Shown: positions 1 through 64,000 of the stretch, piece by piece
Numbering within the stretch: the first letter of the stretch is position 1
Layout: the number at the start of each line of letters is the position of its first letter
NCBI GenBank assembly: GCA_035447065.1
Contig: DAOTGJ010000006.1
Location: 5,668 to 69,667 of the forward strand
Direction of reading: 5' to 3'
Source of the DNA: Candidatus Krumholzibacteriia bacterium
GTDB taxonomy: Bacteria > Krumholzibacteriota > Krumholzibacteriia > LZORAL124-64-63
Length of the DNA stretch: 64,000 nucleotides
Made by a program: the position numbers and the translations under genes
Notes under the pieces: generated by a model
Databases searched by the model: none
The model's input: only the letters and a program-made list of their open reading frames with translations
Told to the model about the DNA's origin: nothing

Positions 1-924
1 AGCAACTACGACGGCCTGATCAATCCGCGGGCGAGCATCAGCTTCGGCAACCAGATGGACCTGACCGTCACCGACTTCCTGGAGCACTTCCTGACCGTGC
101 CCGAGGTGGACGTAGTGGCCTGCTACGTGGAGGGGTTCCGCCCCGGCGACGGCGCGCGCTTCCTGGACGCCGCCCGCCGCGCCCGCGCCGCGGGCGTGAG
201 CGTGCTCATGTTCAAGGCAGGCAAGACGCCCCTGGGCGCCAAGGCGGCCGCCAGCCACACCGCGTCGCTGGCGGGCGACTACGACGTGGCCGCGGCCTGC
301 CTCGCGGACGCCGGCGTGACCGTGGCCGAGACCCTGGACGAGTTCGAGGACCTCATCCAGACCTTCACCCTGCTGCACCGGCGCCCGCCGCGCGGCCGCC
401 GCACGGCGGTGGTGAGCAACGCCGGCTTCGAGTGCAGCACGGTCATGGACGTGGTGGGCGGCCTGGAGCTGCCCGGCTTCGATGCGGAGGTGCGCGCCGC
501 CCTGGACGCCGCCCTGCCGGCCTTCGCCCACCGCGACAACCCGGTGGACGCCACCCCCATGGCCCCCACCGAGGCCTACGCCGCCACCGCGCGTGCGGTG
601 CTGGCCAGTCCGGGCGTGGACGCCCTCATCCTGTCCGCCGTGCCCGTGACCCCGGCCCTGGACAACCTGCCCGCCGATCCCGCGCGGCACGGCGAGGACC
701 TGGACGGTCCCGCGTCCCAGGCGAGCCTGTTCCGCGAGATCCTGGGCGCGTCGGACAAGCCCGCGGTGGTGGTGGTGGACTCGGGCCGTCTCTACGACCC
801 CCTGGCCGACGCCCTGCGCACGGCCGGCATCCCCGTGTTCCGCAAGATCGACCGCGCGGGCCGCTGCCTGGCGCGTTACGTCCAGGCCCGTCTGCAGGAC
901 GCGGCCGTGGAGGGAGACCGATGA
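1..924 (+). CDS. ADP-forming acetyl/acyl-CoA synthetase alpha-like protein, 5'-truncated at window edge (CoA-binding/ligase-CoA region)
   Basis: The frame-1 ORF runs in from position 1 without a start. The motif 'AAASHTASLAGDYDVAAACLADAGV' and the 'SNAGFECSTVMD...NPVDATP' region resemble NDP-forming acyl-CoA synthetases and SucD. The stop overlaps the sppA start as ATGA. Confidence 0.65.
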   Translation, partial: SNYDGLINPRASISFGNQMDLTVTDFLEHFLTVPEVDVVACYVEGFRPGDGARFLDAARRARAAGVSVLMFKAGKTPLGAKAAASHTASLAGDYDVAAACLADAGVTVAETLDEFEDLIQTFTLLHRRPPRGRRTAVVSNAGFECSTVMDVVGGLELPGFDAEVRAALDAALPAFAHRDNPVDATPMAPTEAYAATARAVLASPGVDALILSAVPVTPALDNLPADPARHGEDLDGPASQASLFREILGASDKPAVVVVDSGRLYDPLADALRTAGIPVFRKIDRAGRCLARYVQARLQDAAVEGDR

Positions 925-2660
925 AGAAGTTCTGGATCGTGATCCTGGTGCTGATGGTCATGGGCTTCGGAGCCCTGGGCACCGCCTGGTGGTTCCTGCG
1001 TTCGCTGGACACCGACGTGGTGATGGGCGGCGACGGCAACGTGCTCTACTGGGTGGTGGATCACGACTATCCGGAGTCGCGCCGCGAGGGCGCCCTGGCG
1101 CGCCTGATGCAGGGCGAGGGGCCGGTCCAGCACGAGATGGTCCTGGCGCTGCGCCGGGCGGCGGCGGACCGCGGCGTGGACGGCCTCTTCCTGGAGATCC
1201 GCGCCCTGCCCACGAGCTGGGCCCAGGTGCAGGAGCTGCGCGACGCCGTGGCCTTCTTCCGGGCGTCGGGCAAGCCCGTGCACGCCTGGCTGGCCGCAGG
1301 CGGCAACGCCGAATACCAGCTCGCGCTGGCCGCCGACGCCGTCACCCTGGCCCCCGAGGGCATGCTGATGCTCCCGGGCGTCAGCGCCACCCTCACCTAC
1401 GTGGCCGGCAGCCTGGACAAGCTGGGCATGCAGGCCGACTACGTGCACGTGGGGCGCTACAAGTCCGCGCCCGAGACCTACGAGCGCACCGGCCCCAGCG
1501 AGGCCAGCCGCGAGATGCTGGACGCCATCCTGGACGGCACGTACGCGGACCTGGTGGACGCGGCGTCCGCGGCGCGGAGCCTGGATCCGGCCGCCGTGCG
1601 CGCGCTGTTCGACCGCGGCCTCTTCGACGCCGCCTCCGCCCTGGCCGCGGGCCTGGTGGACCGCGTGGACTACCTGCCGGACGCCCTGGACGCCGCCTTC
1701 CCCCAGGGGGAGACCCGCGATCTGGACGACTACGCCTGGCTCGGCGGCCGCAAGCGCGGGCCGGAGGTGACGGTGGTGACGGTGGCGGGCACCATCGTGG
1801 ACGGGGAGTCCAGCGACGGCGGCTGGAGCGGAGGTCCCAACGCCGGCAGCATCACCGTGGTGGACCAGCTGCAGGACTGCTACGACGACGAGCACGTGGC
1901 CGCGGTGATCCTGCGCGTGGACAGCCCCGGCGGCTCGGCCCTGGCCAGCGACCTCATCTGGAACGAGGTGCGGGCTCTGCGCGAGGTGAAGCCGGTGGTG
2001 GTCTCCATGGGCGGCATGGCCGCCTCGGGCGGCTACTACGTGGCCTGCGCCGCGGATTCGGTCTTCGCCCTGCCGGGCACCCTGACCGGGTCCATCGGCG
2101 TGTTCGCGGGCAAGATGGCGCGGGAGGAGTTCTTCGGGAGGATCGGCGTGACGCGCGAGGCCCTCACCCGCGGCGAGAACGCCCGCCTCTTCGACGACCA
2201 CGCGCCCTTCACCCCCGACCAGCGCCGCCTGCTGCAGGCCCAGCTCGACGCCTTCTACGACCGCTTCGTGGAGAAGGTGGCCACGGGCCGCCGTCTGGAG
2301 AAGGCGCGGGCCGAGGCCGCGGCCCAGGGCCGGGTCTGGACCGGCCGCGACGCCCTGGCCGCGGGCCTGGTGGACGGCCTGGGCGGGCTGCCCCGCGCCA
2401 TGGCTTCCGTGCGCGCCATGCTGGGGCTGCCGCCCGACGCCCCCCTGCACCTGACCACCTTCGAGGACGAGCGCACGCTGCTGGAGAAGGTGGTGCTGCG
2501 CAGCCTGGAATCCCGCGCGCCGGCCGTGACCGCCGGCGCCGTGACCGCGGGCGCCGTGCCGCCGTCCCTGGTTCGGGAGGCTGCCGCGGCCGCGGCGTGG
2601 ACCGAACTGCTGGACGGACGGCCCCTGGCCCTGTCACCGGTCCGGGTCGAGCTCCGTTGA
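921..2660 (+). CDS. sppA: signal peptide peptidase SppA (protease IV, 67K type)
   Basis: The 580-aa product has an N-terminal TM helix and two ClpP/crotonase-like repeats ('VSMGGMAASGGYYVACAADSVFA', 'GSIGVF'). Its ATG overlaps the upstream stop. Confidence 0.9.
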   Translation: MKKFWIVILVLMVMGFGALGTAWWFLRSLDTDVVMGGDGNVLYWVVDHDYPESRREGALARLMQGEGPVQHEMVLALRRAAADRGVDGLFLEIRALPTSWAQVQELRDAVAFFRASGKPVHAWLAAGGNAEYQLALAADAVTLAPEGMLMLPGVSATLTYVAGSLDKLGMQADYVHVGRYKSAPETYERTGPSEASREMLDAILDGTYADLVDAASAARSLDPAAVRALFDRGLFDAASALAAGLVDRVDYLPDALDAAFPQGETRDLDDYAWLGGRKRGPEVTVVTVAGTIVDGESSDGGWSGGPNAGSITVVDQLQDCYDDEHVAAVILRVDSPGGSALASDLIWNEVRALREVKPVVVSMGGMAASGGYYVACAADSVFALPGTLTGSIGVFAGKMAREEFFGRIGVTREALTRGENARLFDDHAPFTPDQRRLLQAQLDAFYDRFVEKVATGRRLEKARAEAAAQGRVWTGRDALAAGLVDGLGGLPRAMASVRAMLGLPPDAPLHLTTFEDERTLLEKVVLRSLESRAPAVTAGAVTAGAVPPSLVREAAAAAAWTELLDGRPLALSPVRVELR

Positions 2661-3617
2661 GCGGCCGTAGAGCCTGAGGTCCAGGCCCTCGGGCAGGGTG
2701 CGCCACAGGCGCAGGGCGGCCACCTCGTCCGGAGAGGGGCCGTCGACCACCGGGCCGGACTCCCAGAGCAGGTGGATGCGGTCCCGGGAGTGCCCCCAGA
2801 GCTGGAGGGCGTGGGCGAGCTCGTGGGCCAGGCCGCGCACGGCGTAGCGCTCCAGATCCGGGCGGTCGTAGTTGTCGCCGGCCACGATGGTGATCAGCAG
2901 GGGGCGGCCCGCCGGGTCGCGGCGCAGCAGCCGCGCCCACATGGGCGGATGCAGGATCTCCCCGTCGCGGTGGACCAGGCGGATGCCCTCGGCGAAGACG
3001 GCGTCGGCGCCGAACAGGGGCGCTCCCCAGGCCGCTTCCCAACGGGCCGCCGCCACGGCCAGGCAGGCCGTCAGATCCACGGGGCCGTCGCCGGGCTCCC
3101 CGGGCGCGAGGGGGATGGGGTCGTGGGCCCAGCGGCGGACCACGCCCTCGTGCAGTCCGCGGGTCAGTTCGAGCAGCAGATGAAGAAGATCGGCGTAGTA
3201 CGCCGACCGCAAGGGGATGCGCGGCAGGGGCAGGAGCTGCGGCGTGCCGGTCGTGCGGGTGGGGATCCGCTGCTCGTGCCAGGCGTCCGGCGCCGCCGGG
3301 ACGAGGACCAGCGTGTCGGGGAGGGCCCAGCCCGGGCGTCCCCGCAGGCGCCAGGCGGCGCCGGCGGCGTTCCAGGCCAGGCGCGCCGGACCTCCCGTCG
3401 CGGGATCCGCGGCATCCGACCAGCGCCAGCGCGCGGAGCCGACGGGACCCGACAGGCGGCGCAGGACATCCGCCTGGGCGTCCGGCAGCTCCAGGCGGGC
3501 CTCGGTGGCGGCCGCGGGCGCCAGGGGCCGCTCGCCGCAGCCGGGCAGGGGCAGCAGCGCCGCGAGGACCGCGGCGACGGCGATGGGAATCGGAGCGCGG
3601 AATCGGTGTTGGGTCAT
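2634..3617 (-). CDS. putative zinc metallopeptidase lipoprotein (HExxH)
   Basis: The N-terminus 'MTQHRFRAPIPIAVAAVLAALLPLPGCGE' is a lipoprotein signal with a lipobox Cys, and there is a zincin motif 'HELAHALQLWGH'. It is the genuine 3' part of a spurious 998-aa antisense ORF, and its end overlaps the sppA stop region convergently. Confidence 0.6.
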   Translation of the reverse strand: MTQHRFRAPIPIAVAAVLAALLPLPGCGERPLAPAAATEARLELPDAQADVLRRLSGPVGSARWRWSDAADPATGGPARLAWNAAGAAWRLRGRPGWALPDTLVLVPAAPDAWHEQRIPTRTTGTPQLLPLPRIPLRSAYYADLLHLLLELTRGLHEGVVRRWAHDPIPLAPGEPGDGPVDLTACLAVAAARWEAAWGAPLFGADAVFAEGIRLVHRDGEILHPPMWARLLRRDPAGRPLLITIVAGDNYDRPDLERYAVRGLAHELAHALQLWGHSRDRIHLLWESGPVVDGPSPDEVAALRLWRTLPEGLDLRLYGRSTELDPDR

Positions 3618-3770
3618 GCCCGCGGTCAAGCCAGTCCCGTGCCCGCCGAAGAGGACGGGCTGCCGGGGCCCGGCCGCGGGCCGACGACGCCGCGCGGGGA
3701 CGGCCGCGGGCCGAATCGTCGCCGCGCGGAGCCATGAATCGTTGCCTCCGCAGGGGTGTTCGGATAGCCT

Positions 3771-5423
3771 ATGCGGATTCTCGCGCCATCGGACCAACGG
3801 AAACGGGAGCTCATGGACGATTTTCTGGACGACGAGCAGCAGGGCGGATCTCCGTTCAATCCCATGGACATCCTGCGCCTCTTCCTGCGGCGCAAGTGGC
3901 TCTTCGTGGTGCCCTTCGTGCTCTGCCTGGGCATGGCGTACGTGGCCATCCGCACCATGCAGCCCATCTACCAGTCCAGCGGCGAGATCCGGGTGGTGCG
4001 CAACGAATCCGCCTCGCGCACCATCCAGGAGGGCGTGCCCCGCTACACCCGCTCGCGCTACGCGGAGCGGGAGACCGAGACGCTGATCCGCACCACCATC
4101 GTCAGTCCCAAGTTCCTGCAGGGCGTGGTGCGGGACCTGGACCTGCACCACCATCCGTCGCTCATGACGGAGGGGGCCGTGCCGGCGGTGCTGTCGCCGG
4201 ACAAGGAGAAGGCCCACGTGGCCGCCACGGCGCGCCAGATCGAGAAGATGATCCACGTGCGCTCGGTGGACGCCTTCATCTACCGCGTGAGCGTGCGCCA
4301 CACGGATCCGGAGCTGGTCTACACCCTGGTGGACGAGGTGGTGCACCGCTTCCTGGCGGAGGAGCAGGCCTCGCGGCTGGAGCAGGGGGAGTCGGAGCGC
4401 GACTTCCTCTCGGACCAGCGCGAGATCTACGAGCAGAACCTGCGCGAGGCCCAGAACCGGCTGTCCGAGTTCCAGCGGACCATGGTCAACTCGTCCCTGG
4501 GCGGCAATCCGGTGAACGAGGCCAACCTGGCCCGCGCGGCGGACGTGCTGACGCGGCTGCGCACCCAGATCCAGTCCGACCGCCAGAACAAGATGGGCCC
4601 CCAGCGCACCGAGGCCGTGGCCGTGCTGCCCACGGTGGACCGCTTCCTGGTGGACCTCAAGGGCGAGCCCAGCGTGAGCGACCTGATGGACGAGCTCACG
4701 GAGATGGAGACCGACTTCGCGGTGGCGCAGTTCACGGACAGCGGCCGCGGCCGCGACCAGACCCTGCTGGGCACCTCGCGCGTGGCGCTGGACGATCTCA
4801 TCGGCCGCCGTACGGAGGAGGAGTACGGGCAGATGAGCATCATGTCCCGTACCGCCGTGTCGCGCTACCTGTACGACGCCCTCTACCTGGACATCCTGCA
4901 GGGCGTGGTCCAGTCCCTGGACGACAACATCGCCGCCTACCGCCGCTTCATGACGCGGCAGCCGGAGCAGTCGGCCACCCTGAGCCGCCTGCTGCGCGAG
5001 GTGCAGAGCGCCCAGGACATGCTGGGCACGCTGGACTCGGACATCCGGCGGCAGAACCTGAGCCTGGCGGCCAACATGTCCGCCATCGGCTACCAGATGG
5101 AGATCTACGACGAGCCGCGTCCGCCGCTGTATCCGGTGGAGCCCGACAAGAAGAAGCTGGGCGTCATGGGCGGCGCGCTGGCCCTGGCCATCGGCGTGGG
5201 CCTGGTGCTGCTGGCGGAGATGCTGGACCGCTCCTTCAAGTCCGTGCGACAGATCGAGAAGACCCTGGGCGTGACCGTGATCGGCACGCTGCCCCAGATC
5301 AAGGACGGCCCCTTCGAGGCCTACCGGCGCCGGCGCATCCTGCGCTGGGTGCTGATGATCGTGGCGGTGCTGGTGCTGGCGGCCGTGGGCTTCCTGTGGC
5401 TCTACCCCAAGCTGACGGCCTGA
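3771..5423 (+). CDS. polysaccharide chain-length determinant (Wzz/GumC/PCP family) membrane protein
   Basis: The product has two TM helices flanking a long coiled-coil periplasmic domain and is followed immediately by a BY-kinase ATPase gene. Alternative start at ATG 3813 with a GGGAG RBS. Confidence 0.8.
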   Translation: MRILAPSDQRKRELMDDFLDDEQQGGSPFNPMDILRLFLRRKWLFVVPFVLCLGMAYVAIRTMQPIYQSSGEIRVVRNESASRTIQEGVPRYTRSRYAERETETLIRTTIVSPKFLQGVVRDLDLHHHPSLMTEGAVPAVLSPDKEKAHVAATARQIEKMIHVRSVDAFIYRVSVRHTDPELVYTLVDEVVHRFLAEEQASRLEQGESERDFLSDQREIYEQNLREAQNRLSEFQRTMVNSSLGGNPVNEANLARAADVLTRLRTQIQSDRQNKMGPQRTEAVAVLPTVDRFLVDLKGEPSVSDLMDELTEMETDFAVAQFTDSGRGRDQTLLGTSRVALDDLIGRRTEEEYGQMSIMSRTAVSRYLYDALYLDILQGVVQSLDDNIAAYRRFMTRQPEQSATLSRLLREVQSAQDMLGTLDSDIRRQNLSLAANMSAIGYQMEIYDEPRPPLYPVEPDKKKLGVMGGALALAIGVGLVLLAEMLDRSFKSVRQIEKTLGVTVIGTLPQIKDGPFEAYRRRRILRWVLMIVAVLVLAAVGFLWLYPKLTA

Positions 5424-5436
5424 CCGGGAGGACCGC

Positions 5437-6144
5437 GTGGCAGCTGCCAAGAAGAAGGAACGTCCGGCGTTCGACATCGAATCGCCCATGGCCATCGAGC
5501 TGCGGCGGATCATGATCCGCCTCAACCGCACGCTGGACCTGGACCGCAAGCGCATGATCATGGTGACCAGCAGCGAGCGGGGGGAGGGCAAGAGCCTCTT
5601 CTCCCTGCATTTCTCGCAGGTGCTGGCCAATCACCTGCGCAAGAAGGTGCTGCTGGTGGACGGCGACATGCGCCGGCCGGTGCAGCACACGGTCTTCAAC
5701 GTCCACAAGTCGCCCGGCCTGGCCGAGCTGCTGGCCGGAGCCAAGGAGCCCGTCTACCCCCGCGCCACGCACCTGGACAACCTCTGGTTCCTGCCCGCCG
5801 GCACCCCCGGCGACGAGCCCAGCGTGCTGCTGGAGGAGGGCCGCATCCGCCAGGTGATGCTGCGCCTGAAGTCCGAGTACGACATCGTGCTGCTGGACTG
5901 CCCGCCCGTGGTGCCGGTGAGCGATCCGGTGCAGTTCGTGGAGGAGGCCGACGGCGTGCTCTACCTGGTCATGGCCGGCCAGACGCCGCGCGAGCTCGCC
6001 GAACGCGGCATCGGCATCCTCAAGGGCGTGGGCGCCAACATCGTGGGCGTGGTGGCCAACAACCTGGGCGAGGTGCTGCCCTACTACCACGACCACAAGT
6101 ACTACGGCTACGGCTCCAACGACCGGCGCGAGGCCGAGCGCTAG
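5437..6144 (+). CDS. capsular/exopolysaccharide tyrosine-protein kinase (BY-kinase ATPase subunit, CpsD/Wzc C-terminal-like)
   Basis: It has a Walker A 'SSERGEGKS', the motifs 'LLVDGDMRRP' and 'IVLLDCPPV', and a C-terminal Tyr cluster 'YYHDHKYYGYG'. Confidence 0.85.
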   Translation: MAAAKKKERPAFDIESPMAIELRRIMIRLNRTLDLDRKRMIMVTSSERGEGKSLFSLHFSQVLANHLRKKVLLVDGDMRRPVQHTVFNVHKSPGLAELLAGAKEPVYPRATHLDNLWFLPAGTPGDEPSVLLEEGRIRQVMLRLKSEYDIVLLDCPPVVPVSDPVQFVEEADGVLYLVMAGQTPRELAERGIGILKGVGANIVGVVANNLGEVLPYYHDHKYYGYGSNDRREAER

Positions 6145-6167
6145 ACGGCCGCCTCCGCTGCATGCAC

Positions 6168-6198
6168 GAGGGCGCCTCCCCGGCGGGAAGGCGCCCTC
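6168..6198. terminator. GC-rich hairpin between convergent genes (bidirectional terminator candidate)
   Basis: A perfect 9-bp stem gagggcgcc/ggcgccctc with a 13-nt loop lies between the BY-kinase stop and the MFS stop. There is no U-tract. Confidence 0.4.
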
Positions 6199-6222
6199 GC
6201 TGCGTTCCGGCGGCGCTGCGGA

Positions 6223-7776
6223 TCAGGCCTTGGTCTTGAAGCCGCGTCCCACCCAGCCCTTGGCCACGATGAGCATGACCGTGCTGCTCATGGCGATCAC
6301 CGCGAAGATCAGCCACATGGCCTCGGGGTTCCGCGGACCCTCGCTGGGCACGTACTTCTGCAGCATCACGCCCGAGTACAGGGGAACCAGCATCTTGGTC
6401 AGGAACCAGGGGAACTGGGCCACGCCCATGTAGGCGCCGGTGCGGCCCTCCGGCGCGATCTCCGCCGCGTACTGCAGGAAGCGCGGCTGCCACATGGCCT
6501 CGCCGATGGTCATGATGAAGAGGTAGCCCAGCAGGGTGACCACGCTGGTGTCCGCCGCCAGCAGGAAGGCCGGCGCGGCCATGACCATGGTGCCCACGAT
6601 CATCATGCCGTACACGTCGCGCTTCTGGGTGATGGCGGCGATCATGGGCACGGCCACGAAGATCAGGATGGGGTTCAGGTTGGCGAAGAACTCGAAGTTG
6701 TTGCCCACGAACCCGCCCTCGAACGCGCGCTCCAGGTACTGGGGCAGGATGAGCCAGTTGTAGGTGAACAGGGTCTGCACCGGGATCAGGGCGAAGATGA
6801 AGAAGAAGAACTTCAGGTCGCCCAGGGGGTGGTTGGCCAGCCAGCGGTAGGCCGGTCCCAGGGCGTCCGGCGCCAGCAGGAAGATGGCCGCCAGCGCCAC
6901 GAAGGCGGCGCCGGCCCAGTGGAAGGGGGCCGGGATGAGGAACCAGCACGCGGCGGCCACGCCCAGCAGCACGCCGTACATGTGCGGAGCCAGGCGGGTC
7001 TTGATCGCGGCCGCGGCGGCGGCGGTCTTGGCTGCGTCGTCCTGAGCCTGGTCCTTGGCCTCCATGGCCGCCGACTCCGCCTTGGCCTGGGCGATGGCGT
7101 CGCGCTCCACCCGCGGCGTGAGGATCAGGTAGGTCAGCGTCAGCGCGATGGCCGTGATGACCGTGTAGACCCAGAAGGCGCCCGTGATGCCGATGGCGTT
7201 GCGCACCACCGAGAAGCCGGCGGGCAGGAAGCCGCCCAGGTTCATCAGGGCGTAGAGCATGGCGTAGCCCATGGCCGCGGTCTTGGGGCTGGTGAACTGC
7301 CGCACGCCAGCGTAGGCCGCGGGCTGGTACATGCCGTAGCCGATGACCACCAGCAGGATGCCCGCCATGGTCATCAGGTGCATGTTGCTCCACAGGCCCG
7401 TCTCCGGGAACACGAAGGGCGCCGCCGACCAGATGATGCGCCCCGCCAGCAGGAAGCCGAAGGCCGCCAGCAGCGCGTTGCGCACGCCCCACTTGTCGGC
7501 CACCGAGCCCAGGAAGAACATGGAGATGGTGATGCCCGCCGTGAGCACCATGACCATGTGGTGGGAGTTCACGTCCGGGTCCGGCACGCCCTGGAAGACG
7601 AAGTCCGAGAAGTGCATGGCCAGGTAGCCCAGCATGCCGAAGTAGACCCAGCCCTCCAGGAAGTACGCCAGGTTGATGCCCCAGAGGGCGCGCGGCGCGT
7701 GGACGAGGTCGATGAACGGCTGGGTGATCTGCTGGAGCGGACTCTGCTGCTGGTCCGAGGGCGCGGGTGCGGCCAT
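6223..7776 (-). CDS. MFS-type transporter
   Basis: The 517-aa product has about 12-14 predicted TM helices with a central hydrophilic loop. A GGAG RBS lies upstream of ATG 7776. The track ORF extends 26 codons further upstream. Confidence 0.75.
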   Translation of the reverse strand: MAAPAPSDQQQSPLQQITQPFIDLVHAPRALWGINLAYFLEGWVYFGMLGYLAMHFSDFVFQGVPDPDVNSHHMVMVLTAGITISMFFLGSVADKWGVRNALLAAFGFLLAGRIIWSAAPFVFPETGLWSNMHLMTMAGILLVVIGYGMYQPAAYAGVRQFTSPKTAAMGYAMLYALMNLGGFLPAGFSVVRNAIGITGAFWVYTVITAIALTLTYLILTPRVERDAIAQAKAESAAMEAKDQAQDDAAKTAAAAAAIKTRLAPHMYGVLLGVAAACWFLIPAPFHWAGAAFVALAAIFLLAPDALGPAYRWLANHPLGDLKFFFFIFALIPVQTLFTYNWLILPQYLERAFEGGFVGNNFEFFANLNPILIFVAVPMIAAITQKRDVYGMMIVGTMVMAAPAFLLAADTSVVTLLGYLFIMTIGEAMWQPRFLQYAAEIAPEGRTGAYMGVAQFPWFLTKMLVPLYSGVMLQKYVPSEGPRNPEAMWLIFAVIAMSSTVMLIVAKGWVGRGFKTKA

Positions 7777-7847
7777 GGGGGCTCCTTGTCGCTGGAGGGG
7801 ATGCGGGGGCCGGAACGTCCCGTGAACTCTAGGGAGGCGCCGACGGC

Positions 7848-7876
7848 TGGTCAACTCGCGATTCCTGCGCTAGAAT
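7848..7876 (+). promoter_or_regulatory. sigma70-like promoter candidate TGGTCA-N17-TAGAAT upstream of the secreted-protein pair
   Basis: The -10 TAGAAT lies about 30 nt upstream of GTG 7906, with a GGGAG RBS between them. Confidence 0.25.
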
Positions 7877-7905
7877 CAGGGGACACCTCAACCGGGAGAT
7901 GCCCC

Positions 7906-8565
7906 GTGACCCTGCGCACCCTCGCCGTCCTCGCGTTCCTGCTGCCGGCCGCCGCCGCCCCCGCCGCCACGCTGTGGACCGGCGGCGACGTGTCCCTGAG
8001 CTACCAGCAGTTCACCTTCGGCCCCGTCTCTGGCAGCTTCGCCGCCGCCGGAGACCTCTGGCCCGACGGCCCGGGTACGCCGGCCGAGACCGGCGTGGGC
8101 GGCCTGACCGGCGTGATGGACGGGGAGTGGCTGGTGGCCGCCGCCGGCGTGACCGCCACCGGCACGCCCGGCGTGGTGGACGTGGCCGTGGTCGCCGTGC
8201 ACGGCGAGGGCGACGCCCTGCCCGGTCCCGGGGTGTGGACCATCAGTCCGGCCACGCTGGATGCCGCGTTCGTGCTGGTGCTGGGCGCCTCGGCGTCGGA
8301 CATCCCCGACGAGCTCTCGGTGGAGGCCTTGACCGCCCTGCTGGAATCGGTGGCGGCGGACCACGTGCTGGTCTCCGTGGGTGGCGCCATCGAGCTGACC
8401 ACGCTGGACGCGGGCGGCGTGGCCGGCGTCTTCAGCGGCACCCTGCTGGACCGGGACGATCCGCTGATCGCCGTGAGCGTGGGCGACGGCGTCTTCAGCC
8501 TGGGCGACGGCGTGACCGGCCGCGAGTCCCTGAGCCTGGGAGAGGTGAAGCGGCGCTGGCGTTGA
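7906..8565 (+). CDS. secreted hypothetical protein (paralog 1, C-terminal KRxWR motif)
   Basis: It starts at GTG with a GGGAG RBS and a signal peptide 'VTLRTLAVLAFLLPAAAAPAA'. The Gly/Asp/Val-rich product ends 'GVFSG...GEVKRRWR'. Confidence 0.5.
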   Translation: MTLRTLAVLAFLLPAAAAPAATLWTGGDVSLSYQQFTFGPVSGSFAAAGDLWPDGPGTPAETGVGGLTGVMDGEWLVAAAGVTATGTPGVVDVAVVAVHGEGDALPGPGVWTISPATLDAAFVLVLGASASDIPDELSVEALTALLESVAADHVLVSVGGAIELTTLDAGGVAGVFSGTLLDRDDPLIAVSVGDGVFSLGDGVTGRESLSLGEVKRRWR

Positions 8566-8615
8566 GATCCCCGACCCGAGCTCCATGACCGTATCCATGA
8601 GCGATCGGAGCAGCC

Positions 8616-9275
8616 ATGTCACGAACCGCATTCCTCGCAAGGACCCTCGGCGTCCTGCTGTTGCTCTCCGCCGCAGTCCATGCCCAGACCATGATCTACG
8701 GCCAGGGCGCCCTCGAGGTGGCCGTCCTCGACATCACCGACGAAGCGCACCCCGACACCCTGCAGCATCACGCCGTGACGGGTCCGCTGGACGATGTCCT
8801 GGCCCCCAGCGCCGCCGCGCGCGGCTTCGCGGCCCGGGTGGGCGACGCCGCCGGCGACGGTTCCCTCTTCCTGGCGCTGGGCGTGGCCGACCATCCCGGC
8901 GCCGCCACCACCGACGTTTTCGTGTTCTGGATCCCGGACGATGCGCGACCGTTCCCGGCGCAACCCTACGACTGGTGGCTGGGCTATGACGCGCGCTTCG
9001 TCATGCTGCAGGACGTGGCCCCCGGGGCGATCTCCCTGGCGGCGGACGCCGCGCTGATCCAGGCCTGGATCGACGGCGCGGCGGCGGACCTGGTGGTGGC
9101 GTCCGGCCAGGGCCACCTGATCTTCGACGCCTTCGGCGACGACGGCGTGGAGGCCCGGTTCTGGGGCTTCTACGGCGACGGCCCGGAGGTCTTCAGCGGG
9201 GTGTTCCAGCTCGAGGACACGGTCACGGCGGGCGAGACGGTCGGTTTCGGGCAGCTCAAGCGCGCCTGGCGCTGA
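8616..9275 (+). CDS. secreted hypothetical protein (paralog 2, C-terminal KRxWR motif)
   Basis: It starts at ATG with a GGAG RBS and a signal peptide 'MSRTAFLARTLGVLLLLSAAVHAQ'. The product ends 'EVFSG...GQLKRAWR', similar to the upstream paralog. Confidence 0.6.
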   Translation: MSRTAFLARTLGVLLLLSAAVHAQTMIYGQGALEVAVLDITDEAHPDTLQHHAVTGPLDDVLAPSAAARGFAARVGDAAGDGSLFLALGVADHPGAATTDVFVFWIPDDARPFPAQPYDWWLGYDARFVMLQDVAPGAISLAADAALIQAWIDGAAADLVVASGQGHLIFDAFGDDGVEARFWGFYGDGPEVFSGVFQLEDTVTAGETVGFGQLKRAWR

Positions 9276-9295
9276 GAGACGCGCCGCGCCCATGC

Positions 9296-9329
9296 TGAAA
9301 AAAGGGGCGCTCCCTGAGGGGCGCCCCTT
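9296..9329 (-). terminator. rho-independent terminator (bidirectional) between secreted protein gene and ftcD
   Basis: A 9-bp stem aaggggcgc/gcgcccctt with an 8-nt loop is preceded by aaaaaa, which reads as a U-tract after the hairpin on the minus strand. Confidence 0.5.
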
Positions 9330-9353
9330 CATCGTTCCTCGGCAGACGGCCGC

Positions 9354-11075
<1,722 letters not shown>

Positions 11076-11233
11076 GGTCCTCCGGAGCCTGGGGAAGGGG
11101 CCGCGGCCCTGGGCGGGGCGCGGCGATGGTCATGGCACATCCGTCCGCGAAACTTAGGATCCGGACCCGGAACCCGCCAGCGCGGACCCGGATCGGAATG
11201 ACGAAAACATGACGGGTTTTCAGTTGGGCGGGC

Positions 11234-11262
11234 TTGCTCGGGTTCCTGGGGTCGTCTATCTT
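11234..11262 (+). promoter_or_regulatory. sigma70-like promoter candidate TTGCTC-N17-TATCTT
   Basis: It lies in the divergent intergenic region about 100 nt upstream of the NYN gene ATG. Confidence 0.2.
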
Positions 11263-11365
11263 GGCGACTCGCCCGATGCCCCGGAAGCCCTCTCCGGGGT
11301 CCCCTGCCCCGCGCCGCCGCCATATCCCCCCGCGGCGACGCGATCATGAACGAAAGGTCGATTCC

Positions 11366-11992
11366 ATGTACAACCACAACCCCAACGAGCGCGTCGGCAT
11401 CTTCATCGACGGCGAGAACATCCATTACAGCGCCAAGCACATGGGCGTGCGCCTGGACTACCTGAAGATGTGCAAGATGCTGGCCGACGGCCGCCGCCTG
11501 ATCCGGGCCCACTTCTACACGGCCATCTCCCACGAGTCCGCGGGCAAGATCGACTTCGTCAATTTCCTGAAGCTGAACGGCTTCACCGTGATCACGAAGG
11601 AGATCAAGATCGGCCCGGACGGGGAGATCCCCCAGCGGCTGACCAAGGGCAACCTGGACATGGAGATGGCCATCGACGTCTTCGAGATGCTCGAGGGCAT
11701 GGACACGGTCATCATCTGCACCGGCGACGGCGACTACGTGCCCCTGGTGGAGGCCGTGGCGCGCCGCGGCAAGCACGTGGAGGTCTGCGCCCTGCGCGAG
11801 ATGACCAGCACGGACCTGATCGCCGCGTCGGACGAGTACTACGATCTCTCGGAGATCAAGAACCGCATCGCCCTGGAGAACGCGCCGCCCCCGCGCCAGT
11901 ACGACCGGCCCGAGCGCGATGAGCACGCGCCGCCGCCGAACGTGCGGAACGACCGCGATCAACCCCTGGACTACAACTCCATCGAGTACTAG
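11366..11992 (+). CDS. NYN (LabA-like) domain protein, predicted RNase
   Basis: The motifs 'MYNHNPNERVGIFIDGENIHYSAK' and 'ICTGDGDYVPLVEAV' match NYN/LabA. The track ORF has a 44-codon N-terminal extension that I reject. Confidence 0.8.
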   Translation: MYNHNPNERVGIFIDGENIHYSAKHMGVRLDYLKMCKMLADGRRLIRAHFYTAISHESAGKIDFVNFLKLNGFTVITKEIKIGPDGEIPQRLTKGNLDMEMAIDVFEMLEGMDTVIICTGDGDYVPLVEAVARRGKHVEVCALREMTSTDLIAASDEYYDLSEIKNRIALENAPPPRQYDRPERDEHAPPPNVRNDRDQPLDYNSIEY

Positions 11993-12081
11993 GGGCCGGG
12001 GAACCGATACCGTAGTGTCACCCGTCTCCAGACGCGGCTGGAGGAACCGAGATCAGGGTTGCGGAACGCCGCCGGCTTCGG

Positions 12082-12999
12082 CTACGGCTCGTTACCGGGC
12101 CTCGATTCCGGTCCCTCCGGCCGCGTTTCGCGTTCCAGCCCGGCGCGCACGTGGGCCCGGTAGGCCTCCTGCACCTTGCGCGTGACCGGACCGGGGCGGC
12201 CGCCGCCGGCCGGCCGGCCGTCCACGGCCGTGACCGGGACCACCTCCTTGACCGAACCGCAGAGGAAGGCCTCGTCGGCCGCGGCCAGCTCCGCGGGGCC
12301 GAAGGCCTCCTCGCGCACCTCCAGGCCCAGGGCGGCGGCGCCGTCCAGGACCAGGGCGCGGGTGCGTCCGGCCAGCAGACCCAGCTCCAGGGGCGGGGTG
12401 ACCAGGGCCCGGCCGCGGACCAGGAAGACGTTGCTGGTGGCGGCCTCCAGCACGCGGCCCTCGGCGTCCACCAGGAGGGCCTCGTCGCAGCCGGCGGCCC
12501 GGGCGCGGCGCAGGGCGGTGACGGTGGGCAGGGAGTTCAGCGTCTTCAGGTGCGGGAAGTTGCCGCGCGCGTAGGCCGCGGGCATGGAGAGCAGGGCGAT
12601 GCCGTCGCGCTGCCAGCCGTCCTCGCGTCCGCCCAGGGCGCGGACCACCAGGGAGACCGTGGGGGAGAGGTCCGGGTGGCCGCTCAGGGGCATGGGGTCG
12701 TCGGGATCCGCCCCACGGCTGACGGTGAGGCGGGCGCGGGCGTCCGCGCGCTCCCAGCCGTTGGCCTTCAGCACCTGGGAGAGGGCGTCGTGGACGGCGC
12801 CGGCCTCGGGCCGCCAGCGGTACTCCAGGGCCTCCAGGTTGCGGGCCATGCGCGCCAGATGGCCGGCCAGGTCGAAGGGTCGGCCGCCGTAGACCCGGAA
12901 CGTCTCGTAAACGCCGTCGCCGTAGAGATAGCCGCCGTCCAGCAGGGGCACGGCGGCCTCCGCGGCGGGCAGGCAGGTTCCGTTCAGCCAGACGATCAT
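12082..12999 (-). CDS. aminotransferase class IV (branched-chain amino acid aminotransferase / aminodeoxychorismate lyase family)
   Basis: The product begins 'MIVWLNGTCLPAAEAAVPLLDGGYLYGDGVYETFRVYGG' and carries the 'TSNVFLV' motif. Confidence 0.85.
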   Translation of the reverse strand: MIVWLNGTCLPAAEAAVPLLDGGYLYGDGVYETFRVYGGRPFDLAGHLARMARNLEALEYRWRPEAGAVHDALSQVLKANGWERADARARLTVSRGADPDDPMPLSGHPDLSPTVSLVVRALGGREDGWQRDGIALLSMPAAYARGNFPHLKTLNSLPTVTALRRARAAGCDEALLVDAEGRVLEAATSNVFLVRGRALVTPPLELGLLAGRTRALVLDGAAALGLEVREEAFGPAELAAADEAFLCGSVKEVVPVTAVDGRPAGGGRPGPVTRKVQEAYRAHVRAGLERETRPEGPESRPGNEP

Positions 13000-13050
13000 C
13001 GCCCCTCCGACCTCCTCCGCGCCCCGCGCAGCCCGTTCCCAACAGCGAAG

Positions 13051-13085
13051 TTGACAGGTTTCGAATGTATGTTAGCTTTGGCCCT
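13051..13085 (+). promoter_or_regulatory. promoter candidate upstream of nuo operon (perfect -35 TTGACA, ambiguous -10 TATGTT/TAGCTT)
   Basis: This locally AT-rich island lies about 90-120 nt upstream of nuoA. Confidence 0.25.
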
Positions 13086-13172
13086 CGGGATGTGAAATCC
13101 TCAACAAGAATCGTCGCGATCTCCTGGTTTTTCAAGGGTTTTCGCGCGGAAACCGCTTCGCTGGAGCCTGCC

Positions 13173-13544
13173 ATGGCCGAACAGTCGCTCCCCCTGCTGA
13201 TCGTCGTGGGCCTGGCCGCCGTGATGGCCGGCCTCTTCCTCTACCTGAGCTACGCGCTCGGTCCCAAGAAGCCCACGGACCTCAAGGCCACGGTCTACGA
13301 GTGCGGCATCCCGGCCCGCGGCTCGGTGCAGATCCGCTTCTTCGTGCGCTTCTTCCTGGTGGCCCTGCTGTTCCTGCTGTTCGATCTGGAGGCCGTGTTC
13401 CTCTACCCCTGGGCCATCCTCTACCGGCAGTACGTGGAGAACGGGCAGGCCCTGTTCGCCCTGGGGGAGATGGGCGTGTTCCTGAGCATCCTGGTCGTCG
13501 GCTTCGTCTACGTCTGGAAGAAAGGGGGGCTGGAATGGCAGTAG
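13173..13544 (+). CDS. nuoA: NADH-quinone oxidoreductase subunit A
   Basis: The 123-aa product has 3 TM helices and the motifs 'YECGI' and 'FDLE'. A GGAG RBS precedes the start. Confidence 0.9.
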   Translation: MAEQSLPLLIVVGLAAVMAGLFLYLSYALGPKKPTDLKATVYECGIPARGSVQIRFFVRFFLVALLFLLFDLEAVFLYPWAILYRQYVENGQALFALGEMGVFLSILVVGFVYVWKKGGLEWQ

Positions 13545-14041
13545 CCCTGGACCAGCCCGGCAACGTTCTCTCCACGCGCCTGCGCCAGGCCGTGAACTGG
13601 GGGCGCAAGTACAGCCTCTGGCCGCTGCCCTTCGGCACCGCCTGCTGCGCCATCGAGTTCATGAGCACCGTGTCGTCGTACAACGACATCAGCCGCTTCG
13701 GCGCCGAGGCCGTGCGCTTCTCGCCGCGCCAGTCGGACCTGCTCATCGTGGCGGGGACCGTGAGCTACAAGCAGGTGCCCATCCTCAAGACCATCTACGC
13801 CCAGATGTGCGAGCCCAAGTGGGTCATCAGCATGGGCGTGTGCGCCTGCAGCGGGGGCTTCTACAACAACTACTCCACGCTGCAGGGCATCGACAAGGTG
13901 ATCCCCGTGGACTACTACGTGGCCGGCTGCCCGCCCACGCCCGAGAACCTGCTGCACGGACTGGTGGCGCTGCAGAAGAAGGTGGAGCAGGAGGGGCTGG
14001 TCCCCTCCGCCGAACGCCACGGCCGCAAGGCCGCCTCGTGA
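13535..14041 (+). CDS. nuoB: NADH-quinone oxidoreductase subunit B
   Basis: The motifs 'GTACCAIEFM', 'GVCACSGG' and 'VAGCPP' are the N2 cluster ligands. It overlaps the nuoA stop. Confidence 0.95.
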   Translation: MAVALDQPGNVLSTRLRQAVNWGRKYSLWPLPFGTACCAIEFMSTVSSYNDISRFGAEAVRFSPRQSDLLIVAGTVSYKQVPILKTIYAQMCEPKWVISMGVCACSGGFYNNYSTLQGIDKVIPVDYYVAGCPPTPENLLHGLVALQKKVEQEGLVPSAERHGRKAAS

Positions 14042-14054
14042 GCGGGAGGGACGC

Positions 14055-15779
14055 ATGAGCCGTAAGCTGGTCGAGAACCTCAAGGGTGCGCTGGGCGACG
14101 CCGTGCGCGGCCAGGGGCAGAACCACGGCGACGAGTGGGTGCTGGTGGACCGCGAGGACCTGCCGCGGGTGGCGCGCCACCTGCGCGACCGCGAGGGCTG
14201 CGAGCTGCTGCTGGACGTGGTGGGCGTGGACCTCAGCGAGCACCCCGACCACCGCGACGCCCCCGAGCGCTTCGAGGTCAACTACCTGTTCCGCTCCATC
14301 GCCAACAAGGGCCGCGTGAACGTGAAGGTGCGCGCGGAGGAGGGGCAGGACGTCCCCACGGTGAGCGACGTGTACAGCTCCGCCAACTGGGCCGAGCGCG
14401 AGGTGTGGGACCTCTACGGCGTGCCCTTCCGCGGGCACCCGGACCTGCGCCGCATCCTGACGCACCACGAGTTCGAGGGGCACGCCCTGCGCAAGGACTA
14501 TCCCATCGAGCGGGGGCAGTTCCTGGGCGAGCCGGAGAAGCTCATCGACGACGCCCACGTGGCCCAGGCCGTGGCCCGCGCCGACGCCGCCAGCGGCATC
14601 ACCCACCCCTCGGACCTGCTCACGGTCAACATGGGACCCAGCCATCCGGCCACCCACGGCTGCCTGCGCATCGAGCTGCTGCTGGACGGCGAGACGGTGG
14701 TGGACGCCAAGTCCGAGATCGGCTATCTGCACCGCTGCTTCGAGAAGGAGGCCGAGGACCACACCTGGTCCCAGGTCATGCCCTACACGGACCGGCTGAA
14801 CTACGTGTCCGCATCGCTGAACAACGTGATCTACAGCCAGGCCGTGGAGAAGATGCTGGGCGTGGAGGCGCCGCCCCGGGCGCGCATGGTGCGCATCATC
14901 ACCAACGAGCTGGCGCGCATCATCGACCACCTGGTCTGCGTGTGCACCAACCTCGTGGACATCGGCGCCCTGACCAACTACTGGTACTTCTACAACGTGC
15001 GCGAGGGCATCTACTACGACGTGCTGGAGCCCCTCTGCGGCTCGCGCCTCACGGTGAACTTCTCGCGCATCGGCGGCCTGGGCTACGACGTCTTCGACGG
15101 CTTCGAGGCCGCCGTGGAGACCAACCTGCTCAAGCTGGACACGGCCATCGCGGAGGTGGTGGGCCTGGTGGCCCGCAACCGCATCTTCCAGGACCGCACC
15201 CGCGGCGTGGGCGTGATGACCACGCGGCAGGCCCTGGACTGGGGCTTCACCGGTCCCTGCCTGCGCGCCACCGGCCTGGCCTACGACCTGCGCAAGCACG
15301 CGCCCATGGGCGGCTATGAGGACTTCGACTTCGACGTGCCCGTGGGGGAGAACGGCGACACCTTCGACCGCGTGATGTGCCGCATCGAGGAGATGCGCCA
15401 GAGCGCCCGCATCATCCGCCAGGCCCTGCAGCGCGGCCTGCCCGGCGGCCCCATCCTGGTGGACGACCCCGCGGTGGCCATGCCTCCCAAGGAGGAGGTG
15501 TACGGCAGCATCGAGGGCGTGATGAACCAGTTCAAGCTGATCATGGAGGGCATCAAGGTTCCCGCCGGCGAGGCCTACGGCTTCGGCGAGGGCGGCAACG
15601 GCGAGCTGGGCTTCTACTGCGTGAGCGACGGCTCGGGCCGCCCGTACCGCGTGAAGGTGCGGCCTCCCTGCTTCTCCATCTTCTCGGCCTACAGCGAGAT
15701 GATCAAGGGCCTGATGATCCCCGACGCCGTGGCGATCCTGGGCAGCATCAACATCATCGCCGGCGAACTGGACCGCTAA
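14055..15779 (+). CDS. nuoCD: NADH-quinone oxidoreductase fused subunit C/D
   Basis: A single 574-aa product has an N-terminal NuoC 30-kDa domain and a C-terminal NuoD 49-kDa domain. Confidence 0.95.
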   Translation: MSRKLVENLKGALGDAVRGQGQNHGDEWVLVDREDLPRVARHLRDREGCELLLDVVGVDLSEHPDHRDAPERFEVNYLFRSIANKGRVNVKVRAEEGQDVPTVSDVYSSANWAEREVWDLYGVPFRGHPDLRRILTHHEFEGHALRKDYPIERGQFLGEPEKLIDDAHVAQAVARADAASGITHPSDLLTVNMGPSHPATHGCLRIELLLDGETVVDAKSEIGYLHRCFEKEAEDHTWSQVMPYTDRLNYVSASLNNVIYSQAVEKMLGVEAPPRARMVRIITNELARIIDHLVCVCTNLVDIGALTNYWYFYNVREGIYYDVLEPLCGSRLTVNFSRIGGLGYDVFDGFEAAVETNLLKLDTAIAEVVGLVARNRIFQDRTRGVGVMTTRQALDWGFTGPCLRATGLAYDLRKHAPMGGYEDFDFDVPVGENGDTFDRVMCRIEEMRQSARIIRQALQRGLPGGPILVDDPAVAMPPKEEVYGSIEGVMNQFKLIMEGIKVPAGEAYGFGEGGNGELGFYCVSDGSGRPYRVKVRPPCFSIFSAYSEMIKGLMIPDAVAILGSINIIAGELDR

Positions 15780-15797
15780 GGAAAGGACCCCGCTGTC

Positions 15798-16340
15798 ATG
15801 AGCACTCCGCTGAACGACGGCAAGACATTCGCGCTGGAGGGGGAGGACCGCACGCGCTTCGACGCGCTGCTGGCCCAGTACCCCACCAAGCGCAGCGCGG
15901 TGATGCCGGCGCTTTGGATCATCCAGGACCGCCACGGCCACGTGAGCGACGCCGCGGTGACCTGGCTCGCCGGCGAGCTGGAGCTCAGCGAGGCCAAGAT
16001 CCGCGAGGTGCTGAGCTTCTACTTCATGTACCGCGAGACGCCCCAGGCCGAGCACGTGCTGCAGGTCTGCCACAACATCAGCTGCCACATCATGGGCGCG
16101 CGCACGGTGCTGACCCACCTGGAGAAGAAGCTGGGCGTGCGGCTGGGCGAGACCACCGCCGACGGCAAGTTCGCCCTGGAGGGCGTGGAGTGCCTGGGGG
16201 CCTGCGGCATGGGGCCCTGCATGCAGGTGGGCAAGCACCTGTACGAGCACCTCACCCCGGAGAAGTGCGACGCCGTCCTGGAGAGCATGCGCAAGGGCGA
16301 ACCCCTGCGCCCGGACACCGACCGGGAGCTGGAGGCCTAG
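15798..16340 (+). CDS. nuoE: NADH-quinone oxidoreductase subunit E (24 kDa, 2Fe-2S)
   Basis: It has the thioredoxin-like 2Fe-2S motifs 'CHNISCHIMG' and 'CLGACGMGP'. Confidence 0.95.
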   Translation: MSTPLNDGKTFALEGEDRTRFDALLAQYPTKRSAVMPALWIIQDRHGHVSDAAVTWLAGELELSEAKIREVLSFYFMYRETPQAEHVLQVCHNISCHIMGARTVLTHLEKKLGVRLGETTADGKFALEGVECLGACGMGPCMQVGKHLYEHLTPEKCDAVLESMRKGEPLRPDTDRELEA

Positions 16341-16341
16341 G

Positions 16342-17643
16342 ATGAGCCACGAGCAGTACAAGATCCTCTCCAAGCGCTTCGGACGCCGCGACGCCCACAA
16401 GCTGGCCGTGTACGAGGCCGAGGGCGGCTACGCGGCCCTGCGCAAGGCCCTGCAGCAGGGGCGCGAGAAGGTCATCGAGGAGGTCAAGGAGGCGGGCCTG
16501 CGCGGCCGCGGCGGCGCCGGCTTCCCCACGGGCGTGAAGTGGGGCTTCGTGCCCAAGGACGCCGAGACCGTGTACTTCATGGTCAACGCCGACGAGTCCG
16601 AGCCCGGCACCTTCAAGGACCGCTTCCTCATGGACTACGACCCGCACCTGGTGCTGGAGGGGAGCATCATCTCCAGCTACGCCGTGCGTGCGAGCCTCTG
16701 CGTGATCTACATCCGCGGCGAGTTCGGCTGGCTCATCGACCGCATGCAGGCCGCCGTGGACGAGGCCTACGCAAAGGGCTACCTGGGCAAGGACATCCTG
16801 GGCAGCGGCTACGACCTGCAGGTCATCGTGCACAAGGGAGCCGGCGCCTACATCTGCGGCGAGGAGACCGGGCTGATCAACTCGGTGACCGGCCGCAAGG
16901 GCCAGCCCAGCATCAAGCCGCCGTTTCCCGCCGTGCAGGGCTTCCTGGACAAGCCCACGGTGGTCAACAACGTGGAGTCGGTGGCGGCGGTGCCGCACAT
17001 CGTGACCAACGGCGCCGCGGAGTACCGCAAGTTCGGCACGGAGAAGTCCGCGGGCACCAAGCTGTTCAGCGTGAGCGGCCCGGTGCGCAACCCCGGCGTG
17101 CACGAGATCCCGCTGGGCCTGCCGTTCAAGGAGTTCTTCCACGACTGGCTGGGCGGCATGGCCGACGGCGAGAAGCTCAAGGCCGTGATCGTGGGCGGCA
17201 GCTCGGTGCCCGTGCTGACCGCCGACGAGGCCATGGGCATCGACCTGGACTACGAGTCCTGCGGCGCGGCCGGCACCATGCTGGGCTCCGGCGGCATGAT
17301 CATCATCCCCGAGCGCTGCGACATGGTGGAGCTGATCCAGGTGCTCATGCACTTCTACTGGGACGAGTCCTGCGGCCAGTGCACGCCCTGCCGCGAGGGC
17401 ACGGGCTGGCTGCACAAGCTGGTGCGCAAGCTGCGCCGCGGCGAGGGCACGGCCGAGGACCTGGCGCTGATCGAGAAGGTGTGCGAGGGCATGGCCGGGC
17501 TGACCATCTGCCCCCTGTCCGACGCCGCGGTGATGCCCATGCGGTCCTTCCTGCAGAAGTTCCGATCCGAGTTCGAGGCCCTGGTGGCGGGGGAGGACCA
17601 GGACGGTCCCCAGACCCGCTGGGCGCGGGAATACAGGAGCTGA
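16342..17643 (+). CDS. nuoF: NADH-quinone oxidoreductase subunit F (51 kDa, FMN/NADH/4Fe-4S)
   Basis: It has 'GRGGAGFPTG', 'GAGAYICGEETGL' and 'ESCGQCTPCREG'. Confidence 0.95.
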   Translation: MSHEQYKILSKRFGRRDAHKLAVYEAEGGYAALRKALQQGREKVIEEVKEAGLRGRGGAGFPTGVKWGFVPKDAETVYFMVNADESEPGTFKDRFLMDYDPHLVLEGSIISSYAVRASLCVIYIRGEFGWLIDRMQAAVDEAYAKGYLGKDILGSGYDLQVIVHKGAGAYICGEETGLINSVTGRKGQPSIKPPFPAVQGFLDKPTVVNNVESVAAVPHIVTNGAAEYRKFGTEKSAGTKLFSVSGPVRNPGVHEIPLGLPFKEFFHDWLGGMADGEKLKAVIVGGSSVPVLTADEAMGIDLDYESCGAAGTMLGSGGMIIIPERCDMVELIQVLMHFYWDESCGQCTPCREGTGWLHKLVRKLRRGEGTAEDLALIEKVCEGMAGLTICPLSDAAVMPMRSFLQKFRSEFEALVAGEDQDGPQTRWAREYRS

Positions 17644-17645
17644 CG

Positions 17646-19223
17646 ATGGCCCAGGAGCAGACGATGGTCACAGTCAAGATCGACGGGCAGGAGCTGCAGT
17701 TCCCCGCGGGAACGCTGCTCTTCGACGCCTGCCGCGAGGCCCGCGGCGAGGCCCTGCCGCACTTCTGCTACCACCCGGACCTGCCGGTTGCCGGCGTCTG
17801 CCGCCTCTGCCAGGTGGAGGTGGAGGGCATGCCCAAGCTCACCATCGCGTGCAACACCACGGTGCGCGACGGCATGGTGGTGCACACGCGCAGCGAGCGG
17901 GTGCGGAAGGCGTCCCAGCAGATCCTGGAGATGCACCTGATCAACCACCCGGTGGACTGCCCCATCTGCGACCAGGCCGGCGAGTGCGGCCTGCAGGACC
18001 AGTACATGAACTACGGCCTGTACGAGTCCGAGGTGGAGAAGCGGGACAAGGTGCACAAGGCCAAGGCCCAGGTCATCGGACCCCACGTGATCCTGGACAA
18101 GGAACGCTGCGTGCTCTGCAGCCGCTGCGTGCGCTTCTGCGACACGGTGACCGGCACCTCGGAGCTGGGCATCTTCCAGCGCGGCGACCGCGCGGAGATC
18201 GGCATCGCCCCGGGCAAGGAGCTGAGCAACGCCTACAGCCTCAACACGGTGGACATCTGCCCCGTGGGGGCCCTGACCAGCCGCGACTTCCGCTTCAAGA
18301 AGCGCGTGTGGCTGCTCAAGAGCACCCGCACGGTCTGCCACGGCTGCGCCACCGGCTGCAGCGTGCGCGTGGACCACGAGGGCGACCGCATCTATCGCCT
18401 GAAGCCCGAGCTGAACCGCGAGGTCAACGGGCCCTGGATGTGCGACCAGGGCCGGCTCACCTACCGCTCCGTGCACTCGGAGAAGCGCCTGGCCGCGCCC
18501 CTGCTGCGCCGCGACGGCGGTCAGGTGGAGGTTCCCTGGGCCGAGGCCCTGGCGGCGGTGAAGGAGGCCGGCGCTCCGGGCGCCTGGATCGCCTCGCCGC
18601 AGCAGACCCTGGAGGAGCTGGCGCTCTTCGCGGCCCTGGCCGGCGACGCCCCCCGCAGCGGCGGCGTGAGCACGGCGGGGCGGGGCGAGGGCGACGCCAT
18701 CCTCATCGACGCGGACAAGACCCCCAACCGCGCGGCCCTGGACTGGACCGGCCTGCCCCAGCACGACGCCGGCGCCCTGATCGGCCTGATCAAGGGGACC
18801 AAGGGCGCGGTGCTGGTCTACGGCGGCGATCCCGCCGCCGAGGCCGAGGGCTTCCTGGCCGCCGTGGGCGGCCGGCCGCTGATCTACCTGGGCACCCACC
18901 GCAACGCCACCAGCGAGGCGGCGGCCGTGGTGCTGCCCGTGAGCGCCTGGGCCGAGCGCGACGGCCTGCTGGTCAACCGCCAGGGCCGCGTGCAGGCGTC
19001 CCGCCGCGCCGTGGCCAGGCCCGAGCAGGCCCGCGAGGACTGGCGCCTGCTGGCCGACTGGCTGCGCGAGTCCGGCGCCGAGGACGCGCCCGCCGGCCTG
19101 CCGGCCCTGCGCCGCTGGGTGGCCGAACGCGTGCCCGCCGTGTCCGGACTGGACCTCAACGCCCTGCCCGCCGCGGGCGCCGTCCCCGCCGGGGCGGCCA
19201 GCGGCGCCGGAGGTGAACGATGA
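17646..19223 (+). CDS. nuoG: NADH-quinone oxidoreductase subunit G (75 kDa, short form)
   Basis: It has an N-terminal 2Fe-2S ferredoxin fold, the His-ligated cluster 'HPVDCPICDQAGECGLQ', and 'CVLCSRCVRFC'. At 525 aa it is much shorter than the E. coli NuoG. I reject the track's extended ORF starting at 16539. Confidence 0.9.
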   Translation: MAQEQTMVTVKIDGQELQFPAGTLLFDACREARGEALPHFCYHPDLPVAGVCRLCQVEVEGMPKLTIACNTTVRDGMVVHTRSERVRKASQQILEMHLINHPVDCPICDQAGECGLQDQYMNYGLYESEVEKRDKVHKAKAQVIGPHVILDKERCVLCSRCVRFCDTVTGTSELGIFQRGDRAEIGIAPGKELSNAYSLNTVDICPVGALTSRDFRFKKRVWLLKSTRTVCHGCATGCSVRVDHEGDRIYRLKPELNREVNGPWMCDQGRLTYRSVHSEKRLAAPLLRRDGGQVEVPWAEALAAVKEAGAPGAWIASPQQTLEELALFAALAGDAPRSGGVSTAGRGEGDAILIDADKTPNRAALDWTGLPQHDAGALIGLIKGTKGAVLVYGGDPAAEAEGFLAAVGGRPLIYLGTHRNATSEAAAVVLPVSAWAERDGLLVNRQGRVQASRRAVARPEQAREDWRLLADWLRESGAEDAPAGLPALRRWVAERVPAVSGLDLNALPAAGAVPAGAASGAGGER

Positions 19224-20494
19224 TCGAACTGGCGGCCGCCACCCTGGCCAAGATCGCCTTCCTGCTCGCGGTGATCCTGGGCCTGGTCCCGGTGCTGATC
19301 TGGGCGGAGCGCAAGGGCTCGGCCTTCATCCAGGACCGCACCGGCCCCAACCGCGCCAGCGTGGCGGGCATCCGCCTGGGCGGCCTGGTGCATCCCATCG
19401 CCGACGTGCTCAAGCTCCTGTTCAAGGAGGACGTGCGGCCGGCCCAGGTGCACGGCGGGCTGTACGCCCTGGCGCCGTTCCTGGTGTTCTTCGTGTCGCT
19501 GCTGACCTATGCGGTGCTGCCCTTCGGCGACTACCTGCAGGTGGGGGACCAGCGCTTCCCGCTGGTGGTGGCGGATCTGGACGTGGGCATCCTCTACATC
19601 CTGGCCATCGCCAGCCTGGGCACCTACGGCGTGGTCATGGGCGGCTGGGCTTCCAACAACAAGTACACGTTCCTGGGCGCGCTGCGCTCGTCGTCGCAGA
19701 TGATCAGCTACGAGATCAGCATGGGCCTGGCCATCATGGGCCTGATCCTGATCTCGGGCAGCCTGCGCCTGACGGAGATCGTGGCGGATCAGGGACGTCT
19801 GCTCTGGGGCTTCCTGCCCGCCTGGGGCGTGGTGGTGCAGCCGCTGGGCGCGGTGCTCTTCATCACCGCCGTCTTCGCCGAGACCAACCGCAACCCCTTC
19901 GACCTGCCCGAGGGCGAGTCGGAGCTGGTCTCGGGCTACCACCTGGAGTACAGCTCCATGAAGTTCGCCCTGTTCTTCATGGCCGAGTACACCAACATGG
20001 TCATCGCCTCGGCCATGATCACCACGCTGTTCTTCGGGGGCTGGAACATCCCCTGGCTGTCGCGCGAGGTCATCGAGGCCAACGCCGGCGTGGTGGTGCC
20101 CGCGGTGATGGTGCTCAAGATCGCGGTGCTGGGCGCGGCCTCGCTGCTGCTGCTGCGCCGCGCCGCCCGCGAGAAGGGCAAGTTCGGCGACGCCCGCGAC
20201 CGCGAGCCCGGACTGCTGGGCGTGATCTTCGGCGTGCTGGCCCTGCTGGTGGCCGCCGGCTTCGCCCTGAAGCCCTGGGCCATCGGGCCACAGGCCGCGT
20301 CGGTGGCCGCCACGCTGCTGCAGGTGGGCGCCTTCGTGGGCAAGGTGGTCTTCTTCTGCTGGTTCTTCATCTGGGTGCGCTGGACGCTGCCGCGCTTCCG
20401 CTACGACCAGCTGATGGGCCTGGGCTGGAAGGTCATGCTGCCGCTGGCGCTGGTGAACCTGGTGATCACGGCCGTGTGGCTGGCCGTCTTCTAG
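19220..20494 (+). CDS. nuoH: NADH-quinone oxidoreductase subunit H (extended, ~88-aa insertion with two extra TM helices)
   Basis: It has 'YHLEYSSMKFALFFMAEY' and 'PRFRYDQLM'. The 424-aa product has an insertion at residues 281-368. Confidence 0.95.
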   Translation: MIELAAATLAKIAFLLAVILGLVPVLIWAERKGSAFIQDRTGPNRASVAGIRLGGLVHPIADVLKLLFKEDVRPAQVHGGLYALAPFLVFFVSLLTYAVLPFGDYLQVGDQRFPLVVADLDVGILYILAIASLGTYGVVMGGWASNNKYTFLGALRSSSQMISYEISMGLAIMGLILISGSLRLTEIVADQGRLLWGFLPAWGVVVQPLGAVLFITAVFAETNRNPFDLPEGESELVSGYHLEYSSMKFALFFMAEYTNMVIASAMITTLFFGGWNIPWLSREVIEANAGVVVPAVMVLKIAVLGAASLLLLRRAAREKGKFGDARDREPGLLGVIFGVLALLVAAGFALKPWAIGPQAASVAATLLQVGAFVGKVVFFCWFFIWVRWTLPRFRYDQLMGLGWKVMLPLALVNLVITAVWLAVF

Positions 20495-20526
20495 ATCGGA
20501 ACGACCCCACCCGGGGGGAGAGGTCG

Positions 20527-21030
20527 ATGCAGACATACAGGAAAGTCCACTCCTACGGCGGGAAGCTGACCCTGGCCGAGCGGATGTATCTCCCCGAGAT
20601 CTTCCGCGGCCTGGGCATCACCATCCGCCACGTGGTGCGCAACCTCCTGCACATGGGCGAGATGCCCACCATGCAGTACCCGGAGGAGCACCGCGAGTAC
20701 AGCGGCCGCTTCCGCGGCCGGCACCGCCTCATGCAGCGGGACGACGGCTCGCCCCGCTGCGTGGCCTGCATGATGTGCAGCACGGCGTGTCCCGCCGACT
20801 GCATCCACATCGTGGCGGGGGAGCACCCGGATTCCAGCATCGAGAAGTTCCCGCAGAGCTTCGACATCGATCTGCTGCGCTGCGTGTACTGCGGCCTCTG
20901 CGAGGAGGCCTGCCCGTGCGACGCCATCCGCATGGACACGGGCATCTACGAGATCGGCGCCGACAACCGGGCGGCGTTCTTCGTGGACAAGGAGTTCCTG
21001 CTCAACAATACGACGGACGGCACCAAGTAG
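20527..21030 (+). CDS. nuoI: NADH-quinone oxidoreductase subunit I (2x4Fe-4S)
   Basis: It has 'CVACMMCSTACP' and 'CVYCGLCEEACP'. Confidence 0.95.
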   Translation: MQTYRKVHSYGGKLTLAERMYLPEIFRGLGITIRHVVRNLLHMGEMPTMQYPEEHREYSGRFRGRHRLMQRDDGSPRCVACMMCSTACPADCIHIVAGEHPDSSIEKFPQSFDIDLLRCVYCGLCEEACPCDAIRMDTGIYEIGADNRAAFFVDKEFLLNNTTDGTK

Positions 21031-21050
21031 CCGCGACGGGGAGGCCCAAG

Positions 21051-21563
21051 GTGGAATCGGCCCTGTTCTATGTCTTCGGAGCGCTGATGCTGGCGGGCGC
21101 GGTGCTGACCGTGACCAGCCGCAGCGCGGTCAACGCCGCGGTGTGGCTGGTGTTCAGCTTCGTGTGCGCGTCGGGCATCTTCGCCCTGCTCTCCGCGCCG
21201 TTCCTGGCGATCCTGCAGATCCTGATCTACGCGGGCGCCATCATGGTGCTGTTCCTCTTCGTGATCATGATGCTGCAGGGGCCGGAGCTGAAGGACGAGC
21301 GCGCGCGGCGGTCGCCCCTGACGCTGGCGGTGCAGGTGCTGCCCGCGGGCGCCCTGGCCGTCACCCTGCTGGCCTGGCTGGCGCGGGGCGGCGGCGCGGG
21401 CTTCGGCGGCGCGGCGGCGGTCACGGGCACGGCGGAGGCGGTGGCCTCGCTGCTGCTGAACCGCTACCTGCTGGCCTTCGAGGTGATCTCGCTGGTGCTG
21501 CTGGTGGCGATCATCGGCGCCCTGTCCCTGGGCCGCAAGGAGGAGGACAAGCCGTGGCGGTAG
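21051..21563 (+). CDS. nuoJ: NADH-quinone oxidoreductase subunit J
   Basis: It starts at GTG with a GGGAGG RBS and has the motif 'LQILIYAGAIMVLFLFVIMML'. Confidence 0.85.
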   Translation: MESALFYVFGALMLAGAVLTVTSRSAVNAAVWLVFSFVCASGIFALLSAPFLAILQILIYAGAIMVLFLFVIMMLQGPELKDERARRSPLTLAVQVLPAGALAVTLLAWLARGGGAGFGGAAAVTGTAEAVASLLLNRYLLAFEVISLVLLVAIIGALSLGRKEEDKPWR

Positions 21564-21859
21564 GACTGACCCATTACCTGGTGCTGGCCGGCGCCCTGTT
21601 CCTGACCGGGACGGCGGGCGTCCTCCTGCGCCGCAACACCCTGATCATGTTCATGAGCATCGAGATCATGCTCTCGGCCGTGAACATCGTCTTCGCCGCG
21701 TACAGCCGCGCCCTGGGCGACCTGTCCGGCCACGTGTTCGTGCTGATGAACTTCGCCGTGGCCGCCGCGGAGGCGGCCATCGGGCTGGCGATCCTGGTGG
21801 AGATCTATCGGCTGCGCCGCTCGGTGGACGTCGATGGTCTCAAGACCCTGATGGAGTGA
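21554..21859 (+). CDS. nuoK: NADH-quinone oxidoreductase subunit K
   Basis: It starts at GTG overlapping the nuoJ stop. The 101-aa product begins 'THYLVLAGALFLTG' and contains 'MFMSIEIMLSAVNI'. Confidence 0.9.
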   Translation: MAVGLTHYLVLAGALFLTGTAGVLLRRNTLIMFMSIEIMLSAVNIVFAAYSRALGDLSGHVFVLMNFAVAAAEAAIGLAILVEIYRLRRSVDVDGLKTLME

Positions 21860-21863
21860 TGCC

Positions 21864-23906
<2,043 letters not shown>

Positions 23907-23916
23907 GGGAGGGACC

Positions 23917-25491
23917 GTGACCTACGTGACCGATCACATCCTGTCCTGGGTGACCTTCGTGCCGCTGGCCGGCGCGCTGCTGGTCTGGCTGCTGGGCCGG
24001 CGCGACGCCTGGGCCCGGGTCATGGCCCTGGGCGTGGCGCTCGTGGACTTCGTGCTGAGCCTGCACCTGGTCTGGCACTTCCAGACCGGCGTGGCCGCGG
24101 ACCAGTTCGTGGAGAAGGCGGCCTGGCTGGGCGACGGCAAGATCAACTACGCCCTCGGGCTGGACGGCGTGTCCCTGTGGCTGGTGCTGCTCACCACGTT
24201 CCTGGGGCCGCTGGTCATCCTCAGCACCTGGAAGGCCATCACGTCGCGGGTGCGGGAGGCCATGGGCTTCCTGCTGTTCCTGCAGGCGGCCATGATCGGC
24301 ACCTTCCTCGCGCGGGACATGCTGCTGTTCTACATCTTCTGGGAAGCCATGCTGATCCCCATGTACTTCATCATCGGCATCTGGGGCGGCGACCGCCGCA
24401 TCTACGCCTCGGTGAAGTTCTTCATCTACACCATGGTGGGATCGGTCTTCATGCTGGTGGCCATCCTGTACTGCTACCGCCTGGCCGGCAGCATGGCCCT
24501 GGAGGATTTTCTGGCCCTGAGCCTGAGCCACGGCGAGCAGGCCTGGCTGTTCGTGGCCTTCGCGCTGGCCTTCGCCATCAAGGTGCCCCTGTTCCCGTTC
24601 CACACCTGGCTTCCCGACGCCCACGTGGAGGCGCCCACGGCCGGCTCGGTGATCCTGGCGGGCATCCTGCTGAAGATGGGCACCTACGGCCTGCTGCGCT
24701 TCGCCATCCCGCTGTTCCCGCACGCGGCGCTGACGCTGGGGCCGTGGCTGGCCTGGCTGGCGGTCATCGGCATCATCTACGGGGCCCTGGTGGCCCTGGT
24801 GCAGAAGGACGTGAAGAAGCTGGTGGCGTACTCCTCGGTGAGCCACCTGGGCTTCGTGGTGCTGGGCCTGTTCAGCCTCACCGCCACCGGCGTGGCGGGC
24901 GGCGTGTACCAGATGCTGGCCCACGGCCTGAGCACCGGCGCGCTCTTCCTCCTGGTGGGCGTGATCTACGAGCGGCGGCACACGCGCCAGATCGCCGACT
25001 TCGGCGGCCTGGCCCACCAGATGCCGGCGTACGCGGCGGTCTTCATGTTCGTGACCCTGGCCAGCGTGGGCCTGCCCGGCCTCTGCGGCTTCACGGGCGA
25101 GTTCATGATCCTCTTCGGCAGCTTCGGCAGCACGCTGCTGCCCCACGCCAAGCTGCTGGTGGTGCTGGCGGCCACGGGCGTGGTGCTGGGCGCCATCTAC
25201 ATGCTCTGGATGTACCAGCGCGTGTTCCTGGGCAAGCTGGTGCACGAAGAGAACAAGGGCCTGCCGGACCTCAGCCTGCGCGAGTGGGTGGTGCTGGTGC
25301 CCATCCTGGTCTTCATCCTGGTGCTGGGCGTGAAGCCCGCGCCGCTGGTCGACCGCATGCTGCCGTCGGTCGAAGCCCTCATGCAGCCGGTGGTCGAGGA
25401 GGCCGCCCGCGTCCAGGCGGTCCACGCGGCCGCGGACGCGATCCGCACGGCGCCGCCGGCGACCGTCGCGGCCACGGAGGTGGAACGATGA
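23917..25491 (+). CDS. nuoM: NADH-quinone oxidoreductase subunit M
   Basis: It starts at GTG. The 524-aa antiporter-like subunit has 'WLPDAHVEAPTAGSVILAGILLK'. Confidence 0.95.
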   Translation: MTYVTDHILSWVTFVPLAGALLVWLLGRRDAWARVMALGVALVDFVLSLHLVWHFQTGVAADQFVEKAAWLGDGKINYALGLDGVSLWLVLLTTFLGPLVILSTWKAITSRVREAMGFLLFLQAAMIGTFLARDMLLFYIFWEAMLIPMYFIIGIWGGDRRIYASVKFFIYTMVGSVFMLVAILYCYRLAGSMALEDFLALSLSHGEQAWLFVAFALAFAIKVPLFPFHTWLPDAHVEAPTAGSVILAGILLKMGTYGLLRFAIPLFPHAALTLGPWLAWLAVIGIIYGALVALVQKDVKKLVAYSSVSHLGFVVLGLFSLTATGVAGGVYQMLAHGLSTGALFLLVGVIYERRHTRQIADFGGLAHQMPAYAAVFMFVTLASVGLPGLCGFTGEFMILFGSFGSTLLPHAKLLVVLAATGVVLGAIYMLWMYQRVFLGKLVHEENKGLPDLSLREWVVLVPILVFILVLGVKPAPLVDRMLPSVEALMQPVVEEAARVQAVHAAADAIRTAPPATVAATEVER

Positions 25492-27005
25492 CGCACGTCT
25501 CGGCGGCGCCGCTGGCGTCCCAGCTGTCCCAGCTGCTGCCCTACCTGATCCTGGCGGGCGGCGCTCTGCTGGTGATGCTGGTGGACTCCTTCGTGAAGAG
25601 CCTGCGCAAGGAGCACCTGAGCATGCTCACGCTGCTGGTGCTGCTGGGCGTGGCCGTGGCCCACGTGGCGGGCGGCGACCGCATCGGCGAGGCCGGGCTG
25701 CTCCACGGCATGCTGGCCGGCGATCAGTTCGCCTGGTACTTCAACCTGCTCTTCGTCTCCATCGCCCTGCTGACCACCACCTTCGCCAGCGGGCTCTACG
25801 ACCGCGACGGCCGCTACCGCAGCGAGTTCTACCCGCTGGTGCTGCTGTCCACCCTGGGCATGATGCTGCTCACGGCCGCCACGGACCTCATGAGCGTGTT
25901 CCTGGCCATCGAGACCATGAGCCTGGCGGTGTACGTGCTGGTGGCGGGCAACCGCGGGTCGTTGCGCAGCAGCGAGGCCGGCTTCAAGTACCTGATCCTG
26001 GGCGCCTTCTCCTCGGCCTTCCTGCTCATGGGCATGGCCCTGCTCTACGGCCAGACCGGCGGCACGAGCTACGCGGAGATCGGCCGCGCCCTGGCCCGCG
26101 CCGGCGACGTGCCCCTGCTGCTGAAGACGGCCACGGGCCTGATCCTGGTGGGCTTCGGCTTCAAGGTGGCCATGGTGCCCTTCCACATGTGGACGCCGGA
26201 CGTGTACGAGGGCGCCCCCGCCTACGTCACCGGCTTCATGGCCACGGGCGTGAAGGCCGCCGCCACCGCCGCGCTGCTGCGCTTCGCCTGGCTGGCCCTG
26301 CCGGTGCTGGCCGACGTGTGGTTCCCCCTGCTGGCCGTGCTCACGGTGCTGACCATGACCCTGGGCAACGTGGTGGCCCTGAGCCAGAACTCCATCAAGC
26401 GCATGCTGGCCTACTCCAGCATCGCCCACGCCGGCTACCTGCTGCTGGGCGTGCTGGCCCTGCTGCAGACCGCGCGCACGGGTTTCGACACGGTGATGGG
26501 CCAGAGCGTGGGCGAGGCCGCGGGCGGCGCGGTGCTCTTCTACCTGGTGGCCTACGCCCTGATGAACCTGGGGGCCTTCGGCCTGGTGACCTACCTCTCG
26601 CGCTCGCGGATGGAGGAGGCCGACACCATCGCCGGCTACGCCGGGCTCGCGCGGCGCCGACCGGTGGCCGCGGCCGCCATGGCGGTCTTCATGTTCTCGC
26701 TGGCGGGCATCCCGCCCGCGGCGGGCTTCGTGGGGAAGTTCTACATCTTCGACGCCGTGGTGAAGGCCGGCCTGATCCCCCTGGCCATCTGGGGCGTGAT
26801 CAACTCGCTGATCTCGGTCTTCTACTACCTGCGGGTGATCATGACCATGTACATGAAGCCGGCGGACGAGGAGGCCTACGAGGGCGGGAGCTGGGAGTCG
26901 GTCTTCGCCGCCGCGGTGCTGGCCGTCATGATCCTGGCCCTGGGCGTGCTGCCCGGCAGCCTGCACGGCCTCGCGGTGGGCACGTTCCGCTCGCTGGGCT
27001 TCTAG
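25488..27005 (+). CDS. nuoN: NADH-quinone oxidoreductase subunit N
   Basis: Its ATG overlaps the nuoM stop as ATGA. The product is a 505-aa antiporter-like subunit. Confidence 0.95.
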   Translation: MTHVSAAPLASQLSQLLPYLILAGGALLVMLVDSFVKSLRKEHLSMLTLLVLLGVAVAHVAGGDRIGEAGLLHGMLAGDQFAWYFNLLFVSIALLTTTFASGLYDRDGRYRSEFYPLVLLSTLGMMLLTAATDLMSVFLAIETMSLAVYVLVAGNRGSLRSSEAGFKYLILGAFSSAFLLMGMALLYGQTGGTSYAEIGRALARAGDVPLLLKTATGLILVGFGFKVAMVPFHMWTPDVYEGAPAYVTGFMATGVKAAATAALLRFAWLALPVLADVWFPLLAVLTVLTMTLGNVVALSQNSIKRMLAYSSIAHAGYLLLGVLALLQTARTGFDTVMGQSVGEAAGGAVLFYLVAYALMNLGAFGLVTYLSRSRMEEADTIAGYAGLARRRPVAAAAMAVFMFSLAGIPPAAGFVGKFYIFDAVVKAGLIPLAIWGVINSLISVFYYLRVIMTMYMKPADEEAYEGGSWESVFAAAVLAVMILALGVLPGSLHGLAVGTFRSLGF

Positions 27006-27023
27006 CCCGCACGAACTCGACGA

Positions 27024-27061
27024 AGAACGAGGGCGGCCTCCCCGAAGGCCGCCCTCGTTCT
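27024..27061. terminator. strong bidirectional terminator hairpin between nuoN and gcdH
   Basis: A perfect 15-bp stem agaacgagggcggcc/ggccgccctcgttct with an 8-nt loop is followed by ATTT. Confidence 0.6.
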
Positions 27062-27063
27062 AT

Positions 27064-28314
27064 TTAGCGGTAGGCGGGGATGCCGGTGAGATCGGCGCCC
27101 AGGATCAGCGTGTGGATGTCGTGGGTCCCCTCGTAGGTGTAGACCGACTCCAGGTTGGCCATGTGGCGGCCCACCGGATGCTCGTCGGTGATGCCGGCGG
27201 CTCCCAGCAGCGTGCGGGCCGTACGGGCCACATCCAGGGCCATGGCCACGTTGTTGCGCTTGGCCAGGGAGGTCAGCGGCACCTCGTCCACGCCCTGGTC
27301 CTTGAGGCGGCCCAGGCGGTGGACCAGGAGCTGGGCCTTGAGGATCTCCGTGTGCATGGCCACCAGCTTCTCCTGCACCAGCTGGAAGCCGGCCAGGGGG
27401 CGGTCGAACTGCTCGCGGCCCTGCACGTAGGCCAGGGCGCAGTCGAAGCAGTCCTGGGCCGCGCCCACGGCGCCCCAGGCGATGCCGTAGCGGGCCTGGT
27501 TGAGGCAGGAGAGGGGCGCCACCAGGCCCTGGGCGTGGGGCAGGCGCGCGGCATCGGGCAGGCGCACGCCGTCCAGGACCAGCTCGCCGGTGTCGCTGGC
27601 GCGCAGGCTCCACTTGCCGCGGATGGACTGGGCCGAGAAGCCCGGCGTGCCCTTCTCCACCAGGAAGCCCAGCACGCGCTCGGGGCCGCGGGCCCAGACC
27701 ACGGCAACGTCGGCCTGGGTGGCGTTGGTGATCCACATCTTGTTGCCCTGGAGGATCCAGCCCTCGCCGTCGCGCACGGCGGTGGTCTCCATGCCGCCGG
27801 GGTCGCTGCCGTGGGCGGGCTCGGTCAGGCCGAAGCAGCCGATGGCGCGGCCCGCCGCCAGCTCCGGCAGCCAGCGCCGCTTCTGCTCCTCGCTGCCGTA
27901 GGTGGCGATGGGCCACATGACCAGGCTGCCCTGCACCGAGGCGAAGCTGCGCAGGCCGCTGTCGCCCCGTTCCAGCTCCTGGCAGATCAGACCGTAGACG
28001 GTGGGCGAGAGGCCGGCGCAGCCCGGGCCCTTGACCGAGGGGCCCAGCAGCCCCAGGGAGCCCATCTCCAGGCCCAGCTCGCGGGGCAGCACTCCGTCGC
28101 GCACGTAGTCGCGGATGTTGGGCAGGAAGGCGCGGTCCACGAAGGTCCGCACGGAATCGCGGACGGCGCGCTCCTCGTCGCTGAGGGTGGCGTCCAGGCG
28201 GTAGTAGTCGTCGGGCCGAGAGACGGGCACGGCGTCCTCCAGGGGTGATGACAGGGGGGGCGTTCCTTGACCGGTATCCGCGCCCATGATTATCATGACG
28301 CCCTCGAGCGTCAA
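27064..28314 (-). CDS. gcdH: glutaryl-CoA dehydrogenase
   Basis: It has 'GCFGLTEPAHGSDPGGMETTA', 'KMWITNATQADVAVVWAR', 'RLKDQ', 'LAKRNN' and 'YEGTHDIHTLILG', which closely match the GCDH family. The start is ambiguous among several N-terminal Met codons. Confidence 0.9.
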   Translation of the reverse strand: MTLEGVMIIMGADTGQGTPPLSSPLEDAVPVSRPDDYYRLDATLSDEERAVRDSVRTFVDRAFLPNIRDYVRDGVLPRELGLEMGSLGLLGPSVKGPGCAGLSPTVYGLICQELERGDSGLRSFASVQGSLVMWPIATYGSEEQKRRWLPELAAGRAIGCFGLTEPAHGSDPGGMETTAVRDGEGWILQGNKMWITNATQADVAVVWARGPERVLGFLVEKGTPGFSAQSIRGKWSLRASDTGELVLDGVRLPDAARLPHAQGLVAPLSCLNQARYGIAWGAVGAAQDCFDCALAYVQGREQFDRPLAGFQLVQEKLVAMHTEILKAQLLVHRLGRLKDQGVDEVPLTSLAKRNNVAMALDVARTARTLLGAAGITDEHPVGRHMANLESVYTYEGTHDIHTLILGADLTGIPAYR

Positions 28315-28331
28315 CCCCGAGGAGCAGGTGC

Positions 28332-30263
28332 ATGCGGTGGGTCCGGAGCTGGTTGGGAGCGGTGCTGTGGGCCTTCGGCGCCGCCGGAACGGTGGGCCTG
28401 CTGGAGGCCCTGTCCCAGTGGGCGCGCTTCGGTCCGCCCGACGCCTGGCCCGACGGAGGCGTGTCCACCACCCTGCTGCCCGCCATGGCCCTCTATGGCT
28501 GGACGGGCCTGCTGGTGGCCGGCCTGGCCTTCCTGCTGGTGGCGCCCGCCGTCCGCTTCTTCGTGCGGCCGCGGCTGCTGGCCTTCTCCCTGGCGGTGGG
28601 GGCGGCGCTGGCGTTCATCGGGACCATCTATTTCGGCTATCTGATCCAGGACTCGGCCTTCGATCGCTGGTGGACCGCCCACCTGGGGCCCCTGCTGCTG
28701 ACCAAGGCGGCGGTGGGCCTGCTGTTGTGGTGGCCCTGCGCCTGGCTGGTGCGGCGGCTGGCCCTGGCCTTCGGCCCGCGGCCCGGACAGTGGGTCTTCG
28801 TGCCCGTGGTGCTGCTGGTGGTGACGTCGGCCCAGTGGCCGAGCTGGCGTGAGCAGCGCATGGCCGCGCCCATCTCCACCCTCACGCGGCTGACCGAGGA
28901 CGTGCCGCCGGCCGGCAGCCCCAACGTGCTGATCCTCTCCATCGATGCCCTGCGCGCGGACCACGTGGGCTGCCTGGATCCGTCCGCGCCGCCCACCCCG
29001 CACCTGGACGCCCTGGCCGCCGCAGGCCGGCGCTATCCCGAGGCCTGGGGCGTGGCCAGCTGGACCCTGCCCAACGTGGGCACCTTTCTCACGGGCCAGC
29101 CCCCGCGCGTGCTGGACGTGGATCGGGGCCGCGGCCTGCCCGAGTCGGTTCCCACCCTGGCCGAGGTGGCCTGGCGCCACGGCTGGCGCACCGGCGCCGT
29201 GGTGACCAATCCGTTCCTGGGCGCCGAGTTCGGCTTCCGGCGCGGCTTCCAGTTCTTCGACCACGCCATCGTGCTGGAGTCCCTCTCGCCCGCGGACCGC
29301 TCCGTGCTGGCGCGGGAGGCCACGCGCTACTGGGTGAGCAACACGGAGCCGGAGGATGCCGGCGCGGTCATGCCCAAGGCCCTGGCCTGGCTGGACGCCG
29401 ATCCGCGCGACCGCCCGTTCTTCCTCTGGATCCACATCATCGAGCCCCATCTGCCGTACCGCTGGCACGCGTTTCCGGACGATGCGCCCGGCGCGGGGCC
29501 GCCGGTGCATCCCCTGGTGATCGACGGCCGCTTCGAGGCCCTGCAGGAGGCGCGCGACCTGGGCGCCGACGTGCCGCCGGACCTGGCCGCGGCCATCCGC
29601 GAGCTCTACCGACGCGAGGTGCGCCAGGCCGACCTGATGACGGGCGCCCTGCTGGACGGGCTGCGCGAGCGCGGCCTGCTGGACGACACCCTGGTGGTGG
29701 TGCTGGCGGACCACGGGGAGGAGCTCTTCGACCACGGGGGCTTCGAGCACGGCCACAGCCTCCTGCCCGAGGTCACCCGCGTGCCGTTGATCGTCAAGCT
29801 GCCCGGCGGCCGCGACGCCGGCGTGCTGGCGGCGGAACCGGCGAGCATCCTGGACCTGGTGCCCAGCATCTGCAGCGAGGCGGGCTGGACGCCGCCGGAG
29901 GGATTGCCCGGCCGCCCCGCCCTCTGGCCCGCGCCCGGCGGCGCCGCGGCTCCGCGGTCCACGCCGCTGGTCCTGGAGAACATGCTCTACGGTCCGGAGC
30001 AGCAGGCCTGGTGGGCCTGGCCGTGGTTGAAGGTGGAGGCCCCCGAGGCCCGTCGCGTGGACTGGTACGACCTGGCCGCCGACCGCCTGGCCCTGGCGCC
30101 CCTGGCCGCGCCGCCGCCGGCCGCGGACAGCCTCAAGGAGAGCCTGCGCGACCTGCTCGACGGCTGGGACGCCGCCGCCGAGGCGGTCAACGCCCACCGC
30201 GGCGACGCGGGCGCCGCCATCAGCGATCAGACGCGGCGGCAGCTGGAGAGCCTGGGCTACTGA
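28332..30263 (+). CDS. sulfatase-family membrane protein (phosphoethanolamine/phosphoglycerol transferase-like)
   Basis: There are about 5 N-terminal TM helices followed by an alkaline-phosphatase-superfamily domain ('NVLILSIDALRADHVGC', 'VLADHGEELFDHGGFEHGHS'). Confidence 0.75.
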   Translation: MRWVRSWLGAVLWAFGAAGTVGLLEALSQWARFGPPDAWPDGGVSTTLLPAMALYGWTGLLVAGLAFLLVAPAVRFFVRPRLLAFSLAVGAALAFIGTIYFGYLIQDSAFDRWWTAHLGPLLLTKAAVGLLLWWPCAWLVRRLALAFGPRPGQWVFVPVVLLVVTSAQWPSWREQRMAAPISTLTRLTEDVPPAGSPNVLILSIDALRADHVGCLDPSAPPTPHLDALAAAGRRYPEAWGVASWTLPNVGTFLTGQPPRVLDVDRGRGLPESVPTLAEVAWRHGWRTGAVVTNPFLGAEFGFRRGFQFFDHAIVLESLSPADRSVLAREATRYWVSNTEPEDAGAVMPKALAWLDADPRDRPFFLWIHIIEPHLPYRWHAFPDDAPGAGPPVHPLVIDGRFEALQEARDLGADVPPDLAAAIRELYRREVRQADLMTGALLDGLRERGLLDDTLVVVLADHGEELFDHGGFEHGHSLLPEVTRVPLIVKLPGGRDAGVLAAEPASILDLVPSICSEAGWTPPEGLPGRPALWPAPGGAAAPRSTPLVLENMLYGPEQQAWWAWPWLKVEAPEARRVDWYDLAADRLALAPLAAPPPAADSLKESLRDLLDGWDAAAEAVNAHRGDAGAAISDQTRRQLESLGY

Positions 30264-30336
30264 GGGGGGAAGACGCGGACGACCGCCGCCCTGGGGGCCG
30301 GCGGTCGCCTGTTCCGGAGGGGCCGGTGCCGCGCGG

Positions 30337-30558
30337 TCAGAGCTGCTCGACGGCCTTCACCTCGGGGATGGCGTCGCGCAGGCGCGCCTCGATGCCGTGC
30401 TTCAACGTCATCATGGACATGGGGCAGCTGCCGCAGGCTCCCTTGAGCCGCACCGTGACGATGCCCTCGTGGTAGTCGATGTACTCCACGTCGCCGCCGT
30501 CGGCCTGCAGGGCCGGACGCACGCTCTCGAGCACTTCCTTGATCCGCTCTTCCATCAT
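30337..30558 (-). CDS. NifU-like (Nfu-type) Fe-S cluster assembly domain protein
   Basis: The 73-aa product has 'VRLKGACGSCPMS'. Confidence 0.8.
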   Translation of the reverse strand: MMEERIKEVLESVRPALQADGGDVEYIDYHEGIVTVRLKGACGSCPMSMMTLKHGIEARLRDAIPEVKAVEQL

Positions 30559-30719
30559 GCAACCTCTCGCGGGTTCGCGGGCCTGGATCGATGTTCTCCG
30601 GTCACTCTAACCCAACCTCCGGCGGTGTCAACCAGCCCGTGGTTGTCGGGCGCGCCCGCAGCTCCTATGATGCGCGGCAGCCGTGCCGAGTCCCCGCCGC
30701 CGCGAGTCCGAGGAGCGCC

Positions 30720-31556
30720 ATGCCCAGCCCAGTCCCGTCCCATGAACTCGTGGAGCAGCTCGCCGCCGTGCGCGAGGTGGCCCTGGGCGCCGGCCGTCTG
30801 CAGACCGAGGGCCGCCAAGCCATGGGCGCCATCGACTACAAGGGCGCCACGGACATGGTCACGGACGTGGACCGCCGCGTGGAGGCCTACCTCCTGCGCG
30901 AGCTGACCCGCCTGTTTCCGGACGACGGCGTGCGCGGCGAGGAGGGGACCGCCCAGCCCGGCCGCAGCGGCCGCACCTGGATCGTGGACCCCTTGGACGG
31001 CACCACCAACTACGTGCACGGCCACCCCTTCCACTGCGTGTCCATCGCCTGCGCCGACGTCGACGGCCCGCTGCTGGGCGCCGTGCACGCCCCGGCCCTG
31101 GACGAGATGTTCCTGGCGGTGCGCGACGGCGGCGCCCGCCTGGAGCGCCCGCGCGACGGCGAAGCGCGGGATCTCCGTCTGGGCGACGGCCCGCCCCTGC
31201 AGCGCGCCCTGCTCGCCACCGGCTTCTCCTACCTCCGCGACGACGTCTGCGCCCTCAACTGCGACGCCATGAAGGCCTTCCTGCTGGCCGGCTGCCACGG
31301 CGTGCGCCGCGCGGGCAGCGCCGCCCTGGACCTCTGCCACGTGGGGCTGGGTCGTCTGGACGGCTACTGGGAGCTGCGCCTCAACCCCTGGGACTGCGCC
31401 GCCGGCGGCCTGGTGGCCCGCGAGGCCGGCGCCCTGGTCACGGACCTTCACGGCGGCGACGACTGGTTGGAATGGGGCTGGCTCCTGGCCGCCGCCCCCG
31501 CCCTCCACGCGCCCATGCTCCAGGTGATCCGGGAGGTGCTCGGCGATGCCCTCTGA
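30720..31556 (+). CDS. suhB: inositol monophosphatase family protein
   Basis: It has 'WIVDPLDGTTNYVHG' and 'WDCAAG'. A GAGGAG RBS precedes the start. The track ORF has an N-terminal extension that I reject. Confidence 0.85.
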   Translation: MPSPVPSHELVEQLAAVREVALGAGRLQTEGRQAMGAIDYKGATDMVTDVDRRVEAYLLRELTRLFPDDGVRGEEGTAQPGRSGRTWIVDPLDGTTNYVHGHPFHCVSIACADVDGPLLGAVHAPALDEMFLAVRDGGARLERPRDGEARDLRLGDGPPLQRALLATGFSYLRDDVCALNCDAMKAFLLAGCHGVRRAGSAALDLCHVGLGRLDGYWELRLNPWDCAAGGLVAREAGALVTDLHGGDDWLEWGWLLAAAPALHAPMLQVIREVLGDAL

Positions 31557-33141
31557 TCCCGGGACCACCGCCGGCTGGCTGTCCGTCCTGCCGCCGCTGA
31601 TCGCCATCGGCCTGGCCCTGGCCACGCGGCAGGTCATCCTCTCGCTGCTGCTGGGCGTGTGGGTGGGCCTGACCATCCTGGCCGGCGGCAACCCGCTGAC
31701 GGCGTTCCTGACCCTGGCCGACACCACCCTGGTGGACGCCGTGGCGGACCGCTCCCACGCGGCCATCCTGCTCTTCTCCCTCTGCCTGGGCGGCATGGTG
31801 GGCGTGCTGGCCCGCTGCGGCGCCGCCGACGGCGTGGCGCGCCTGCTGGCCTCCCGCCTGCGCGACCGCCGCGGCGCCCAGACCGCCACCGCCGGCCTGG
31901 GCCTGGCCATCTTCTTCGACGATTACGCCAACACCCTGCTGGTGGGCAACACCATGCGGCCGCTCACGGACCGCCTGCGCGTGTCGCGCGAGAAGCTGGC
32001 CTGGCTGGTGGACAGCACCGCGGCGCCGGTGGCCACCCTGGCGGTCATCTCCACCTGGATCGGCTTCGAGGTGGGCCTCATCCAGGACGCCCTGACGCGC
32101 CTGGGCCAGGAGGGCTCCGGCTACCTGTTCTTCCTGCGCGCGCTGCCCTACAACTTCTACCCGGCGCTGACGCTGGTCTTCGTGTTCCTGATCACCGGCA
32201 CGGGCCGCGACTTCGGCCCCATGGCGCGGGCCGAGAAGCGGGCCTGGTCCACCGGGCAGCTCGTGGAGCCCGGCGCCCAGCCGGCCAGCGCCGCGGAGCA
32301 GCTCATGGACGCCGACACGCCGCCCGCCTCGCCCTGGCTCGCGGCCGTGCCCATCCTGGCGGTCATCCTGGTCACGGTGGGCGGGCTGTGGTGGAACGGC
32401 CGCGCCGCCCTGCTGGCCGACGGCGCCGCGGGCTTCGGCCTGCGCGAGATCTTCAACGCGGCCGACAGCCTGGCCGTGCTCATGTGGGCGTCGGTGGGCG
32501 GCTCGCTGCTGGCGGGCGCGCTGGCCGCCGCCGCCACGCCGCTGAGCGTGACGGACACGGCCGCGGCCTGGGTGGACGGCGTGCGGGCCATGGCCATCGC
32601 CATGGTCATCCTGGTGCTGGCCTGGTCCCTGGGCGGCACCTGCGAGGCCCTGGGCACGGGCCCCTGGCTGGTGGACGCGGTGCGGGACCTGCTCTCGGCG
32701 CGGCTGCTGCCGGTGATCGTGTTCCTGCTGGCGTCGCTGGTGAGCTTCGCCACCGGAACGTCCTGGGGCACCATGGCCATCCTGATCCCCATCGTGATCC
32801 CCCTGGGGCACGCGCTGCCGGAAGGGGCGGGATTGGCGCCGGAGCTGGCCGAGTCCATCCTGCTGGCGTCGGTGAGCGCCGTGCTGGCGGGAGCCGTCTT
32901 CGGCGACCACTGCTCGCCCATCTCGGACACCACCATCATGAGCAGCATGGCGGCGGGCTCGGACCACGTGGACCACGTGCGCACGCAGATGCCCTATGCG
33001 GCCGTGGTGGGCGGCGTGGCCGTGGCCGTGGGCTACGTGCCGGTGGGCTGGGGGATGAACCCGTGGCTGGCCCTGCTGCTGGGCGCGGCGGTCCTGGCCG
33101 CGGTGGTCCGCCTGCTGGGTCGGCCCGTGGAGGCGCCGTGA
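31546..33141 (+). CDS. nhaC: Na+/H+ antiporter NhaC family
   Basis: The 531-aa polytopic membrane protein has 'IFFDDYANTLLVGNTMRP' and 'GDHCSPISDTTIMSS'. Confidence 0.85.
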   Translation: MPSDPGTTAGWLSVLPPLIAIGLALATRQVILSLLLGVWVGLTILAGGNPLTAFLTLADTTLVDAVADRSHAAILLFSLCLGGMVGVLARCGAADGVARLLASRLRDRRGAQTATAGLGLAIFFDDYANTLLVGNTMRPLTDRLRVSREKLAWLVDSTAAPVATLAVISTWIGFEVGLIQDALTRLGQEGSGYLFFLRALPYNFYPALTLVFVFLITGTGRDFGPMARAEKRAWSTGQLVEPGAQPASAAEQLMDADTPPASPWLAAVPILAVILVTVGGLWWNGRAALLADGAAGFGLREIFNAADSLAVLMWASVGGSLLAGALAAAATPLSVTDTAAAWVDGVRAMAIAMVILVLAWSLGGTCEALGTGPWLVDAVRDLLSARLLPVIVFLLASLVSFATGTSWGTMAILIPIVIPLGHALPEGAGLAPELAESILLASVSAVLAGAVFGDHCSPISDTTIMSSMAAGSDHVDHVRTQMPYAAVVGGVAVAVGYVPVGWGMNPWLALLLGAAVLAAVVRLLGRPVEAP

Positions 33142-33917
33142 CCGCGCCGGTGGTGCTGCTCACGGACTTCGGTCTGGACGACGTGTACGTGGGCGAGCTC
33201 AAGGCCGCCCTGCTGGCCCAGTGGGAGCGCTGGCCGCGGGAGCGCGGGCGCCCGGCGGTGGTGGACCTGAGCCACGGCGTTCCCGCCGGCGACGTGGCCG
33301 CGGGTGCCTGGCTCCTGGAACGGGCGGCGCCGCGCTTCCCGGCCGGGAGCGTCTTCGTGGCCGTGGTGGACCCCGGCGTGGGCACCGCCCGGCCCGCCGT
33401 GGCCGTCCGCGCCCACGGCCGCATCTCCGTGGCGCCGGGCAACGGCCTGCTGGCTCACCTGGCCGATGCGCCGGACCTGGAGGCGGTGACGCTGGACCCG
33501 GGCTTCGCGGCCCGCGCCACCGGCGCCGCGCCCAGCGCCACCTTCCACGGGCGCGACCTCTTCGCCGTGGCCGCGGCCCACCTGGCCATGGGGGCGCCCC
33601 TGCGTCTGGTGGGGGAGCCGGCCCGGGCCGACGTCCTGGGCGCGCCGCCGCGGCCGGCGCCGGGCCGCGTGGTCTGGATCGACCGCTTCGGCAACGCCGT
33701 CTCCGACGTGCCGGCCCCGACGCAGCCCACGGCGCGCGTGCTCCTGGACGGGCGGCCGGTGGCGGGGCCGTACCGCACCTTCGGCGAAGCGCCGGCCGAC
33801 GTCCCGTTCTGGTACGCGGGCAGCGGCGGCTGCGTGGAGTTCGCCGTGCGCGACGCCCACGGCGCCGAGCGCCACGGCTGGCGGTCCGGTCTGGCCGTCG
33901 CGGTGGAGATTCCGTAG
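33138..33917 (+). CDS. SAM hydroxide adenosyltransferase (DUF62) family protein
   Basis: It starts at GTG overlapping the nhaC stop. The N-terminus 'VVLLTDFGLDDVYVGELKA' is typical of the family. Confidence 0.8.
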   Translation: MTAPVVLLTDFGLDDVYVGELKAALLAQWERWPRERGRPAVVDLSHGVPAGDVAAGAWLLERAAPRFPAGSVFVAVVDPGVGTARPAVAVRAHGRISVAPGNGLLAHLADAPDLEAVTLDPGFAARATGAAPSATFHGRDLFAVAAAHLAMGAPLRLVGEPARADVLGAPPRPAPGRVVWIDRFGNAVSDVPAPTQPTARVLLDGRPVAGPYRTFGEAPADVPFWYAGSGGCVEFAVRDAHGAERHGWRSGLAVAVEIP

Positions 33918-33957
33918 CTTCAAGGCTCGGGCGGCGCGGTGCCGCCGAGGAGGTCCC

Positions 33958-34692
33958 ATGCGCGTTCCCAAGTCCGTCATCGTGCTGGCCGGGCTGATGG
34001 CCCTGGTTCTGCTGAACGGCTGCAGCCGGCCGCCCATCGAGTTCCCCTACGCCGACGAGCGCTACACCTATCCCGACGCCGCCCTGGGCGCGGCCCGCGT
34101 CCACCTGGGCCAGGTGCGCGACGTGCGCCCGCCGGAGCAGCGCCAGGGGGAGGGCCGCTTCCTGGGCATCACCTACCCGGCGGACCGCCGCTGGGCGGCG
34201 CCGGTGGCCCAGCTCTATCGCGAGGCCCTCACGCGGGACCTGGTGCAGACCAGCCTCTGCGAGCTCACGGCCCTGCCGGCCCAGGCGGACTACGTGCTGG
34301 AGGCGGAGATCGAATCCTTCCACGTGCGCATGACCCGCAGCGCCATGAGCTACCTGCTGCCGCCCGCGGCCGGCCTGGTGGGCGGCTTCGCCCTGGGCGA
34401 CGACACGGGCAGCAGCCTGCGCCGCGCCGCCGTGCTTTCCGTGGTGGCCTTCGGCGCCCTGCCCATGCCCGCGGACCAGCACGCCGAGGTGCAGGTGCGT
34501 CTGCTGCTGCGCGACCGCGCCGGCGAGGTGGTCTGGGAGCAGACCTGCCTGGGCGAGGTGGACGACCGCGTGGGCGAGGCCGTGACCGCCCGCCGCGACA
34601 AGCTCTTCGCCGAGCGCTACCTGCCCCAGGCCGTGAAGCGGGCCAACGCCTGCCTGCTGGGCCAGCTCCGCCAGTACCTGGTCTCCAACTGA
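33958..34692 (+). CDS. hypothetical lipoprotein
   Basis: The signal 'MRVPKSVIVLAGLMALVLLNGCS' has a lipobox. I recognised no other domain. Confidence 0.55.
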   Translation: MRVPKSVIVLAGLMALVLLNGCSRPPIEFPYADERYTYPDAALGAARVHLGQVRDVRPPEQRQGEGRFLGITYPADRRWAAPVAQLYREALTRDLVQTSLCELTALPAQADYVLEAEIESFHVRMTRSAMSYLLPPAAGLVGGFALGDDTGSSLRRAAVLSVVAFGALPMPADQHAEVQVRLLLRDRAGEVVWEQTCLGEVDDRVGEAVTARRDKLFAERYLPQAVKRANACLLGQLRQYLVSN

Positions 34693-34707
34693 CGACGCGC
34701 ACCCCCC

Positions 34708-34750
34708 GACGCACGAACCCCGGTCCTCGCGGGCCGGGGTTCGCTGCGTC
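34708..34750. terminator. long GC hairpin between convergent lipoprotein and phoH-like genes
   Basis: A 16-bp stem with one bulge pairs gacgcacgaaccccgg with ccggggttcgctgcgtc. Confidence 0.5.
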
Positions 34751-34768
34751 AGGCGGGGGAGTCGGACC

Positions 34769-36112
34769 TCAGAGCAGGGCCGCCGCCAGGTTCGCCAGCT
34801 CGCTGCGCTCGGTCTTGGCCAGGGTCACGTGCCCGAAGATCGGCTGGCCCTTGAACCGCTCCACCACGTAGGTCAGGCCGTTGCTGGCCGCGTCCAGGTA
34901 GGGGTTGTCGATCTGGTGGGCGTCGCCCGTGAGGATCACCTTGGTGTCCTTGCCCGCGCGGCTGACCACCGTCTTCACCTCGTGGGGCGTGAGGTTCTGC
35001 GCCTCGTCCACGATGATGAACAGCCGCGGCAGGCTGCGCCCGCGGATGTAGGTCACGGCCTCCACCTCGATCATGCCCGTCTCGAAGAGGTAGTCCACCT
35101 TCTCGCTGCTCTGCTCCAGCTGGGGATCCACCAGGTACTGGAGGTTGTCGAAGATGGGCTCCATCCAGCTCTCCAGCTTCTCCTCCTTGGTGCCGGGCAG
35201 GTAGCCGATGTCCTTGCCCAGGGGCATGATGGGCCGCGAGACCATGATGCGCCGGTAGACCTTCTCGTCGGCCACCTTGTGCAGGCCGGCGGCCAGGGCC
35301 ATGAGCGTCTTGCCGGTGCCGGCCTGGCCCAGCATGGTCACCAGGCGGATGTCGTCGCGCAGGAGCAGCTCCAGGGCGAAGCGCTGCTGCAGGTTCAGGG
35401 GCTGCAGGCCCCAGGGGCGCGTGTCCTCGTGGACCAGGCGCTCGATGCGGCCGGAGTCCTTGCGCCAGATGCCGGGCGCGGTCTGCTTGGGGTTGGCCGT
35501 GCTGCGCAGCAGGATGCCTTCGTTGGGGTGGAACGCGCCTTCCACGTGCACGGGCTCGTCGGCGTAGAAGGCGTTGATCACGTCGGGAGCCACGTCCACC
35601 TCGGACCAGCCGCTGTACAGCTTGTCCATGTCCACGGTGCTGCGGGTGAGGTCCTCGGAGCGGATGCCCAGGGCGTCGCCCTTGACCCGGGCGTTGATGT
35701 CCTTGGTGACGAAGACCACCTCGATGCCCTGGGACGCCAGGTAGACCGCCGTGGCCAGGATGCGGTTGTCGGGGATCTTGCGGTCCATGCCCTGGGGGAG
35801 GAACTCGCCGTAGTCGTCCACCATCACGAAGAGGCGGCCGCCGCCGGCGGGACGGGGCACCCCCTCGCGCAGGTTGCCGCGCCGCCGCAGCTCGTCCACG
35901 GTGCGGATCACGTGGCGGGCGTTGCGGCCGCGCAGGTCGTTCTCGCGCTTGAAGCGGTCCAGCTCCTCCAGCACGTCCACCGTCAGCACGATGTGGTGCT
36001 CGTCGAAGGCTTCGAGCACCGTGGCGTCGTGGAGCAGCACGTTGGTGTCCAGCAGGTAGCAGCGGCCGTCCATGGCCGCGAGCTTCACGCCGTTGAGCTT
36101 GGTCTGGCCCAT
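34769..36112 (-). CDS. PhoH-like ATPase with N-terminal PIN domain (YlaK-like)
   Basis: It has an N-terminal PIN ('YLLDTNVLLHD'), a Walker A 'GQAGTGKT' and 'IIVDEAQNLTPHEVKTVVSRAG'. A GGAGGG RBS lies upstream of ATG 36112. Confidence 0.85.
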   Translation of the reverse strand: MGQTKLNGVKLAAMDGRCYLLDTNVLLHDATVLEAFDEHHIVLTVDVLEELDRFKRENDLRGRNARHVIRTVDELRRRGNLREGVPRPAGGGRLFVMVDDYGEFLPQGMDRKIPDNRILATAVYLASQGIEVVFVTKDINARVKGDALGIRSEDLTRSTVDMDKLYSGWSEVDVAPDVINAFYADEPVHVEGAFHPNEGILLRSTANPKQTAPGIWRKDSGRIERLVHEDTRPWGLQPLNLQQRFALELLLRDDIRLVTMLGQAGTGKTLMALAAGLHKVADEKVYRRIMVSRPIMPLGKDIGYLPGTKEEKLESWMEPIFDNLQYLVDPQLEQSSEKVDYLFETGMIEVEAVTYIRGRSLPRLFIIVDEAQNLTPHEVKTVVSRAGKDTKVILTGDAHQIDNPYLDAASNGLTYVVERFKGQPIFGHVTLAKTERSELANLAAALL

Positions 36113-36369
36113 GGGTCCCTCCGGGAATGCGGGGCTGACGGGTGCGGGGCGACGGGATCCGGCGCGTTCGGGGCCGGATCCGGCCGATCCTAGCGCGATT
36201 CGGGGCATCCTGCAGCAGGAGAATCAGATTGCGTGGCGACTTGCGAAACATGCATGAACAGCAAAAAATATCCTGCGCAAATGCTCAGGACAGGCTATCA
36301 TTGAATGGCCGTCAGGAAAATATCGCCCGAGTGGCGAAAAAGAGCCGTCAGCCCCCTCAAGGAGAGGCC

Positions 36370-37764
36370 ATGAGCAAGTCCCAGCGGATGTCCAAGCTGT
36401 CCTTCGCGAAAGGCGTGATCGCCCCGGAAGCCGAGCGCCAGGCCCTCCTGCAGCGCATGAAGGAGGACCAGGTGCGCTTCCTGCGCCTCATGTTCTCCGA
36501 CATCCAGGGCCACAGCAAGAACGTGGAGGTGCCGGAGGGCCAGTTCGAGAAGGCCCTGCGCGGCGAGATCATGTTCGACGGCTCCAGCATCGAGGGCTTC
36601 ACCCGCATCGAGGAGTCCGACATGCTCCTGGTGCCGGACCTGGCCAGCTACGTGGTGTTCCCCTTCGACGGGATCCAGGGCAAGGAGGCGCGCCTGATCT
36701 GCGACGTCTACAACGCCGACTACACCCCCTTCGACGGCTGCCCCCGCCTGACCCTCAAGCGCGTCATCGCCAAGCTGAACGCCCTGGGCTACCACCCGGT
36801 GACGGGCCCGGAGGTGGAGTTCTTCCTCTTCGAGCGCGATGAGAACGGCGTGCCCACCACCCGCACCCACGACGCCGGCGGCTACTTCGACCTGCTGCCC
36901 GTGGATCGGGGCGAGGAGTGCCGCCGCGACATCGTGAACGCCCTGGAGGCCATGGGCTTCGAGATCGAGGCCGCCCATCACGAGGTGGCCCCCGGCCAGC
37001 ACGAGATCGACTTCAAGTACGCCGACGCCCTGACCTCGGCGGACTACGTGATGACCTTCAAGATGATCGTGAAGATGATCGCCCTGGACTACGGCCTGCA
37101 CGCCACCTTCATGCCCAAGCCCATCTTCGGGGAGAACGGCAGCGGCATGCACGTGCACCAGTCGCTGCTGAAGGAGAAGGGCGGCAAGCTGGTCAACGCC
37201 TTCTACGATCCCGACGCGGACTACGAGATGAGCTCGGTCATGACCAGCTACATCGCCGGCATCCTCAAGCACGCGCGGTCCTTCGTGGGCGTGACCAACC
37301 CCACGGTGAACTCCTACAAGCGCCTGGTGCCCGGCTACGAGGCCCCCATCAACGTGGCCTGGTCCGAGCACAACCGCTCGCCCCTGGCCCGCGTGCCGGC
37401 CCGCCGCGGCGAGGGCACCCGCGTGGAGGTGCGCGTGCCGGACCCGAGCTGCAACCCCTACCTGGCCTTCGCGGCCATGCTCACCGCCGGCCTGGACGGC
37501 GTGCGCAACAACCTGGAGCTGGGCGAGCCGGTGAACAAGAACATCTTCACCATGAGCCAGCGCGAGAAGAGCCGCCTGAAGATCACCCAGCTTCCCGCCA
37601 ACCTGGGCGAGGCCACGCAGCTGCTGGCCAAGTCCAAGCTCATGCGCGAGGCCCTGGGCGAGCACATCTTCACCCAGTTCGTGGCGCACCGGGAGCAGAC
37701 CTGGGGCGAGTACATCAGCCAGGTCCACGCCTGGGAGCTGGACCGCTACCTGAACGTGCACTGA
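36370..37764 (+). CDS. glnA: glutamine synthetase type I
   Basis: It has 'FDGSSIEGF', 'GPEVEFFLF', 'APGQHEIDFKYADAL', 'KPIFGENGSGMHVHQS' and 'NPTVNSYKRLVPGYEAP'. Confidence 0.95.
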   Translation: MSKSQRMSKLSFAKGVIAPEAERQALLQRMKEDQVRFLRLMFSDIQGHSKNVEVPEGQFEKALRGEIMFDGSSIEGFTRIEESDMLLVPDLASYVVFPFDGIQGKEARLICDVYNADYTPFDGCPRLTLKRVIAKLNALGYHPVTGPEVEFFLFERDENGVPTTRTHDAGGYFDLLPVDRGEECRRDIVNALEAMGFEIEAAHHEVAPGQHEIDFKYADALTSADYVMTFKMIVKMIALDYGLHATFMPKPIFGENGSGMHVHQSLLKEKGGKLVNAFYDPDADYEMSSVMTSYIAGILKHARSFVGVTNPTVNSYKRLVPGYEAPINVAWSEHNRSPLARVPARRGEGTRVEVRVPDPSCNPYLAFAAMLTAGLDGVRNNLELGEPVNKNIFTMSQREKSRLKITQLPANLGEATQLLAKSKLMREALGEHIFTQFVAHREQTWGEYISQVHAWELDRYLNVH

Positions 37765-37770
37765 CCGCGC

Positions 37771-37803
37771 GGGGGGCGGGCCGATTTCTCTGGCCCGCCC
37801 CCG
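37771..37803 (+). terminator. GC hairpin terminator after glnA
   Basis: A perfect 11-bp stem gggggcgggcc/ggcccgccccc with a 9-nt U-rich loop gauuucucu starts 7 nt after the stop. Confidence 0.5.
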
Positions 37804-37817
37804 TCCTCCACGCTAGG

Positions 37818-38282
37818 ATGCGGCCCATGAACGCCCGCATCCTCCTGCTGATCAGCCTGACGCTCCTGCCCGCCGCCGCCGGCGCCGCCGACCTCCGCGT
37901 GGAGGTGCGGTCCGCGGACGTGCGCCAGGAAACCCTGGCCGACGGGCGCGTTGTGCGCACCTGGAGCTGGGGCGTGCTGACCACCGCCGCGGAGCTGCCC
38001 GTGACCGACGCCGCCGACGCCCTGGCCCTGCCCCTGCAGGGCGACGTGACCGTGCACGGTCCCCGCGACGCCGAGGGCATGGCGCCGTTGCTCCTGCTGG
38101 CCGACGGCCTGGTCCTGGCCGTGGACGGCGACGTGTCCGTGGACACCCGCGACGACGCCACGGTGATCGGGCCGCCGGACGCCCCCGTGCATCCCGGCGC
38201 CGCCATCGCCCTCTTCCTGGCCATCCTCATCCTCACGGCGCTCATGCTGCGCCAGACCCGCCGCAGCCTCGCCGCCCGATGA
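37818..38282 (+). CDS. small exported protein with C-terminal TM helix + basic tail
   Basis: It has a signal peptide 'MNARILLLISLTLLPAAAGAA' and the C-terminus 'PGAAIALFLAILILTALMLRQTRRSLAAR'. Its stop overlaps the downstream ligase start as ATGA. Confidence 0.45.
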   Translation: MRPMNARILLLISLTLLPAAAGAADLRVEVRSADVRQETLADGRVVRTWSWGVLTTAAELPVTDAADALALPLQGDVTVHGPRDAEGMAPLLLLADGLVLAVDGDVSVDTRDDATVIGPPDAPVHPGAAIALFLAILILTALMLRQTRRSLAAR

Positions 38283-39634
38283 GCGCCGTCGCCGGCATCC
38301 GACGCCTGGGGGAGGCCGCCTTCCTCGTCGGCACCGCCGGCCTGGGCTGGATCGGCGTGGGGCTGATCCACCTGCTGACCGGCCGCGACGTGGGGGCCGG
38401 CCTGCAGCCGTCGTACGTGGCCTTCGCGGTGGCCGGGATCTGCGCCTTCGCGGCCGAGCCGGAGTTCCGCCGCCGCCTCACCGACGGCCGCTTCCTGGCG
38501 CCGCTCTGGTGGCTTGCCCTGGCGGCCCTCCTGCTGTCGGCGCTGGGTCTGCGCGCGGCGCCCTCCGGCGTTCCCATGGCGGAGGCCCTGGCCCGCTGGG
38601 GCCGGCAGGTGGTCCAATGGGCCGTGATGGCCGCCGTGGCCCTGATCACCGCCCACCGGCTGGACCAACCCGCCGCCCGTCGTCCCTTCGCCCTGGCCCT
38701 GGCCGCGGGGGTGCTGCTGCAGGGCGTCTACGCAGCGCTCCAGACGTGGCAGTTCGCCGATCCGCGGCCCTGGTTCCTGGCCCTGGAGCGCGTGGCCACC
38801 AGCAATCCGGCCATCCTCTCCGGTTCGGAGGAGCTGTATCTGGGCCATGCCTTCACGGGCATCCCGCGGGTGCGAGGCACGGCCTGCGAACCGCTCTATC
38901 TGGGGAACCTGCTCCTGATGTCGCTGCCGTTCCTGATGCTGCCCGGCACGGGACGGCGGCTGGCATGGGGGGCGGCGGCGACGGGCCTGGTCCTGCTGCT
39001 GGCCACCTGGTCCCGTGGCGCCTGGCTCGGGGGCGTGGCGGCCGCGGTCACGGCGGGGGGGCTGGCCTGGAGCGCCGGGCATCGGCCGGGACGGCGGCTG
39101 CTGGGCGCCGTGGGCGCCGCCCTGGTCCTGGCTGCGGCGGGCCTGGCCCTGCTGGCCGGTCCCCAGGCCCTGACCCTCCTGGTCGACCGCCTGCGCCAAT
39201 CCCTGGTCATGGAGGACTGGTCCAATCTCACCCGGCTCTACTCCATGCATGCCGCCTGGAAGGCCTTCCTGCTCAGCCCCTGGGTCGGGATCGGCTGGGG
39301 GCAGTTCGGCTATCATTTCCCGCTGCTGACGACGCCCGAGGGCCTGCAGAGCCAGTTCGATTGGCCGGTGGTCAACAACTACCCCCTGCAGGTCCTGGCC
39401 GAGACCGGGCTGGCGGGCTTCCTGGTCCTGGCGGCGGGGGCGGGGGCGGCGGCGCGGCGTCTGCTGCGGGCGTGCCGGACGGATGCGGATCCCTGGCGCG
39501 TGGCCGCCGCGGCCGCGGCCGTGGGCGTGGGCGTGCAGCTCCTGTCCTTTTCCCAGTACAACCTGCCCCATATCTGGGTCGCCGTGGGCGCCCTGCTGGC
39601 CGCCGCGGCGCCGCGCCATGGGGAGGCGACGTGA
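38279..39634 (+). CDS. O-antigen ligase family protein (Wzy_C domain; WaaL/PglL-like)
   Basis: The 451-aa polytopic membrane protein has 'ATWSRGAWLGG', the RGxW motif of the Wzy_C family. Confidence 0.75.
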   Translation: MSAVAGIRRLGEAAFLVGTAGLGWIGVGLIHLLTGRDVGAGLQPSYVAFAVAGICAFAAEPEFRRRLTDGRFLAPLWWLALAALLLSALGLRAAPSGVPMAEALARWGRQVVQWAVMAAVALITAHRLDQPAARRPFALALAAGVLLQGVYAALQTWQFADPRPWFLALERVATSNPAILSGSEELYLGHAFTGIPRVRGTACEPLYLGNLLLMSLPFLMLPGTGRRLAWGAAATGLVLLLATWSRGAWLGGVAAAVTAGGLAWSAGHRPGRRLLGAVGAALVLAAAGLALLAGPQALTLLVDRLRQSLVMEDWSNLTRLYSMHAAWKAFLLSPWVGIGWGQFGYHFPLLTTPEGLQSQFDWPVVNNYPLQVLAETGLAGFLVLAAGAGAAARRLLRACRTDADPWRVAAAAAAVGVGVQLLSFSQYNLPHIWVAVGALLAAAAPRHGEAT

Positions 39635-40743
39635 CGCGCCGGCACGTGGTGCTGGACGCCACGGCGGCGCGGCCGCCCTTGACCGGCGTGGGCTGGTCCA
39701 TGGTGGAGGTGGCGCGGGCCCTGGCGGAGACGGCCCCCGCAGACCTGCGCTTCACCCTGCTGTGCGAGGATCCCGAGCCGTTCGCGGCGGCGGCTGCGGC
39801 GGGCTGGCCGCTCCGCGTGCTGGAGCTGGGCCACGGCCGCGGAGCCCGCATCCTCCGGGCCCAGACCCGCGTGGGGGCGGCGGCGCAGGAGCTGCGGGCC
39901 GACCTGCTGCACTGCCTGACCATGCCCGGAGTCCTGCGTCCGCCATGCCCCCTGGCGGTCACCGTGCATGACCTGGCGTATCTCCATGTTCCGGGCACCA
40001 TCGAAGGACCGCGGCGCCTCTGGTACCGCATGGCGGTGCCGCGGGGGCTGGCGCGGGCCGACCGGATCCTGACCAATTCCCGGCACACCGCCCAGGAGGT
40101 GGCCGCGGCCTTCCCCGGCGCCCGCGACCGCATCCGGGTGACTCCCTTCGGCACGCCCAGCTGGACGGCGGGGGCGCCCCGAGCTCCCGAGGAACCGGCG
40201 GCCGATGCGCCGTTCCTCTTCGTGGGCGCCCTGGAACCGCGCAAGAACCTGGGCCGCATCCTGGACGCCCTGGAGCTCCTGCACGCCCGTCGCGCGGAGG
40301 CGCCGGCGCTCCACGTGGTGGGGGCGCCGGGCTGGCGCAACACGGACCTCCTGGCCCGCCTGGATCGGCTGCAGGAGGCGGGGCTGGTCCGCTGGGAGGG
40401 GCACCTGCGGCACGCGGATTTGCAGCAGAGGCTCGTTTCGGCCCGAGCCTTGCTATTGCCGTCCTTGCACGAGGGCTTCGGATTCCCGATCCTCGAGGGG
40501 ATGGCCCTCGGCATCCCGGTCATCACGTCGGATCGCGGCGCCATGCGGGAGGTGGGGGGCGAGGACGCCCTCCTGGTGGATCCCGAGGCGCCCGAGGCCA
40601 TCGCGGCGGCCATGGAGACCGTCCTGGACCACCGCGGGCTCATGACGGACCTCGTGCGCCGCGGTCGGGAACGGGCCGCGGCCCGGACATGGAGCGTCGC
40701 GGCCGAAGCCACCTTGGCGGCGTATCGCGAGGTCCTGGCCTGA
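39631..40743 (+). CDS. glycosyltransferase family 4
   Basis: It starts at GTG overlapping the upstream stop and has 'LLPSLHEGFGFPILEGMALGIPVITSDRGAMREV'. Confidence 0.85.
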   Translation: MTRRHVVLDATAARPPLTGVGWSMVEVARALAETAPADLRFTLLCEDPEPFAAAAAAGWPLRVLELGHGRGARILRAQTRVGAAAQELRADLLHCLTMPGVLRPPCPLAVTVHDLAYLHVPGTIEGPRRLWYRMAVPRGLARADRILTNSRHTAQEVAAAFPGARDRIRVTPFGTPSWTAGAPRAPEEPAADAPFLFVGALEPRKNLGRILDALELLHARRAEAPALHVVGAPGWRNTDLLARLDRLQEAGLVRWEGHLRHADLQQRLVSARALLLPSLHEGFGFPILEGMALGIPVITSDRGAMREVGGEDALLVDPEAPEAIAAAMETVLDHRGLMTDLVRRGRERAAARTWSVAAEATLAAYREVLA

Positions 40744-40849
40744 GGCTCCGGCCGGTCAGCTTTTTCATTGTCAGCGGAACCCGCTTGACCTACCGTATCC
40801 TGTTGGCGTTCGGGACGGAGCCGACGCCCGGGGACCGGGAGAAACCAAT

Positions 40850-42133
40850 TTGGGCATGGACACCACCATCGTGCTGGCCGCCATCACCGCCACGGTGATC
40901 TCCTGGCTGGTGCAACCGCACTTCCGGAGTCTGGGATTCCTCACGGGGATCGTGGATCATCCCGGCTATCGCCGCACCCATCGGGAACCCGTGCCGCGCA
41001 CGGGCGGCATGGCCATCTTCATCTCCTTCTTCGTCACCCTGTTCATCCTGGACAAGCTGGTCCTGATCGATCCCCTGCCCTGGACCTGGCTGGGCGCCCT
41101 GGGCGGCGCCGGCCTGGCCATCATGGCCCTGGGCGTGGGGGACGACCGCTTCCACATCCATGCGGAGAAGAAGCTCTACGGCCAGCTCCTGGTGATCCTG
41201 GGCCTGATGATCGTGGGGGAGCGGCTGGAGACGGTCACGCTGCCCTTCGCCGGCGCGGTGCACCTGGGCGGCTGGTCCTGGCCCATCACGCTGCTGTGGT
41301 ACCTGGGCTTCGTGAACAGCATGAACCTGATCGACGGCCTGGACGGCCTGGCCAGCGGGCTGGGCCTGGTGGTGGCCGCCACCATCGCCGTCATCGCGGG
41401 CGCCCTGGGCGACCGCTTCTCCCTGCTCGTGGCCGCCACCCTGAGCGGCGCCATCGTCTCCTTCCTGTACTGGAACGTGAGCCGGCGGAAGATCTTCCTG
41501 GGCGATTCCGGCAGCATGTGGCTGGGCCTGGCCCTGGGCGGCCTGCTCATGCATCTGGCCCAGCGGCCGGGCGTGCCCCTGCTGCTGCTGATGGCTCCCA
41601 TGCTGGTCCCCATCTGGGATACCGGCACCACCATCATCCGCCGCTACCGCAAGCGCACGTCGATCTTCGAGGCCGACGACTTCCACCTCCATCACCGCCT
41701 GGTGCGGCTGGGCTTCCGTCCGTCCACCACCGTGGCCCTGCTCATGCTGGTGACGGTGGGCGCGGTGCTCTTCGCCCTCTCGGACTTCCTGCACCTGGCC
41801 TGGTTGGGCCTGCCCGCCCTGGGCTGCTGGCTCTGGCCCCTGCGCATGTGGGCCAACCGGCGGCGTCAGGATCTGGGCGCCGGCCAGCTGGACTTCTTCA
41901 CCGAGCTGCTCTTCGTGGCCGGTCTGGACGATCCGGCCGAACGCGAGGGCGCCAGGGAGACGCGGCAGGTGGCCGAGATCATCGACATCCAGGCCGAGCG
42001 CGAGCGCGTGGCCGGGATCGTGGCCGCCGCCTCGGGCCAGGACGACACCGCCACGCCCGACGTGGTTCCCGAGCCCAAACGCGGCGGATCCTCCCATGTC
42101 GTTCTCACCTCTGCCAAAGACCCTGATCGCTGA
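40850..42133 (+). CDS. wecA: undecaprenyl-phosphate sugar-1-phosphate transferase (WecA/MraY family)
   Basis: It has 'NLIDGLDGLASG', 'FLGDSGSMWLG', and multiple TM helices. The C-terminal ~80 aa are an acidic soluble tail. Confidence 0.8.
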   Translation: MGMDTTIVLAAITATVISWLVQPHFRSLGFLTGIVDHPGYRRTHREPVPRTGGMAIFISFFVTLFILDKLVLIDPLPWTWLGALGGAGLAIMALGVGDDRFHIHAEKKLYGQLLVILGLMIVGERLETVTLPFAGAVHLGGWSWPITLLWYLGFVNSMNLIDGLDGLASGLGLVVAATIAVIAGALGDRFSLLVAATLSGAIVSFLYWNVSRRKIFLGDSGSMWLGLALGGLLMHLAQRPGVPLLLLMAPMLVPIWDTGTTIIRRYRKRTSIFEADDFHLHHRLVRLGFRPSTTVALLMLVTVGAVLFALSDFLHLAWLGLPALGCWLWPLRMWANRRRQDLGAGQLDFFTELLFVAGLDDPAEREGARETRQVAEIIDIQAERERVAGIVAAASGQDDTATPDVVPEPKRGGSSHVVLTSAKDPDR

Positions 42134-42746
42134 CCTGGCCCGCCCCGGGTCCGGCCCCGTGGTGGACCTGGGCTGCGGCGACGGCCGCTTCGGAGACCGG
42201 CTGCGGGAGCATCATCCGGCCGGGATCTACGGCCTGGACCGCTCCCGCGGACCGCATGTGCGGGCCGCGGCGATCGCGGACGTGGATCGGCCGCCGCTGC
42301 GGGACGGGGGCTGCGGGCTCCTCGTGGCCGCCAACCTCCTGCGCCACCTGCCGCACCCCGCGGCGGCCGTCGCGGCCTGGCGTCGGGCCTTGCGCCCGGA
42401 CGGCGTGCTGTGGATCCTGGAGGACGAGCCCGCCGCCGCCGCGGGACCCGGCGGCCTCTACCGTGACCTTCAGGGCTGGCTGGTGCGGCACGGTCCGCCC
42501 GGACGGGGCGCGCTGCTGCCGCAGCGGCGGGCCCGGGAGCTGCTGGACGACGGGCCGGGGTGGCGCTGGGGCGGCTTCGTGAACCAGGAGGCCCTGCGGG
42601 ATCCCGCGGCCCTGCTCGCGGGATTGCGGGCCGCGGCGGCCGGGGGAGACGCGGCGGCGGCCGTCCTGGCCGACCGCCTGGAGCGGGAATCCTTCGCGTA
42701 CGGCGAGGCCTGGTGGGCCCGCTGGCAACAGGAGGCGGTGGCGTGA
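42096..42746 (+). CDS. class I SAM-dependent methyltransferase
   Basis: It has the SAM motif I 'VVDLGCGDGRFG'. It overlaps the wecA-like gene by 38 nt, so the start is uncertain. Confidence 0.6.
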   Translation: MSFSPLPKTLIADLARPGSGPVVDLGCGDGRFGDRLREHHPAGIYGLDRSRGPHVRAAAIADVDRPPLRDGGCGLLVAANLLRHLPHPAAAVAAWRRALRPDGVLWILEDEPAAAAGPGGLYRDLQGWLVRHGPPGRGALLPQRRARELLDDGPGWRWGGFVNQEALRDPAALLAGLRAAAAGGDAAAAVLADRLERESFAYGEAWWARWQQEAVA

Positions 42747-44023
42747 GGACCAGGCTGGCATGGCTGCTGGCGGCGTCGGCGGTGCTCGGAAGCCTGGTCG
42801 CTGGCTTCGTGGACCATCGTCCCCGTGCGCTGGTGGATTGGCGGAGCCTGCGTGCGGTGGCGCTGGAGAGCGATGACTGGGGCCTGCCGGGCTACGTGCC
42901 CGATGCCCACGCCTTGGACGGCGTGGACCGGGCCGCCCTGGGCGGGACCCACTTCCCGGACGTGTACTGGAACTCCACCCTCGAATCCGCGGCCGATCTG
43001 GATGCCATGGTGGCGCTCATGCGCCGTCATCATGCCCGCGACGGCCTGCCGGCCGTGTTCCAGCCCAACATGATCCTGAAGCCGCAACTCCCTGGCCTGG
43101 ACTCACCTTACCATAGGCCGGGGCTCGCGGAGGCCGAGCGCCGGGCCGTGGCTTCCGGCACCTGGCAGCCGGAGATCCACGGGGCCGATCACATCGATCC
43201 GGCGCGGCGGGACGAGGCCCTGACGGATCCTGATCCGGTTCTGGCCCAGGCGGCCTCCCGCGGCGTCCTGGTGTTCCCGCGCAGCCACACGGCCTTCGAG
43301 CTGGGCCCCCAGCGGCCCCTGGCCGACGTCCGCCGCAGCTGGGAACCCCTGCCGCGCCGTTTCGAGGATCGTTTCGGCCAGCCGGCCACGGCGGTCATCG
43401 CGCCGGACTACGTCTGGGACGGCCGCCACGAGGGGCTCTTCCGGGATCTGGGCCTGCGCATCGTCCAGGCCAAGGACCACCAGCGCCAGCTGGGCCTGGT
43501 CGGGCCGCAGCACTGGCGGGACGTGCGGCGGCTCGCCCTGCGCCTCTGGGACCGCTGGCGGGTGCGGGATCTGGTCTACCTGGATCGGAACGCCTTCTTC
43601 GAGACCGCCCACGCGGAAGACCCGCGGGCCCTGGTGCGCTCCTGCGCGGATCAGGTGCGAGGGGCCTGGCGGCGCGGGGAGCCGGCCATCGTGGAGACCC
43701 ATCGCGTGGGTTTCGTGCAGGTGGAGCCCGGCGCGGGGGCGGAGGGGCGCGCCCTGCTGGACAGCCTGCTGACGGATCTGGACGCCTCCGCGCCCCTGTA
43801 CGTGTCGGACGCCGAGCTGGCCGGTCTGGCGCGGCGCGGGATCTCCGCGGTGCGGCGGGGCCCCGTCTGGGTCCTCCGCAACCCGGGCCCGGCCCATCGC
43901 CTGGCCATTCTGCCGACGGATGGGCCTCGGGCCTCGCCGGCCCGGATCGGCGTGCCCGCCCGCACCACCCTGGTCCTGGATCGGACCTCGCTGGCCGTAC
44001 TGCAGCGGCTGCCCCTCCGTTGA
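42743..44023 (+). CDS. hypothetical membrane-anchored protein (polysaccharide-locus associated)
   Basis: It starts at GTG overlapping the upstream stop and has an N-terminal TM anchor 'LAWLLAASAVLGSLVAGF'. The 426-aa product has no recognised motif. Confidence 0.5.
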   Translation: MRTRLAWLLAASAVLGSLVAGFVDHRPRALVDWRSLRAVALESDDWGLPGYVPDAHALDGVDRAALGGTHFPDVYWNSTLESAADLDAMVALMRRHHARDGLPAVFQPNMILKPQLPGLDSPYHRPGLAEAERRAVASGTWQPEIHGADHIDPARRDEALTDPDPVLAQAASRGVLVFPRSHTAFELGPQRPLADVRRSWEPLPRRFEDRFGQPATAVIAPDYVWDGRHEGLFRDLGLRIVQAKDHQRQLGLVGPQHWRDVRRLALRLWDRWRVRDLVYLDRNAFFETAHAEDPRALVRSCADQVRGAWRRGEPAIVETHRVGFVQVEPGAGAEGRALLDSLLTDLDASAPLYVSDAELAGLARRGISAVRRGPVWVLRNPGPAHRLAILPTDGPRASPARIGVPARTTLVLDRTSLAVLQRLPLR

Positions 44024-44048
44024 CACTCTCCTCTGATTTGTAGTACCA
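44019..44048 (+). promoter_or_regulatory. sigma70-like promoter candidate TTGACA-N18-TACCAT for peptidase gene 1
   Basis: A perfect -35 overlaps the upstream stop codon. The leader downstream is homologous to that of peptidase gene 2. Confidence 0.35.
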
Positions 44049-44191
44049 TCATATGCGTTGAGGATAAGGGGGAGGACTCCCGCCTCACGCACTCAATCTG
44101 CGCGCACCTCGTGGTGACCTCGCCACCGGCCTCGGCCGGACACCTCAGAACGCAGAGGATTTCATTGCAGCGCACCGTCTCGCCCCGGTCC

Positions 44192-47100
44192 ATGCGACTC
44201 GTCCCCGTCGCCAAGAGCGGAGTCATCAAGTCCGGCATCGGCGCCTGGCTGATCGTGCTCCTCTGCGCGAGCGTCCTGCCGGCCGCGGCCGCCGACCATA
44301 CCGTCACCCTGGACCAGGCCCCGATCTGGAGCCGGGAGCTCGCCGGCACCGTGGTGCGCTGGCCCGGCCTGCCGCTCCTCGACGATCCCGACGCGCCGGC
44401 CCTGCCGTACCACGACGTGACCATCCTGCTGCCGCCGGGAGAGAGCCTGAGCGAGGTCCGGGTCCAGCCGGCGGAGGTGGCCGTGCGCCCCCTCGACGCG
44501 CCCATGGCTCCGGGGCGGCCTCCGCTCAGCGATCAGGGGGACACGGCGGCGGGCCGTACCGTTCCGGACGGAGGCGCGCCGCAGGCCTGGGGCGAGGTCC
44601 TGGGCACCAGCACCTGGCACGGCTATCAGCTGGGCCACGTGCGCATCCATCCCGTCCGTCTGCGCGAGACGGCGGACGGCCCCGTGGCCGAACACGCGCG
44701 CACGTTCCGGCTGACCACCTCCACCCGCCCCTCCACGCGGGCCAGCGTGTTGCGCCAGCGCGCCGTGCCCGGCGAGGAGCTCCGCCTGCGTTCCGTCCTG
44801 GGCCGTCACGTGCTGGGAGCCGAGCTCGCCGCCGCCTACCCGCAGGCCGCCGCCTCCGCCGCCGCCAAGACCCTGGAGGGCTACCGGCCCACCGACGCCC
44901 CGAGCCTGGACGGCTCGGACGTGCGCTTCGTGATCGTGACCACCGAAGCCCTGCGCCCGGCCTTCGAGCCGCTGGCCGAGTACCGCTGCGCCCAGGGCGT
45001 GCCCACGGTGGTGCGCACCCTGGAGTGGATCCTGGCCAACACCCTGCCCGAGGCCGACCCCCAGGCCACCCTGCGCTCGTTCCTGGCCGACGCCTACACG
45101 CGCTGGGGCGTGCGCTACGCCCTTCTGGGCGGCGACGTGGGCGTGATCCCCACGCGGATGATCTTCAACACCTACTACCCGTCCCAGAAGGGGTCGGACA
45201 TCCCGGTGGACCTGTACTACGGGGGGCTGGACGGCGACTGGAACGCCGACCGCGACGAGAACCTGGGCGAGCCCTACCTCAACGGCTTCGATCAGGGCGA
45301 CGACGCCGATCTGGTGCCGGAGATCCACGTGGGCCGCGCGCCGGTCACGAGCCTGGCCCAGGCCCAGACCTTCGTGGGCAAGATCCTGGCCTACGAGCGC
45401 GACCACGCCGGCGCGTACCAGGGCCGCGCCCTCTTCCTCAGCGAGGTCCTGTTCCCCAGCGACTACTCGCCGGGCGACGAGATCTACGACGACGGCGCCG
45501 CCTACAGCGAGGCCATCATCGCCGACGCCCTCGCCGGCCGCGACTTCGCCTACGACCGCCACTACGAGACCAGCCCCCTCTGGCCCGGCTCCGTGCCCGA
45601 GACGCGCAGCGGCGTCATCGGCGCCCTGAACAGCGGCCAGTACGGCATCGTGAACCACATCGGTCACGGCTACTTCTACAACATGTCCGTGGGGGCCGAG
45701 ACCCTGAACACGAAGGACGCGGAGGCCCTCCACAACGGCGACCAGCTCTTCGTGCTGAACAACCTGAACTGCGCCTCGGCGGCCATCGACTACAACTCCA
45801 TCATGGAGCGCTTCGTGACCAACGCCGACGGCGGCGCCGTGGCCGCCGTGGGCTCGAGCCGCGCCGCGTTCCCCTCCACCGCCTCGGGCTACCAGGCCAA
45901 CTTCTTCGACGGGATCTTCGTGCAGGGGCTGCGCACCCTGGGCGAGGCCGTGAACGCCATGCGCACGCCGTACGACGGCCAGACCTTCCAGAACACCGTG
46001 CAACGGTGGACCCACATGACGCTGGTGCTGGTGGGCGATCCCACGCTGCGCCTCTACGGCGCCGCGCCGACGGACCTGGCCGTGGCCGCGCCGGCCGCCC
46101 TCTCGCCGGGCCGGCAGGACGTGACCGTGGACGTGACCCGCGGCGGCGCGCCAGTGGCCGGCGCCGCCGTCTGCTTCTGGAAGGACGGCGACGACTACCG
46201 CACCGCGCTGACCGACGCCGCCGGCCGCGTCGTGGCCCCGGTGCACCTGCGCGGCGCCGGCACGCTGCGCATCACGGCCACCGCCGCCGACAGCCCGCCC
46301 CTGGAGATCGTCGTGCCCGTGGACGCGGGCCTGACGGCGTATCCCGCGCTGGCGGGCCTGACGGTGGTGGACGACGGCAGCCTGGGCACCCTGGGCAACG
46401 GCGACGGCGTGCCGGGCGCGGGCGAGACCGTGGCCCTGCTCACCGACTGGACCAACGCCGGCGGCGCCGACGCGGCCGCCGCGGGCACGCTCGCCCTGAG
46501 CTGCGACGATCCCCTCGTGAACGTCCTGACCGCCGGCGTGGATCTGCCGGCGCTGGCCGCGGGCGCCACCGGCGCGGCCGCGGCGCCCGTCCTGCTCCAG
46601 CTCGCCGCCACCATCCCCGACCGTTCCGAGTTCAGGCTCGACTTCACGGCGGCGTGGCAGAGCGGTCCCGTGGCGCAGCCCAGCATGCTCGAGGTCGTGG
46701 CTCCGCGCATGGAGCCGGGCCAGATGGCTTTCAACGACTACCCGCACGGCGACGGCGACGGCCTCATGGAGCCGGGCGAGCTGGTGCGACTCAAGCTCAG
46801 CCTCCTGAACACCGGCTGGGGCCTGGCCACCGGGCTGGTGGGCTGGATCGATCCGTCGGACCCCAACATCACCGTGGTCCAGGGCATCGGCACGTGGCCC
46901 CAGGCCGGGCGCAACCAGGAGGTGGAGCAGGAGCAGGAGTTCCTCCTCTCCATGGCCGCGGTGAACGGCACCGTGGAAGCCGTGCTGCACCTGGCGGATT
47001 CGCTGGGCCAGACCTGGGAGCACCGCTTCTCGCTGAACCGGCCGGCCACCCCGGTGATCTCCGAGGTGGAGTCCAGCAGCGTGGGGGAGATCCTGCTGGT

Positions 47101-48982
47101 GTGGGATCCCAACGCCGAGGCCGACCTGCTGGGCTACCACGTGCAGCGCGCGGCGTCGTCCAGCGGCCCGTACGAGCGGCTGACCCTGCGCCCCATCACC
47201 GGCGGCGCCTTCTTCCGCGACATCGGGCTGGATCCCCTGACGCGCTACTTCTACAAGGTCGCGGCCGTGGACTCGTCGCGGTTCGTGTCGGCCTACTCGC
47301 TCCCCATCTCCGTGAGCACGCCGCCCGCGGAGCAGACCGGCTTCCCCATCACCATGCCGGTGGAGACCTCCAGCCACATCGCCGTGGGCGACGTGAACGG
47401 CGACGGCGCCCTGGAGGTGGTCACCGCGGCGGAGGCCATCTACGTGTGGACGGCCGACGGCAACGAGCTGCTGGACGGCGACAACGATCCCACCACCCTG
47501 GGCCCCTTCGTGGACAACGGGGAGACCTGGACGCCCGCGGGCATCGTGCTGGCGGACATCACCGACGATCCCGGCCTGGAGATCGTGGCCTCGTGCCGCT
47601 CCACCAACGCCATCTACGTGTTCGAGTCCGACGGCGCGGTGGCGCCGGGCTGGCCGCGCACCATGAACAACTGGAACTGGGCCACGCCCTGCGCCGGGGA
47701 CATCGACGGCGACGGCCTGGCGGAGGTGGTGGTGAACACCATCCGCAACCGCACCTACGCCTGGAACCACGACGGCACGGAGGTGCTCGACGGCGACGGC
47801 GACCCCGCCACCGACGGCGTGTTCCACGAGCGCGTGAACGAGTGGTACTCCTTCGCCACGCCGTCGCTGGCGGACCTGGACGGCGACGGCGCGGCGGAGG
47901 TCATCTTCGGCACGCGCAGCAGCGACACGGCCCCGGACGAGCTGCTGGCCCTGCGCGCCGACGGCACCCAGCCCGCCGGCTGGCCGGTGCTGCTGGGGAT
48001 CTACGGCGAGGCCATGGATTCGCCGGCGGTGGGCGACTGGGACCGCGACGGCGACGTGGAGATCGTGCTCATCACGGAGGACGACAAGCTCCACGTCCTG
48101 GACCGCACCGGCGCCCACGAGCCCGGGTTCCCCATCGCGTTCATCGCCGACAACAACGGCGTGGGCCAGAGCTGCCCCTCGCCGGCCCTGGGCGACATGG
48201 ACGGCGACGGTCTGCTGGAGATCGTGGCCGTGGCCGTGGACGACGCCACCCATGCCATGATCCACGTCATCGGCCGCGACGGCCTGGACCTGCCCGGCTG
48301 GCCCAAGGCCGTGGGCGGCAGCTCGGAGAGCTCGCCCATCCTGGGCGACGTGACCGGCGACGGCCTGCCCGACGTGATCTACGGCATCGGCGGCGCCAGC
48401 GACTCCCAGGAGAACCTCCTCTACGCCTTCCGCAACGACGGCGCCACGATCCCGGGCTTCCCGCTCTCGCTGTCGGGACCCGTGCGCGCCACGCCCACCC
48501 TGACGGACCTGAACGGCGACGGCGACGTGGACCTGGTCTACGCCGGCTGGGACCTCGCGGTGCACGTCTGGGATTTCCCGGCCCCGTGGAACGAGGCCGC
48601 CGCGGCCTGGCCCACCTTCCACGGCGACGTGCAGCGCCGCGGCGTGACGGCGGACCTGACGATCTCCGCGGTGGCGGAGCCGTCGCCGCTGCTGCCGCAG
48701 GCGCTCGTGCTCGAGCCCTGCGCGCCCAACCCCTTCAATCCGGCCACGACGATCCGCTTCGCGCTGCCGGCCGACGTGCGCGGCCGCACGCGCCTGCGCG
48801 TGTTCGATCTCCAGGGCCGCCTGGTGCGCACGCTGGTGGACGGAGTGCTGCCCGCGGGCTTCCACGAGGTGGCGTGGCGGGGCCGCGACGACCGGGACCG
48901 CGCCGTGGGCAGCGGCGTGTACCTCTATCGCCTCGAGGCCGGCGGCGTGGCCGCCCAGGGGCGCATGACCCTGGTCAAGTAG
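44192..48982 (+). CDS. secreted multidomain C25 (gingipain-like) cysteine peptidase with FN3/Ig domains, FG-GAP repeats and T9SS-type C-terminal sorting domain (paralog 1)
   Basis: The signal peptide is 'MRLVPVAKSGVIKSGIGAWLIVLLCASVLPAAAA'. It has 'VRFVIVTTEALRPAFEPLAEYR', the dyad 'HIGHGYF' plus 'NNLNCASAAID', repeated 'GDVNGDGALEVV', 'DIDGDGLAEVV' and 'DLNGDGDVDLVYAG', and a C-terminus 'NPFNPATTIRFALP...SGVYLYRLEAG...RMTLVK'. Confidence 0.85.
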   Translation: MRLVPVAKSGVIKSGIGAWLIVLLCASVLPAAAADHTVTLDQAPIWSRELAGTVVRWPGLPLLDDPDAPALPYHDVTILLPPGESLSEVRVQPAEVAVRPLDAPMAPGRPPLSDQGDTAAGRTVPDGGAPQAWGEVLGTSTWHGYQLGHVRIHPVRLRETADGPVAEHARTFRLTTSTRPSTRASVLRQRAVPGEELRLRSVLGRHVLGAELAAAYPQAAASAAAKTLEGYRPTDAPSLDGSDVRFVIVTTEALRPAFEPLAEYRCAQGVPTVVRTLEWILANTLPEADPQATLRSFLADAYTRWGVRYALLGGDVGVIPTRMIFNTYYPSQKGSDIPVDLYYGGLDGDWNADRDENLGEPYLNGFDQGDDADLVPEIHVGRAPVTSLAQAQTFVGKILAYERDHAGAYQGRALFLSEVLFPSDYSPGDEIYDDGAAYSEAIIADALAGRDFAYDRHYETSPLWPGSVPETRSGVIGALNSGQYGIVNHIGHGYFYNMSVGAETLNTKDAEALHNGDQLFVLNNLNCASAAIDYNSIMERFVTNADGGAVAAVGSSRAAFPSTASGYQANFFDGIFVQGLRTLGEAVNAMRTPYDGQTFQNTVQRWTHMTLVLVGDPTLRLYGAAPTDLAVAAPAALSPGRQDVTVDVTRGGAPVAGAAVCFWKDGDDYRTALTDAAGRVVAPVHLRGAGTLRITATAADSPPLEIVVPVDAGLTAYPALAGLTVVDDGSLGTLGNGDGVPGAGETVALLTDWTNAGGADAAAAGTLALSCDDPLVNVLTAGVDLPALAAGATGAAAAPVLLQLAATIPDRSEFRLDFTAAWQSGPVAQPSMLEVVAPRMEPGQMAFNDYPHGDGDGLMEPGELVRLKLSLLNTGWGLATGLVGWIDPSDPNITVVQGIGTWPQAGRNQEVEQEQEFLLSMAAVNGTVEAVLHLADSLGQTWEHRFSLNRPATPVISEVESSSVGEILLVWDPNAEADLLGYHVQRAASSSGPYERLTLRPITGGAFFRDIGLDPLTRYFYKVAAVDSSRFVSAYSLPISVSTPPAEQTGFPITMPVETSSHIAVGDVNGDGALEVVTAAEAIYVWTADGNELLDGDNDPTTLGPFVDNGETWTPAGIVLADITDDPGLEIVASCRSTNAIYVFESDGAVAPGWPRTMNNWNWATPCAGDIDGDGLAEVVVNTIRNRTYAWNHDGTEVLDGDGDPATDGVFHERVNEWYSFATPSLADLDGDGAAEVIFGTRSSDTAPDELLALRADGTQPAGWPVLLGIYGEAMDSPAVGDWDRDGDVEIVLITEDDKLHVLDRTGAHEPGFPIAFIADNNGVGQSCPSPALGDMDGDGLLEIVAVAVDDATHAMIHVIGRDGLDLPGWPKAVGGSSESSPILGDVTGDGLPDVIYGIGGASDSQENLLYAFRNDGATIPGFPLSLSGPVRATPTLTDLNGDGDVDLVYAGWDLAVHVWDFPAPWNEAAAAWPTFHGDVQRRGVTADLTISAVAEPSPLLPQALVLEPCAPNPFNPATTIRFALPADVRGRTRLRVFDLQGRLVRTLVDGVLPAGFHEVAWRGRDDRDRAVGSGVYLYRLEAGGVAAQGRMTLVK

Positions 48983-48998
48983 GGGAGTTCCACCCCCC

Positions 48999-49027
48999 TT
49001 GCAACGGGCCGGCGGTTCTGGTATCAT
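48999..49027 (+). promoter_or_regulatory. sigma70-like promoter TTGCAA-N17-TATCAT for peptidase gene 2
   Basis: It has good -35 and -10 elements with 17-bp spacing, 16 nt after the gene 1 stop. A leader of about 240 nt follows. Confidence 0.4.
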
Positions 49028-49271
49028 GCTGATTCGCCCTGGAGGGAGGGCGGCCCGCCTCAGAGTCTCACCGCGTTTTCACTTGCCGGAAGGAGCGGCC
49101 GGGAAGCAGGTTAAAGCGTCTGACGGGACCGCGAAGCGGCCCCTGATTCCAGCTAGCGTACCCGGTTCGACGCCCTTGGTTCGCACGCGAACCGATCCGA
49201 GTCCGAAACGACCACGATAGACACCATTCCGCCAGGCCCGGCCGTCCGGGCCGATGACACGGGAGTGACCT

Positions 49272-52200
49272 ATGGTCCGCGATCGTCTCCGTTCGAAGCC
49301 TCGGGCGCGGCTGGCCGCGCTCGCCTGCATTGCGATCACCCTCCTCCTCGCCGCCGGCGTCGCCGCCGCGGCCGAGCGCGTCCTGCACCACGGCGTACTG
49401 GACGCCGACAAGCTCGTCTGGGAGTCCACCGCGGCCGGCAGCGTGCCGCGCTTCGGCGATGCTCCCATCTACCTGCAGGACGGGGTGCCCCAGGTGCCCA
49501 GCCTGTCGGTGACCGTGCTTGTGCCCGCCGACGCCGCCCTGGGCGACGTGACGGTGGTGCCCCTGCGCACCCGCCTCGTGGACGCGCCGTCGGCCCTGGC
49601 CTACGGCCGGCCGCTGATCAGCAGCGAGGGGGTGGCCGCCACCCAGGATCTCGTGTCCGCGTCCCGCGACCGCTTCCCCGACGCCTGGGGCCTGGACGGC
49701 GGCGATTCCTACCGCCGCGGCTACCGCCTCCAGAGCGTCACCGTGTTCCCCGTGCGCGCCGTCCGCGGCGCCGACGGGGTCTGGTCCGGCGTCGAGGTGC
49801 TGGAGGAGTTCGAGATCCGCACCGCCGGCACCGAGCCCGCGCCGCGGCCGGAGGACCGGGCGGTGCGCCGCCTGCTGGTGCCCGGCGAGCGCGAGCGCCT
49901 GGAGAGGGAGCTGGCGTCCGCGGTAGTCAACCCCGGCGCCCTCGGCGGCTACGCCCGCGAGGACGGCGTCCCCGCCGCGGATCTGCCCGGCGACAAGACC
50001 ATGAACCTGGGCGATTCCCCCTACGCCTACCTGATCATCACCTCCGAGGCCCTGGCGCCGGCGTTCGAGCCCCTGGCCGCGCACCGCACCGCCGGCGGCC
50101 TGCGCGCCACCGTCAAGACGCTGGAGTGGATCGAGGCCAACTACCGCCACGGCGCGGATCTCCAGGAGACCGTCCGCGGCTTCATCCGCGAGGCCTACGA
50201 GCGCTGGGGCGTGGAGTACGTGCTGCTGGGCGGCGACACCGACGTCATCCCGGCCCGCTACGCCCTGAGCAACTTCTACCCGCCCACGCAGACCACGGAC
50301 ATCCCCGCGGACATCTACTACGCGTGCCTGGACGGCAACTGGAACGCGGACGGCGACCCGTACTTCGGCGAGGCCGGCAGCTCCACGATCCCCGCCGACG
50401 ACGCCGACATGGCCGCGGAGGTCTTCCTGGGCCGCGCGCCGGTCAGCACGCCGGCGGAGGCCCAGAACTTCGTGACCAAGGTGGTGGACTACGAGCTCGG
50501 CACGGGCGGCGTCCACTACCCCAACAAGCTGCTGCTCGCCGCGGAGGTGCTCTTCCGCTCCGAGGCCGGCGACATCACGCTGGACGGGGCGTCCTTCGCC
50601 GAGGAGATCTACCTGGAGCTCGTGCAGCCCAACACCACCATGGACGTGGTGCGCATGTACGAGTCGTACAACGAGACCGACGAGTTCGGCGCGCCCCTGT
50701 ACCCCGGCTCCGTGCGCGAGACGCGGGCCGCGGTCATCGACACGCTGGACACCGGCACCTTCGGGATCTTCGTGCAGATCGGCCACGGCTTCTTCTTCAA
50801 CATGTCCATGGCCGATGCCGACATGACCGTGGGCGACGCCGACGGCCTGGTCAACGCGGACCGTCCGTTCCTGCTCTACGGGCTGAACTGCGCCAGCTGC
50901 GCCTTCGACTACAGCTGCCTCATGGAGCGGTTCGTGCAGAACCCCACCGGCGGCGCCATCGCGTCCATCGGCGCCTCCCGCGCGGCGTTCCCGTACACGT
51001 CCAACGACTTCCAGTACGAGTTCTTCCGCCTCTACTACGAGGAGGACGTGACGCGCCTGGGCGATCTCATCGACCGCAGCAAGCTGCCCTGGCTGTCGCT
51101 GGCGTACTCCAACAGCTTCACGCGCTGGACCTTCCTCAACTACACCCTGCTGGGCGACCCCGGCATGGCCCTGTGGCGCAACCGGCCCGCGGCCGTGACC
51201 CTGGGCACCCCGGGCAGCGTGGGCGGCGGCGACCAGACCGTGAACGTGACCGTCAGCAGCGCCGGCTCGCCGGTGCAGGACGCCATCGTGACCGTGCAGG
51301 GCGGGGGCACCTACGCCACCGCGGCCACCAACGCCTCCGGCCTCGCGGCCGTGCCGGTCACCGTGAACGCCGCGGGCCCGCTGAGCGTGGACGTGCACGG
51401 GCAGGACCTGGTCTGGACCAGCCGCGACGTTCCGGTGGTCTTCGGCGGCGCCTTCGTGGGGCTCGAGGACATGACGGTGCTGGACGACGGCACCCTGGGC
51501 ACCGTCGGCAACGGCAACGGCCGCGCCGAGGCGGGGGAGACCGTGGGCTTCTGGCCCACCTTCGCCGGCGTGGGCAGCAGCGGCAGCGGCGCCGCCACCG
51601 CCACGCTCGTCACCGCCGAGACCGGCGTGACCGTGGTGGACGGCAGCGTGGGCGTGCCGGCCCTGGCCGTGGGCGCCCAGGCCCAGAGCGACGCGCCCTT
51701 CCTGGTGGCCCTGGCCGCCGACGTGGCCGACGGCCGCCGCCTGGACTTCGACCTGGCGGTGAACGACGGCGCCAAGGCCCTCTACGCCAACGCCTGGTCC
51801 ACGCTGGCCACGGCGCCCGAGGTCGAGGCCGTGGCCCTGGACTGGTACGACACCTTCTTCGGCGACGGCGACGGCGTCGTGGACGACGGCGAGCGCATCT
51901 CCGTGCGCATGACCCTGAAGAACTACGGCGGCGGCGCGGCCGACGTGGTCACGGGACGCCTGCGCACCAACTCGGCCAACGTGAACGTCATCGACTCGGT
52001 GGCCACCTACGGCCCCCTGGACCTGCTGGACTCCTCGCAGGGGAGCGGCCTGTTCAGCTTCTCGCTGACCAGCGCCGTGGCGGCCTACGACGTGCGCGTG
52101 GAGTTCACCGACAACCGCGGCCGCACGTTCAGCCATCCGTTCGCCCTGAGCGATCCCACCACCCCCCTCAACCTGGTGGCCACCGGCTCGCTGGGCCCGG

Positions 52201-54113
52201 ACATCATCGGCCTCTCCTGGACGCCGGTGACGGATCCCAAGCTGCGCGGCTACCACGTCTACCGCAGCCAGAACGAGGGCGGTCCCTTCACGCGGGTCTC
52301 CGACGACCTGATCGAGGACATCTCGTACTTCCGCGACAAGGGCCTGGGCCTCCTCACGCGCTACTACTACCAGGTGTCCAGCGTGGACTCCAACCTGGTG
52401 GAGAGCCCCGTGTCGGCGGCCATCGCCCAGAGCACGGCGCCGCCGGAGATCACCAACTTCCCGCTGCCGTTCAACGGCGAGTCCAGCGGCCACTTCGCCG
52501 TGGGCGACGTGACCGGCGACGGTCATCTGGACATCGTCTTCGGCGCCAGCGAGATCTACGTCTGGCAGCGCGACGGCTCCGAGCTCTTCGACGGCGACGG
52601 GGACTCCCAGACCCTGGGCCCCATCACCGACGTGGACGGCACCTTCGGCCCCATGGGCATCGCCCTGGCGGAGCTCAACGGCCTGCCGGGCCTGGAGATC
52701 ATCTGCCAGGACCGCGACGCCAGGCTCCTGCACGTCTACGACGCCAAGACGGGTCAGGACCTTCCCGGCTGGCCTCAGCCCACGGGCCTGAACTGGGCCT
52801 GGGCCACGCCCGCCGTGGGGGATCTGGACAACGACGGCGATCTCGAGATCGTCATGAACAACCAGGCCGGCCAGACGCTGGTCTGGCACCACGACGGCAC
52901 GGAGCTGCTCGACGGCGACGCCAACCCCGCCACCAACGGCGTGTTCTTCGTCCGGCCCGAGGGCCGCTGGGCCTACGACCTGAGCTCGCCGGCCCTGTTC
53001 GACCTGGACGGCGACGGCAACCTGGAGATCATCTTCGGCACCAAGTACGCCTGGAACGCCGAGAACAAGCTCCACGCCCTGCGCATCGACGGCACCGAGG
53101 CCGCCGGCTTCCCCTACGTGACCGGCCTGGGCGCCAGCATCACCAGCAGCCCCACCATCGCGGACCTGAACGGCGACGGCGTGTGGGAGATCATCTTCCT
53201 GCACGAGCTGGAGAAGCTGCTGGTCGTGGAGCAGGACGGGACGGACTACCCCGGCTTCCCGATGACGCTGACGTCGAACAACGGCAACACGGCCTGCCCG
53301 AGCCCCGCCGTGGGCGACTTCGACGGCGACGGCCAGCTGGAGATCGCCTGCATCTCCACCGTGAGCGTGGTCAGCGCCTTCGTCACGGTGGTGGACACGG
53401 ATCCGGCCGGCGGCAGCGGCACCGTGCTGCCCGGCTGGCCCCAGGAGATCCCCGGCAACTCCGAGTCCAGCCCCGTGGTGGGCGACATCAACGGCGACGG
53501 GTTCCCCGACATCGTCCACGGCATCGGCGGCGGGGACGAGGAGACCCTCAACGAGATCTTCGCCTTCGACCATCAGGGCAACCCGGTGGAAGGCTTCCCC
53601 ATCACCCTGGGCGGTCCCATCCGCCCGGCGCTGGTCATCACGGACCTGGACGACGACCACGACGTGGACATCGTCTACGGCGGCTGGGACGGCGCCATGC
53701 ACGTGTGGGACATGCCCTTCCCGGCGGACGGCACCCAGATCCCCTGGGGCACCTTCCGCGGCCATTACCACCGCGACGGCGTGTACCGCAACTACAGCCC
53801 CACGGGCGTGGAGGAGGCCCCGGCCCCGGTGGACCTGACCCTGGGTTCCATCCGGCCCAACCCCTTCAACCCGAGCACCACGGTGCGCCTCTACGTGCCC
53901 GCCATGGGCCGCGAGGGGCTGGAGGTGGACGTCTTCGACGTGCAGGGCCGCCGCGTGCGCCGCCTGCACGAGGGCGCCCTGGAGGCGGGCTGGCACGACT
54001 TCGTCTGGAACGGCCGCGACGACGCCGGCAAGGCCCAGGCCAGCGGCCTGTACCTGCTGCGCGCCAAGGGCGGCGACACCTCGGTCAGCGCCAAGATGGC
54101 CCTGATCCGTTGA
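49272..54113 (+). CDS. secreted multidomain C25 (gingipain-like) cysteine peptidase with FN3/Ig domains, FG-GAP repeats and T9SS-type C-terminal sorting domain (paralog 2)
   Basis: The signal peptide is 'MVRDRLRSKPRARLAALACIAITLLLAAGVAAAA'. It has 'YAYLIITSEALAPAFEPLAAHR', 'QIGHGFFFNM' plus 'YGLNCASCAFD', 'GDVTGDGHLDIVFG' and 'DLNGDGVWEIIF', and a C-terminus 'NPFNPSTTVRLYVP...SGLYLLRAKGG...KMALIR'. Confidence 0.85.
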   Translation: MVRDRLRSKPRARLAALACIAITLLLAAGVAAAAERVLHHGVLDADKLVWESTAAGSVPRFGDAPIYLQDGVPQVPSLSVTVLVPADAALGDVTVVPLRTRLVDAPSALAYGRPLISSEGVAATQDLVSASRDRFPDAWGLDGGDSYRRGYRLQSVTVFPVRAVRGADGVWSGVEVLEEFEIRTAGTEPAPRPEDRAVRRLLVPGERERLERELASAVVNPGALGGYAREDGVPAADLPGDKTMNLGDSPYAYLIITSEALAPAFEPLAAHRTAGGLRATVKTLEWIEANYRHGADLQETVRGFIREAYERWGVEYVLLGGDTDVIPARYALSNFYPPTQTTDIPADIYYACLDGNWNADGDPYFGEAGSSTIPADDADMAAEVFLGRAPVSTPAEAQNFVTKVVDYELGTGGVHYPNKLLLAAEVLFRSEAGDITLDGASFAEEIYLELVQPNTTMDVVRMYESYNETDEFGAPLYPGSVRETRAAVIDTLDTGTFGIFVQIGHGFFFNMSMADADMTVGDADGLVNADRPFLLYGLNCASCAFDYSCLMERFVQNPTGGAIASIGASRAAFPYTSNDFQYEFFRLYYEEDVTRLGDLIDRSKLPWLSLAYSNSFTRWTFLNYTLLGDPGMALWRNRPAAVTLGTPGSVGGGDQTVNVTVSSAGSPVQDAIVTVQGGGTYATAATNASGLAAVPVTVNAAGPLSVDVHGQDLVWTSRDVPVVFGGAFVGLEDMTVLDDGTLGTVGNGNGRAEAGETVGFWPTFAGVGSSGSGAATATLVTAETGVTVVDGSVGVPALAVGAQAQSDAPFLVALAADVADGRRLDFDLAVNDGAKALYANAWSTLATAPEVEAVALDWYDTFFGDGDGVVDDGERISVRMTLKNYGGGAADVVTGRLRTNSANVNVIDSVATYGPLDLLDSSQGSGLFSFSLTSAVAAYDVRVEFTDNRGRTFSHPFALSDPTTPLNLVATGSLGPDIIGLSWTPVTDPKLRGYHVYRSQNEGGPFTRVSDDLIEDISYFRDKGLGLLTRYYYQVSSVDSNLVESPVSAAIAQSTAPPEITNFPLPFNGESSGHFAVGDVTGDGHLDIVFGASEIYVWQRDGSELFDGDGDSQTLGPITDVDGTFGPMGIALAELNGLPGLEIICQDRDARLLHVYDAKTGQDLPGWPQPTGLNWAWATPAVGDLDNDGDLEIVMNNQAGQTLVWHHDGTELLDGDANPATNGVFFVRPEGRWAYDLSSPALFDLDGDGNLEIIFGTKYAWNAENKLHALRIDGTEAAGFPYVTGLGASITSSPTIADLNGDGVWEIIFLHELEKLLVVEQDGTDYPGFPMTLTSNNGNTACPSPAVGDFDGDGQLEIACISTVSVVSAFVTVVDTDPAGGSGTVLPGWPQEIPGNSESSPVVGDINGDGFPDIVHGIGGGDEETLNEIFAFDHQGNPVEGFPITLGGPIRPALVITDLDDDHDVDIVYGGWDGAMHVWDMPFPADGTQIPWGTFRGHYHRDGVYRNYSPTGVEEAPAPVDLTLGSIRPNPFNPSTTVRLYVPAMGREGLEVDVFDVQGRRVRRLHEGALEAGWHDFVWNGRDDAGKAQASGLYLLRAKGGDTSVSAKMALIR

Positions 54114-54117
54114 CGTG

Positions 54118-54147
54118 AGGCCGGCCGACGGTTGACCCGCGGCCGGC
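54118..54147 (+). terminator. GC hairpin after peptidase gene 2 (plus second hairpin 54172-54206)
   Basis: The first hairpin is a 9-bp stem ggccggccg/cggccggcc with a 12-nt loop. The second is a 10-bp stem gggcgcggcc/ggccgcgccc. Confidence 0.35.
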
Positions 54148-54230
54148 CCACGCGCTACGTTGGATGTCGGTCGGGCGCGGCCCCTCCACCCGGAGGCGGC
54201 CGCGCCCTGCGTCTCGGAAGGACTCGCTGG

Positions 54231-55871
54231 GTGAAGATCGTCCGCCATCCGCCCTGGCCGCTGCTGCTCGCCTGCCTCCTGCTCATGGGGTGCGGGGGCG
54301 GCGACGCGCCCGACGGCGGCGGCCCCTCGGCTCCGGCCGACGCCCCCTCCCGCGGCGGCACCGCCGTGATCGCCTTCCCGGCCGAGCCCGACGTCCTCAA
54401 CCCCCTGCTCTACGCCTCGGCCTACAGCGGCATGGTCATGGTGCTGCTGAACGACTCGCTGGTGGAGATGGGGGAGGACTTCCTCTACGCGCCGCAGATC
54501 GCAGCCTCGGTCACACGGGATCCCGACGGCCTGGGCCTCACGGCGGCCCTCCGCCCCTGGCGCTGGAGCGACGGCTCGCCCCTGACGGCCGCCGACGTGG
54601 CGGCGTCCTTCCAGCTCATCCGCGATCCGGCCGTGGCCTCGCCGCGCTACGGCGCCGTGGCGCGTACGATCGTCTCGGTGACGGCGGTGGCCCCGGACAC
54701 GGTGCGCTACCGGTTCGCGGAGGCCCGCGCCGACCAGGACGCGGCCCTGGGCCACGTGCTCCTGCCCGCGCGCCTGACCGCGGATCTGGATCCGGCCGCG
54801 GTGCGCTCCTGGCCCCTCAACGAGTCGCCGCCCAGCTGCGGCATGTTCCGCCTGGAGCGCTGGGAGCACGACCGCAACCTCATCCTGGCTCGCAACGAGC
54901 AGTACGCCGGACAGGCGCCCCTTCTGGACCGCCTCCTGCTGCGCATCATCCCCGACGAGACCGCGCGCTTCCTGGAGCTGGAAACCGGCGGCGTGGACAT
55001 GATGACCGACATCCCGCCCCACCTTGCCAAGCGCCTGGAGGGCGACCCGCGCTTCGCGGTGGCGCGCACGCGCGGCCGTCTCATCGGCATGGTCTACTGG
55101 AACCATGAGGATCCGCTGTTCCAGGACGTCCGCGTGCGCAAGGCCCTCTCGCTGGCCATGGACCGCCAGGCCATCGTGGACGGGCTGCTCGGGGGCTACG
55201 GCCAGGCGGCGGCGGGGCCCATCCCGCCGGTTGTGTGGGCCCATGATCCGGCCGTCGCGCCGGATCCCCTGGATCCCGAGCGCGCGCGCGCCCTGCTGGA
55301 CGCCGCGGGCTGGCGCGACCGCGACGGCGACGGGGTGCGCGAACGCGGCGGCCGCCCCCTGCGCTTCGAGATCATCACGCGCAAGGGCGACCCCGTGCGC
55401 GAGAACGCCGTGGTGCAGCTCCGCGAGAACCTGGCGGCGGTGGGGGTGGACGCGCGGCCGCTGGTGCTGGAGTTCGCCACCGCCATCGACCGCGTGCAGG
55501 CCGGCGACTTCGCCGCCTACCTGGGGGTGTTCTCGGCCCGCCTGTCCGTGGATCCCTCCGGCCTGCTGGGCAGCGACGGCTTCGACCGCTGGAACTACGG
55601 CCGCTACGGCGACGCGCGCGCCGACAGCCTCATGCGCCTGGGCGTGGCGCTGGAGGACCGCGAGGCCGCTCGGCCGGTCTGGTCCGCCTTCCAGCAGCTC
55701 ATGGCCGAGGAGCAGCCCATGGCCTTCCTCTACCATCCCGACATGCTCGTGGCCTACGACCGTCGTCTGCGCGACGTGCGCCCGCACGTGCTCTCGCCGT
55801 TCAACAACGTGCGCGAATGGTGGATCGCGCCGGCGGACCGCCGCTATCCCGCCGCCGAAACTTCCCGGTAA
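54231..55871 (+). CDS. ABC transporter substrate-binding lipoprotein, family 5 (peptide/nickel, OppA/DppA-like)
   Basis: It starts at GTG. The lipoprotein signal is 'WPLLLACLLLMGCGGG', and the family-5 SBP architecture includes 'LVEMGEDFLYAPQIA' and 'RKGDPVRENAVVQL'. I found no permease or ATPase genes adjacent. Confidence 0.8.
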   Translation: MKIVRHPPWPLLLACLLLMGCGGGDAPDGGGPSAPADAPSRGGTAVIAFPAEPDVLNPLLYASAYSGMVMVLLNDSLVEMGEDFLYAPQIAASVTRDPDGLGLTAALRPWRWSDGSPLTAADVAASFQLIRDPAVASPRYGAVARTIVSVTAVAPDTVRYRFAEARADQDAALGHVLLPARLTADLDPAAVRSWPLNESPPSCGMFRLERWEHDRNLILARNEQYAGQAPLLDRLLLRIIPDETARFLELETGGVDMMTDIPPHLAKRLEGDPRFAVARTRGRLIGMVYWNHEDPLFQDVRVRKALSLAMDRQAIVDGLLGGYGQAAAGPIPPVVWAHDPAVAPDPLDPERARALLDAAGWRDRDGDGVRERGGRPLRFEIITRKGDPVRENAVVQLRENLAAVGVDARPLVLEFATAIDRVQAGDFAAYLGVFSARLSVDPSGLLGSDGFDRWNYGRYGDARADSLMRLGVALEDREAARPVWSAFQQLMAEEQPMAFLYHPDMLVAYDRRLRDVRPHVLSPFNNVREWWIAPADRRYPAAETSR

Positions 55872-55906
55872 TATTGTTGACACCTCCCCGGGGCCGGTGC
55901 TTTCCT

Positions 55907-55924
55907 GGCGGTAATATTACCGCC
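55907..55924. promoter_or_regulatory. 18-bp perfect AT-cored palindrome GGCGGTAATATTACCGCC (operator candidate) with upstream half-site CGGTAATATT and TTGACA
   Basis: The palindrome lies 29 nt upstream of the ATG of the HARE-HTH/H1-like gene. A partial copy at 55866-55875 is followed by TTGACA at 55877-55882. Confidence 0.35.
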
Positions 55925-55952
55925 CGCCCTCGTGTCCTCAGGAGGATTCTCC

Positions 55953-56801
55953 ATGGCATCCCGACTGACCCGACTGGCCGATGAACTCTCGCTGGACGAC
56001 CTCAAGCGCCTGCTGCAGGTGAAGGAGAAGATGACCGTGCTGGAGGCGCGGCGCGCCAAGCTGGCCTCCGAGCTCCAGGACGTCGACTCCGAGCTGGCCC
56101 AGCTCCGCCAGGGCATGACGGGCGGGCGCGGTCGTCCCGCCAAGACCAGGACGCGCGTGAAGACGGCCCGCGCCCCGCGCGCCCGCAAGGGCGACACGGT
56201 GGCCGGCGTGGTGGAGGAGCTCATCCGCGCCACCGGCCGGGCCATGACCTTCAAGGAGATCCACGACGCCGTGACGGAGGGCAAGCTCGTCACCACGCGC
56301 TCCAAGGATTTCGCCAACGTGCTGCGGCGCACCCTGTCCACCAGCGACGCCTTCGTGCGCGTGGGCCGCGGCGTGTACGGCGTATCCGGCGTGACCAAGG
56401 CGCCGGCCGCGGCGCCGGCCGCCAAGGCGACCGCCGGGAAGAAGACGGCGAAGAAGGCGGCCAAGAAGAAGACCGCGAAGAAGAAGGCCGCCGGCAAGAA
56501 GGTCGCCAAGAAGGCCGTCGCCAAGAAGGCGGGGCGGAAGGCCGCGGCGAAGAAGGTCGTCAAGAAGACCGCCGCCAAGCGCGGCGGTCGCCGGGCCGCG
56601 GGCGGCACCCTGGAGGACGTGGTGGTCGCGCTGCTGCGCAAGGCAGGCAAGCCGCTGGGCTTCCAGGACCTGCTGAAGACCATCGTGGACGGCAAGCTGT
56701 TCAAGAGCAAGGCCAAGGACTTCAGCAACGTGCTGCGCCGCACGCTGTCCACGAGCAAGAAGGTCCAGCGGCAGGGCCGCGGCGTCTACGGGCTGGCCTA
56801 G
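55953..56801 (+). CDS. DNA-binding protein with two HARE-HTH-like winged-helix domains separated by a histone H1-like Lys/Ala-rich linker
   Basis: An AGGAGG RBS precedes the start. An N-terminal coiled coil is followed by two repeats 'F(K/Q)(E/D)I...GKL...SKDF(A/S)NVLRRTLSTS...V.R.GRGVYG(V/L)' flanking 'AKKAAKKKTAKKKAAGKKVAKKAVAKKAGRKAAAKKVVKK'. Confidence 0.6.
   Translation: MASRLTRLADELSLDDLKRLLQVKEKMTVLEARRAKLASELQDVDSELAQLRQGMTGGRGRPAKTRTRVKTARAPRARKGDTVAGVVEELIRATGRAMTFKEIHDAVTEGKLVTTRSKDFANVLRRTLSTSDAFVRVGRGVYGVSGVTKAPAAAPAAKATAGKKTAKKAAKKKTAKKKAAGKKVAKKAVAKKAGRKAAAKKVVKKTAAKRGGRRAAGGTLEDVVVALLRKAGKPLGFQDLLKTIVDGKLFKSKAKDFSNVLRRTLSTSKKVQRQGRGVYGLA
56400..56598 (+). repeat. low-complexity Lys/Ala codon repeat (AAGAAGGCC-type) encoding the H1-like linker
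   Basis: I observed a run of GCC/AAG/AAGAAG repeats in the sequence. It is a protein-level KA repeat. Confidence 0.5.
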
Positions 56802-56831
56802 CAGGTCGCGGAGCCTGGCCGTTCGCGGAAC

Positions 56832-57176
56832 CTAGCCCGGCGGCCAGCTCATGGCGCGGCCGCCCAGCACGTGCAGGTGCAGGTGCGGCACGCTCTGGCA
56901 GCCGTCCTCGCCGCAGTTGATCACGAAGCGGTAGCCGCCGTCGTCCAGGCCCAGGCGGCGCGCCGTCGCGACACCCATGAGGGCCAGGCGGCCCATCAAG
57001 CCCTCGTCGCCGTCCTGGAGATCGGTCAGGGCGGCGACGTGGCGTCTGGGGATCACCAGCACGTGCGCGGGGGCCTGGGGGTTGATGTCGCGGAAGGCCA
57101 GGAACTCGTCGTCCTGGAGCACGGGATCGCAGGGGATGATCCCCGCGGCGATCTGGCAGAAGAGGCAGTCGGACAT
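56832..57176 (-). CDS. HIT family (histidine triad) protein
   Basis: It has 'CLFCQIAAG', 'AFRDINPQAPAHVLVIP' and 'HLHLHVLGG'. It is the genuine 3' portion of a spurious 678-aa antisense ORF. An alternative start lies 7 codons upstream. Confidence 0.85.
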   Translation of the reverse strand: MSDCLFCQIAAGIIPCDPVLQDDEFLAFRDINPQAPAHVLVIPRRHVAALTDLQDGDEGLMGRLALMGVATARRLGLDDGGYRFVINCGEDGCQSVPHLHLHVLGGRAMSWPPG

Positions 57177-57272
57177 GGAGCATCGTTCCTCGGTCATGGG
57201 TTCCGGCGCACGCGCGCCGCTGAGGTGCGGCCACGCTACCACGCGCGGCGGGCGCGGACAACCGGAGGCGTC

Positions 57273-58229
57273 GTGCGCGCCCTGGTGATCGGCTACCACG
57301 CCTGGGACGTGCTGGTGCCGTGCGCGGAGCTGCCGCCCCCGGACGCCAAGCGCGAGTGCCCGGGCATGCTGGCGGCAGGCGGCGGTCCGGCCGCCACGGC
57401 CGCGGTGGCCCTGGCGCGTCTGGGCGTGGACGTGCGCTACGTGGGCCTGCTGCCCGACGACGGCCCCGGACGGCTGCAGGCCGCGGAGCTGATGTCCGCG
57501 GGGGTGGACCTCTCCCTGGCGGTGCCGGCCCCGGGCGCCCGCTCGCCCCTGGCCGTGAGCCTGGTGGATCCGGCCACCGGCGCCCGCCGCATCCTCTGGG
57601 ACCGCGGCGATCTGCGCGCCCTGCGCGCCGACGAGGCGGATCCAGCCTGGCTCGACGACGCGGACCTCCTGCTGGCCGACACCCACGAGCCCGCCGCGGC
57701 CCTGGTCCTGGCCCGGGCCGCCGCCGCGCGCGGGCTGCCTTCGGTGCTGGATGCCGGCACGCCCCGCCCCGGCGCCCGGGAGCTGGCCGCGGCCTGCAGC
57801 GACGTCATCGCCGCCTCGGGGTTCGCCCGCGCGGTGACCGGAGAAGCCGAGCCGCGCCGCGCCCTGGCGGAGCTCCGGCGGCTGGGACCGGACCGCACGG
57901 CCACCACCTGCGGAATCCACGGCGCCCTGGGCCTGGACCGAGATGGTTTCCGCCACGCGCCGGCCTACGCGGTGCGGGCCGTGGACACCACCGGCGCCGG
58001 CGACGCCTTCCACGCGGGCTACGCCTGGGGCCTGCTGCGGGGGGAGGACTTCCCGGGAGCCCTGGACTGCGGCGCCGCCGTGGCGGCCCTGGCCGTGGGC
58101 GCCCTGGGAGGACGCGTTGCCCTGCCTGCGCCGGAGGCCGTCCTGCGCCTGCGCGCCGAGGGGGACAGGCTTCCGGTCCAGGATCCGGCCCATCCCGCTT
58201 TCCCGTGCGACCGCGACCCCTCGGGTTGA
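57273..58229 (+). CDS. PfkB-family carbohydrate kinase
   Basis: It starts at GTG with a GGAGG RBS. It has 'DTTGAGDAFHAGYAWGLL' and 'AAGGGPAATAAVALARLG'. Confidence 0.85.
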   Translation: MRALVIGYHAWDVLVPCAELPPPDAKRECPGMLAAGGGPAATAAVALARLGVDVRYVGLLPDDGPGRLQAAELMSAGVDLSLAVPAPGARSPLAVSLVDPATGARRILWDRGDLRALRADEADPAWLDDADLLLADTHEPAAALVLARAAAARGLPSVLDAGTPRPGARELAAACSDVIAASGFARAVTGEAEPRRALAELRRLGPDRTATTCGIHGALGLDRDGFRHAPAYAVRAVDTTGAGDAFHAGYAWGLLRGEDFPGALDCGAAVAALAVGALGGRVALPAPEAVLRLRAEGDRLPVQDPAHPAFPCDRDPSG

Positions 58230-58255
58230 CGCTTCCCCGCGGCGGTGGCTACCAT
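58226..58255 (+). promoter_or_regulatory. promoter candidate TTGACG-N18-TACCAT upstream of hsp20-lon
   Basis: It overlaps the pfkB-like stop. The -10 TACCAT is the same hexamer proposed for peptidase gene 1. Confidence 0.2.
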
Positions 58256-58307
58256 GCAGCGATGCCCGCGCCGACCCCGACCGGCGGCGCGGCGGAGGGA
58301 GACGACG

Positions 58308-58760
58308 ATGATCACCCGCGACGAGGCTCGCGGCGGCAGCGGCCGCCCGGGCGGCGACTTCTTCGAGATCCTGGTGACCCGCTACCGGGGCGGCCCGTCC
58401 GCCGGTTCCGGCGACGACCTGAACTGGCAGCCGGCCACCGACGTGTACGAGACCGAGGACGCCTTCGTGGTGCAGATGGACCTGGCGGGCATGGACCCGT
58501 CCAGCATCGAGGTGCTCGCCGACGCGGAGCTGATGCTGGTGCGCGGCACGCGCCGCGACATCGCGCCGCCGGGCAAGAAGCACTACTTCACCATGGAGAT
58601 CAGCGTGGGGCCCTTCGCCCGGCGCGTGGCCTTCCCCGTGCCGGTGCGGCCGGAGACGGCGGAGGCCCGCTACCGCGACGGCTTCCTCTTCGTGAGCTTC
58701 CGGCGCGGCGACGGCCCCGCCGACACCGACCGCCGCCGCATCGAAGTGGGCGGCTCCTGA
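58308..58760 (+). CDS. Hsp20/alpha-crystallin family small heat shock protein
   Basis: It has 'WQPATDVYETEDAFVVQMDLAGMDPSSIEV' and 'GFLFVSF'. A GGAGGGA RBS precedes the start. The track ORF has an N-terminal extension that I reject. Confidence 0.85.
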   Translation: MITRDEARGGSGRPGGDFFEILVTRYRGGPSAGSGDDLNWQPATDVYETEDAFVVQMDLAGMDPSSIEVLADAELMLVRGTRRDIAPPGKKHYFTMEISVGPFARRVAFPVPVRPETAEARYRDGFLFVSFRRGDGPADTDRRRIEVGGS

Positions 58761-58794
58761 CCATCGGCCCCGAGCAACCACGGAAGGACCTGGG

Positions 58795-61164
<2,370 letters not shown>

Positions 61165-61183
61165 AGGGCGGGGCGACGCGCGC

Positions 61184-62242
61184 ATGGGCGTGATGGCCGG
61201 ACTGGTGGGCAGGTTCCTGGGCGGCGGCGAGCCGGCCGCCTTCCGCCTGCCCGGCACCCTGGGCGACGCCGCCGAGATCCTGGCCGTGGACACGGGCGAC
61301 CTGGCGGACCTGCTCTTCTACGCGCCCCTGCTGCGGGCCATCCGCCAGCGCCATCCGCGGGCGCGCATCGACATGCTGCTGCCCGAGCGGCACGTCAGCG
61401 TGGTGCAGCCTTCGGGCCTGGTGCGGGACTGCCTGGTCTACAACGCCAAGCAGCTGCGCACCTGGACGCCCGGCTACCTGAACCTGGCCCGCGGCGTGGG
61501 CAAGCGCACCTACGACCTCTCGGTGGTCATGTCCTTCGAGGCGGCGCCGGCCCTGGAGGGCGTGGCCCTGGCCACGGGCGCGCCGCTGCGCCTGGGCCCG
61601 TCCCATGCCAAGGCGTACCCAGGCGTGAACTTCGAGCTGCGCGCGCGCGAGGACGACCGGCGCTACCGCGGCGCCCGCCTGGGCGCCATGGCGCCCTTCC
61701 TGGGGCTGCCGCCCTTCGAGGACCTGCGGGCCTGGCCCCTGCCCGACGAGCACCGCCGCCGCACGGCCCAGCGCGTGCGTCTGAACAAGCCCCGCCGCGA
61801 CGAGCTCCTGGTGGGCGTGGACCCTTCCCTGGGGCACGGCGGCAACGGGCTGGCCCTGCAGGCCCTGCAGTTCCTCTGGCGCCAGCTCGCCAGCCAGATG
61901 GCCTGCCGCGCCCTGCCCCTGACCCTGCACGAGGATGGGGAGCGTCTGAAGCGCTTCGAGGAGGGTCTGGACCAGACGCCCCTGGACCTGCCCCGCGACA
62001 CCCTCTTCGACACCCTGCTGCTGGCCGCCGAGTGCGACCTGCTGGTGGCCGGCAACACGGACCTCTTCCACTTCGCCGTGAGCCTGGGCGTGCCTTGCCT
62101 GGGCCTCTTCACCGCCGAGGACGCTCCCTGCTGGGAGCCCCGCGATCTGCCTCACGTCCGCGTGCTGCGCGTGACCGAGGGCCGGCGCATGGAGGTGGAC
62201 GTGCTCATGGCGGCCGTGACGGCGGTGCGGAGCGGCCGATGA
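61184..62242 (+). CDS. glycosyltransferase family 9 (LPS heptosyltransferase)
   Basis: The N-terminus 'ILAVDTGDLADLLFYAPLLRAIRQRHPRARIDML' resembles GT9 proteins, and there is 'LLVAGNTDLFHFAVSLGVPCLGLF'. Confidence 0.75.
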   Translation: MGVMAGLVGRFLGGGEPAAFRLPGTLGDAAEILAVDTGDLADLLFYAPLLRAIRQRHPRARIDMLLPERHVSVVQPSGLVRDCLVYNAKQLRTWTPGYLNLARGVGKRTYDLSVVMSFEAAPALEGVALATGAPLRLGPSHAKAYPGVNFELRAREDDRRYRGARLGAMAPFLGLPPFEDLRAWPLPDEHRRRTAQRVRLNKPRRDELLVGVDPSLGHGGNGLALQALQFLWRQLASQMACRALPLTLHEDGERLKRFEEGLDQTPLDLPRDTLFDTLLLAAECDLLVAGNTDLFHFAVSLGVPCLGLFTAEDAPCWEPRDLPHVRVLRVTEGRRMEVDVLMAAVTAVRSGR

Positions 62243-63276
62243 CGCGACCCCGCGTGCTCATCCTCGCGCCCAACTGGCTGGGTGATCTGGTCATGGCCAC
62301 CACGCTGCTGGGCCGCTGCGATGAGGCCGGCGTGAGCCCCGTGGTCCTGGTGCGCCGACGCTGGGCGTCGCTGCTTCGGGACGACCCCCGCGTGGGCGGC
62401 CTGCTCCACTACGAACGCACGGGCCTGCACGCGGGCTGGCGCGGGCTGCCGCGGCAGGCGGCCCGTCTGCGCGAGGCGGGGCCGGTGGAGGCGGTCTTCG
62501 TGCTGCCGCCTTCCCTGCGCGCGGCGGCCGCGGCGCGGCTGGCGGGGCAGGGCCCGCGCCTGGGCTTCGGCGGCGAGGGCCGCGCACCGCTGCTGGACGT
62601 CTGCCTCACGCGCCCGCCGCGGGGCAGCCTGCACTACTGCGAGGAGACGGACCTGCTCTGGCGCGCGTATCGGCCCGCCGCCGCCGGGCCGGCCCCGGAG
62701 CCGGCGCTCCCCGGCCTGCGCACGGCCGCCCCGGCCGCCGCCGCGGCGCACGGACGCGTCTGGATCCTGGCCGTGGGCGCCACCTACGGGTCGGCCAAGG
62801 CCTGGCCGGCGCCCATCGCCGCCGGCTTCGCCGCCGCCGCCGCGGATCTGGGCGTGCGCCTGCTGCTGCTGGGCGACGCCGCCGCCGCCGGCCACGTGCA
62901 GGCCATGGCCGCGGCCCGTCACCTGCCTTGGCGAGGGGCGGAGGAGCCCGGCGATGGGGTGGTGGACCTGACCGGACGCACGGACCTGAGCGAGGCGGCG
63001 GGCCTGCTGCGTTCGGCCTCGGTCTTCGTGGGGAACGACAGCGGCCTCATGCACCTGGCCGCCGCCCTGGGCGCGCCCACCCTGGGCCTGTTCGGCTCCA
63101 GCAACCCGGCCTGGACGGCGCCGCGCGGTCCGCGCGCCCGCGCCCTGGCGGTGGAAGGCTTCGCCTGCCATCCCTGCCATCGCCGCACCTGCGACCAGCC
63201 GCGCTTCTGCATGGAGACCCTGACCGCCGACGCCGTGCTCGTCGCGGCCCTGGAGCTGGAGGAGGCGCGCCCGTGA
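62239..63276 (+). CDS. glycosyltransferase family 9 (WaaF/RfaF-like heptosyltransferase)
   Basis: It has 'RVLILAPNWLGDLVMATTLL' and 'VFVGNDSGLMHLAAALGAPTLGLFG'. Its start overlaps the upstream stop. Confidence 0.8.
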   Translation: MTRPRVLILAPNWLGDLVMATTLLGRCDEAGVSPVVLVRRRWASLLRDDPRVGGLLHYERTGLHAGWRGLPRQAARLREAGPVEAVFVLPPSLRAAAAARLAGQGPRLGFGGEGRAPLLDVCLTRPPRGSLHYCEETDLLWRAYRPAAAGPAPEPALPGLRTAAPAAAAAHGRVWILAVGATYGSAKAWPAPIAAGFAAAAADLGVRLLLLGDAAAAGHVQAMAAARHLPWRGAEEPGDGVVDLTGRTDLSEAAGLLRSASVFVGNDSGLMHLAAALGAPTLGLFGSSNPAWTAPRGPRARALAVEGFACHPCHRRTCDQPRFCMETLTADAVLVAALELEEARP

Positions 63277-63860
63277 AGCCCGTGATCTGGTCCCGGCCCG
63301 GCCCCGATACGCCCGCCCACGGCCCCCTGCTGCTGGTGGACCGCGACGGCGTGATCATCGAGGACGGGGACTACCTGGACGACCCGGCCCGCGTCCGCCC
63401 CCTGCCGGGGGCTCTCGCGGCCCTGGCGCGCCTGAAGGCCGCCGGGTGGCGCCTGGTGGGGGTCTCCAACCAGTCGGGACTCGGGCGGGGACGCATCGCG
63501 CCGACGGCCTTCGCCGCCGTGCAGAGGCAGGTGGACGCGGAGCTGGCCGCCGCCGGCGCGTCCCTGGACGCCATGCTCTACTGTCCCCACGCGCCGGACG
63601 CCGACTGCGCCTGCCGCAAGCCGGCCCTCGGCATGGTGGAGGCGGCCCACGACCTGCTGGAGTGGTCGCCGGACCGGGCCGCCATGGTGGGGGACAAGCG
63701 CTCCGACGCGGAGCTGGGGCTGGCGGCGGGCGTGCGCACCTTCCTGGTGCGGACCGGACAGGGGAGCCGGATGGATGCGGCGGACCTTCCGCCCGGCGTG
63801 GAGGTGGCCGCCGACCTGGCCGCCGTGGCGGCGCTCCTGCTCGCGGAGACGCGGCCGTGA
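63273..63860 (+). CDS. gmhB: D-glycero-D-manno-heptose 1,7-bisphosphate phosphatase (HAD IIIA)
   Basis: It has the HAD motif I 'LLLVDRDGVI', then 'GVSNQSG' and 'CPHAPDADCACRKP' (a Zn-binding Cys cluster). It starts at GTG overlapping the upstream stop. Confidence 0.8.
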   Translation: MKPVIWSRPGPDTPAHGPLLLVDRDGVIIEDGDYLDDPARVRPLPGALAALARLKAAGWRLVGVSNQSGLGRGRIAPTAFAAVQRQVDAELAAAGASLDAMLYCPHAPDADCACRKPALGMVEAAHDLLEWSPDRAAMVGDKRSDAELGLAAGVRTFLVRTGQGSRMDAADLPPGVEVAADLAAVAALLLAETRP

Positions 63861-64000
63861 CGAGGACGGAGGCGACGCTCGGGCCGCGACCGGACCAGGT
63901 CCGACGTCTGCTCGTCATCCGCCGCCGCGGCCTGGGCGACGCCCTGGTCTCGCTGCCCGCGGTGGCCGCCCTGGCGGACCTCTATCCGCGGGCGGAGGTG
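63857..64000 (+). CDS. glycosyltransferase family 9, 3'-truncated at window edge
   Basis: It starts at GTG overlapping the gmhB stop. 'RRLLVIRRRGLGDALVSLPAVAAL' is a typical GT9 N-terminus. Confidence 0.6.
   Translation, partial: MTRTEATLGPRPDQVRRLLVIRRRGLGDALVSLPAVAALADLYPRAEV

What the first reader, a model, noticed from the sequence alone, without database searches (positions are those of the whole stretch)
37818..44023. Glycan-anchor biosynthesis block (WaaL/Wzy_C ligase, GT4, WecA, methyltransferase, unknown) directly upstream of the T9SS-type cargo peptidases
Six co-directional, mostly start/stop-overlapping genes end exactly where the promoter of the first CTD peptidase begins. They are a small exported protein, an O-antigen-ligase family protein ('WSRGAWLGG'), a GT4, a WecA-type initiating transferase, a SAM methyltransferase and a 426-aa membrane-anchored unknown. 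In Porphyromonas, gingipains with a CTD are attached to a dedicated anionic LPS whose synthesis needs a WaaL ligase, Wzy and an initiating transferase. The same functional combination is physically linked here, which suggests a dedicated cell-surface glycan anchor or glycosylation route for these cargo proteins.
Basis: inference. Interest (0 to 1): 0.7.

Follow-up and report, generated by a model that had tools for sequence, protein, structure and literature searches.

The report
Conserved glycan-ligase operon beside gingipain-like proteases
In an uncultured bacterial phylum (Krumholzibacteriota), a six-gene operon that builds a short sugar chain and ligates it to an unidentified acceptor always sits directly in front of giant gingipain-like surface proteases; this may mean the sugar-lipid anchors the proteases, but that link is not proven.

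Summary

The window is from Candidatus Krumholzibacteria. In 55 of 55 species-level genomes with enough sequence, the ligase block is followed directly by the C25 gene, and 52 keep the full gene order. C25 homologues elsewhere lack this neighbour.

- The CTD scores below the curated T9SS thresholds.
- No T9SS machinery was seen.
- C25 has its own promoter.
- Unrelated downstream genes are also collinear across the phylum.
- I could not tell whether the ligase is dedicated or the housekeeping WaaL.

The CE4 enzyme parallels P. gingivalis VimE, which exposes the amine used for cargo attachment. All parts belong to known families, and the arrangement is a new variant. Interest is moderate.

The parts
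37770..37805 (+). GC-rich hairpin after glnA (GGGGGCGGGCC-loop-GGCCCGCCCCC); likely the end of the upstream transcription unit
   Evidence: Read directly from the sequence. No T-run follows, and the terminator scan did not call it.
37827..38282 (+). g1: small bitopic protein (151 aa) with a signal peptide, a periplasmic domain of about 100 aa, a C-terminal TM helix and a basic tail. Its function is unknown; it may be a partner of the ligase.
   Evidence: GC3 frame analysis. The exact sequence is annotated as a hypothetical protein. A gene with the same architecture occupies the same slot in 50 related loci, with conserved motifs. There is no Pfam or NCBIfam family.
38279..39634 (+). g2: Wzy_C-family ligase with a WaaL-like fold (451 aa, about 12 TM helices)
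   Evidence: Wzy_C scores 43.9 bits against a 31.7 cut-off, and it is the only Pfam hit even at E<=10. The AF2 model has pLDDT 87.5. The Foldseek top hit is WaaL 7TPG, E 7.6e-7, TM 0.53-0.57. 60 columns are invariant across 35 homologues, including R246 and H346.
39631..40743 (+). g3: GT4-family (GT-B) glycosyltransferase, 370 aa
   Evidence: Glycos_transf_1 88.7 bits and Glyco_transf_4 54 bits. It is annotated as glycosyltransferase family 1.
40856..42133 (+). g4: polyprenyl-phosphate N-acetylhexosamine-1-phosphate transferase of the MraY/WecA family, 425 aa, with a cytoplasmic tail of about 90 aa
   Evidence: PF00953 scores 115 bits. The WecA model TIGR02380 scores 115 bits, below its equivalog cut-off of 326. 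It is the most conserved gene of the block, at 57-76% identity.
42096..42746 (+). g5: class I SAM-dependent methyltransferase, 216 aa, with no TM helix or signal peptide
   Evidence: Methyltransf_11/23/12/25 hits. A methyltransferase is also paired with distant g6 homologues in L004 and L005.
42743..44023 (+). g6: membrane-anchored enzyme with the CE4/NodB deacetylase fold, 426 aa (N-terminal TM helix, deacetylase barrel, small C-terminal beta domain)
44020..44049 (+). sigma70-like promoter (TTGACA-18-TACCAT) for the first C25 gene; it overlaps the g6 stop codon
   Evidence: It is the only site found in 37600-44400, against 0.1 expected from shuffles.
44192..48982 (+). C25a: gingipain-family cysteine peptidase, 1596 aa. 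Domain order: signal peptide, N-terminal region, C25 domain, Ig/FN3-like region, FG-GAP repeats, C-terminal FlgD_ig domain resembling a T9SS tail.
   Evidence: Peptidase_C25 206 bits, FG-GAP_3 and FlgD_ig. The start is confirmed by an exact match to the annotated protein. The His/Cys dyad is invariant in 51 orthologues. It is 40% identical to C25b.
49272..54113 (+). C25b: paralog of C25a, 1613 aa, with the same architecture. This is the type found alone in most related genomes.
   Evidence: Peptidase_C25 195 bits. FlgD_ig scores 38.9 bits in the whole protein and 43 bits in the last 100 aa. TIGR04183 scores 20.5, below the cut-off of 23. The b-type comes first in 41 of 55 loci.
54231..55871 (+). 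SBP_bac_5 (oligopeptide-type) substrate-binding protein that always follows the C25 gene(s)
   Evidence: Pfam 258.8 bits. It follows C25 in L001-L003 and in every locus long enough to show it.

Best explanation
g1-g6 is one operon, conserved across Candidatus Krumholzibacteriota, that makes a short, invariant, lipid-linked glycan and transfers it in the periplasm.

Inferred pathway:
1. The MraY/WecA-family enzyme g4 puts a HexNAc-1-phosphate on undecaprenyl phosphate.
2. The GT4 enzyme g3 adds a second sugar.
3. The cytoplasmic methyltransferase g5 methylates the glycan.
4. A flippase encoded elsewhere moves the unit across the membrane.
5. The membrane-anchored CE4-fold enzyme g6 removes an N-acetyl group and leaves a free amine.
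6. The WaaL-fold ligase g2 transfers the glycan to its acceptor, most likely lipid A-core. The bitopic periplasmic protein g1 may assist.

The next gene or genes have their own promoter. They encode catalytically intact gingipain-family peptidases of about 1,600 aa that end in a domain resembling a T9SS type-A tail.

The adjacency is invariant and specific to this ortholog. For that reason I think the glycolipid is most likely the surface anchor of these peptidases, as LPS is for T9SS cargo in Porphyromonas and Cytophaga. The g6-generated amine would be the candidate attachment point.

Shown: the gene families, the folds, the operon structure and the synteny. Inferred: the order of steps, the acceptor, and the link to the peptidases.
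For: - Operon structure: overlapping stops and starts, and a single promoter-like site only at the 3' end.
- Families and folds.
- The g2 family has invariant periplasmic residues and is 42-59% identical across the phylum, so it is not hypervariable as O-antigen loci are.
- Synteny: 55 of 55 loci have C25 next, and 52 of 55 keep the full order, across 42-74% GC.
- The breakpoints seen (variable glnA distance) lie upstream of g1; within the block only gene losses occur (g6 in L033/L045, GT4 in L077).
- C25 paralogs and homologues in other contexts lack the glycan block.
- The C25 His/Cys dyad is invariant. The CTD is conserved at 44-65% identity, more than the rest of the protein.
- An LPS heptose core is likely, which gives an acceptor: a heptosyltransferase II-like gene scores 113.7 bits and a GmhB-like gene 157 bits, and both lie at 62239-63860.
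- Literature parallels:
  - The CE4 enzyme VimE exposes the amine of the linking sugar (PMC7468200).
  - waaL is required to anchor type-A CTD cargo in C. hutchinsonii (PMC12860637).
  - The P. intermedia linking glycan includes a methylated sugar (PMC11969387).
Against: - C25 is separated from g6 by 168 nt here and about 400 nt in L001 and L002, and it has its own promoter.
- Collinearity extends to unrelated downstream genes (SBP_bac_5, HARE-HTH, HIT, PfkB), so the adjacency may be inherited order.
- The CTD is below the curated T9SS cut-offs.
- No T9SS component was seen in the window or reported for this phylum.
- The block has no flippase, Wzz, VimA-like or Wbp-like genes.
- Two genomes lack g6 and one lacks the GT4 gene, yet all three keep C25.
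- The acceptor of g2 cannot be read from sequence.
- The side of the membrane on which g6 acts is ambiguous.
Confidence: 0.45

Rival explanations
1. This is the housekeeping LPS outer-core or O-unit operon. g2 is the cell's ordinary WaaL and g3-g6 make a conserved core extension. The C25 genes are simply neighbours in a phylum-wide collinear region, with no specific functional tie.
For: - g2 has a WaaL-like fold and size and carries no PglL-specific domains.
- LPS heptose-core genes lie in the same window.
- Long-range collinearity includes unrelated genes.
- C25 has a separate promoter.
- The SBP_bac_5 gene after C25 suggests a self-sufficient protease and peptide-uptake pair.
Against: - No breakpoint between g6 and C25 in 55 genomes; the variation seen is in the distance to glnA upstream of g1.
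- This rival overlaps with the best explanation, because in Porphyromonas and Cytophaga the housekeeping WaaL product is itself the cargo anchor.
Confidence: 0.3
2. This is a protein O-glycosylation system. g2 would be an O-oligosaccharyltransferase (PglL/WsaB-like, also Wzy_C) that transfers the short methylated glycan onto the adjacent large surface proteins, as S-layer glycosylation clusters do next to their S-layer genes.
For: - Wzy_C is shared by WaaL and O-OTases (established knowledge of the family), and the acceptor cannot be read from sequence.
- The glycan operon is invariably next to a very large surface protein.
- A methyltransferase in the block is typical of capped S-layer glycans (my own knowledge of Geobacillus slg clusters, not tested here).
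Against: - No PglL_A or Wzy_C_2 hit even at E<=10.
- At 451 aa the protein is the size of WaaL.
- The best structural match is WaaL, although no O-OTase appeared among the Foldseek matches for comparison.
Confidence: 0.12
3. g2 is a Wzy-type polymerase, and the operon makes an ECA-like or capsular polymer that is unrelated to the peptidases.
For: - Some Wzy polymerases hit Wzy_C (family knowledge).
- A WecA-type initiator plus a deacetylase is typical of HexNAc polymers.
- A Wzz/GNVR-like gene and a BY-kinase-like gene lie at 3771-6144.
Against: - A single GT and no flippase, Wzz or export gene in the operon.
- The PCP and kinase genes are 32 kb away.
- The fold match is to WaaL.
Confidence: 0.08
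4. The C25 proteins are not cargo. They would be PorU-like sortases (transpeptidases) that attach other proteins to the glycolipid made by g1-g6.
For: - The best NCBIfam and PDB hits for the C25 domain include PorU: NF033707 at 83-95 bits and 6za2 at E 2e-4.
- PorU also keeps a CTD.
- The catalytic dyad is invariant.
Against: - The scores are far below the PorU cut-off of 420, and only the C25 domain matches.
- More distant homologues carry the gingipain propeptide domain PF08126 and align over 87-90% of the N-terminal 660 aa. This suggests a gingipain-like zymogen layout.
- No porV neighbour is present.
- An FG-GAP region is not a PorU feature.
Confidence: 0.05

Closest known systems
P. gingivalis A-LPS / T9SS cargo anchoring (WaaL, Wzy, WbaP, GtfC/F, VimA/E/F, PorU)
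   Same: - Gingipain-family C25 peptidases with a C-terminal beta-sandwich tail.
- A WaaL-type ligase.
- An initiating transferase.
- A GT4-type glycosyltransferase (g3); VimF is the GT of the vim operon.
- A CE4 deacetylase, as VimE is, that can expose a sugar amine for amide linkage (PMC7468200, PMC13086638).
   Different: - In P. gingivalis the genes are scattered; here they are one operon next to the cargo gene.
- The initiator here belongs to the PNPT (WecA/MraY) class, not the PHPT class of WbaP.
- The CTD is below T9SS HMM cut-offs.
- In P. gingivalis WaaL and Wzy are shared with O-LPS rather than dedicated.
- The phylum is different.
Cytophaga hutchinsonii LPS-dependent anchoring of type-A CTD cargo (waaL)
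   Same: A WaaL-family ligase is needed to anchor CTD proteins to the outer membrane (PMC12860637).
   Different: The published summary I read describes no physical linkage of waaL to cargo genes. The C. hutchinsonii finding is experimental, whereas the link here is only inferred.
WaaL O-antigen ligase (Cupriavidus metallidurans, PDB 7TPG)
   Same: The fold matches (Foldseek E 7.6e-7, TM about 0.55). Both have the Wzy_C domain, a similar size and about 12 TM helices.
   Different: - Only 18% identity, with no sequence-level PDB hit.
- g2 has an extra, highly conserved periplasmic element (TSNPAILSGSEELYLG...GIPRxRGTACEPLYLGN).
- The acceptor is unknown.
CE4 / NodB polysaccharide deacetylases (e.g. 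HpPgdA 3QBU, ArnD 8T0J, VimE)
   Different: - No hit to Pfam Polysacc_deac_1.
- An N-terminal TM anchor and an extra C-terminal beta domain.
- It forms its own family, almost confined to Krumholzibacteria.
S-layer glycosylation (slg) clusters of Geobacillus and Paenibacillus (WsaB O-OTase, from my own knowledge)
   Same: A Wzy_C enzyme, an initiating transferase, GTs and a methyltransferase are encoded next to the gene of the large surface protein they modify.
   Different: Those systems are Gram-positive, use an ABC-transporter pathway and a longer OTase. Protein glycosylation was not tested here.

Membership tests
WaaL-type O-antigen ligase (Wzy_C superfamily) | Wzy_C (PF04932) domain above the gathering score | tested here: met
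   43.9 bits against a cut-off of 31.7.
WaaL-type O-antigen ligase (Wzy_C superfamily) | Multi-pass membrane fold superimposable on solved WaaL | tested here: met
   The AF2 model has pLDDT 87.5. The Foldseek top hit is 7TPG, E 7.6e-7, TM 0.53/0.57, and FtsW is next.
WaaL-type O-antigen ligase (Wzy_C superfamily) | Conserved periplasmic Arg and His that bind Und-PP and catalyse transfer | tested here: inconclusive
   R246 (SRGAW) and H346 (GQFGxHF) are invariant in 35 homologues. I did not check their structural equivalence to the WaaL residues residue by residue.
WaaL-type O-antigen ligase (Wzy_C superfamily) | Transfers an Und-PP-linked glycan to lipid A-core | not testable with these tools
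   This needs biochemistry or genetics.
PglL-type O-oligosaccharyltransferase | PglL_A (PF15864) and/or Wzy_C_2 (PF11846) domains in addition to Wzy_C | tested here: not met
   Only Wzy_C is reported at E<=10.
Porphyromonas-type T9SS cargo anchoring to LPS | Cargo carries a type-A CTD (TIGR04183 / PF18962) above the curated cut-off | tested here: inconclusive
   TIGR04183 scores 20.5 (cut-off 23) in C25b and gives no hit in C25a. PF18962 scores 16-18 (cut-off 27). FlgD_ig scores 35-43 bits, which is significant. The PNPFNP, SGxYLYRL and K/R-M-x-L-[VI]-[KR] motifs are present.
Porphyromonas-type T9SS cargo anchoring to LPS | T9SS translocon and attachment complex (Sov/SprA, PorV, PorU, PorZ) in the genome | not testable with these tools
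   None is present in the 64-kb window. Whole genomes could not be scanned. No literature covers this phylum.
Porphyromonas-type T9SS cargo anchoring to LPS | Linking-sugar pathway (Wbp enzymes, VimA, VimE, VimF) and the PHPT initiator WbaP | tested here: not met
   Only a CE4-fold enzyme (g6) and a GT4 (g3) are present. No VimA-like or Wbp genes are in the block, and the initiator belongs to the PNPT class.
CE4 / NodB deacetylase (g6) | NodB-homology barrel fold | tested here: met
CE4 / NodB deacetylase (g6) | Catalytic Asp, Asp-His-His metal triad and catalytic His | tested here: inconclusive
   D44, D45 and H320 are invariant, and H146 and H150 are at least 90% conserved, at positions matching motifs 1, 2 and 5. 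The mapping was done by motif order, not by superposition.
CE4 / NodB deacetylase (g6) | Match to Pfam Polysacc_deac_1 (PF01522) | tested here: not met
   No Pfam or NCBIfam hit. g6 is a fold-level relative only.
WecA (UDP-GlcNAc:Und-P GlcNAc-1-P transferase) | PF00953 domain; TIGR02380 equivalog score | tested here: inconclusive
   PF00953 scores 115 bits, which meets its cut-off. TIGR02380 scores 115 bits against a cut-off of 326, which does not. g4 is a PNPT family member, and its sugar specificity is unknown.
Gingipain family (Peptidase_C25) | C25 domain above threshold with the catalytic His/Cys dyad | tested here: met
   206 and 195 bits. The GHG and NC[AS]S motifs are invariant in 51 orthologues.
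PorU sortase | NF033707 equivalog-domain score of at least 420 | tested here: not met
   82.7 and 94.7 bits, covering the C25 domain only.

The most novel reading that the evidence does not exclude
The block and its neighbour form a self-contained surface-display module outside Bacteroidota. g1-g6 would make a dedicated glycolipid whose g6-exposed sugar amine is the nucleophile. The adjacent C25 proteins would use their own PorU-like cysteine transpeptidase domain to cleave their CTD and join themselves directly to that amine, without the aminoacyl linker (VimA) or a separate sortase used in Porphyromonas.
Probability: 0.1. Interest if true: 0.8.

Novelty: new variant of a known kind. Interest (0 to 1): 0.5.

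Why it matters
How T9SS-type cargo is fixed to the cell surface is known only for a few Bacteroidota, where the genes are scattered and were found one by one. Here the candidate anchor pathway and the cargo are physically linked in every sampled genome of a whole uncultured phylum.

If the link is functional, three things follow:
- It gives a compact seven-to-eight-gene module that could be tested heterologously.
- It extends LPS-anchoring of gingipain-like proteases beyond Bacteroidota.
- It suggests a simpler chemistry, in which a de-N-acetylated sugar amine replaces an aminoacyl linker.

The work also assigns a fold to one unannotated family (g6, CE4-like) and defines a second conserved family that no Pfam or NCBIfam model covers (g1). 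If the link is only inherited gene order, this is an ordinary, well-conserved LPS-glycan operon.

Tried and rejected
- Sequence searches of g2 (single sequence and profile) and of g6 (single sequence) against PDB found nothing meaningful. Fold searches were needed instead.
- Foldseek against afdb50 was not available.
- Literature searches for T9SS or secretion systems in Krumholzibacteria returned nothing. One paper that mentions the phylum had no T9SS content.
- I searched about 1.4 Mb of related loci plus the window for other ORFs carrying the same CTD. Only the C25 genes carry it, so I could not show that it is a modular sorting tag in these neighbourhoods. L081 does show FlgD_ig / Por_Secre_tail on several neighbouring ORFs.
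- I considered the C25 proteins as PorU orthologues and rejected this on score and architecture.
- I considered PfkB at 56871-58229 as a heptose kinase and rejected it, because the best hits are ribokinase-like.
- Rfam and tRNA scans of the window were empty.
- No terminator was called between g6 and C25.

Full report
**Origin and gene calls**

The window is about 72% G+C, so mechanical ORF lists are full of spurious frames. Third-position GC analysis resolves one coding frame at every position of 37.8-44.0 kb, all on the + strand.

Start-codon inspection and exact-sequence look-ups give these genes:
- g1 37827-38282 (151 aa)
- g2 38279-39634 (451 aa)
- g3 39631-40743 (370 aa)
- g4 40856-42133 (425 aa)
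- g5 42096-42746 (216 aa)
- g6 42743-44023 (426 aa)

The same proteins are deposited from Candidatus Krumholzibacteria MAGs under generic names.

Three junctions overlap by 4 nt and one by 38 nt. The only gap, 112 nt, lies between g3 and g4. A GC-rich hairpin follows glnA just upstream of g1. The only sigma70-like promoter match in 37600-44400 is TTGACA-18-TACCAT at 44020-44049, on the g6 stop codon.

**What the six genes are**

- g2 has a Wzy_C domain above threshold and nothing else even at E<=10, so no PglL_A or Wzy_C_2. It has no sequence-level relative in the PDB. A confident AlphaFold model (pLDDT 87.5) is closest to the solved WaaL ligase 7TPG (E 7.6e-7, TM about 0.55), with FtsW second.
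- g3 is a GT4-family GT-B glycosyltransferase.
- g4 is a polyprenyl-phosphate HexNAc-1-P transferase of the MraY/WecA family. It does not reach the WecA equivalog cut-off.
- g5 is a soluble class I SAM methyltransferase.
- g1 has a signal peptide, a small periplasmic domain, a C-terminal TM helix and a basic tail. A gene of the same design, with conserved motifs, fills the same slot in 50 related loci.

**The neighbours**

Downstream lie two paralogous proteins that are 40% identical, of 1596 and 1613 aa. Each has a full Peptidase_C25 domain (206 and 195 bits), FG-GAP repeats and a C-terminal FlgD_ig domain.

The last 85 residues carry PNPFNP, SGxYLYRL and a basic C-terminal motif. However, they score below the curated T9SS type-A thresholds: TIGR04183 gives 20.5 against 23 in one protein and no hit in the other, and PF18962 gives 16-18 against 27.

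The catalytic His and Cys are invariant in 51 full-length orthologues. Matches to PorU are limited to the C25 domain and lie far below its cut-off. More distant homologues carry the gingipain propeptide domain and align over most of the N-terminal 660 residues. I therefore read these proteins as gingipain-like enzymes rather than sortases.

An SBP_bac_5 peptide-binding protein follows. About 18 kb downstream of the ligase are a heptosyltransferase II-like gene and a GmhB-like gene, so the organism probably makes a heptose-containing LPS core. No T9SS component is in the window.

**Synteny**

A scan of one genome per species, using the ligase alignment, returned 74 loci. Their record titles name Krumholzibacteria, unclassified bacteria, or other FCB taxa that look like mislabels.

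tblastn with the window's proteins gave the following:
- A C25 gene follows the block in 55 of 55 loci that have at least 7.5 kb downstream of the ligase.
- 52 of the 55 keep the full order ligase-GT4-WecA-MTase-g6-C25.
- Two loci lack g6 and one lacks the GT4 gene.
- The loci span 42-74% G+C, and the proteins are about 35-60% identical to those of the window.
- The distance to glnA upstream varies (about 2 kb, about 5 kb, or absent). So the region upstream of g1 varies, while within the block only gene losses are seen.
- Most genomes have one C25 gene of the 'b' type. A clade that includes this window has an extra 'a' copy in front.

Independent contig look-ups with called genes show the same picture.

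The linkage is specific to this ortholog. C25 homologues in Latescibacterota, Eisenbacteria, a Krumholzibacteriia paralog and two other contigs have no glycan genes nearby. Conversely, distant g6 homologues sit in ordinary polysaccharide loci with methyltransferases, a GT2, a PMT_2-type transferase and a MurJ-like flippase, without C25.

**Caveats on coupling**

- C25 has its own promoter and an intergenic gap of 168-420 nt.
- The downstream genes SBP_bac_5, HARE-HTH, HIT and PfkB are also collinear in distant relatives. Part of the conservation could therefore be inherited order.
- The block has no flippase, chain-length regulator, VimA-like or Wbp-like genes.
- I could not scan whole genomes, so I cannot say whether g2 is the only WaaL-like gene or whether a T9SS exists in this phylum.
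- The literature available here is silent on both points. It only says that T9SS may occur in several non-Bacteroidota FCB phyla (PMC11285876).

**Mechanism I consider most likely**

The operon assembles a short, conserved Und-PP-linked glycan in these steps: g4 initiates, g3 extends, g5 methylates, g6 de-N-acetylates, and g2, perhaps with g1, ligates.

The acceptor is probably lipid A-core. This rests on the WaaL-like fold and size, the absence of PglL-specific domains, and the likely presence of an LPS core.

The low variability of the whole block across a phylum is unlike O-antigen loci. It fits a fixed structural glycan.

Given the invariant, ortholog-specific adjacency, I favour the view that this glycolipid anchors the C25 proteins. 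Three published parallels support it:
- VimE, a CE4 deacetylase, exposes the amine of the P. gingivalis linking sugar (PMC7468200).
- waaL is required to anchor type-A CTD cargo in C. hutchinsonii (PMC12860637).
- The P. intermedia linking glycan includes a methylated sugar (PMC11969387).

My confidence in this overall account is 0.45. The anchor link to the peptidases is its least secure step.

Note that in P. gingivalis, WaaL and Wzy are shared with ordinary O-LPS, and the A-specific initiator is a PHPT enzyme (PMC13086638). A housekeeping ligase could still be the anchor route here.

**Rivals**

- Housekeeping LPS glycan with no specific tie to C25 (0.30)
- Protein O-glycosylation of the neighbouring surface proteins, in the manner of S-layer glycosylation clusters (0.12)
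- A Wzy-type polymerase for an ECA-like polymer (0.08)
- C25 acting as a sortase (0.05)

**Verdict**

All components belong to known families. The new elements are the phylum-wide physical coupling, the CE4-fold assignment of g6, and the g1 family. I rate it a new variant of a known kind, with interest 0.5.

Noticed in passing
window 37827-38282; L001 351-929; L002 4825-5412, and 50 loci in all: The g1 family ends in a conserved motif ((D)PRAG / xRANF), a TM helix and an Arg-rich tail (LLRRARxxR). This three-part C-terminus resembles sorting signals such as PEP-CTERM or LPXTG. It may equally be a plain membrane anchor.
   Followed up: partly
window 44192-48982 and 49272-54113; loci: The C25 gene is duplicated in one clade (an a-type copy in front of the b-type). 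41 of 55 species have a b-type gene first, and where the sequence extends far enough, SBP_bac_5 follows that single C25 gene. The two copies in the window are only 40% identical, so the duplication is old.
   Followed up: partly
L033 about 13915-15062; L045 about 13845-14849; L077 10001-11696: Two related genomes have lost g6 (the CE4-like gene), and one has no GT4 gene between the ligase and WecA. All three keep C25. In L045 the g1 slot also looks degenerate.
   Followed up: no
L006-L079 record titles: Many contigs with this Krumholzibacteria-specific block are titled 'uncultured Fibrobacteraceae', 'Gemmatimonas sp.', 'Gemmatimonadales' or 'Fibrobacter sp.'. These are probably taxonomic mislabels in the source records.
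   Followed up: no
L010, L014, L018: Low-GC lineages (GC3 of the g1-like gene is 0.26-0.40) keep the same gene order as the 72% GC window.
   Followed up: no
window 61184-63860: Two GT9 genes lie here, one of them heptosyltransferase II-like (113.7 bits, cut-off 134.6). A GmhB-like phosphatase follows (157 bits, cut-off 178). These are LPS inner-core heptose genes about 18 kb downstream of the ligase.
   Followed up: partly
window 3771-6144: A chain-length-determinant-like protein (XrtA-system type TIGR03007, 122 bits, below cut-off; weak Wzz/GNVR hits) is followed by a P-loop protein resembling a BY-kinase. Together they hint at an exopolysaccharide export system.
   Followed up: no
window 13173-27005: Thirteen co-directional genes have the sizes and order expected of a nuoA-N complex I operon. 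Only the first gene (Oxidored_q4) and the nuoL-like gene were checked.
   Followed up: partly
window 55932-56801: A HARE-HTH protein with a long Lys/Ala-rich, histone H1-like middle segment and a second copy of the HTH-like region. Its C-terminal part is conserved downstream of the block in L001-L003.
   Followed up: no
window 34769-36112 (- strand): A PIN-PhoH2 fusion (RNA 5'-3' helicase PhoH2 model, 309 bits, below the cut-off of 680), located upstream of glnA and on the opposite strand.
   Followed up: no
L081 2854-13035: On this contig a C25 / FG-GAP / FlgD_ig gene, split by frameshifts, is followed by several small ORFs that carry FlgD_ig or Por_Secre_tail tails. The tail is therefore modular in at least some relatives.
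   Followed up: no

What the first reader, a model, noticed from the sequence alone, without database searches (positions are those of the whole stretch)
44192..54113. Tandem pair of giant paralogous gingipain-like (C25) peptidases with FG-GAP repeats and T9SS-type sorting domains
Two adjacent same-strand genes of about 1596 and 1613 aa occupy roughly 15% of the window. They are clear paralogs, e.g. 'VRFVIVTTEALRPAFEPLAEYR' vs 'YAYLIITSEALAPAFEPLAAHR', 'HIGHGYFYNMSVG' vs 'QIGHGFFFNMSMA', and 'NNLNCASAAIDYNSIMERFV' vs 'YGLNCASCAFDYSCLMERFV'. Each has a signal peptide, a pro-region, a C25 caspase-fold domain with a His/Cys dyad, FN3/Ig modules, at least seven FG-GAP-like 'GDxxGDGxxE(I/V)V' repeats, and a ~90-aa C-terminal 'NPFNP(A/S)TT(I/V)R..P...SG(V/L)YL.R...KM.L(I/V)(K/R)' domain. 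That C-terminus resembles the T9SS type-A sorting/FlgD-Ig domain. This mirrors the Porphyromonas gingipain cargo logic in what looks like a distant, high-GC lineage. The divergence is substantial, but retention of both copies, each with its own promoter, suggests subfunctionalisation.
Basis: partly seen in the sequence, partly recalled or inferred. Interest (0 to 1): 0.8.

Follow-up and report, generated by a model that had tools for sequence, protein, structure and literature searches.

The report
Tandem giant gingipain-like secreted peptidases
Two adjacent 1,600-residue genes in an uncultured Krumholzibacteria genome encode gingipain-type cysteine proteases fused to an eight-bladed propeller and a type IX-style export tag; the family is uncharacterised but widespread in three candidate phyla, and it is an expected kind of protein rather than a new one.

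Summary
Gene A (44192-48982) and gene B (49272-54113) are same-strand paralogs, 40% identical over about 1,590 residues. Both have the same domain order:
- signal peptide
- gingipain-type prodomain
- C25 catalytic domain, with a His/Cys dyad invariant in 220 homologs
- IgSF domain
- two beta-sandwiches
- FN3 domain
- eight FG-GAP repeats
- a C-terminal FlgD-Ig/T9SS type-A-like domain

The source is a Candidatus Krumholzibacteria MAG (GCA_035399505.1). NCBI already names gene A "C25 family cysteine peptidase". At least 529 related loci occur in species-representative genomes; those listed are mainly Krumholzibacteriota, Latescibacterota and Eisenbacteria, often as tandem arrays of two or three. 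The A/B duplication is old and syntenic.

Not shown:
- T9SS machinery in this genome
- passing TIGR04183 scores for the two window proteins themselves
- subfunctionalisation

This is a new architectural variant of a known kind, of moderate interest.

The parts
44020..44049 (+). Sigma-70-like promoter candidate upstream of gene A (TTGACA-18-TACCAT)
   Evidence: 10 of 12 matches; 2 sites found in the region against 0.3 expected. The -10 is recognisable upstream of the L004 ortholog. Consensus match only.
44192..48982 (+). Gene A: 1596-aa C25 peptidase precursor (A-clade paralog)
   Evidence: Identical protein P0121 is named 'C25 family cysteine peptidase [Candidatus Krumholzibacteria bacterium]'.
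44192..44293 (+). Gene A signal peptide (aa 1-34, ...LPAAAA|DHT)
   Evidence: Read from the sequence; no predictor was run.
44294..44911 (+). Gene A gingipain-type prodomain (aa ~35-240)
   Evidence: Family N-terminal profile A8 hits only the Kgp prodomain 5mun (2.7e-9) and the RgpB prodomain 4ief_A (1.5e-3).
44927..46054 (+). Gene A C25 catalytic domain (aa 246-621); His492 codon 45665-45667, Cys527 codon 45770-45772
   Evidence: Pfam PF01364, 206 bits; dyad aligned to RgpB and PorU; invariant in 220 sequences; coordinates.
46064..47320 (+). Gene A IgSF domain, two beta-sandwich (CARDB-like) modules and an FN3 domain (aa ~625-1043)
   Evidence: Big_1 weak hit; by homology to the gene B model; FN3 hits to PDB FN3 domains.
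47339..48667 (+). Gene A eight-repeat FG-GAP beta-propeller (aa ~1050-1492)
   Evidence: FG-GAP_3 94.4 bits and FG-GAP 49.7 bits; eight repeats at aa 1066, 1121, 1169, 1227, 1281, 1334, 1385, 1438.
48704..48979 (+). Gene A C-terminal FlgD-Ig / T9SS type-A-like domain (aa ~1505-1596, PNPFNP...GRMTLVK)
   Evidence: FlgD_ig 30.9 bits (cut-off 27); weak alignment to the PorU CTD; CTD profile results. No TIGR04183 hit at E <= 0.01.
48999..49027 (+). Sigma-70-like promoter candidate in the 289-nt A-B spacer (TTGCAA-17-TATCAT, extended -10 TG)
   Evidence: conserved -10 in the L004 ortholog spacer. No terminator-like site found between the genes.
49272..54113 (+). Gene B: 1613-aa C25 peptidase precursor (B-clade paralog)
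49272..49373 (+). Gene B signal peptide (aa 1-34, ...GVAAAA|ERV)
   Evidence: Read from the sequence. In the AF2 model residues 10-29 form a helix and 1-8 and 29-32 have pLDDT below 50.
49374..50012 (+). Gene B gingipain-type prodomain (aa ~35-247)
   Evidence: Kgp and RgpB prodomains are the only PDB hits; beta-sandwich plus helices in the model.
50028..51170 (+). Gene B C25 catalytic domain (aa 253-633); His505 codon 50784-50786, Cys540 codon 50889-50891
51189..52436 (+). Gene B IgSF domain (aa ~640-722), two beta-sandwich modules (aa ~727-958) and FN3 (aa ~962-1055)
   Evidence: AF2 secondary structure. The profile alignment to RgpB runs through its IgSF domain to residue 433 of 435. Peptidase_C25_C found in 10 of 30 relatives and CARDB in 2 of 30.
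52449..53801 (+). Gene B eight-repeat FG-GAP beta-propeller (aa ~1060-1510)
   Evidence: Foldseek top matches are integrin alpha-V, V. cholerae Bap1 and BBSome propellers.
53838..54110 (+). Gene B C-terminal FlgD-Ig / T9SS type-A-like domain (aa ~1523-1613, PNPFNP...AKMALIR)
   Evidence: FlgD_ig 38.9 bits; TIGR04183 20.5 bits, below the cut-off of 23; seven predicted strands; profile hits to FlgD, PorU, PorZ and RgpB CTDs.

Best explanation
Both genes encode secreted zymogens of gingipain-type (MEROPS C25) cysteine endopeptidases.

Proposed pathway:
1. Each precursor crosses the inner membrane through Sec, using its signal peptide (inferred from the sequence).
2. It is kept latent by an N-terminal gingipain-type prodomain (homology shown; latency inferred from RgpB and Kgp).
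3. It is carried across the outer membrane through its C-terminal seven-strand Ig-like domain, which belongs to the FlgD-Ig/T9SS type-A CTD superfamily (homology shown; export route inferred).
4. The mature enzyme presents a His/Cys caspase-fold active site on a stalk of IgSF, two beta-sandwiches and FN3, ending in an eight-bladed FG-GAP propeller.

The propeller most plausibly takes the ligand- or substrate-binding role that haemagglutinin/adhesin domains play in RgpA and Kgp (inferred).

The likely physiological role is extracellular or surface proteolysis. An OppA-like peptide-binding protein is encoded immediately downstream.

The A/B pair is an old, stably syntenic duplication within Krumholzibacteriia. 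It is not a recent copy.
For: Catalytic core and prodomain:
- C25 domain E 1e-60 and 2e-57.
- Family profile against the PDB: RgpB 3e-23, Kgp 2e-15, PorU 8e-16. The RgpB alignment runs through the catalytic and IgSF domains.
- The N-terminal profile hits only the Kgp (2.7e-9) and RgpB (1.5e-3) prodomains.
- AF2 model of B 1-1060 has pLDDT 88.5 and pTM 0.89.
- G-H-G and Cys are invariant in all 220 homologs.

C-terminal domain:
- The CTD has seven predicted strands.
- Its profile matches FlgD-Ig (4e-9), the PorU CTD over nearly its full length including the PNPF motif (2.5e-4), the PorZ CTD (0.022) and the RgpB CTD (0.021).
- TIGR04183 hits 26 of 30 relatives at E <= 0.01, best 6e-10.
- The same CTD sits at the C-termini of unrelated neighbouring proteins in related genomes: two FN3 proteins and a PQQ propeller protein.
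- PorU orthologs that pass the NCBIfam cut-off carry this FlgD_ig-type CTD and lie next to porV.

Genomic setting:
- Outer membrane/LPS context: Wzy_C and Glyco_transf_9 genes lie nearby.
- An SBP_bac_5 (Opp4A-like) gene is directly downstream. That adjacency holds in about 26 related loci.
Against: - T9SS core genes (porU, porV, sprA, porK-N) were not found among the window ORFs scanned. They could not be searched for in the rest of this genome.
- The PorU/PorV loci that were found could not be assigned to Krumholzibacteriota.
- TIGR04183 is below its curated cut-off for B (20.5 against 23) and is not reported for A.
- The family behaves like a conserved core gene. Lengths are mostly about 1,500-1,700 aa, synteny is conserved across about 30 Krumholzibacteriia species representatives, and at least 529 loci exist. 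Nutritional proteases usually vary in number and architecture between genomes, so this is unusual.
- The downstream SBP lies inside a long syntenic block that also holds unrelated housekeeping genes (Lon, Hsp20, PfkB). The adjacency is therefore weak evidence of functional coupling.
- Substrate specificity is unknown. The RgpB S1 residue Asp163 falls in an insertion relative to the family profile.
- There are no experimental data.
Confidence: 0.66

Rival explanations
1. The proteins are not cargo but the lineage's PorU-like C-terminal signal peptidase/sortase. The C25 domain would cleave CTDs and attach cargo to a glycolipid, and the propeller would act like PorZ.
For: - The best NCBIfam hit for the C25 region is T9SS_sortase PorU (83-95 bits).
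- By single-sequence phmmer the best PDB hit is PorU.
- The genes are conserved in length and synteny, like a housekeeping gene, next to Wzy_C, GT4, WecA-like and methyltransferase genes.
- PorU also keeps a CTD (literature).
- PorZ appears among the Foldseek hits for the propeller-plus-CTD model, at rank 30.
Against: - The PorU model score is far below its cut-off (83-95 against 420) and covers only the catalytic part of the model.
- The N-terminus is a gingipain prodomain.
- PorU orthologs that pass the cut-off (471-476 bits), with porV next door, exist as a separate family in related high-GC uncultured bacteria.
- No porV lies beside the giant genes in any of the 88 family loci held (L001-L088).
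- Arrays of two or three copies are common.
- The glycan-gene synteny is absent from the loci outside the Krumholzibacteriia A/B clade, including the Latescibacteria and Eisenbacteria loci.
Confidence: 0.07
2. The proteins are mainly surface adhesins or matrix or envelope scaffold proteins. The conserved propeller and stalk would be the functional part. The C25 domain would serve only for self-maturation or shedding.
For: - The propeller is as conserved as the catalytic domain. Sites conserved in both clades number 78 of 450 in the propeller against 79 of 395 in the catalytic domain.
- Top structural matches for the propeller include integrin alpha heads and the V. cholerae biofilm matrix protein Bap1.
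- Length and architecture are tightly conserved across phyla.
Against: - The catalytic dyad and its flanking motifs are invariant in 220 sequences.
- A full gingipain zymogen module (prodomain, catalytic domain and IgSF) is retained.
- Adhesion and proteolysis are not exclusive, since the gingipains RgpA and Kgp do both.
Confidence: 0.15
3. The C-terminal domain is a plain FlgD-type Ig domain with a structural or anchoring role. It would not be a T9SS sorting signal, and export would use another route.
For: - FlgD_ig is the only CTD model that passes its cut-off for both window proteins.
- The strongest PDB sequence hits of the CTD profile are FlgD proteins (4e-9).
- One recent review states that CTD proteins are restricted to Bacteroidota.
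Against: - The domain always sits at the extreme C-terminus.
- It has the PNPF-type N-terminal motif and a K/R-x-x-L-(V/I)-(K/R) end that FlgD alignments do not cover. The PorU CTD alignment does cover the PNPF motif (positions 12-85 of the 96-position profile).
- The same tag occurs on unrelated secreted proteins, and on PorU proteins that pass the NCBIfam cut-off and lie beside porV.
- TIGR04183 hits 26 of 30 relatives.
- No flagellar genes lie nearby.
Confidence: 0.1

Closest known systems
Gingipains RgpB and Kgp of Porphyromonas gingivalis (MEROPS family C25; PDB 1cvr, 4ief, 4rbm, 5mun)
   Different: Sequence identity is only about 21%. Between the IgSF domain and the CTD these proteins carry two beta-sandwiches, an FN3 domain and an eight-repeat FG-GAP propeller instead of haemagglutinin/adhesin domains. 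The CTD is of the FlgD_ig sequence type. The hosts are uncultured high-GC environmental bacteria. Specificity is unknown, because the S1 Asp of RgpB is not alignable.
PorU, the T9SS C-terminal signal peptidase/sortase (NCBIfam NF033707; PDB 6za2)
   Same: It has a C25-family catalytic domain with an aligned His/Cys dyad, and a CTD of the same fold.
NCBIfam NF052323 'T9SS-dependent M6-like inactivated metalloprotease'
   Same: It shares the FG-GAP propeller plus CTD module, at 83-88 bits over model positions about 786-1028. Gene A is 27.6% identical over about 600 aa to the M6-like protein encoded next to porU-porV in L091.
   Different: Its N-terminal enzyme module is M6-like, not C25. The scores are far below the family cut-off of 600.
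FG-GAP/VCBS propellers of integrin alpha subunits and V. cholerae Bap1
   Same: The repeat motif and propeller fold match.
   Different: There is no detectable orthology. Here the propeller is a module of a protease precursor.
FlgD hook-capping protein Ig-like domain (PF13860)
   Same: The core of the C-terminal domain matches FlgD Ig domains (E 4e-9).
   Different: No match to FlgD outside its Ig-like domain, and no flagellar context. Extra N- and C-terminal motifs are shared with T9SS CTDs.

Membership tests
Peptidase family C25 (gingipain type) | Match to PF01364 above its curated cut-off | tested here: met
   206 and 195.4 bits against a cut-off of 23, with full model coverage.
Peptidase family C25 (gingipain type) | Catalytic His and Cys aligned with those of RgpB and conserved | tested here: met
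   A His492/Cys527 and B His505/Cys540 align to the GHG and AC(V) motifs of RgpB and to PorU. They are invariant in 220 homologs.
Peptidase family C25 (gingipain type) | Caspase-like catalytic fold followed by an IgSF domain | tested here: met
Peptidase family C25 (gingipain type) | N-terminal gingipain prodomain (PF08126) | tested here: met
   The family profile hits only 5mun (2.7e-9) and 4ief_A (1.5e-3). PF08126 itself is found in 3 of 30 relatives.
Peptidase family C25 (gingipain type) | Endopeptidase activity and Arg/Lys specificity | not testable with these tools
   The S1 Asp163 of RgpB falls in an insertion in the profile alignment. Biochemistry is needed.
T9SS type-A CTD cargo | Match to TIGR04183 or PF18962 above the curated cut-off | tested here: inconclusive
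   B scores 20.5 bits against a cut-off of 23, and A has no hit at E <= 0.01. Relatives match TIGR04183 in 26 of 30 cases (best 6e-10) and PF18962 in 8 of 30.
T9SS type-A CTD cargo | Seven-strand Ig-like beta-sandwich at the extreme C-terminus, with a conserved Gly in the beta3-beta4 region and a basic residue in the last strand (features from the papers read) | tested here: met
   Seven strands are predicted at B 1523-1611. Invariant D39 and G42 and the K/R-M-x-L-(V/I)-(K/R) terminus appear in the CTD alignment. The profile aligns to the PorU, PorZ and RgpB CTDs. Assigning these residues to particular strands or loops is an inference.
T9SS type-A CTD cargo | T9SS machinery (PorV, SprA/Sov, PorK-N, PorU) encoded in the same genome | not tested
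   None was found among the window ORFs scanned. PorU-PorV pairs with the same CTD type exist in related uncultured bacteria of undetermined phylum. A metagenome scan did not recover the source organism's copy.
T9SS type-A CTD cargo | CTD-dependent secretion and CTD cleavage | not testable with these tools
   This needs an experiment.
PorU sortase (NF033707) | Score at or above 420 bits with full-length model coverage | tested here: not met
   82.8 and 94.7 bits, covering model positions about 364-740 only. P0240 and P0242 score 476 and 472 bits with full coverage.
PorU sortase (NF033707) | porV adjacent. This is not a curated criterion. It was seen here in the two loci whose PorU passes the cut-off. 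| tested here: not met
   tblastn with PorV finds it only in L089-L091, in none of the 88 giant-C25 family loci (L001-L088) and not in the window.
FG-GAP / VCBS beta-propeller | Repeat models above their cut-offs, with about seven or eight repeats forming a propeller | tested here: met
   FG-GAP_3 at 94 bits and FG-GAP at 50-58 bits. Eight repeats, 48-60 residues apart. Model pLDDT 89, with integrin and Bap1 matches.
FlgD hook-capping protein | Full-length FlgD match above the family cut-off, and flagellar gene context | tested here: not met
   Only the Ig-like part matches. FlgD equivalog models score 17-29 bits against cut-offs of 230 or more. No flagellar genes are nearby.

The most novel reading that the evidence does not exclude
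The giant C25-propeller proteins would be a core cell-envelope enzyme of Krumholzibacteriota, Latescibacterota and Eisenbacteria rather than feeding proteases. For example, they could be a second, gingipain-derived processing or attachment peptidase acting on the many FlgD-Ig-tagged surface proteins of these phyla. In that reading the tandem paralogs would work as a hetero-oligomer, and the conserved upstream 426-aa protein of unknown function would be a partner.
Probability: 0.1. Interest if true: 0.7.

Novelty: new variant of a known kind. Interest (0 to 1): 0.35.

Why it matters
Gingipains are known almost entirely from Porphyromonas, and one recent review still describes CTD cargo as restricted to Bacteroidota. 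This locus shows a complete gingipain zymogen module (prodomain, catalytic domain, IgSF). That module is fused to a different binding module and to a FlgD-Ig-type CTD. The fusion is conserved at nearly constant length in at least 529 loci of species-representative genomes, spanning at least three candidate phyla.

The family gives a well-defined and abundant candidate cargo for studying type IX-like secretion and extracellular proteolysis in uncultured FCB lineages. It also offers a natural comparison for how gingipain latency and specificity evolved.

It does not overturn anything. The domain content is what automated annotation already reports.

Tried and rejected
- **Functional link to the upstream glycan genes** (Wzy_C, GT4, WecA-like, methyltransferase). 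The block is syntenic across about 30 Krumholzibacteriia loci, but it also includes unrelated genes such as Lon and Hsp20, and it is absent from the Latescibacteria and Eisenbacteria loci. It was treated as lineage synteny, not evidence.
- **Subfunctionalisation.** Only 6 clade-specific fixed differences were found. One lies three residues before the catalytic His: H in clade A and the outgroup, Q in clade B. This is suggestive at most.
- **Recent gene conversion between A and B.** A 64-nt stretch is 92% identical, but sliding-window analysis shows no extended tract.
- **T9SS genes of the source organism.** None was found among the window ORFs scanned. A metagenome scan with PorU returned 13 loci, none from the organism's samples. 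A cluster look-up gave no organism names.
- **Literature.** No paper in the held library describes this family or a T9SS in Krumholzibacteriota.
- **RNA families.** Rfam found nothing in the window.
- **The 426-aa upstream protein.** It has no Pfam, NCBIfam or PDB match.
Full report
**Observation**

The window is 72% GC, so long ORFs appear in many frames. Only the + strand frames at 44192-48982 and 49272-54113 show coding-type composition, with GC3 of 0.96 and 0.98, and only they have homologs. The antisense ORFs of 1621 and 2271 aa are composition artefacts.

BLASTP of A (1596 aa) against B (1613 aa) gives 40% identity over 1588 columns, collinear from the prodomain to the last residue, E = 0.0.

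**Source and what is already annotated**

The exact B protein is encoded on DAOPJE010000001.1 of assembly GCA_035399505.1 and on two JGI metagenome contigs. The A protein is identical to an NCBI entry named [quoted passage not shown]. Family-level annotation therefore already exists. No paper in the searchable library describes this family.

**Domain anatomy**

Pfam gives Peptidase_C25 (E 1e-60 and 2e-57), FG-GAP_3, FG-GAP and FlgD_ig for both proteins, all above curated cut-offs.

- **Prodomain.** A profile of the N-terminal 250 residues hits exactly two things in the whole PDB: the Kgp prodomain (5mun, 2.7e-9) and the RgpB prodomain (4ief_A, 1.5e-3).
- **Catalytic plus IgSF.** A full-length family profile hits RgpB at 3e-23, with the alignment running through the catalytic and IgSF domains to RgpB residue 433 of 435. 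It hits Kgp at 2e-15 and PorU at 8e-16.
- **Dyad.** The catalytic residues (A His492/Cys527; B His505/Cys540) align with the RgpB and PorU dyads. The G-H-G and Cys columns are invariant in all 220 aligned homologs.
- **Stalk.** Downstream of the IgSF domain the model shows two further beta-sandwiches and an FN3 domain. Each sandwich begins with a GNGDG...GE motif, and CARDB is hit in 2 of 30 relatives. FN3 hits appear.
- **Propeller and CTD.** The C-terminal 574 residues model well (pLDDT 89.2) as a propeller plus a small beta-sandwich. Each protein has eight FG-GAP-type repeats, 48-60 residues apart. The nearest solved propellers are integrin alpha heads, V. cholerae Bap1 and BBSome subunits.

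**The C-terminal domain**

The last 90 or so residues form seven predicted strands. The consensus is PNPFNPxT...D..GR.VRTL...G.H...W.GRDD.GR...SGVY..RL...KM.LVK.

The CTD profile matches FlgD Ig-like domains best (4e-9), but only over the core. It also matches:
- the PorU CTD over nearly its whole length, including the PNPF motif (2.5e-4)
- the PorZ CTD (0.022)
- the RgpB CTD (0.021)

TIGR04183 scores 20.5 bits for B, just under its cut-off of 23, and is not reported for A. It does match 26 of 30 diverse relatives at E <= 0.01, best 6e-10, and PF18962 matches 8 of 30.

An HMM of this CTD finds the same tag at the extreme C-terminus of unrelated proteins encoded near family members in other genomes. 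These are two FN3 proteins, a PQQ-type propeller protein and a shorter C25 protein. That is the behaviour of a modular sorting signal.

Published descriptions of type-A CTDs list a seven-strand Ig-like sandwich, a conserved Gly at the start of strand 4 and a basic residue in the last strand. These fit what is seen here. I conclude that the domain belongs to the FlgD-Ig/T9SS type-A CTD superfamily and is very likely a sorting domain. The window proteins themselves do not pass the curated T9SS model.

**Cargo or sortase?**

The best NCBIfam hit for the catalytic region is PorU, and the genes are conserved like housekeeping genes. I therefore tested the idea that they are PorU equivalents.
- The PorU scores are 83-95 bits against a cut-off of 420.
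- The structural match to PorU is far weaker than to gingipains.
- The N-terminus is a gingipain prodomain.
- Following a shorter C25 gene seen in an Eisenbacteria locus led to a separate family. In that family P0240 and P0242 pass the PorU model (476 and 472 bits, full coverage).
- P0240 and P0242 carry FlgD_ig-type CTDs and sit in a conserved dnaE-accA-trm112-porU-porV arrangement. PorV_fam scores 181 bits against a cut-off of 90.

So type IX attachment components with this CTD type exist in related uncultured high-GC bacteria, and the giant proteins are not them. I could not assign those two loci to a phylum. I also could not recover the source organism's own porU.

**Family, duplication and context**

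Database searches return more than 200 homologs, most of them full-length proteins of about 1,500-1,700 aa with the same domain set. A scan of one genome per species finds at least 529 related loci. The 80 loci listed are labelled mainly Krumholzibacteriota, Latescibacterota and Eisenbacteria. A few carry doubtful labels such as Fibrobacteraceae, Gemmatimonadales and Udaeobacter.

A neighbour-joining tree puts A in a clade of 37 sequences and B in a sister clade of 80, with 103 sequences outside. Every A-clade gene whose context I examined lies directly upstream of a B-type gene in the same block: PhoH-GlnA-x-Wzy_C-GT4-WecA-like-methyltransferase-unknown(426 aa)-A-B-SBP_bac_5-...-Lon.

Many Krumholzibacteriia genomes have only the B-type gene at that position. 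Independent tandem arrays of two or three copies occur in Latescibacteria and Eisenbacteria.

The duplication is therefore old and stably retained. Only six sites are fixed differently between the clades. One lies three residues before the catalytic His. There is no extended gene-conversion tract. Subfunctionalisation is possible but not shown.

A sigma-70-like -35/-10 pair precedes each gene (2 found against 0.3 expected). No terminator-like site lies between the genes. The -10 is recognisable upstream of the two orthologous genes in L004. This gives modest support to separate promoters.

**Mechanism proposed**

What is shown:
- homology and predicted fold of a complete gingipain zymogen module with an intact dyad
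- an eight-repeat propeller
- a CTD of the T9SS/FlgD-Ig type
- conservation across candidate phyla

What is inferred:
- Sec export
- prodomain latency
- CTD-dependent outer-membrane translocation
- surface or extracellular proteolysis, with the propeller acting as a binding module
- possible coupling to peptide uptake through the OppA-like protein encoded downstream. This last inference is weak, because the whole neighbourhood is syntenic.

**Novelty and score**

This is a gingipain-like C25 peptidase with a type IX-style tag. Its lineage, Krumholzibacteriota, is discussed with the FCB superphylum in the one paper on the phylum retrieved here, and one review assigns the T9SS to that superphylum.

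What is new is the architecture. A propeller replaces the adhesin domains and the CTD is of the FlgD-Ig type. The near-constant size, the breadth across three candidate phyla and the recurrent tandem arrays are also new.

A specialist would find it useful rather than surprising. I rate it a new variant of a known kind, with interest 0.35.

Noticed in passing
L089:10001-15389 and L091:10001-18553: PorU orthologs that pass the NCBIfam cut-off (472 and 476 bits against 420) carry FlgD_ig-type CTDs. They lie in a conserved dnaE-accA-trm112-porU-porV cluster in uncultured 69-71% GC bacteria. In L091 the next gene is a 1045-aa M6-like protein with FG-GAP repeats and a CTD. Its propeller-plus-CTD region is 27.6% identical to that of window gene A. 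The phylum was not determined.
   Followed up: partly
window:42743-44023 (+): A 426-aa ORF with a hydrophobic N-terminus and no Pfam, NCBIfam or PDB match lies immediately upstream of the C25 gene or genes. tblastn finds a homolog upstream of the C25 gene(s) in about 30 related Krumholzibacteriia loci (33-44% identity); direct adjacency was confirmed in the five loci with gene calls. It is a possible partner, or simply part of the syntenic block.
   Followed up: partly
L051:17971-20559 (-), also the genomes of L048, L072 and L073: Eisenbacteria encode a second family of C25 proteins of about 1,400 aa (P0222, P0229) with a prodomain, a C25 domain and an FlgD_ig CTD. The gene lies within a few kb of the giant C25 gene in L051, and on the same contig as a giant C25 gene in three other genomes. 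They score 166-222 bits on the PorU model, below its cut-off.
   Followed up: partly
L027:4359-6038 (-), L035:4778-5977 (-), L073:2583-4037 (-): Unrelated proteins (two FN3 proteins and a PQQ/BamB-like propeller protein) end in the same FlgD-Ig/T9SS-like C-terminal domain. This points to a general sorting tag in these phyla.
   Followed up: partly
window:44050-44100 and 49028-49075: The 5' leaders of A and B share a GGGAGG...CCCGCCTCA-like stretch just after the putative -10. The leaders are long, about 140 and 245 nt. No Rfam family matches.
   Followed up: no
window:47761-47824 and 52883-52946: A 64-nt stretch is 92% identical between A and B, against 59% gene-wide. It encodes WxHDGTE(V/L)LDGD..P(A)T(D/N)GVF between propeller repeats 3 and 4. 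The stretch is strongly constrained. Sliding windows show no extended conversion tract.
   Followed up: partly
window:38509-42746 and about 62200-64000: Envelope glycan genes flank the locus. Upstream are Wzy_C-type ligase/polymerase, GT4, WecA/MraY-like Glycos_transf_4 and methyltransferase genes. About 8 kb downstream of gene B are two Glyco_transf_9 (heptosyltransferase-like) genes. This fits an LPS-bearing outer membrane.
   Followed up: partly
window:54132-55871 (+): An SBP_bac_5 (Opp4A/NikA-like) solute-binding protein gene lies directly after gene B, with no adjacent permease or ATPase genes. tblastn finds a homolog downstream of the C25 gene(s) in about 26 related loci.
   Followed up: partly
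window:13900-25500 (+): A NADH:quinone oxidoreductase (complex I) operon has a fused NuoC-NuoD (30 kDa plus 49 kDa) subunit. It is ordinary housekeeping context.
   Followed up: no

What the first reader, a model, noticed from the sequence alone, without database searches (positions are those of the whole stretch)
48999..49065. Duplicated promoter plus conserved leader element upstream of both giant peptidase genes
Gene 2 is preceded by TTGCAA-N17-TATCAT, and gene 1 (44019-44085) by TTGACA-N18-TACCAT. In both, the motif CCCGCCTCA lies exactly 26 nt downstream of the shared ATCAT, within GGAGG-rich context. The full leaders are GGGGGAGGACTCCCGCCTCACGCACTC and GGAGGGAGGGCGGCCCGCCTCAGAGTCTC. Conservation of spacing across otherwise diverged intergenic DNA argues for a functional cis-element, such as a transcription start region, a regulator binding site or an RNA motif, that was co-duplicated with the genes.
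Basis: seen in the sequence. Interest (0 to 1): 0.55.

Follow-up and report, generated by a model that had tools for sequence, protein, structure and literature searches.

The report
Two promoters, two different leader RNAs
Each of two neighbouring giant secreted-peptidase genes in this uncultured Krumholzibacteria genome has its own conserved promoter and a long folded mRNA leader, but no related genome keeps the nine-base motif the two leaders seem to share; the more interesting feature is the second gene's leader, a conserved RNA with no match in Rfam.

Summary
The sequence facts are exact: TTGACA-N18-TACCAT (44020-44049), TTGCAA-N17-TATCAT (48999-49027), and CCCGCCTCA 26 nt after an ATCAT in both. 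The two promoters look real. They are the only sigma-70-like sites in 7 kb, and they recur at the same place in all nine syntenic lineages, always N18/N17 for gene 1 and N17 plus TGG for gene 2.

The shared 9-mer does not hold up as a common element. ATCAT is not the -10 of gene 1, so relative to the -10 boxes the two copies are 3 nt out of register. The 9-mer is not enriched in the window. It is absent from every orthologous leader in 70 loci.

In gene 1 it falls in the 3' arms of a 5'-terminal stem-loop; three close lineages keep the outer stem with one covarying pair, and more distant ones fold a different 5' stem-loop. In gene 2 only CCCGCC is conserved.

Each gene has its own structured 5' UTR. 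The gene-2 leader (about 240 nt) is more conserved than fourfold-degenerate sites and has no Rfam match. Gene-2 orthologues in at least 18 other lineages carry a covarying leader RNA family. The window's version shares only a local signature with that family and fails its covariance model.

The parts
44020..44049 (+). Gene-1 promoter: -35 TTGACA (44020-25), 18-nt spacer, -10 TACCAT (44044-49). The TSS is inferred near 44055.
   Evidence: Consensus scan. The same TTGAC(A/C/G)-N18/17-TAnnnT recurs in 9 of 9 syntenic lineages. The stop codon TGA (44021-23) of the upstream ORF lies inside the -35.
44054..44091 (+). Gene-1 5'-terminal two-tier stem-loop. The outer stem is UGCG(U)UGAGG / CCUCACGCA and the inner hairpin is GGGGG-AGGA-CUCCC.
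   Evidence: MFE and centroid folds; the whole-leader z-score is -2.24. L001 keeps UGAGG/CCUCG and L003 has CGAGGA/UCCUCG, so the U-A pair becomes U-G and C-G. More distant lineages also fold a 5' stem-loop, but of other sequence.
44126..44167 (+). Gene-1 translation-initiation module: GC hairpin CCGGC-CUCG-GCCGG (44126-39), anti-SD CCUC (44143-46) paired with the SD GAGG (44155-58), and a conserved TTG start (44165-67).
   Evidence: Per-lineage folds. The hairpin covaries (CCGAC/GUCGG in L004, GGCU/AGCC in L008). The anti-SD/SD pair is CCUU/AAGG in L008. AGAGGA-N6-TTG aligns in 8 lineages.
44165..48982 (+). Gene 1: C25 peptidase + FG-GAP repeats + FlgD_ig C-terminal domain. The database start is ATG 44192.
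   Evidence: Pfam. A 100% identical protein is named as a Candidatus Krumholzibacteria C25 peptidase.
48999..49027 (+). Gene-2 promoter: -35 TTGCAA, 17-nt spacer, extended -10 TGG-TATCAT. The TSS is inferred near 49034.
   Evidence: Consensus scan with TG flagged. N17 is found in 9 of 9 tandem lineages, 6 of them with the TGG extension, and TTGACC-N17-TATAGT in most of 18 further gene-2-type loci.
49034..49053 (+). Gene-2 5' hairpin UCGCCCU-GGAGGG-AGGGCGG.
   Evidence: Local MFE and suboptimal folds. It is kept in L003 and weakened in L001.
49054..49062 (+). CCCGCCTCA in the gene-2 leader. Only CCCGCC is conserved, as a C-rich box upstream of CACUUGCC. Its pairing partner is unresolved.
   Evidence: The box is CCCGCC in the window, L001, L003, L010, L011, L012, L069 and L070, and CCCTGCC in L004. 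A long-range pairing with the SD/AUG region was tested and is no better than random.
49075..49200 (+). Conserved core of the gene-2 leader. It contains CACUUGCC; a hairpin GCCG-GAAGGAG-CGGC (49085-99) that displays an SD-like loop; GCAGGU-UAAAG (49106-16); a three-way junction GCGUC-U-GAC / GUU-C-GACGC (49116-24 with 49165-73) enclosing GGGACCGC-GAA-GCGGCCCC (49125-42) and CUG-AUUC-CAG (49143-52); and a hairpin GGUUCG-CACG-CGAACC (49178-93).
   Evidence: Identity to L001 and L003 is 0.86-0.89 against 0.68-0.71 at fourfold sites; for L004 it is 0.68 against 0.45. RNAalifold and pair counts give 94% of cells paired and 7 double changes against 2.2 in shuffles, with n=4. Loop-only indels (GAA, AC, AUG, GCU) and U-G wobbles point to the + strand RNA. 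No Rfam match.
49235..49274 (+). Gene-2 initiation region: hairpin GGCCCG(G)-loop-(C)CGGGCC (49235-52), GAUGACAC, SD GGGAG (49261-65) and ATG (49272-74).
   Evidence: Two compensatory pairs plus a G-U in the hairpin across four lineages. A TGA at 49266-68, in frame with the ATG, rules out an N-terminal extension.
49272..54113 (+). Gene 2: a paralogous C25 peptidase + FG-GAP + FlgD_ig protein.
   Evidence: Pfam; 40% identity to gene 1 over the full length.

Best explanation
The two tandem paralogous peptidase genes are separate transcription units. Each has its own housekeeping-type (sigma-70-like) promoter and is transcribed with a long structured 5' untranslated leader of about 110 nt (gene 1) or 240 nt (gene 2). 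The two leaders are different RNAs. The identical 9-mer is a coincidence of sequence inside two C-rich stretches that follow G-rich 5' hairpins.

In gene 1 the 9-mer forms the 3' arms of a 5'-terminal stem-loop. By inference, this protects the mRNA 5' end. Near the start codon, a short CCUC/GAGG hairpin occludes the ribosome-binding site of the conserved TTG start. By inference, this throttles translation.

In gene 2 the 9-mer sits just after the 5' hairpin. Only its CCCGCC part is under selection. It precedes a strongly conserved multi-helix RNA domain and a GC hairpin just upstream of the ribosome-binding site. By inference, that domain is a cis-acting regulatory RNA that sets translation or stability of the gene-2 message, possibly in response to a factor not yet identified.

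Shown here: the promoter matches and their conservation; leader conservation above the fourfold-site level; covariation in several helices. Inferred: the transcription starts and the regulatory outputs.
For: Promoters: these are the only two sigma-70-like sites in 7 kb, against 0.1 expected. They are conserved in 9 of 9 syntenic lineages with gene-specific spacer lengths, and in 18 more gene-2-type loci.

The 9-mer is not shared: it is absent from all orthologous leaders, gene-1 orthologues are variable at that position, and the two copies are 3 nt out of register relative to the -10 boxes.

Gene-1 structure: MFE and centroid folds give z = -2.24. Three close lineages keep the outer 5' stem, with the closing pair changing from U-A to U-G and C-G; more distant lineages fold a 5' stem-loop of other sequence. 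The pre-SD hairpin and the anti-SD/SD hairpin show compensatory variants.

Gene-2 leader: the core is more conserved than fourfold sites. There are 7 compensatory pairs against 2.2 in shuffles, and slid controls are lower. Indels are confined to loops.

Same position in orthologues: a leader RNA family was modelled from 9 and then 18 sequences. It has 12 pairs with double changes against 7.6 +/- 1.3 in shuffles (0 of 500 shuffles reach it) and a covariation score of 0.238 against 0.101. It always lies on the coding strand, with its 5' end about 150-275 nt upstream of the start codon. It also hits the gene-2 leader inside a tandem locus, L068, at E about 0.007-0.01.
Against: No transcription start has been mapped. 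The gene-2 leader as a whole folds no better than shuffles (z = +1.09), as expected at 73% GC.

The window-lineage structure rests on four sequences, and the structure was derived from those same sequences. Its central junction is invariant, so it says nothing for or against pairing.

The family model does not recognise the window's gene-2 leader, and neither does a sequence profile of the family core. Membership therefore rests on same-position orthology and a local signature.

A chance match within +/-3 nt of register has P of about 0.004, so coincidence is the conclusion from orthologues, not from statistics alone.
Confidence: 0.7

Rival explanations
1. CCCGCCTCA is a genuine shared cis-element, such as a regulator binding site or a common RNA motif. 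It was co-duplicated with the genes and kept at a fixed distance from the transcription start.
For: Identical 9-mers 26 nt after ATCAT in both leaders. The chance of a shared run within +/-3 nt of register is about 0.004. Both copies follow a GGAGG-containing hairpin.
Against: The 9-mer is absent from all orthologous leaders in 70 loci. Gene-1 orthologues show unrelated sequence there. It is not enriched in the window. The two copies are 3 nt out of register relative to the real -10 boxes. The duplication predates all sampled lineages (40% identity, tandem pair in 9 lineages), so a retained element should be visible in them.
Confidence: 0.05
2. The conserved gene-2 leader is a riboswitch-like sensor or a protein-binding regulatory RNA. 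It may be a divergent member of the leader RNA family found upstream of gene-2 orthologues, and it switches translation or termination of the peptidase gene. This refines the mechanism of the best explanation rather than competing with it.
For: A multi-helix junction with invariant unpaired bases, followed by a hairpin next to the SD. The family in orthologues has covarying P1, P2 and P3 and a GAGG/CCUC hairpin abutting P1. The window shares the order: stem, GGAG-bearing hairpin, closing arm, UAAAG, about 8 nt, then a hairpin. A descriptor of that order hits the window once, exactly there, against 0.095 per shuffled window; the descriptor was written after seeing the window.
Against: No Rfam class matches, in the window or in 15 orthologous loci. 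The architecture differs strongly between lineages, which is unusual for ligand aptamers. The family is tied to a single gene orthogroup, which suits a gene-specific protein or autoregulatory site better than a metabolite sensor. The family model and the core profile fail on the window.
Confidence: 0.2
3. The 240-nt region between the genes is an independent small RNA gene with its own promoter, ending at the GC hairpin 49235-49252. It is not the 5' UTR of gene 2.
For: Its own strong promoter, sequence conservation above that of the flanking coding DNA, and a terminal GC-rich hairpin.
Against: No U-tract follows the hairpin and no terminator-like site is detected. Hairpin-to-SD spacing and the UGMCAC-GGGAG motif are conserved. 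No second promoter lies between the RNA and the ATG. In every lineage the element is on the coding strand, directly upstream of the same gene.
Confidence: 0.08
4. The GGA-bearing hairpin loops of both leaders are binding sites for a CsrA/RsmA-type translational repressor, so the two paralogues are co-regulated post-transcriptionally. The loops are AGGA at 44073-76, GGAGGG at 49041-46 and GAAGGAG at 49089-95, together with the SD sequences.
For: GGA motifs sit in predicted hairpin loops, and another lies at or near each SD. That this is the canonical CsrA site layout is from my own knowledge of the family, not a test run here.
Against: Four GGA in a 110-nt leader against about two expected from base composition (hand estimate) is not remarkable. 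The GGAGG hairpins are not conserved across gene-1 orthologues. Whether this phylum encodes CsrA was not tested.
Confidence: 0.05

Closest known systems
Sigma-70 (RpoD) promoters with an extended -10
   Same: -35 TTGACA/TTGCAA and -10 TAnnnT hexamers with 17-18-nt spacers. Gene 2 has a TGG immediately upstream of the -10. The sites are conserved by phylogenetic footprinting.
   Different: No start site or sigma factor has been shown experimentally in this uncultured phylum. Gene 1 uses the less common 18-nt spacer in 7 of 9 lineages.
5'-terminal stabilising stem-loops of bacterial mRNAs (ompA 5' UTR type)
   Same: A stable stem-loop starts within a few nucleotides of the predicted 5' end. Three close gene-1 lineages keep the same outer stem and the others fold a stem-loop of other sequence.
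   Different: The role in mRNA stability is inferred from my own knowledge of the ompA paradigm. The exact 5' end is unknown, so the defining requirement of at most a few unpaired 5' nucleotides cannot be checked.
SD-sequestering leader hairpins (translational attenuators, thermometer-like elements)
   Same: In gene 1, CCUC lies 8 nt upstream of the SD GAGG and pairs with it. L008 has the compensatory CCUU/AAGG.
   Different: The helix is very short (4 bp) and is weak or absent in L069 and L006. No trigger is known.
Orphan cis-regulatory leader RNA motifs found by comparative genomics (the Rfam 'cis-reg; leader' kind)
   Same: The position in the 5' UTR of one orthologous gene, a multi-helix fold with covariation, and conserved loop nucleotides.
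   Different: It matches none of 4227 Rfam families. The gene association, a giant C25/FG-GAP peptidase with a FlgD_ig C-terminal domain, did not turn up in two full-text searches. The periphery is remodelled between lineages.

Membership tests
Sigma-70-type promoter | -35 and -10 hexamers matching TTGACA/TATAAT with a 16-18-nt spacer | tested here: met
   10 of 12 and 9 of 12 matches. These are the only two hits in 7 kb, against 0.1 expected.
Sigma-70-type promoter | Conservation of the hexamers at the same place in orthologous loci | tested here: met
   9 of 9 tandem lineages for each gene, plus 18 further gene-2-type loci.
Sigma-70-type promoter | A mapped transcription start 5-9 nt downstream of the -10 | not testable with these tools
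   No transcriptome data are available for this organism.
   No exact copy in any orthologous leader in 70 loci. Gene-1 orthologues are unrelated there. Gene-2 orthologues keep only CCCGCC.
   3 exact copies against 2.2 expected, and 35 against 51 with one mismatch. The third exact copy lies inside a minus-strand ORF at 12082-13071. Among the 19 ORFs scanned, only the two peptidases carry a CTD, so the wider genome test could not be run.
Any Rfam 15 family (riboswitches, leaders, sRNAs, tmRNA, SRP, 6S) | A covariance-model score at the gathering threshold, or at least E <= 1 | tested here: not met
   The window gives 0 hits at gathering. The two leaders give only noise at E <= 10. Fifteen orthologous loci give 0 hits at E <= 1. 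ARAGORN finds no tRNA or tmRNA.
Leader RNA family of gene-2-type C25 peptidase genes (defined here, models R1 and R2) | A significant score with the family covariance model (P1 CAGGGUC/GACCCUG, P2, P2a GGAG/CUCC, UAACG, P3, P4 GAGG/CCUC) | tested here: not met
   There is no hit on 48990-49290 even with filters off (best 0.2 bits). The gene-1 leader scores 8.5 bits: E = 3 in the whole window and 0.011 in 231 nt.
Leader RNA family of gene-2-type C25 peptidase genes (defined here, models R1 and R2) | The same genomic position: 5' UTR of the gene-2 orthologue, behind the conserved N17 promoter | tested here: met
   The family proteins are closer to gene 2 (40-46%) than to gene 1 (35-40%). L068, which has the tandem pair, carries a family hit in its gene-2 leader.
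Leader RNA family of gene-2-type C25 peptidase genes (defined here, models R1 and R2) | The core signature: a stem enclosing a GGAG(G) hairpin, then UAA(A/C)G, a short linker and a hairpin | tested here: inconclusive
   It is present by eye and by a post-hoc descriptor (one hit in the window, at 49081-49168, against 0.095 per shuffle). The same descriptor misses most family members. A sequence profile of the core finds nothing in the gene-2 leader.
5'-terminal stabiliser stem-loop | A stable hairpin beginning within about 0-4 nt of the mRNA 5' end | tested here: inconclusive
   Hairpins are predicted at 44054-44091 and 49034-49053. The true 5' ends are unknown.
CsrA/RsmA-regulated leader | Several GGA motifs in hairpin loops, one overlapping the SD, and a csrA gene in the genome | not tested
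   GGA-containing loops were seen. Presence of CsrA in the organism was not examined.

The most novel reading that the evidence does not exclude
The leaders belong to a previously undescribed class of structured regulatory RNAs that controls the giant C25/FG-GAP secreted peptidase of Krumholzibacteriota and related uncultured lineages. The family is seen in at least 18 lineages. The window's gene-2 leader would be a remodelled member. The RNA would sense a ligand or bind a dedicated protein to gate production of the peptidase.
Probability: 0.15. Interest if true: 0.65.

Novelty: new member of a known kind. Interest (0 to 1): 0.38.

Why it matters
The specific claim, a shared and co-duplicated 9-nt element, should be dropped. 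That removes a false regulatory motif from the list.

What remains is useful in three ways. First, it gives well-footprinted canonical sigma-70-type promoters in an uncultured phylum that NCBI taxonomy places in the FCB group. Second, it corrects the start of gene 1 to a conserved TTG. Third, it identifies long structured leaders in front of very large secreted peptidases, one of which belongs to, or descends from, a covarying RNA family that is not in Rfam.

If that family proves to be a sensor, it would be a handle on how these organisms regulate extracellular proteolysis, about which nothing is known.

Tried and rejected
1. Known RNA families. I suspected SRP RNA, 6S, tmRNA (the string CCCCUGAUUCCAG...GGUUCGACGCC resembles a tmRNA 5' end), and TPP, cobalamin or guanidine riboswitches. 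Rfam at gathering and at permissive E-values, and ARAGORN, give nothing.

2. A sigma-54 reading of GG-N10-GC around the 9-mer. I considered this by eye and dropped it: there are no TGGCA/TTGC cores and the canonical sigma-70 boxes are conserved.

3. A leader peptide after the internal GGAGG. There is no start codon at a suitable distance, and the 1-3-nt indels in loops argue against coding.

4. A long-range helix between the 9-mer region (49057-49080) and the SD/AUG (49253-49276). It appears in the MFE and duplex predictions, with one compensatory change in L003 and a wobble in L001. However, its -18 kcal/mol is worse than 78% of random 55-mers from this window against the same target. It is left as unsupported.

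5. Homology of the window's gene-2 leader to the family. CM R2 (whole window and restricted) and an nhmmer core profile are both negative.

6. A short core model from a MAFFT alignment. I abandoned it because bulges put the P2 arms in different registers.

7. More members of the window-type leader. nhmmer on all loci finds only the window, L001/2, L003 and L004/5/9. An exact two-block pattern finds nothing in 185,579 species genomes. The first protein-pattern scan of that collection also found nothing.

8. P1-like pairing of the gene-1 5' end with the pre-SD segment (UGCGUU/AACGCA), suggested by the R2 alignment. By eye on the sequences it is present only in the window and L001, and imperfectly in L003. 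I treat it as chance.
Full report
**What is there.** The window is 72% G+C. Gene 1 is 100% identical to a protein deposited as a C25 cysteine peptidase of a Candidatus Krumholzibacteria MAG. The finding concerns the regions upstream of two tandem genes, 44165/44192-48982 and 49272-54113. Both encode roughly 1600-aa proteins with Peptidase_C25, FG-GAP repeats and a FlgD_ig C-terminal domain. They are 40% identical over their full length.

**Checking the observation.**
- Gene 1: TTGACA 44020-25, N18, TACCAT 44044-49, and CCCGCCTCA 44079-87.
- Gene 2: TTGCAA 48999-49004, N17, TATCAT 49022-27, and CCCGCCTCA 49054-62.
- In both, 26 nt lie between an ATCAT and the 9-mer.

A consensus scan of 43000-50000 returns exactly these two promoter-like sites, against 0.1 expected, and no terminator-like site.

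**Is it more than chance?** The 9-mer itself is not enriched. There are 3 exact copies against 2.2 expected. The third lies inside a minus-strand ORF at 12082-13071. With up to one mismatch there are 35 copies against 51 expected.

The "exact spacing" depends on anchoring at ATCAT. In gene 1 that string is not the -10 box: orthologues have TAGAAT, TACAAT, TAAGAT, TATGAT or TATAAT aligned with TACCAT. Measured from the -10 hexamers, the two 9-mers are 3 nt out of register.

In dinucleotide shuffles of the two leaders, a shared run of at least 9 nt occurs with these probabilities:
- 0.001 at one fixed offset
- 0.004 within +/-3 nt
- 0.14 at any offset

So the match is nominally unusual, but the comparison was selected after the fact. 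Comparative data have to decide.

**Orthologous loci.** A protein search and contig look-ups recovered the same gene neighbourhood in eight further lineages, with gene-1 identity from 74% down to 47%. The order is PhoH, GlnA, Wzy_C, two glycosyltransferases, a methyltransferase, a hypothetical gene, the two peptidase genes, SBP_bac_5, and so on. The tandem pair is present in all of them, so the duplication is old.

Both promoters recur at the same place in all nine lineages:
- Gene 1 has TTGAC(A/C/G) and TAnnnT separated by 18 nt in 7 lineages and by 17 nt in 2.
- Gene 2 always has a 17-nt spacer, with TGG before the -10 in 6 of the 9.

A metagenome scan for gene-2 relatives added 59 loci. Of the 18 of these examined for a promoter, 15 show TTGACC-N17/18-TAnnnT and most read TATAGT. 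Descent of the two promoters from one ancestral promoter cannot be shown.

**The 9-mer in orthologues.** The exact 9-mer occurs in none of the orthologous leaders. The five matches in 70 loci all lie elsewhere. In gene-1 orthologues the corresponding stretch is unrelated, for example GCUGCCUCGCC in L001 and GCAUCCUCGCG in L003. In gene-2 orthologues only CCCGCC persists, in L001, L003, L010, L011, L012, L069 and L070, with CCCTGCC in L004. A pairwise alignment of the two window leaders shows no other similarity. The shared element is therefore best read as coincidence between two C-rich segments.

**The gene-1 leader (about 110 nt).** Its MFE and centroid structures (z = -2.24) begin with a two-tier stem-loop at 44054-44091. 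The 9-mer supplies CCC of the inner hairpin's 3' arm (GGGGG-AGGA-CUCCC), a bulged G, and the CCUCA 3' arm of the outer stem (UGAGG/CCUCA).

L001 keeps UGAGG/CCUCG and L003 has CGAGGA/UCCUCG, so the closing pair changes from U-A to U-G and C-G. More distant lineages also fold a 5' stem-loop, but from other sequence.

Near the start there is a conserved module:
- A GC hairpin at 44126-39, which covaries (CCGAC/GUCGG in L004, GGCU/AGCC in L008).
- ACACCUCAG, whose CCUC (44143-46) pairs with the SD GAGG (44155-58). L008 has CCUU/AAGG.
- A TTG at 44165 that aligns in eight lineages. This is probably the true start rather than the deposited ATG at 44192.

**The gene-2 leader (about 240 nt).** A 5' hairpin at 49034-53 is followed directly by the 9-mer. 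From about 49075 to 49200 the sequence is 86-89% identical to L001 and L003, where fourfold-degenerate sites of the adjacent gene are 68-71% identical. Against L004 the figures are 68% and 45%.

Differences are concentrated in loops and include 1-3-nt indels (GAA, AC, AUG, GCU). G-U wobbles fit the + strand.

RNAalifold predicts the following:
- A hairpin presenting GAAGGAG in its loop.
- A three-way junction, GCGUC-U-GAC / GUU-C-GACGC.
- The hairpin GGUUCG-CACG-CGAACC, which has a UUCG loop and a U-G pair in L003.
- A GC hairpin 8 nt before the SD GGGAG.

Pair counting gives 94% of cells paired and 7 pairs with double changes against 2.2 in shuffles (0 of 500 shuffles reach it), with lower values when the pairs are slid. 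The caveats are that there are only four sequences, the structure was derived from them, and the junction is invariant. The leader as a whole does not fold better than shuffles (z = +1.09). An in-frame TGA at 49266-68 rules out an N-terminal extension of the protein.

**A wider RNA family.** Upstream of gene-2-type genes in many metagenomic loci there is a recurring motif. A covariance model from nine sequences found 18 members at E <= 0.01.

On that alignment, 12 of 25 pairs show double changes, against 7.6 +/- 1.3 in shuffles (0 of 500 reach it). The covariation score is 0.238 against 0.101, and slid controls reach at most 0.114. The alignment was fitted to the model, which favours the structure.

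The consensus has these elements:
- P1, CAGGGUC/GACCCUG. L016, placed correctly but scoring only E 0.2-0.3, reads AGAGUUC/GAACUCU by eye.
- P2, enclosing a GGAG/CUCC hairpin.
- UAACG.
- A variable hairpin, P3, with 6 of 6 pairs covarying.
- A GAGG/CCUC hairpin abutting P1.

The element always lies on the coding strand. Its 5' end is about 150-275 nt upstream of the start codon and 23-113 nt downstream of the -10. No Rfam family matches it.

The proteins next to it are closer to gene 2 (40-46%) than to gene 1 (35-40%). In L068, which has the tandem pair, the family model hits the gene-2 leader (22 bits, E about 0.007-0.01).

**Is the window's leader a member?** The family model and a sequence profile of the family core do not detect the window's gene-2 leader.

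The resemblance is local:
- CACUUGCC followed by GGAAGGAG resembles CACUUGCCAGGAGG and GCUUGCCGGGAGG in L010-L012.
- AGGUUAAAG followed by CUGACGGG resembles GGUUAAAG...CCUGACGGGG in L016.

A post-hoc descriptor of that layout hits the window once, at 49081-49168, against 0.095 per shuffle. It misses most family members.

I therefore file the window's leader as occupying the orthologous position. It is plausibly a remodelled descendant, but it is not a demonstrated member.

The same model gives 8.5 bits on the gene-1 leader (44052-44182). That is E = 3 for the whole window and 0.011 if only the 231-nt leader region is searched. The P1-like pairing it proposes is not kept beyond the closest lineages (by eye), so I treat it as chance.

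**A mechanism tested and not supported.** A long-range helix between 49057-80, which includes the end of the 9-mer, and the SD/AUG region appears in the MFE and duplex predictions. It has one compensatory change in L003. Its energy (-18 kcal/mol) is worse than 78% of random 55-mers from the window against the same target. It is not evidence.

**Conclusion.** The locus holds two independent promoter-plus-structured-leader units. The 9-mer is not a common element. Its CCUCA half is structural in gene 1, and its CCCGCC half is a conserved box of unknown partner in gene 2.

The likely functions are inferred, not shown: 5'-end protection and SD occlusion for gene 1, and a cis-regulatory RNA domain for gene 2.

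Two full-text searches found no paper linking such a leader RNA to these genes or to this phylum.

Noticed in passing
window 44165-44192: The deposited protein starts at ATG 44192. A TTG at 44165, in frame and 6 nt after the SD AGAGGA, aligns with TTG starts in eight lineages. The annotated start of gene 1 is probably 9 codons too short.
   Followed up: partly
window 44020-44025: The -35 hexamer of the gene-1 promoter contains the stop codon TGA (44021-23) of the upstream ORF 42560-44023, which has no Pfam match. L001 has the same arrangement (gene end 9836; TTGACA at 9833).
   Followed up: partly
L019-L036, about 30-110 nt upstream of the RNA (e.g. L020 890-935): The promoters of the gene-2-type genes are almost identical across distant lineages well beyond the hexamers (TTTGT-N-CATTGACCA ... 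GGG-N-TTTGTGGTATAGT). This hints at an additional DNA-binding regulator site. The promoters are canonical -35/-10 type. From my own knowledge, this differs from the -33/-7 promoters of Bacteroidota.
   Followed up: no
window 49140-49175: CCCCUGAUUCCAG...GGUUCGACGCC resembles the 5' acceptor/T-like part of tmRNA (GGGGCUGAUUCUGGAUUCGACGGG, recalled from memory). ARAGORN and Rfam find no tmRNA or tRNA. It is probably coincidence.
   Followed up: partly
L006 15051-19796 versus L007 15051-18494: In L006 the gene-2 orthologue is interrupted by a stop and called as 247-aa and 1332-aa pieces. The near-identical contig L007 reads through. This is a pseudogene or an assembly error.
   Followed up: no
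L069 11011-16746: The gene-2 orthologue is called as a 2213-aa product that also carries SBP_bac_5, the neighbouring gene in other lineages. This is a possible read-through fusion or a missed stop.
   Followed up: no
window 36000-62000 and loci L001-L008, L068-L070: There is a very stable synteny block around the peptidase pair: PhoH, GlnA, a small hypothetical gene, Wzy_C O-antigen ligase-like, GT4, Glycos_transf_4, a methyltransferase, a 430-aa protein with no Pfam match, the two C25 genes, SBP_bac_5, HARE-HTH, HIT, PfkB, HSP20 and Lon. The link between cell-envelope glycosylation genes and the two secreted peptidases may be functional.
   Followed up: no
window 44052-44182: The family model, built without any window-lineage sequence, aligns end to end with the gene-1 leader. 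It places P1 at UGCGUU/AACGCA and its GAGG at the gene-1 SD (8.5 bits). This is not significant window-wide (E = 3) and is not conserved in distant orthologues, but it is the only hint of a common origin of the two leaders.
   Followed up: partly
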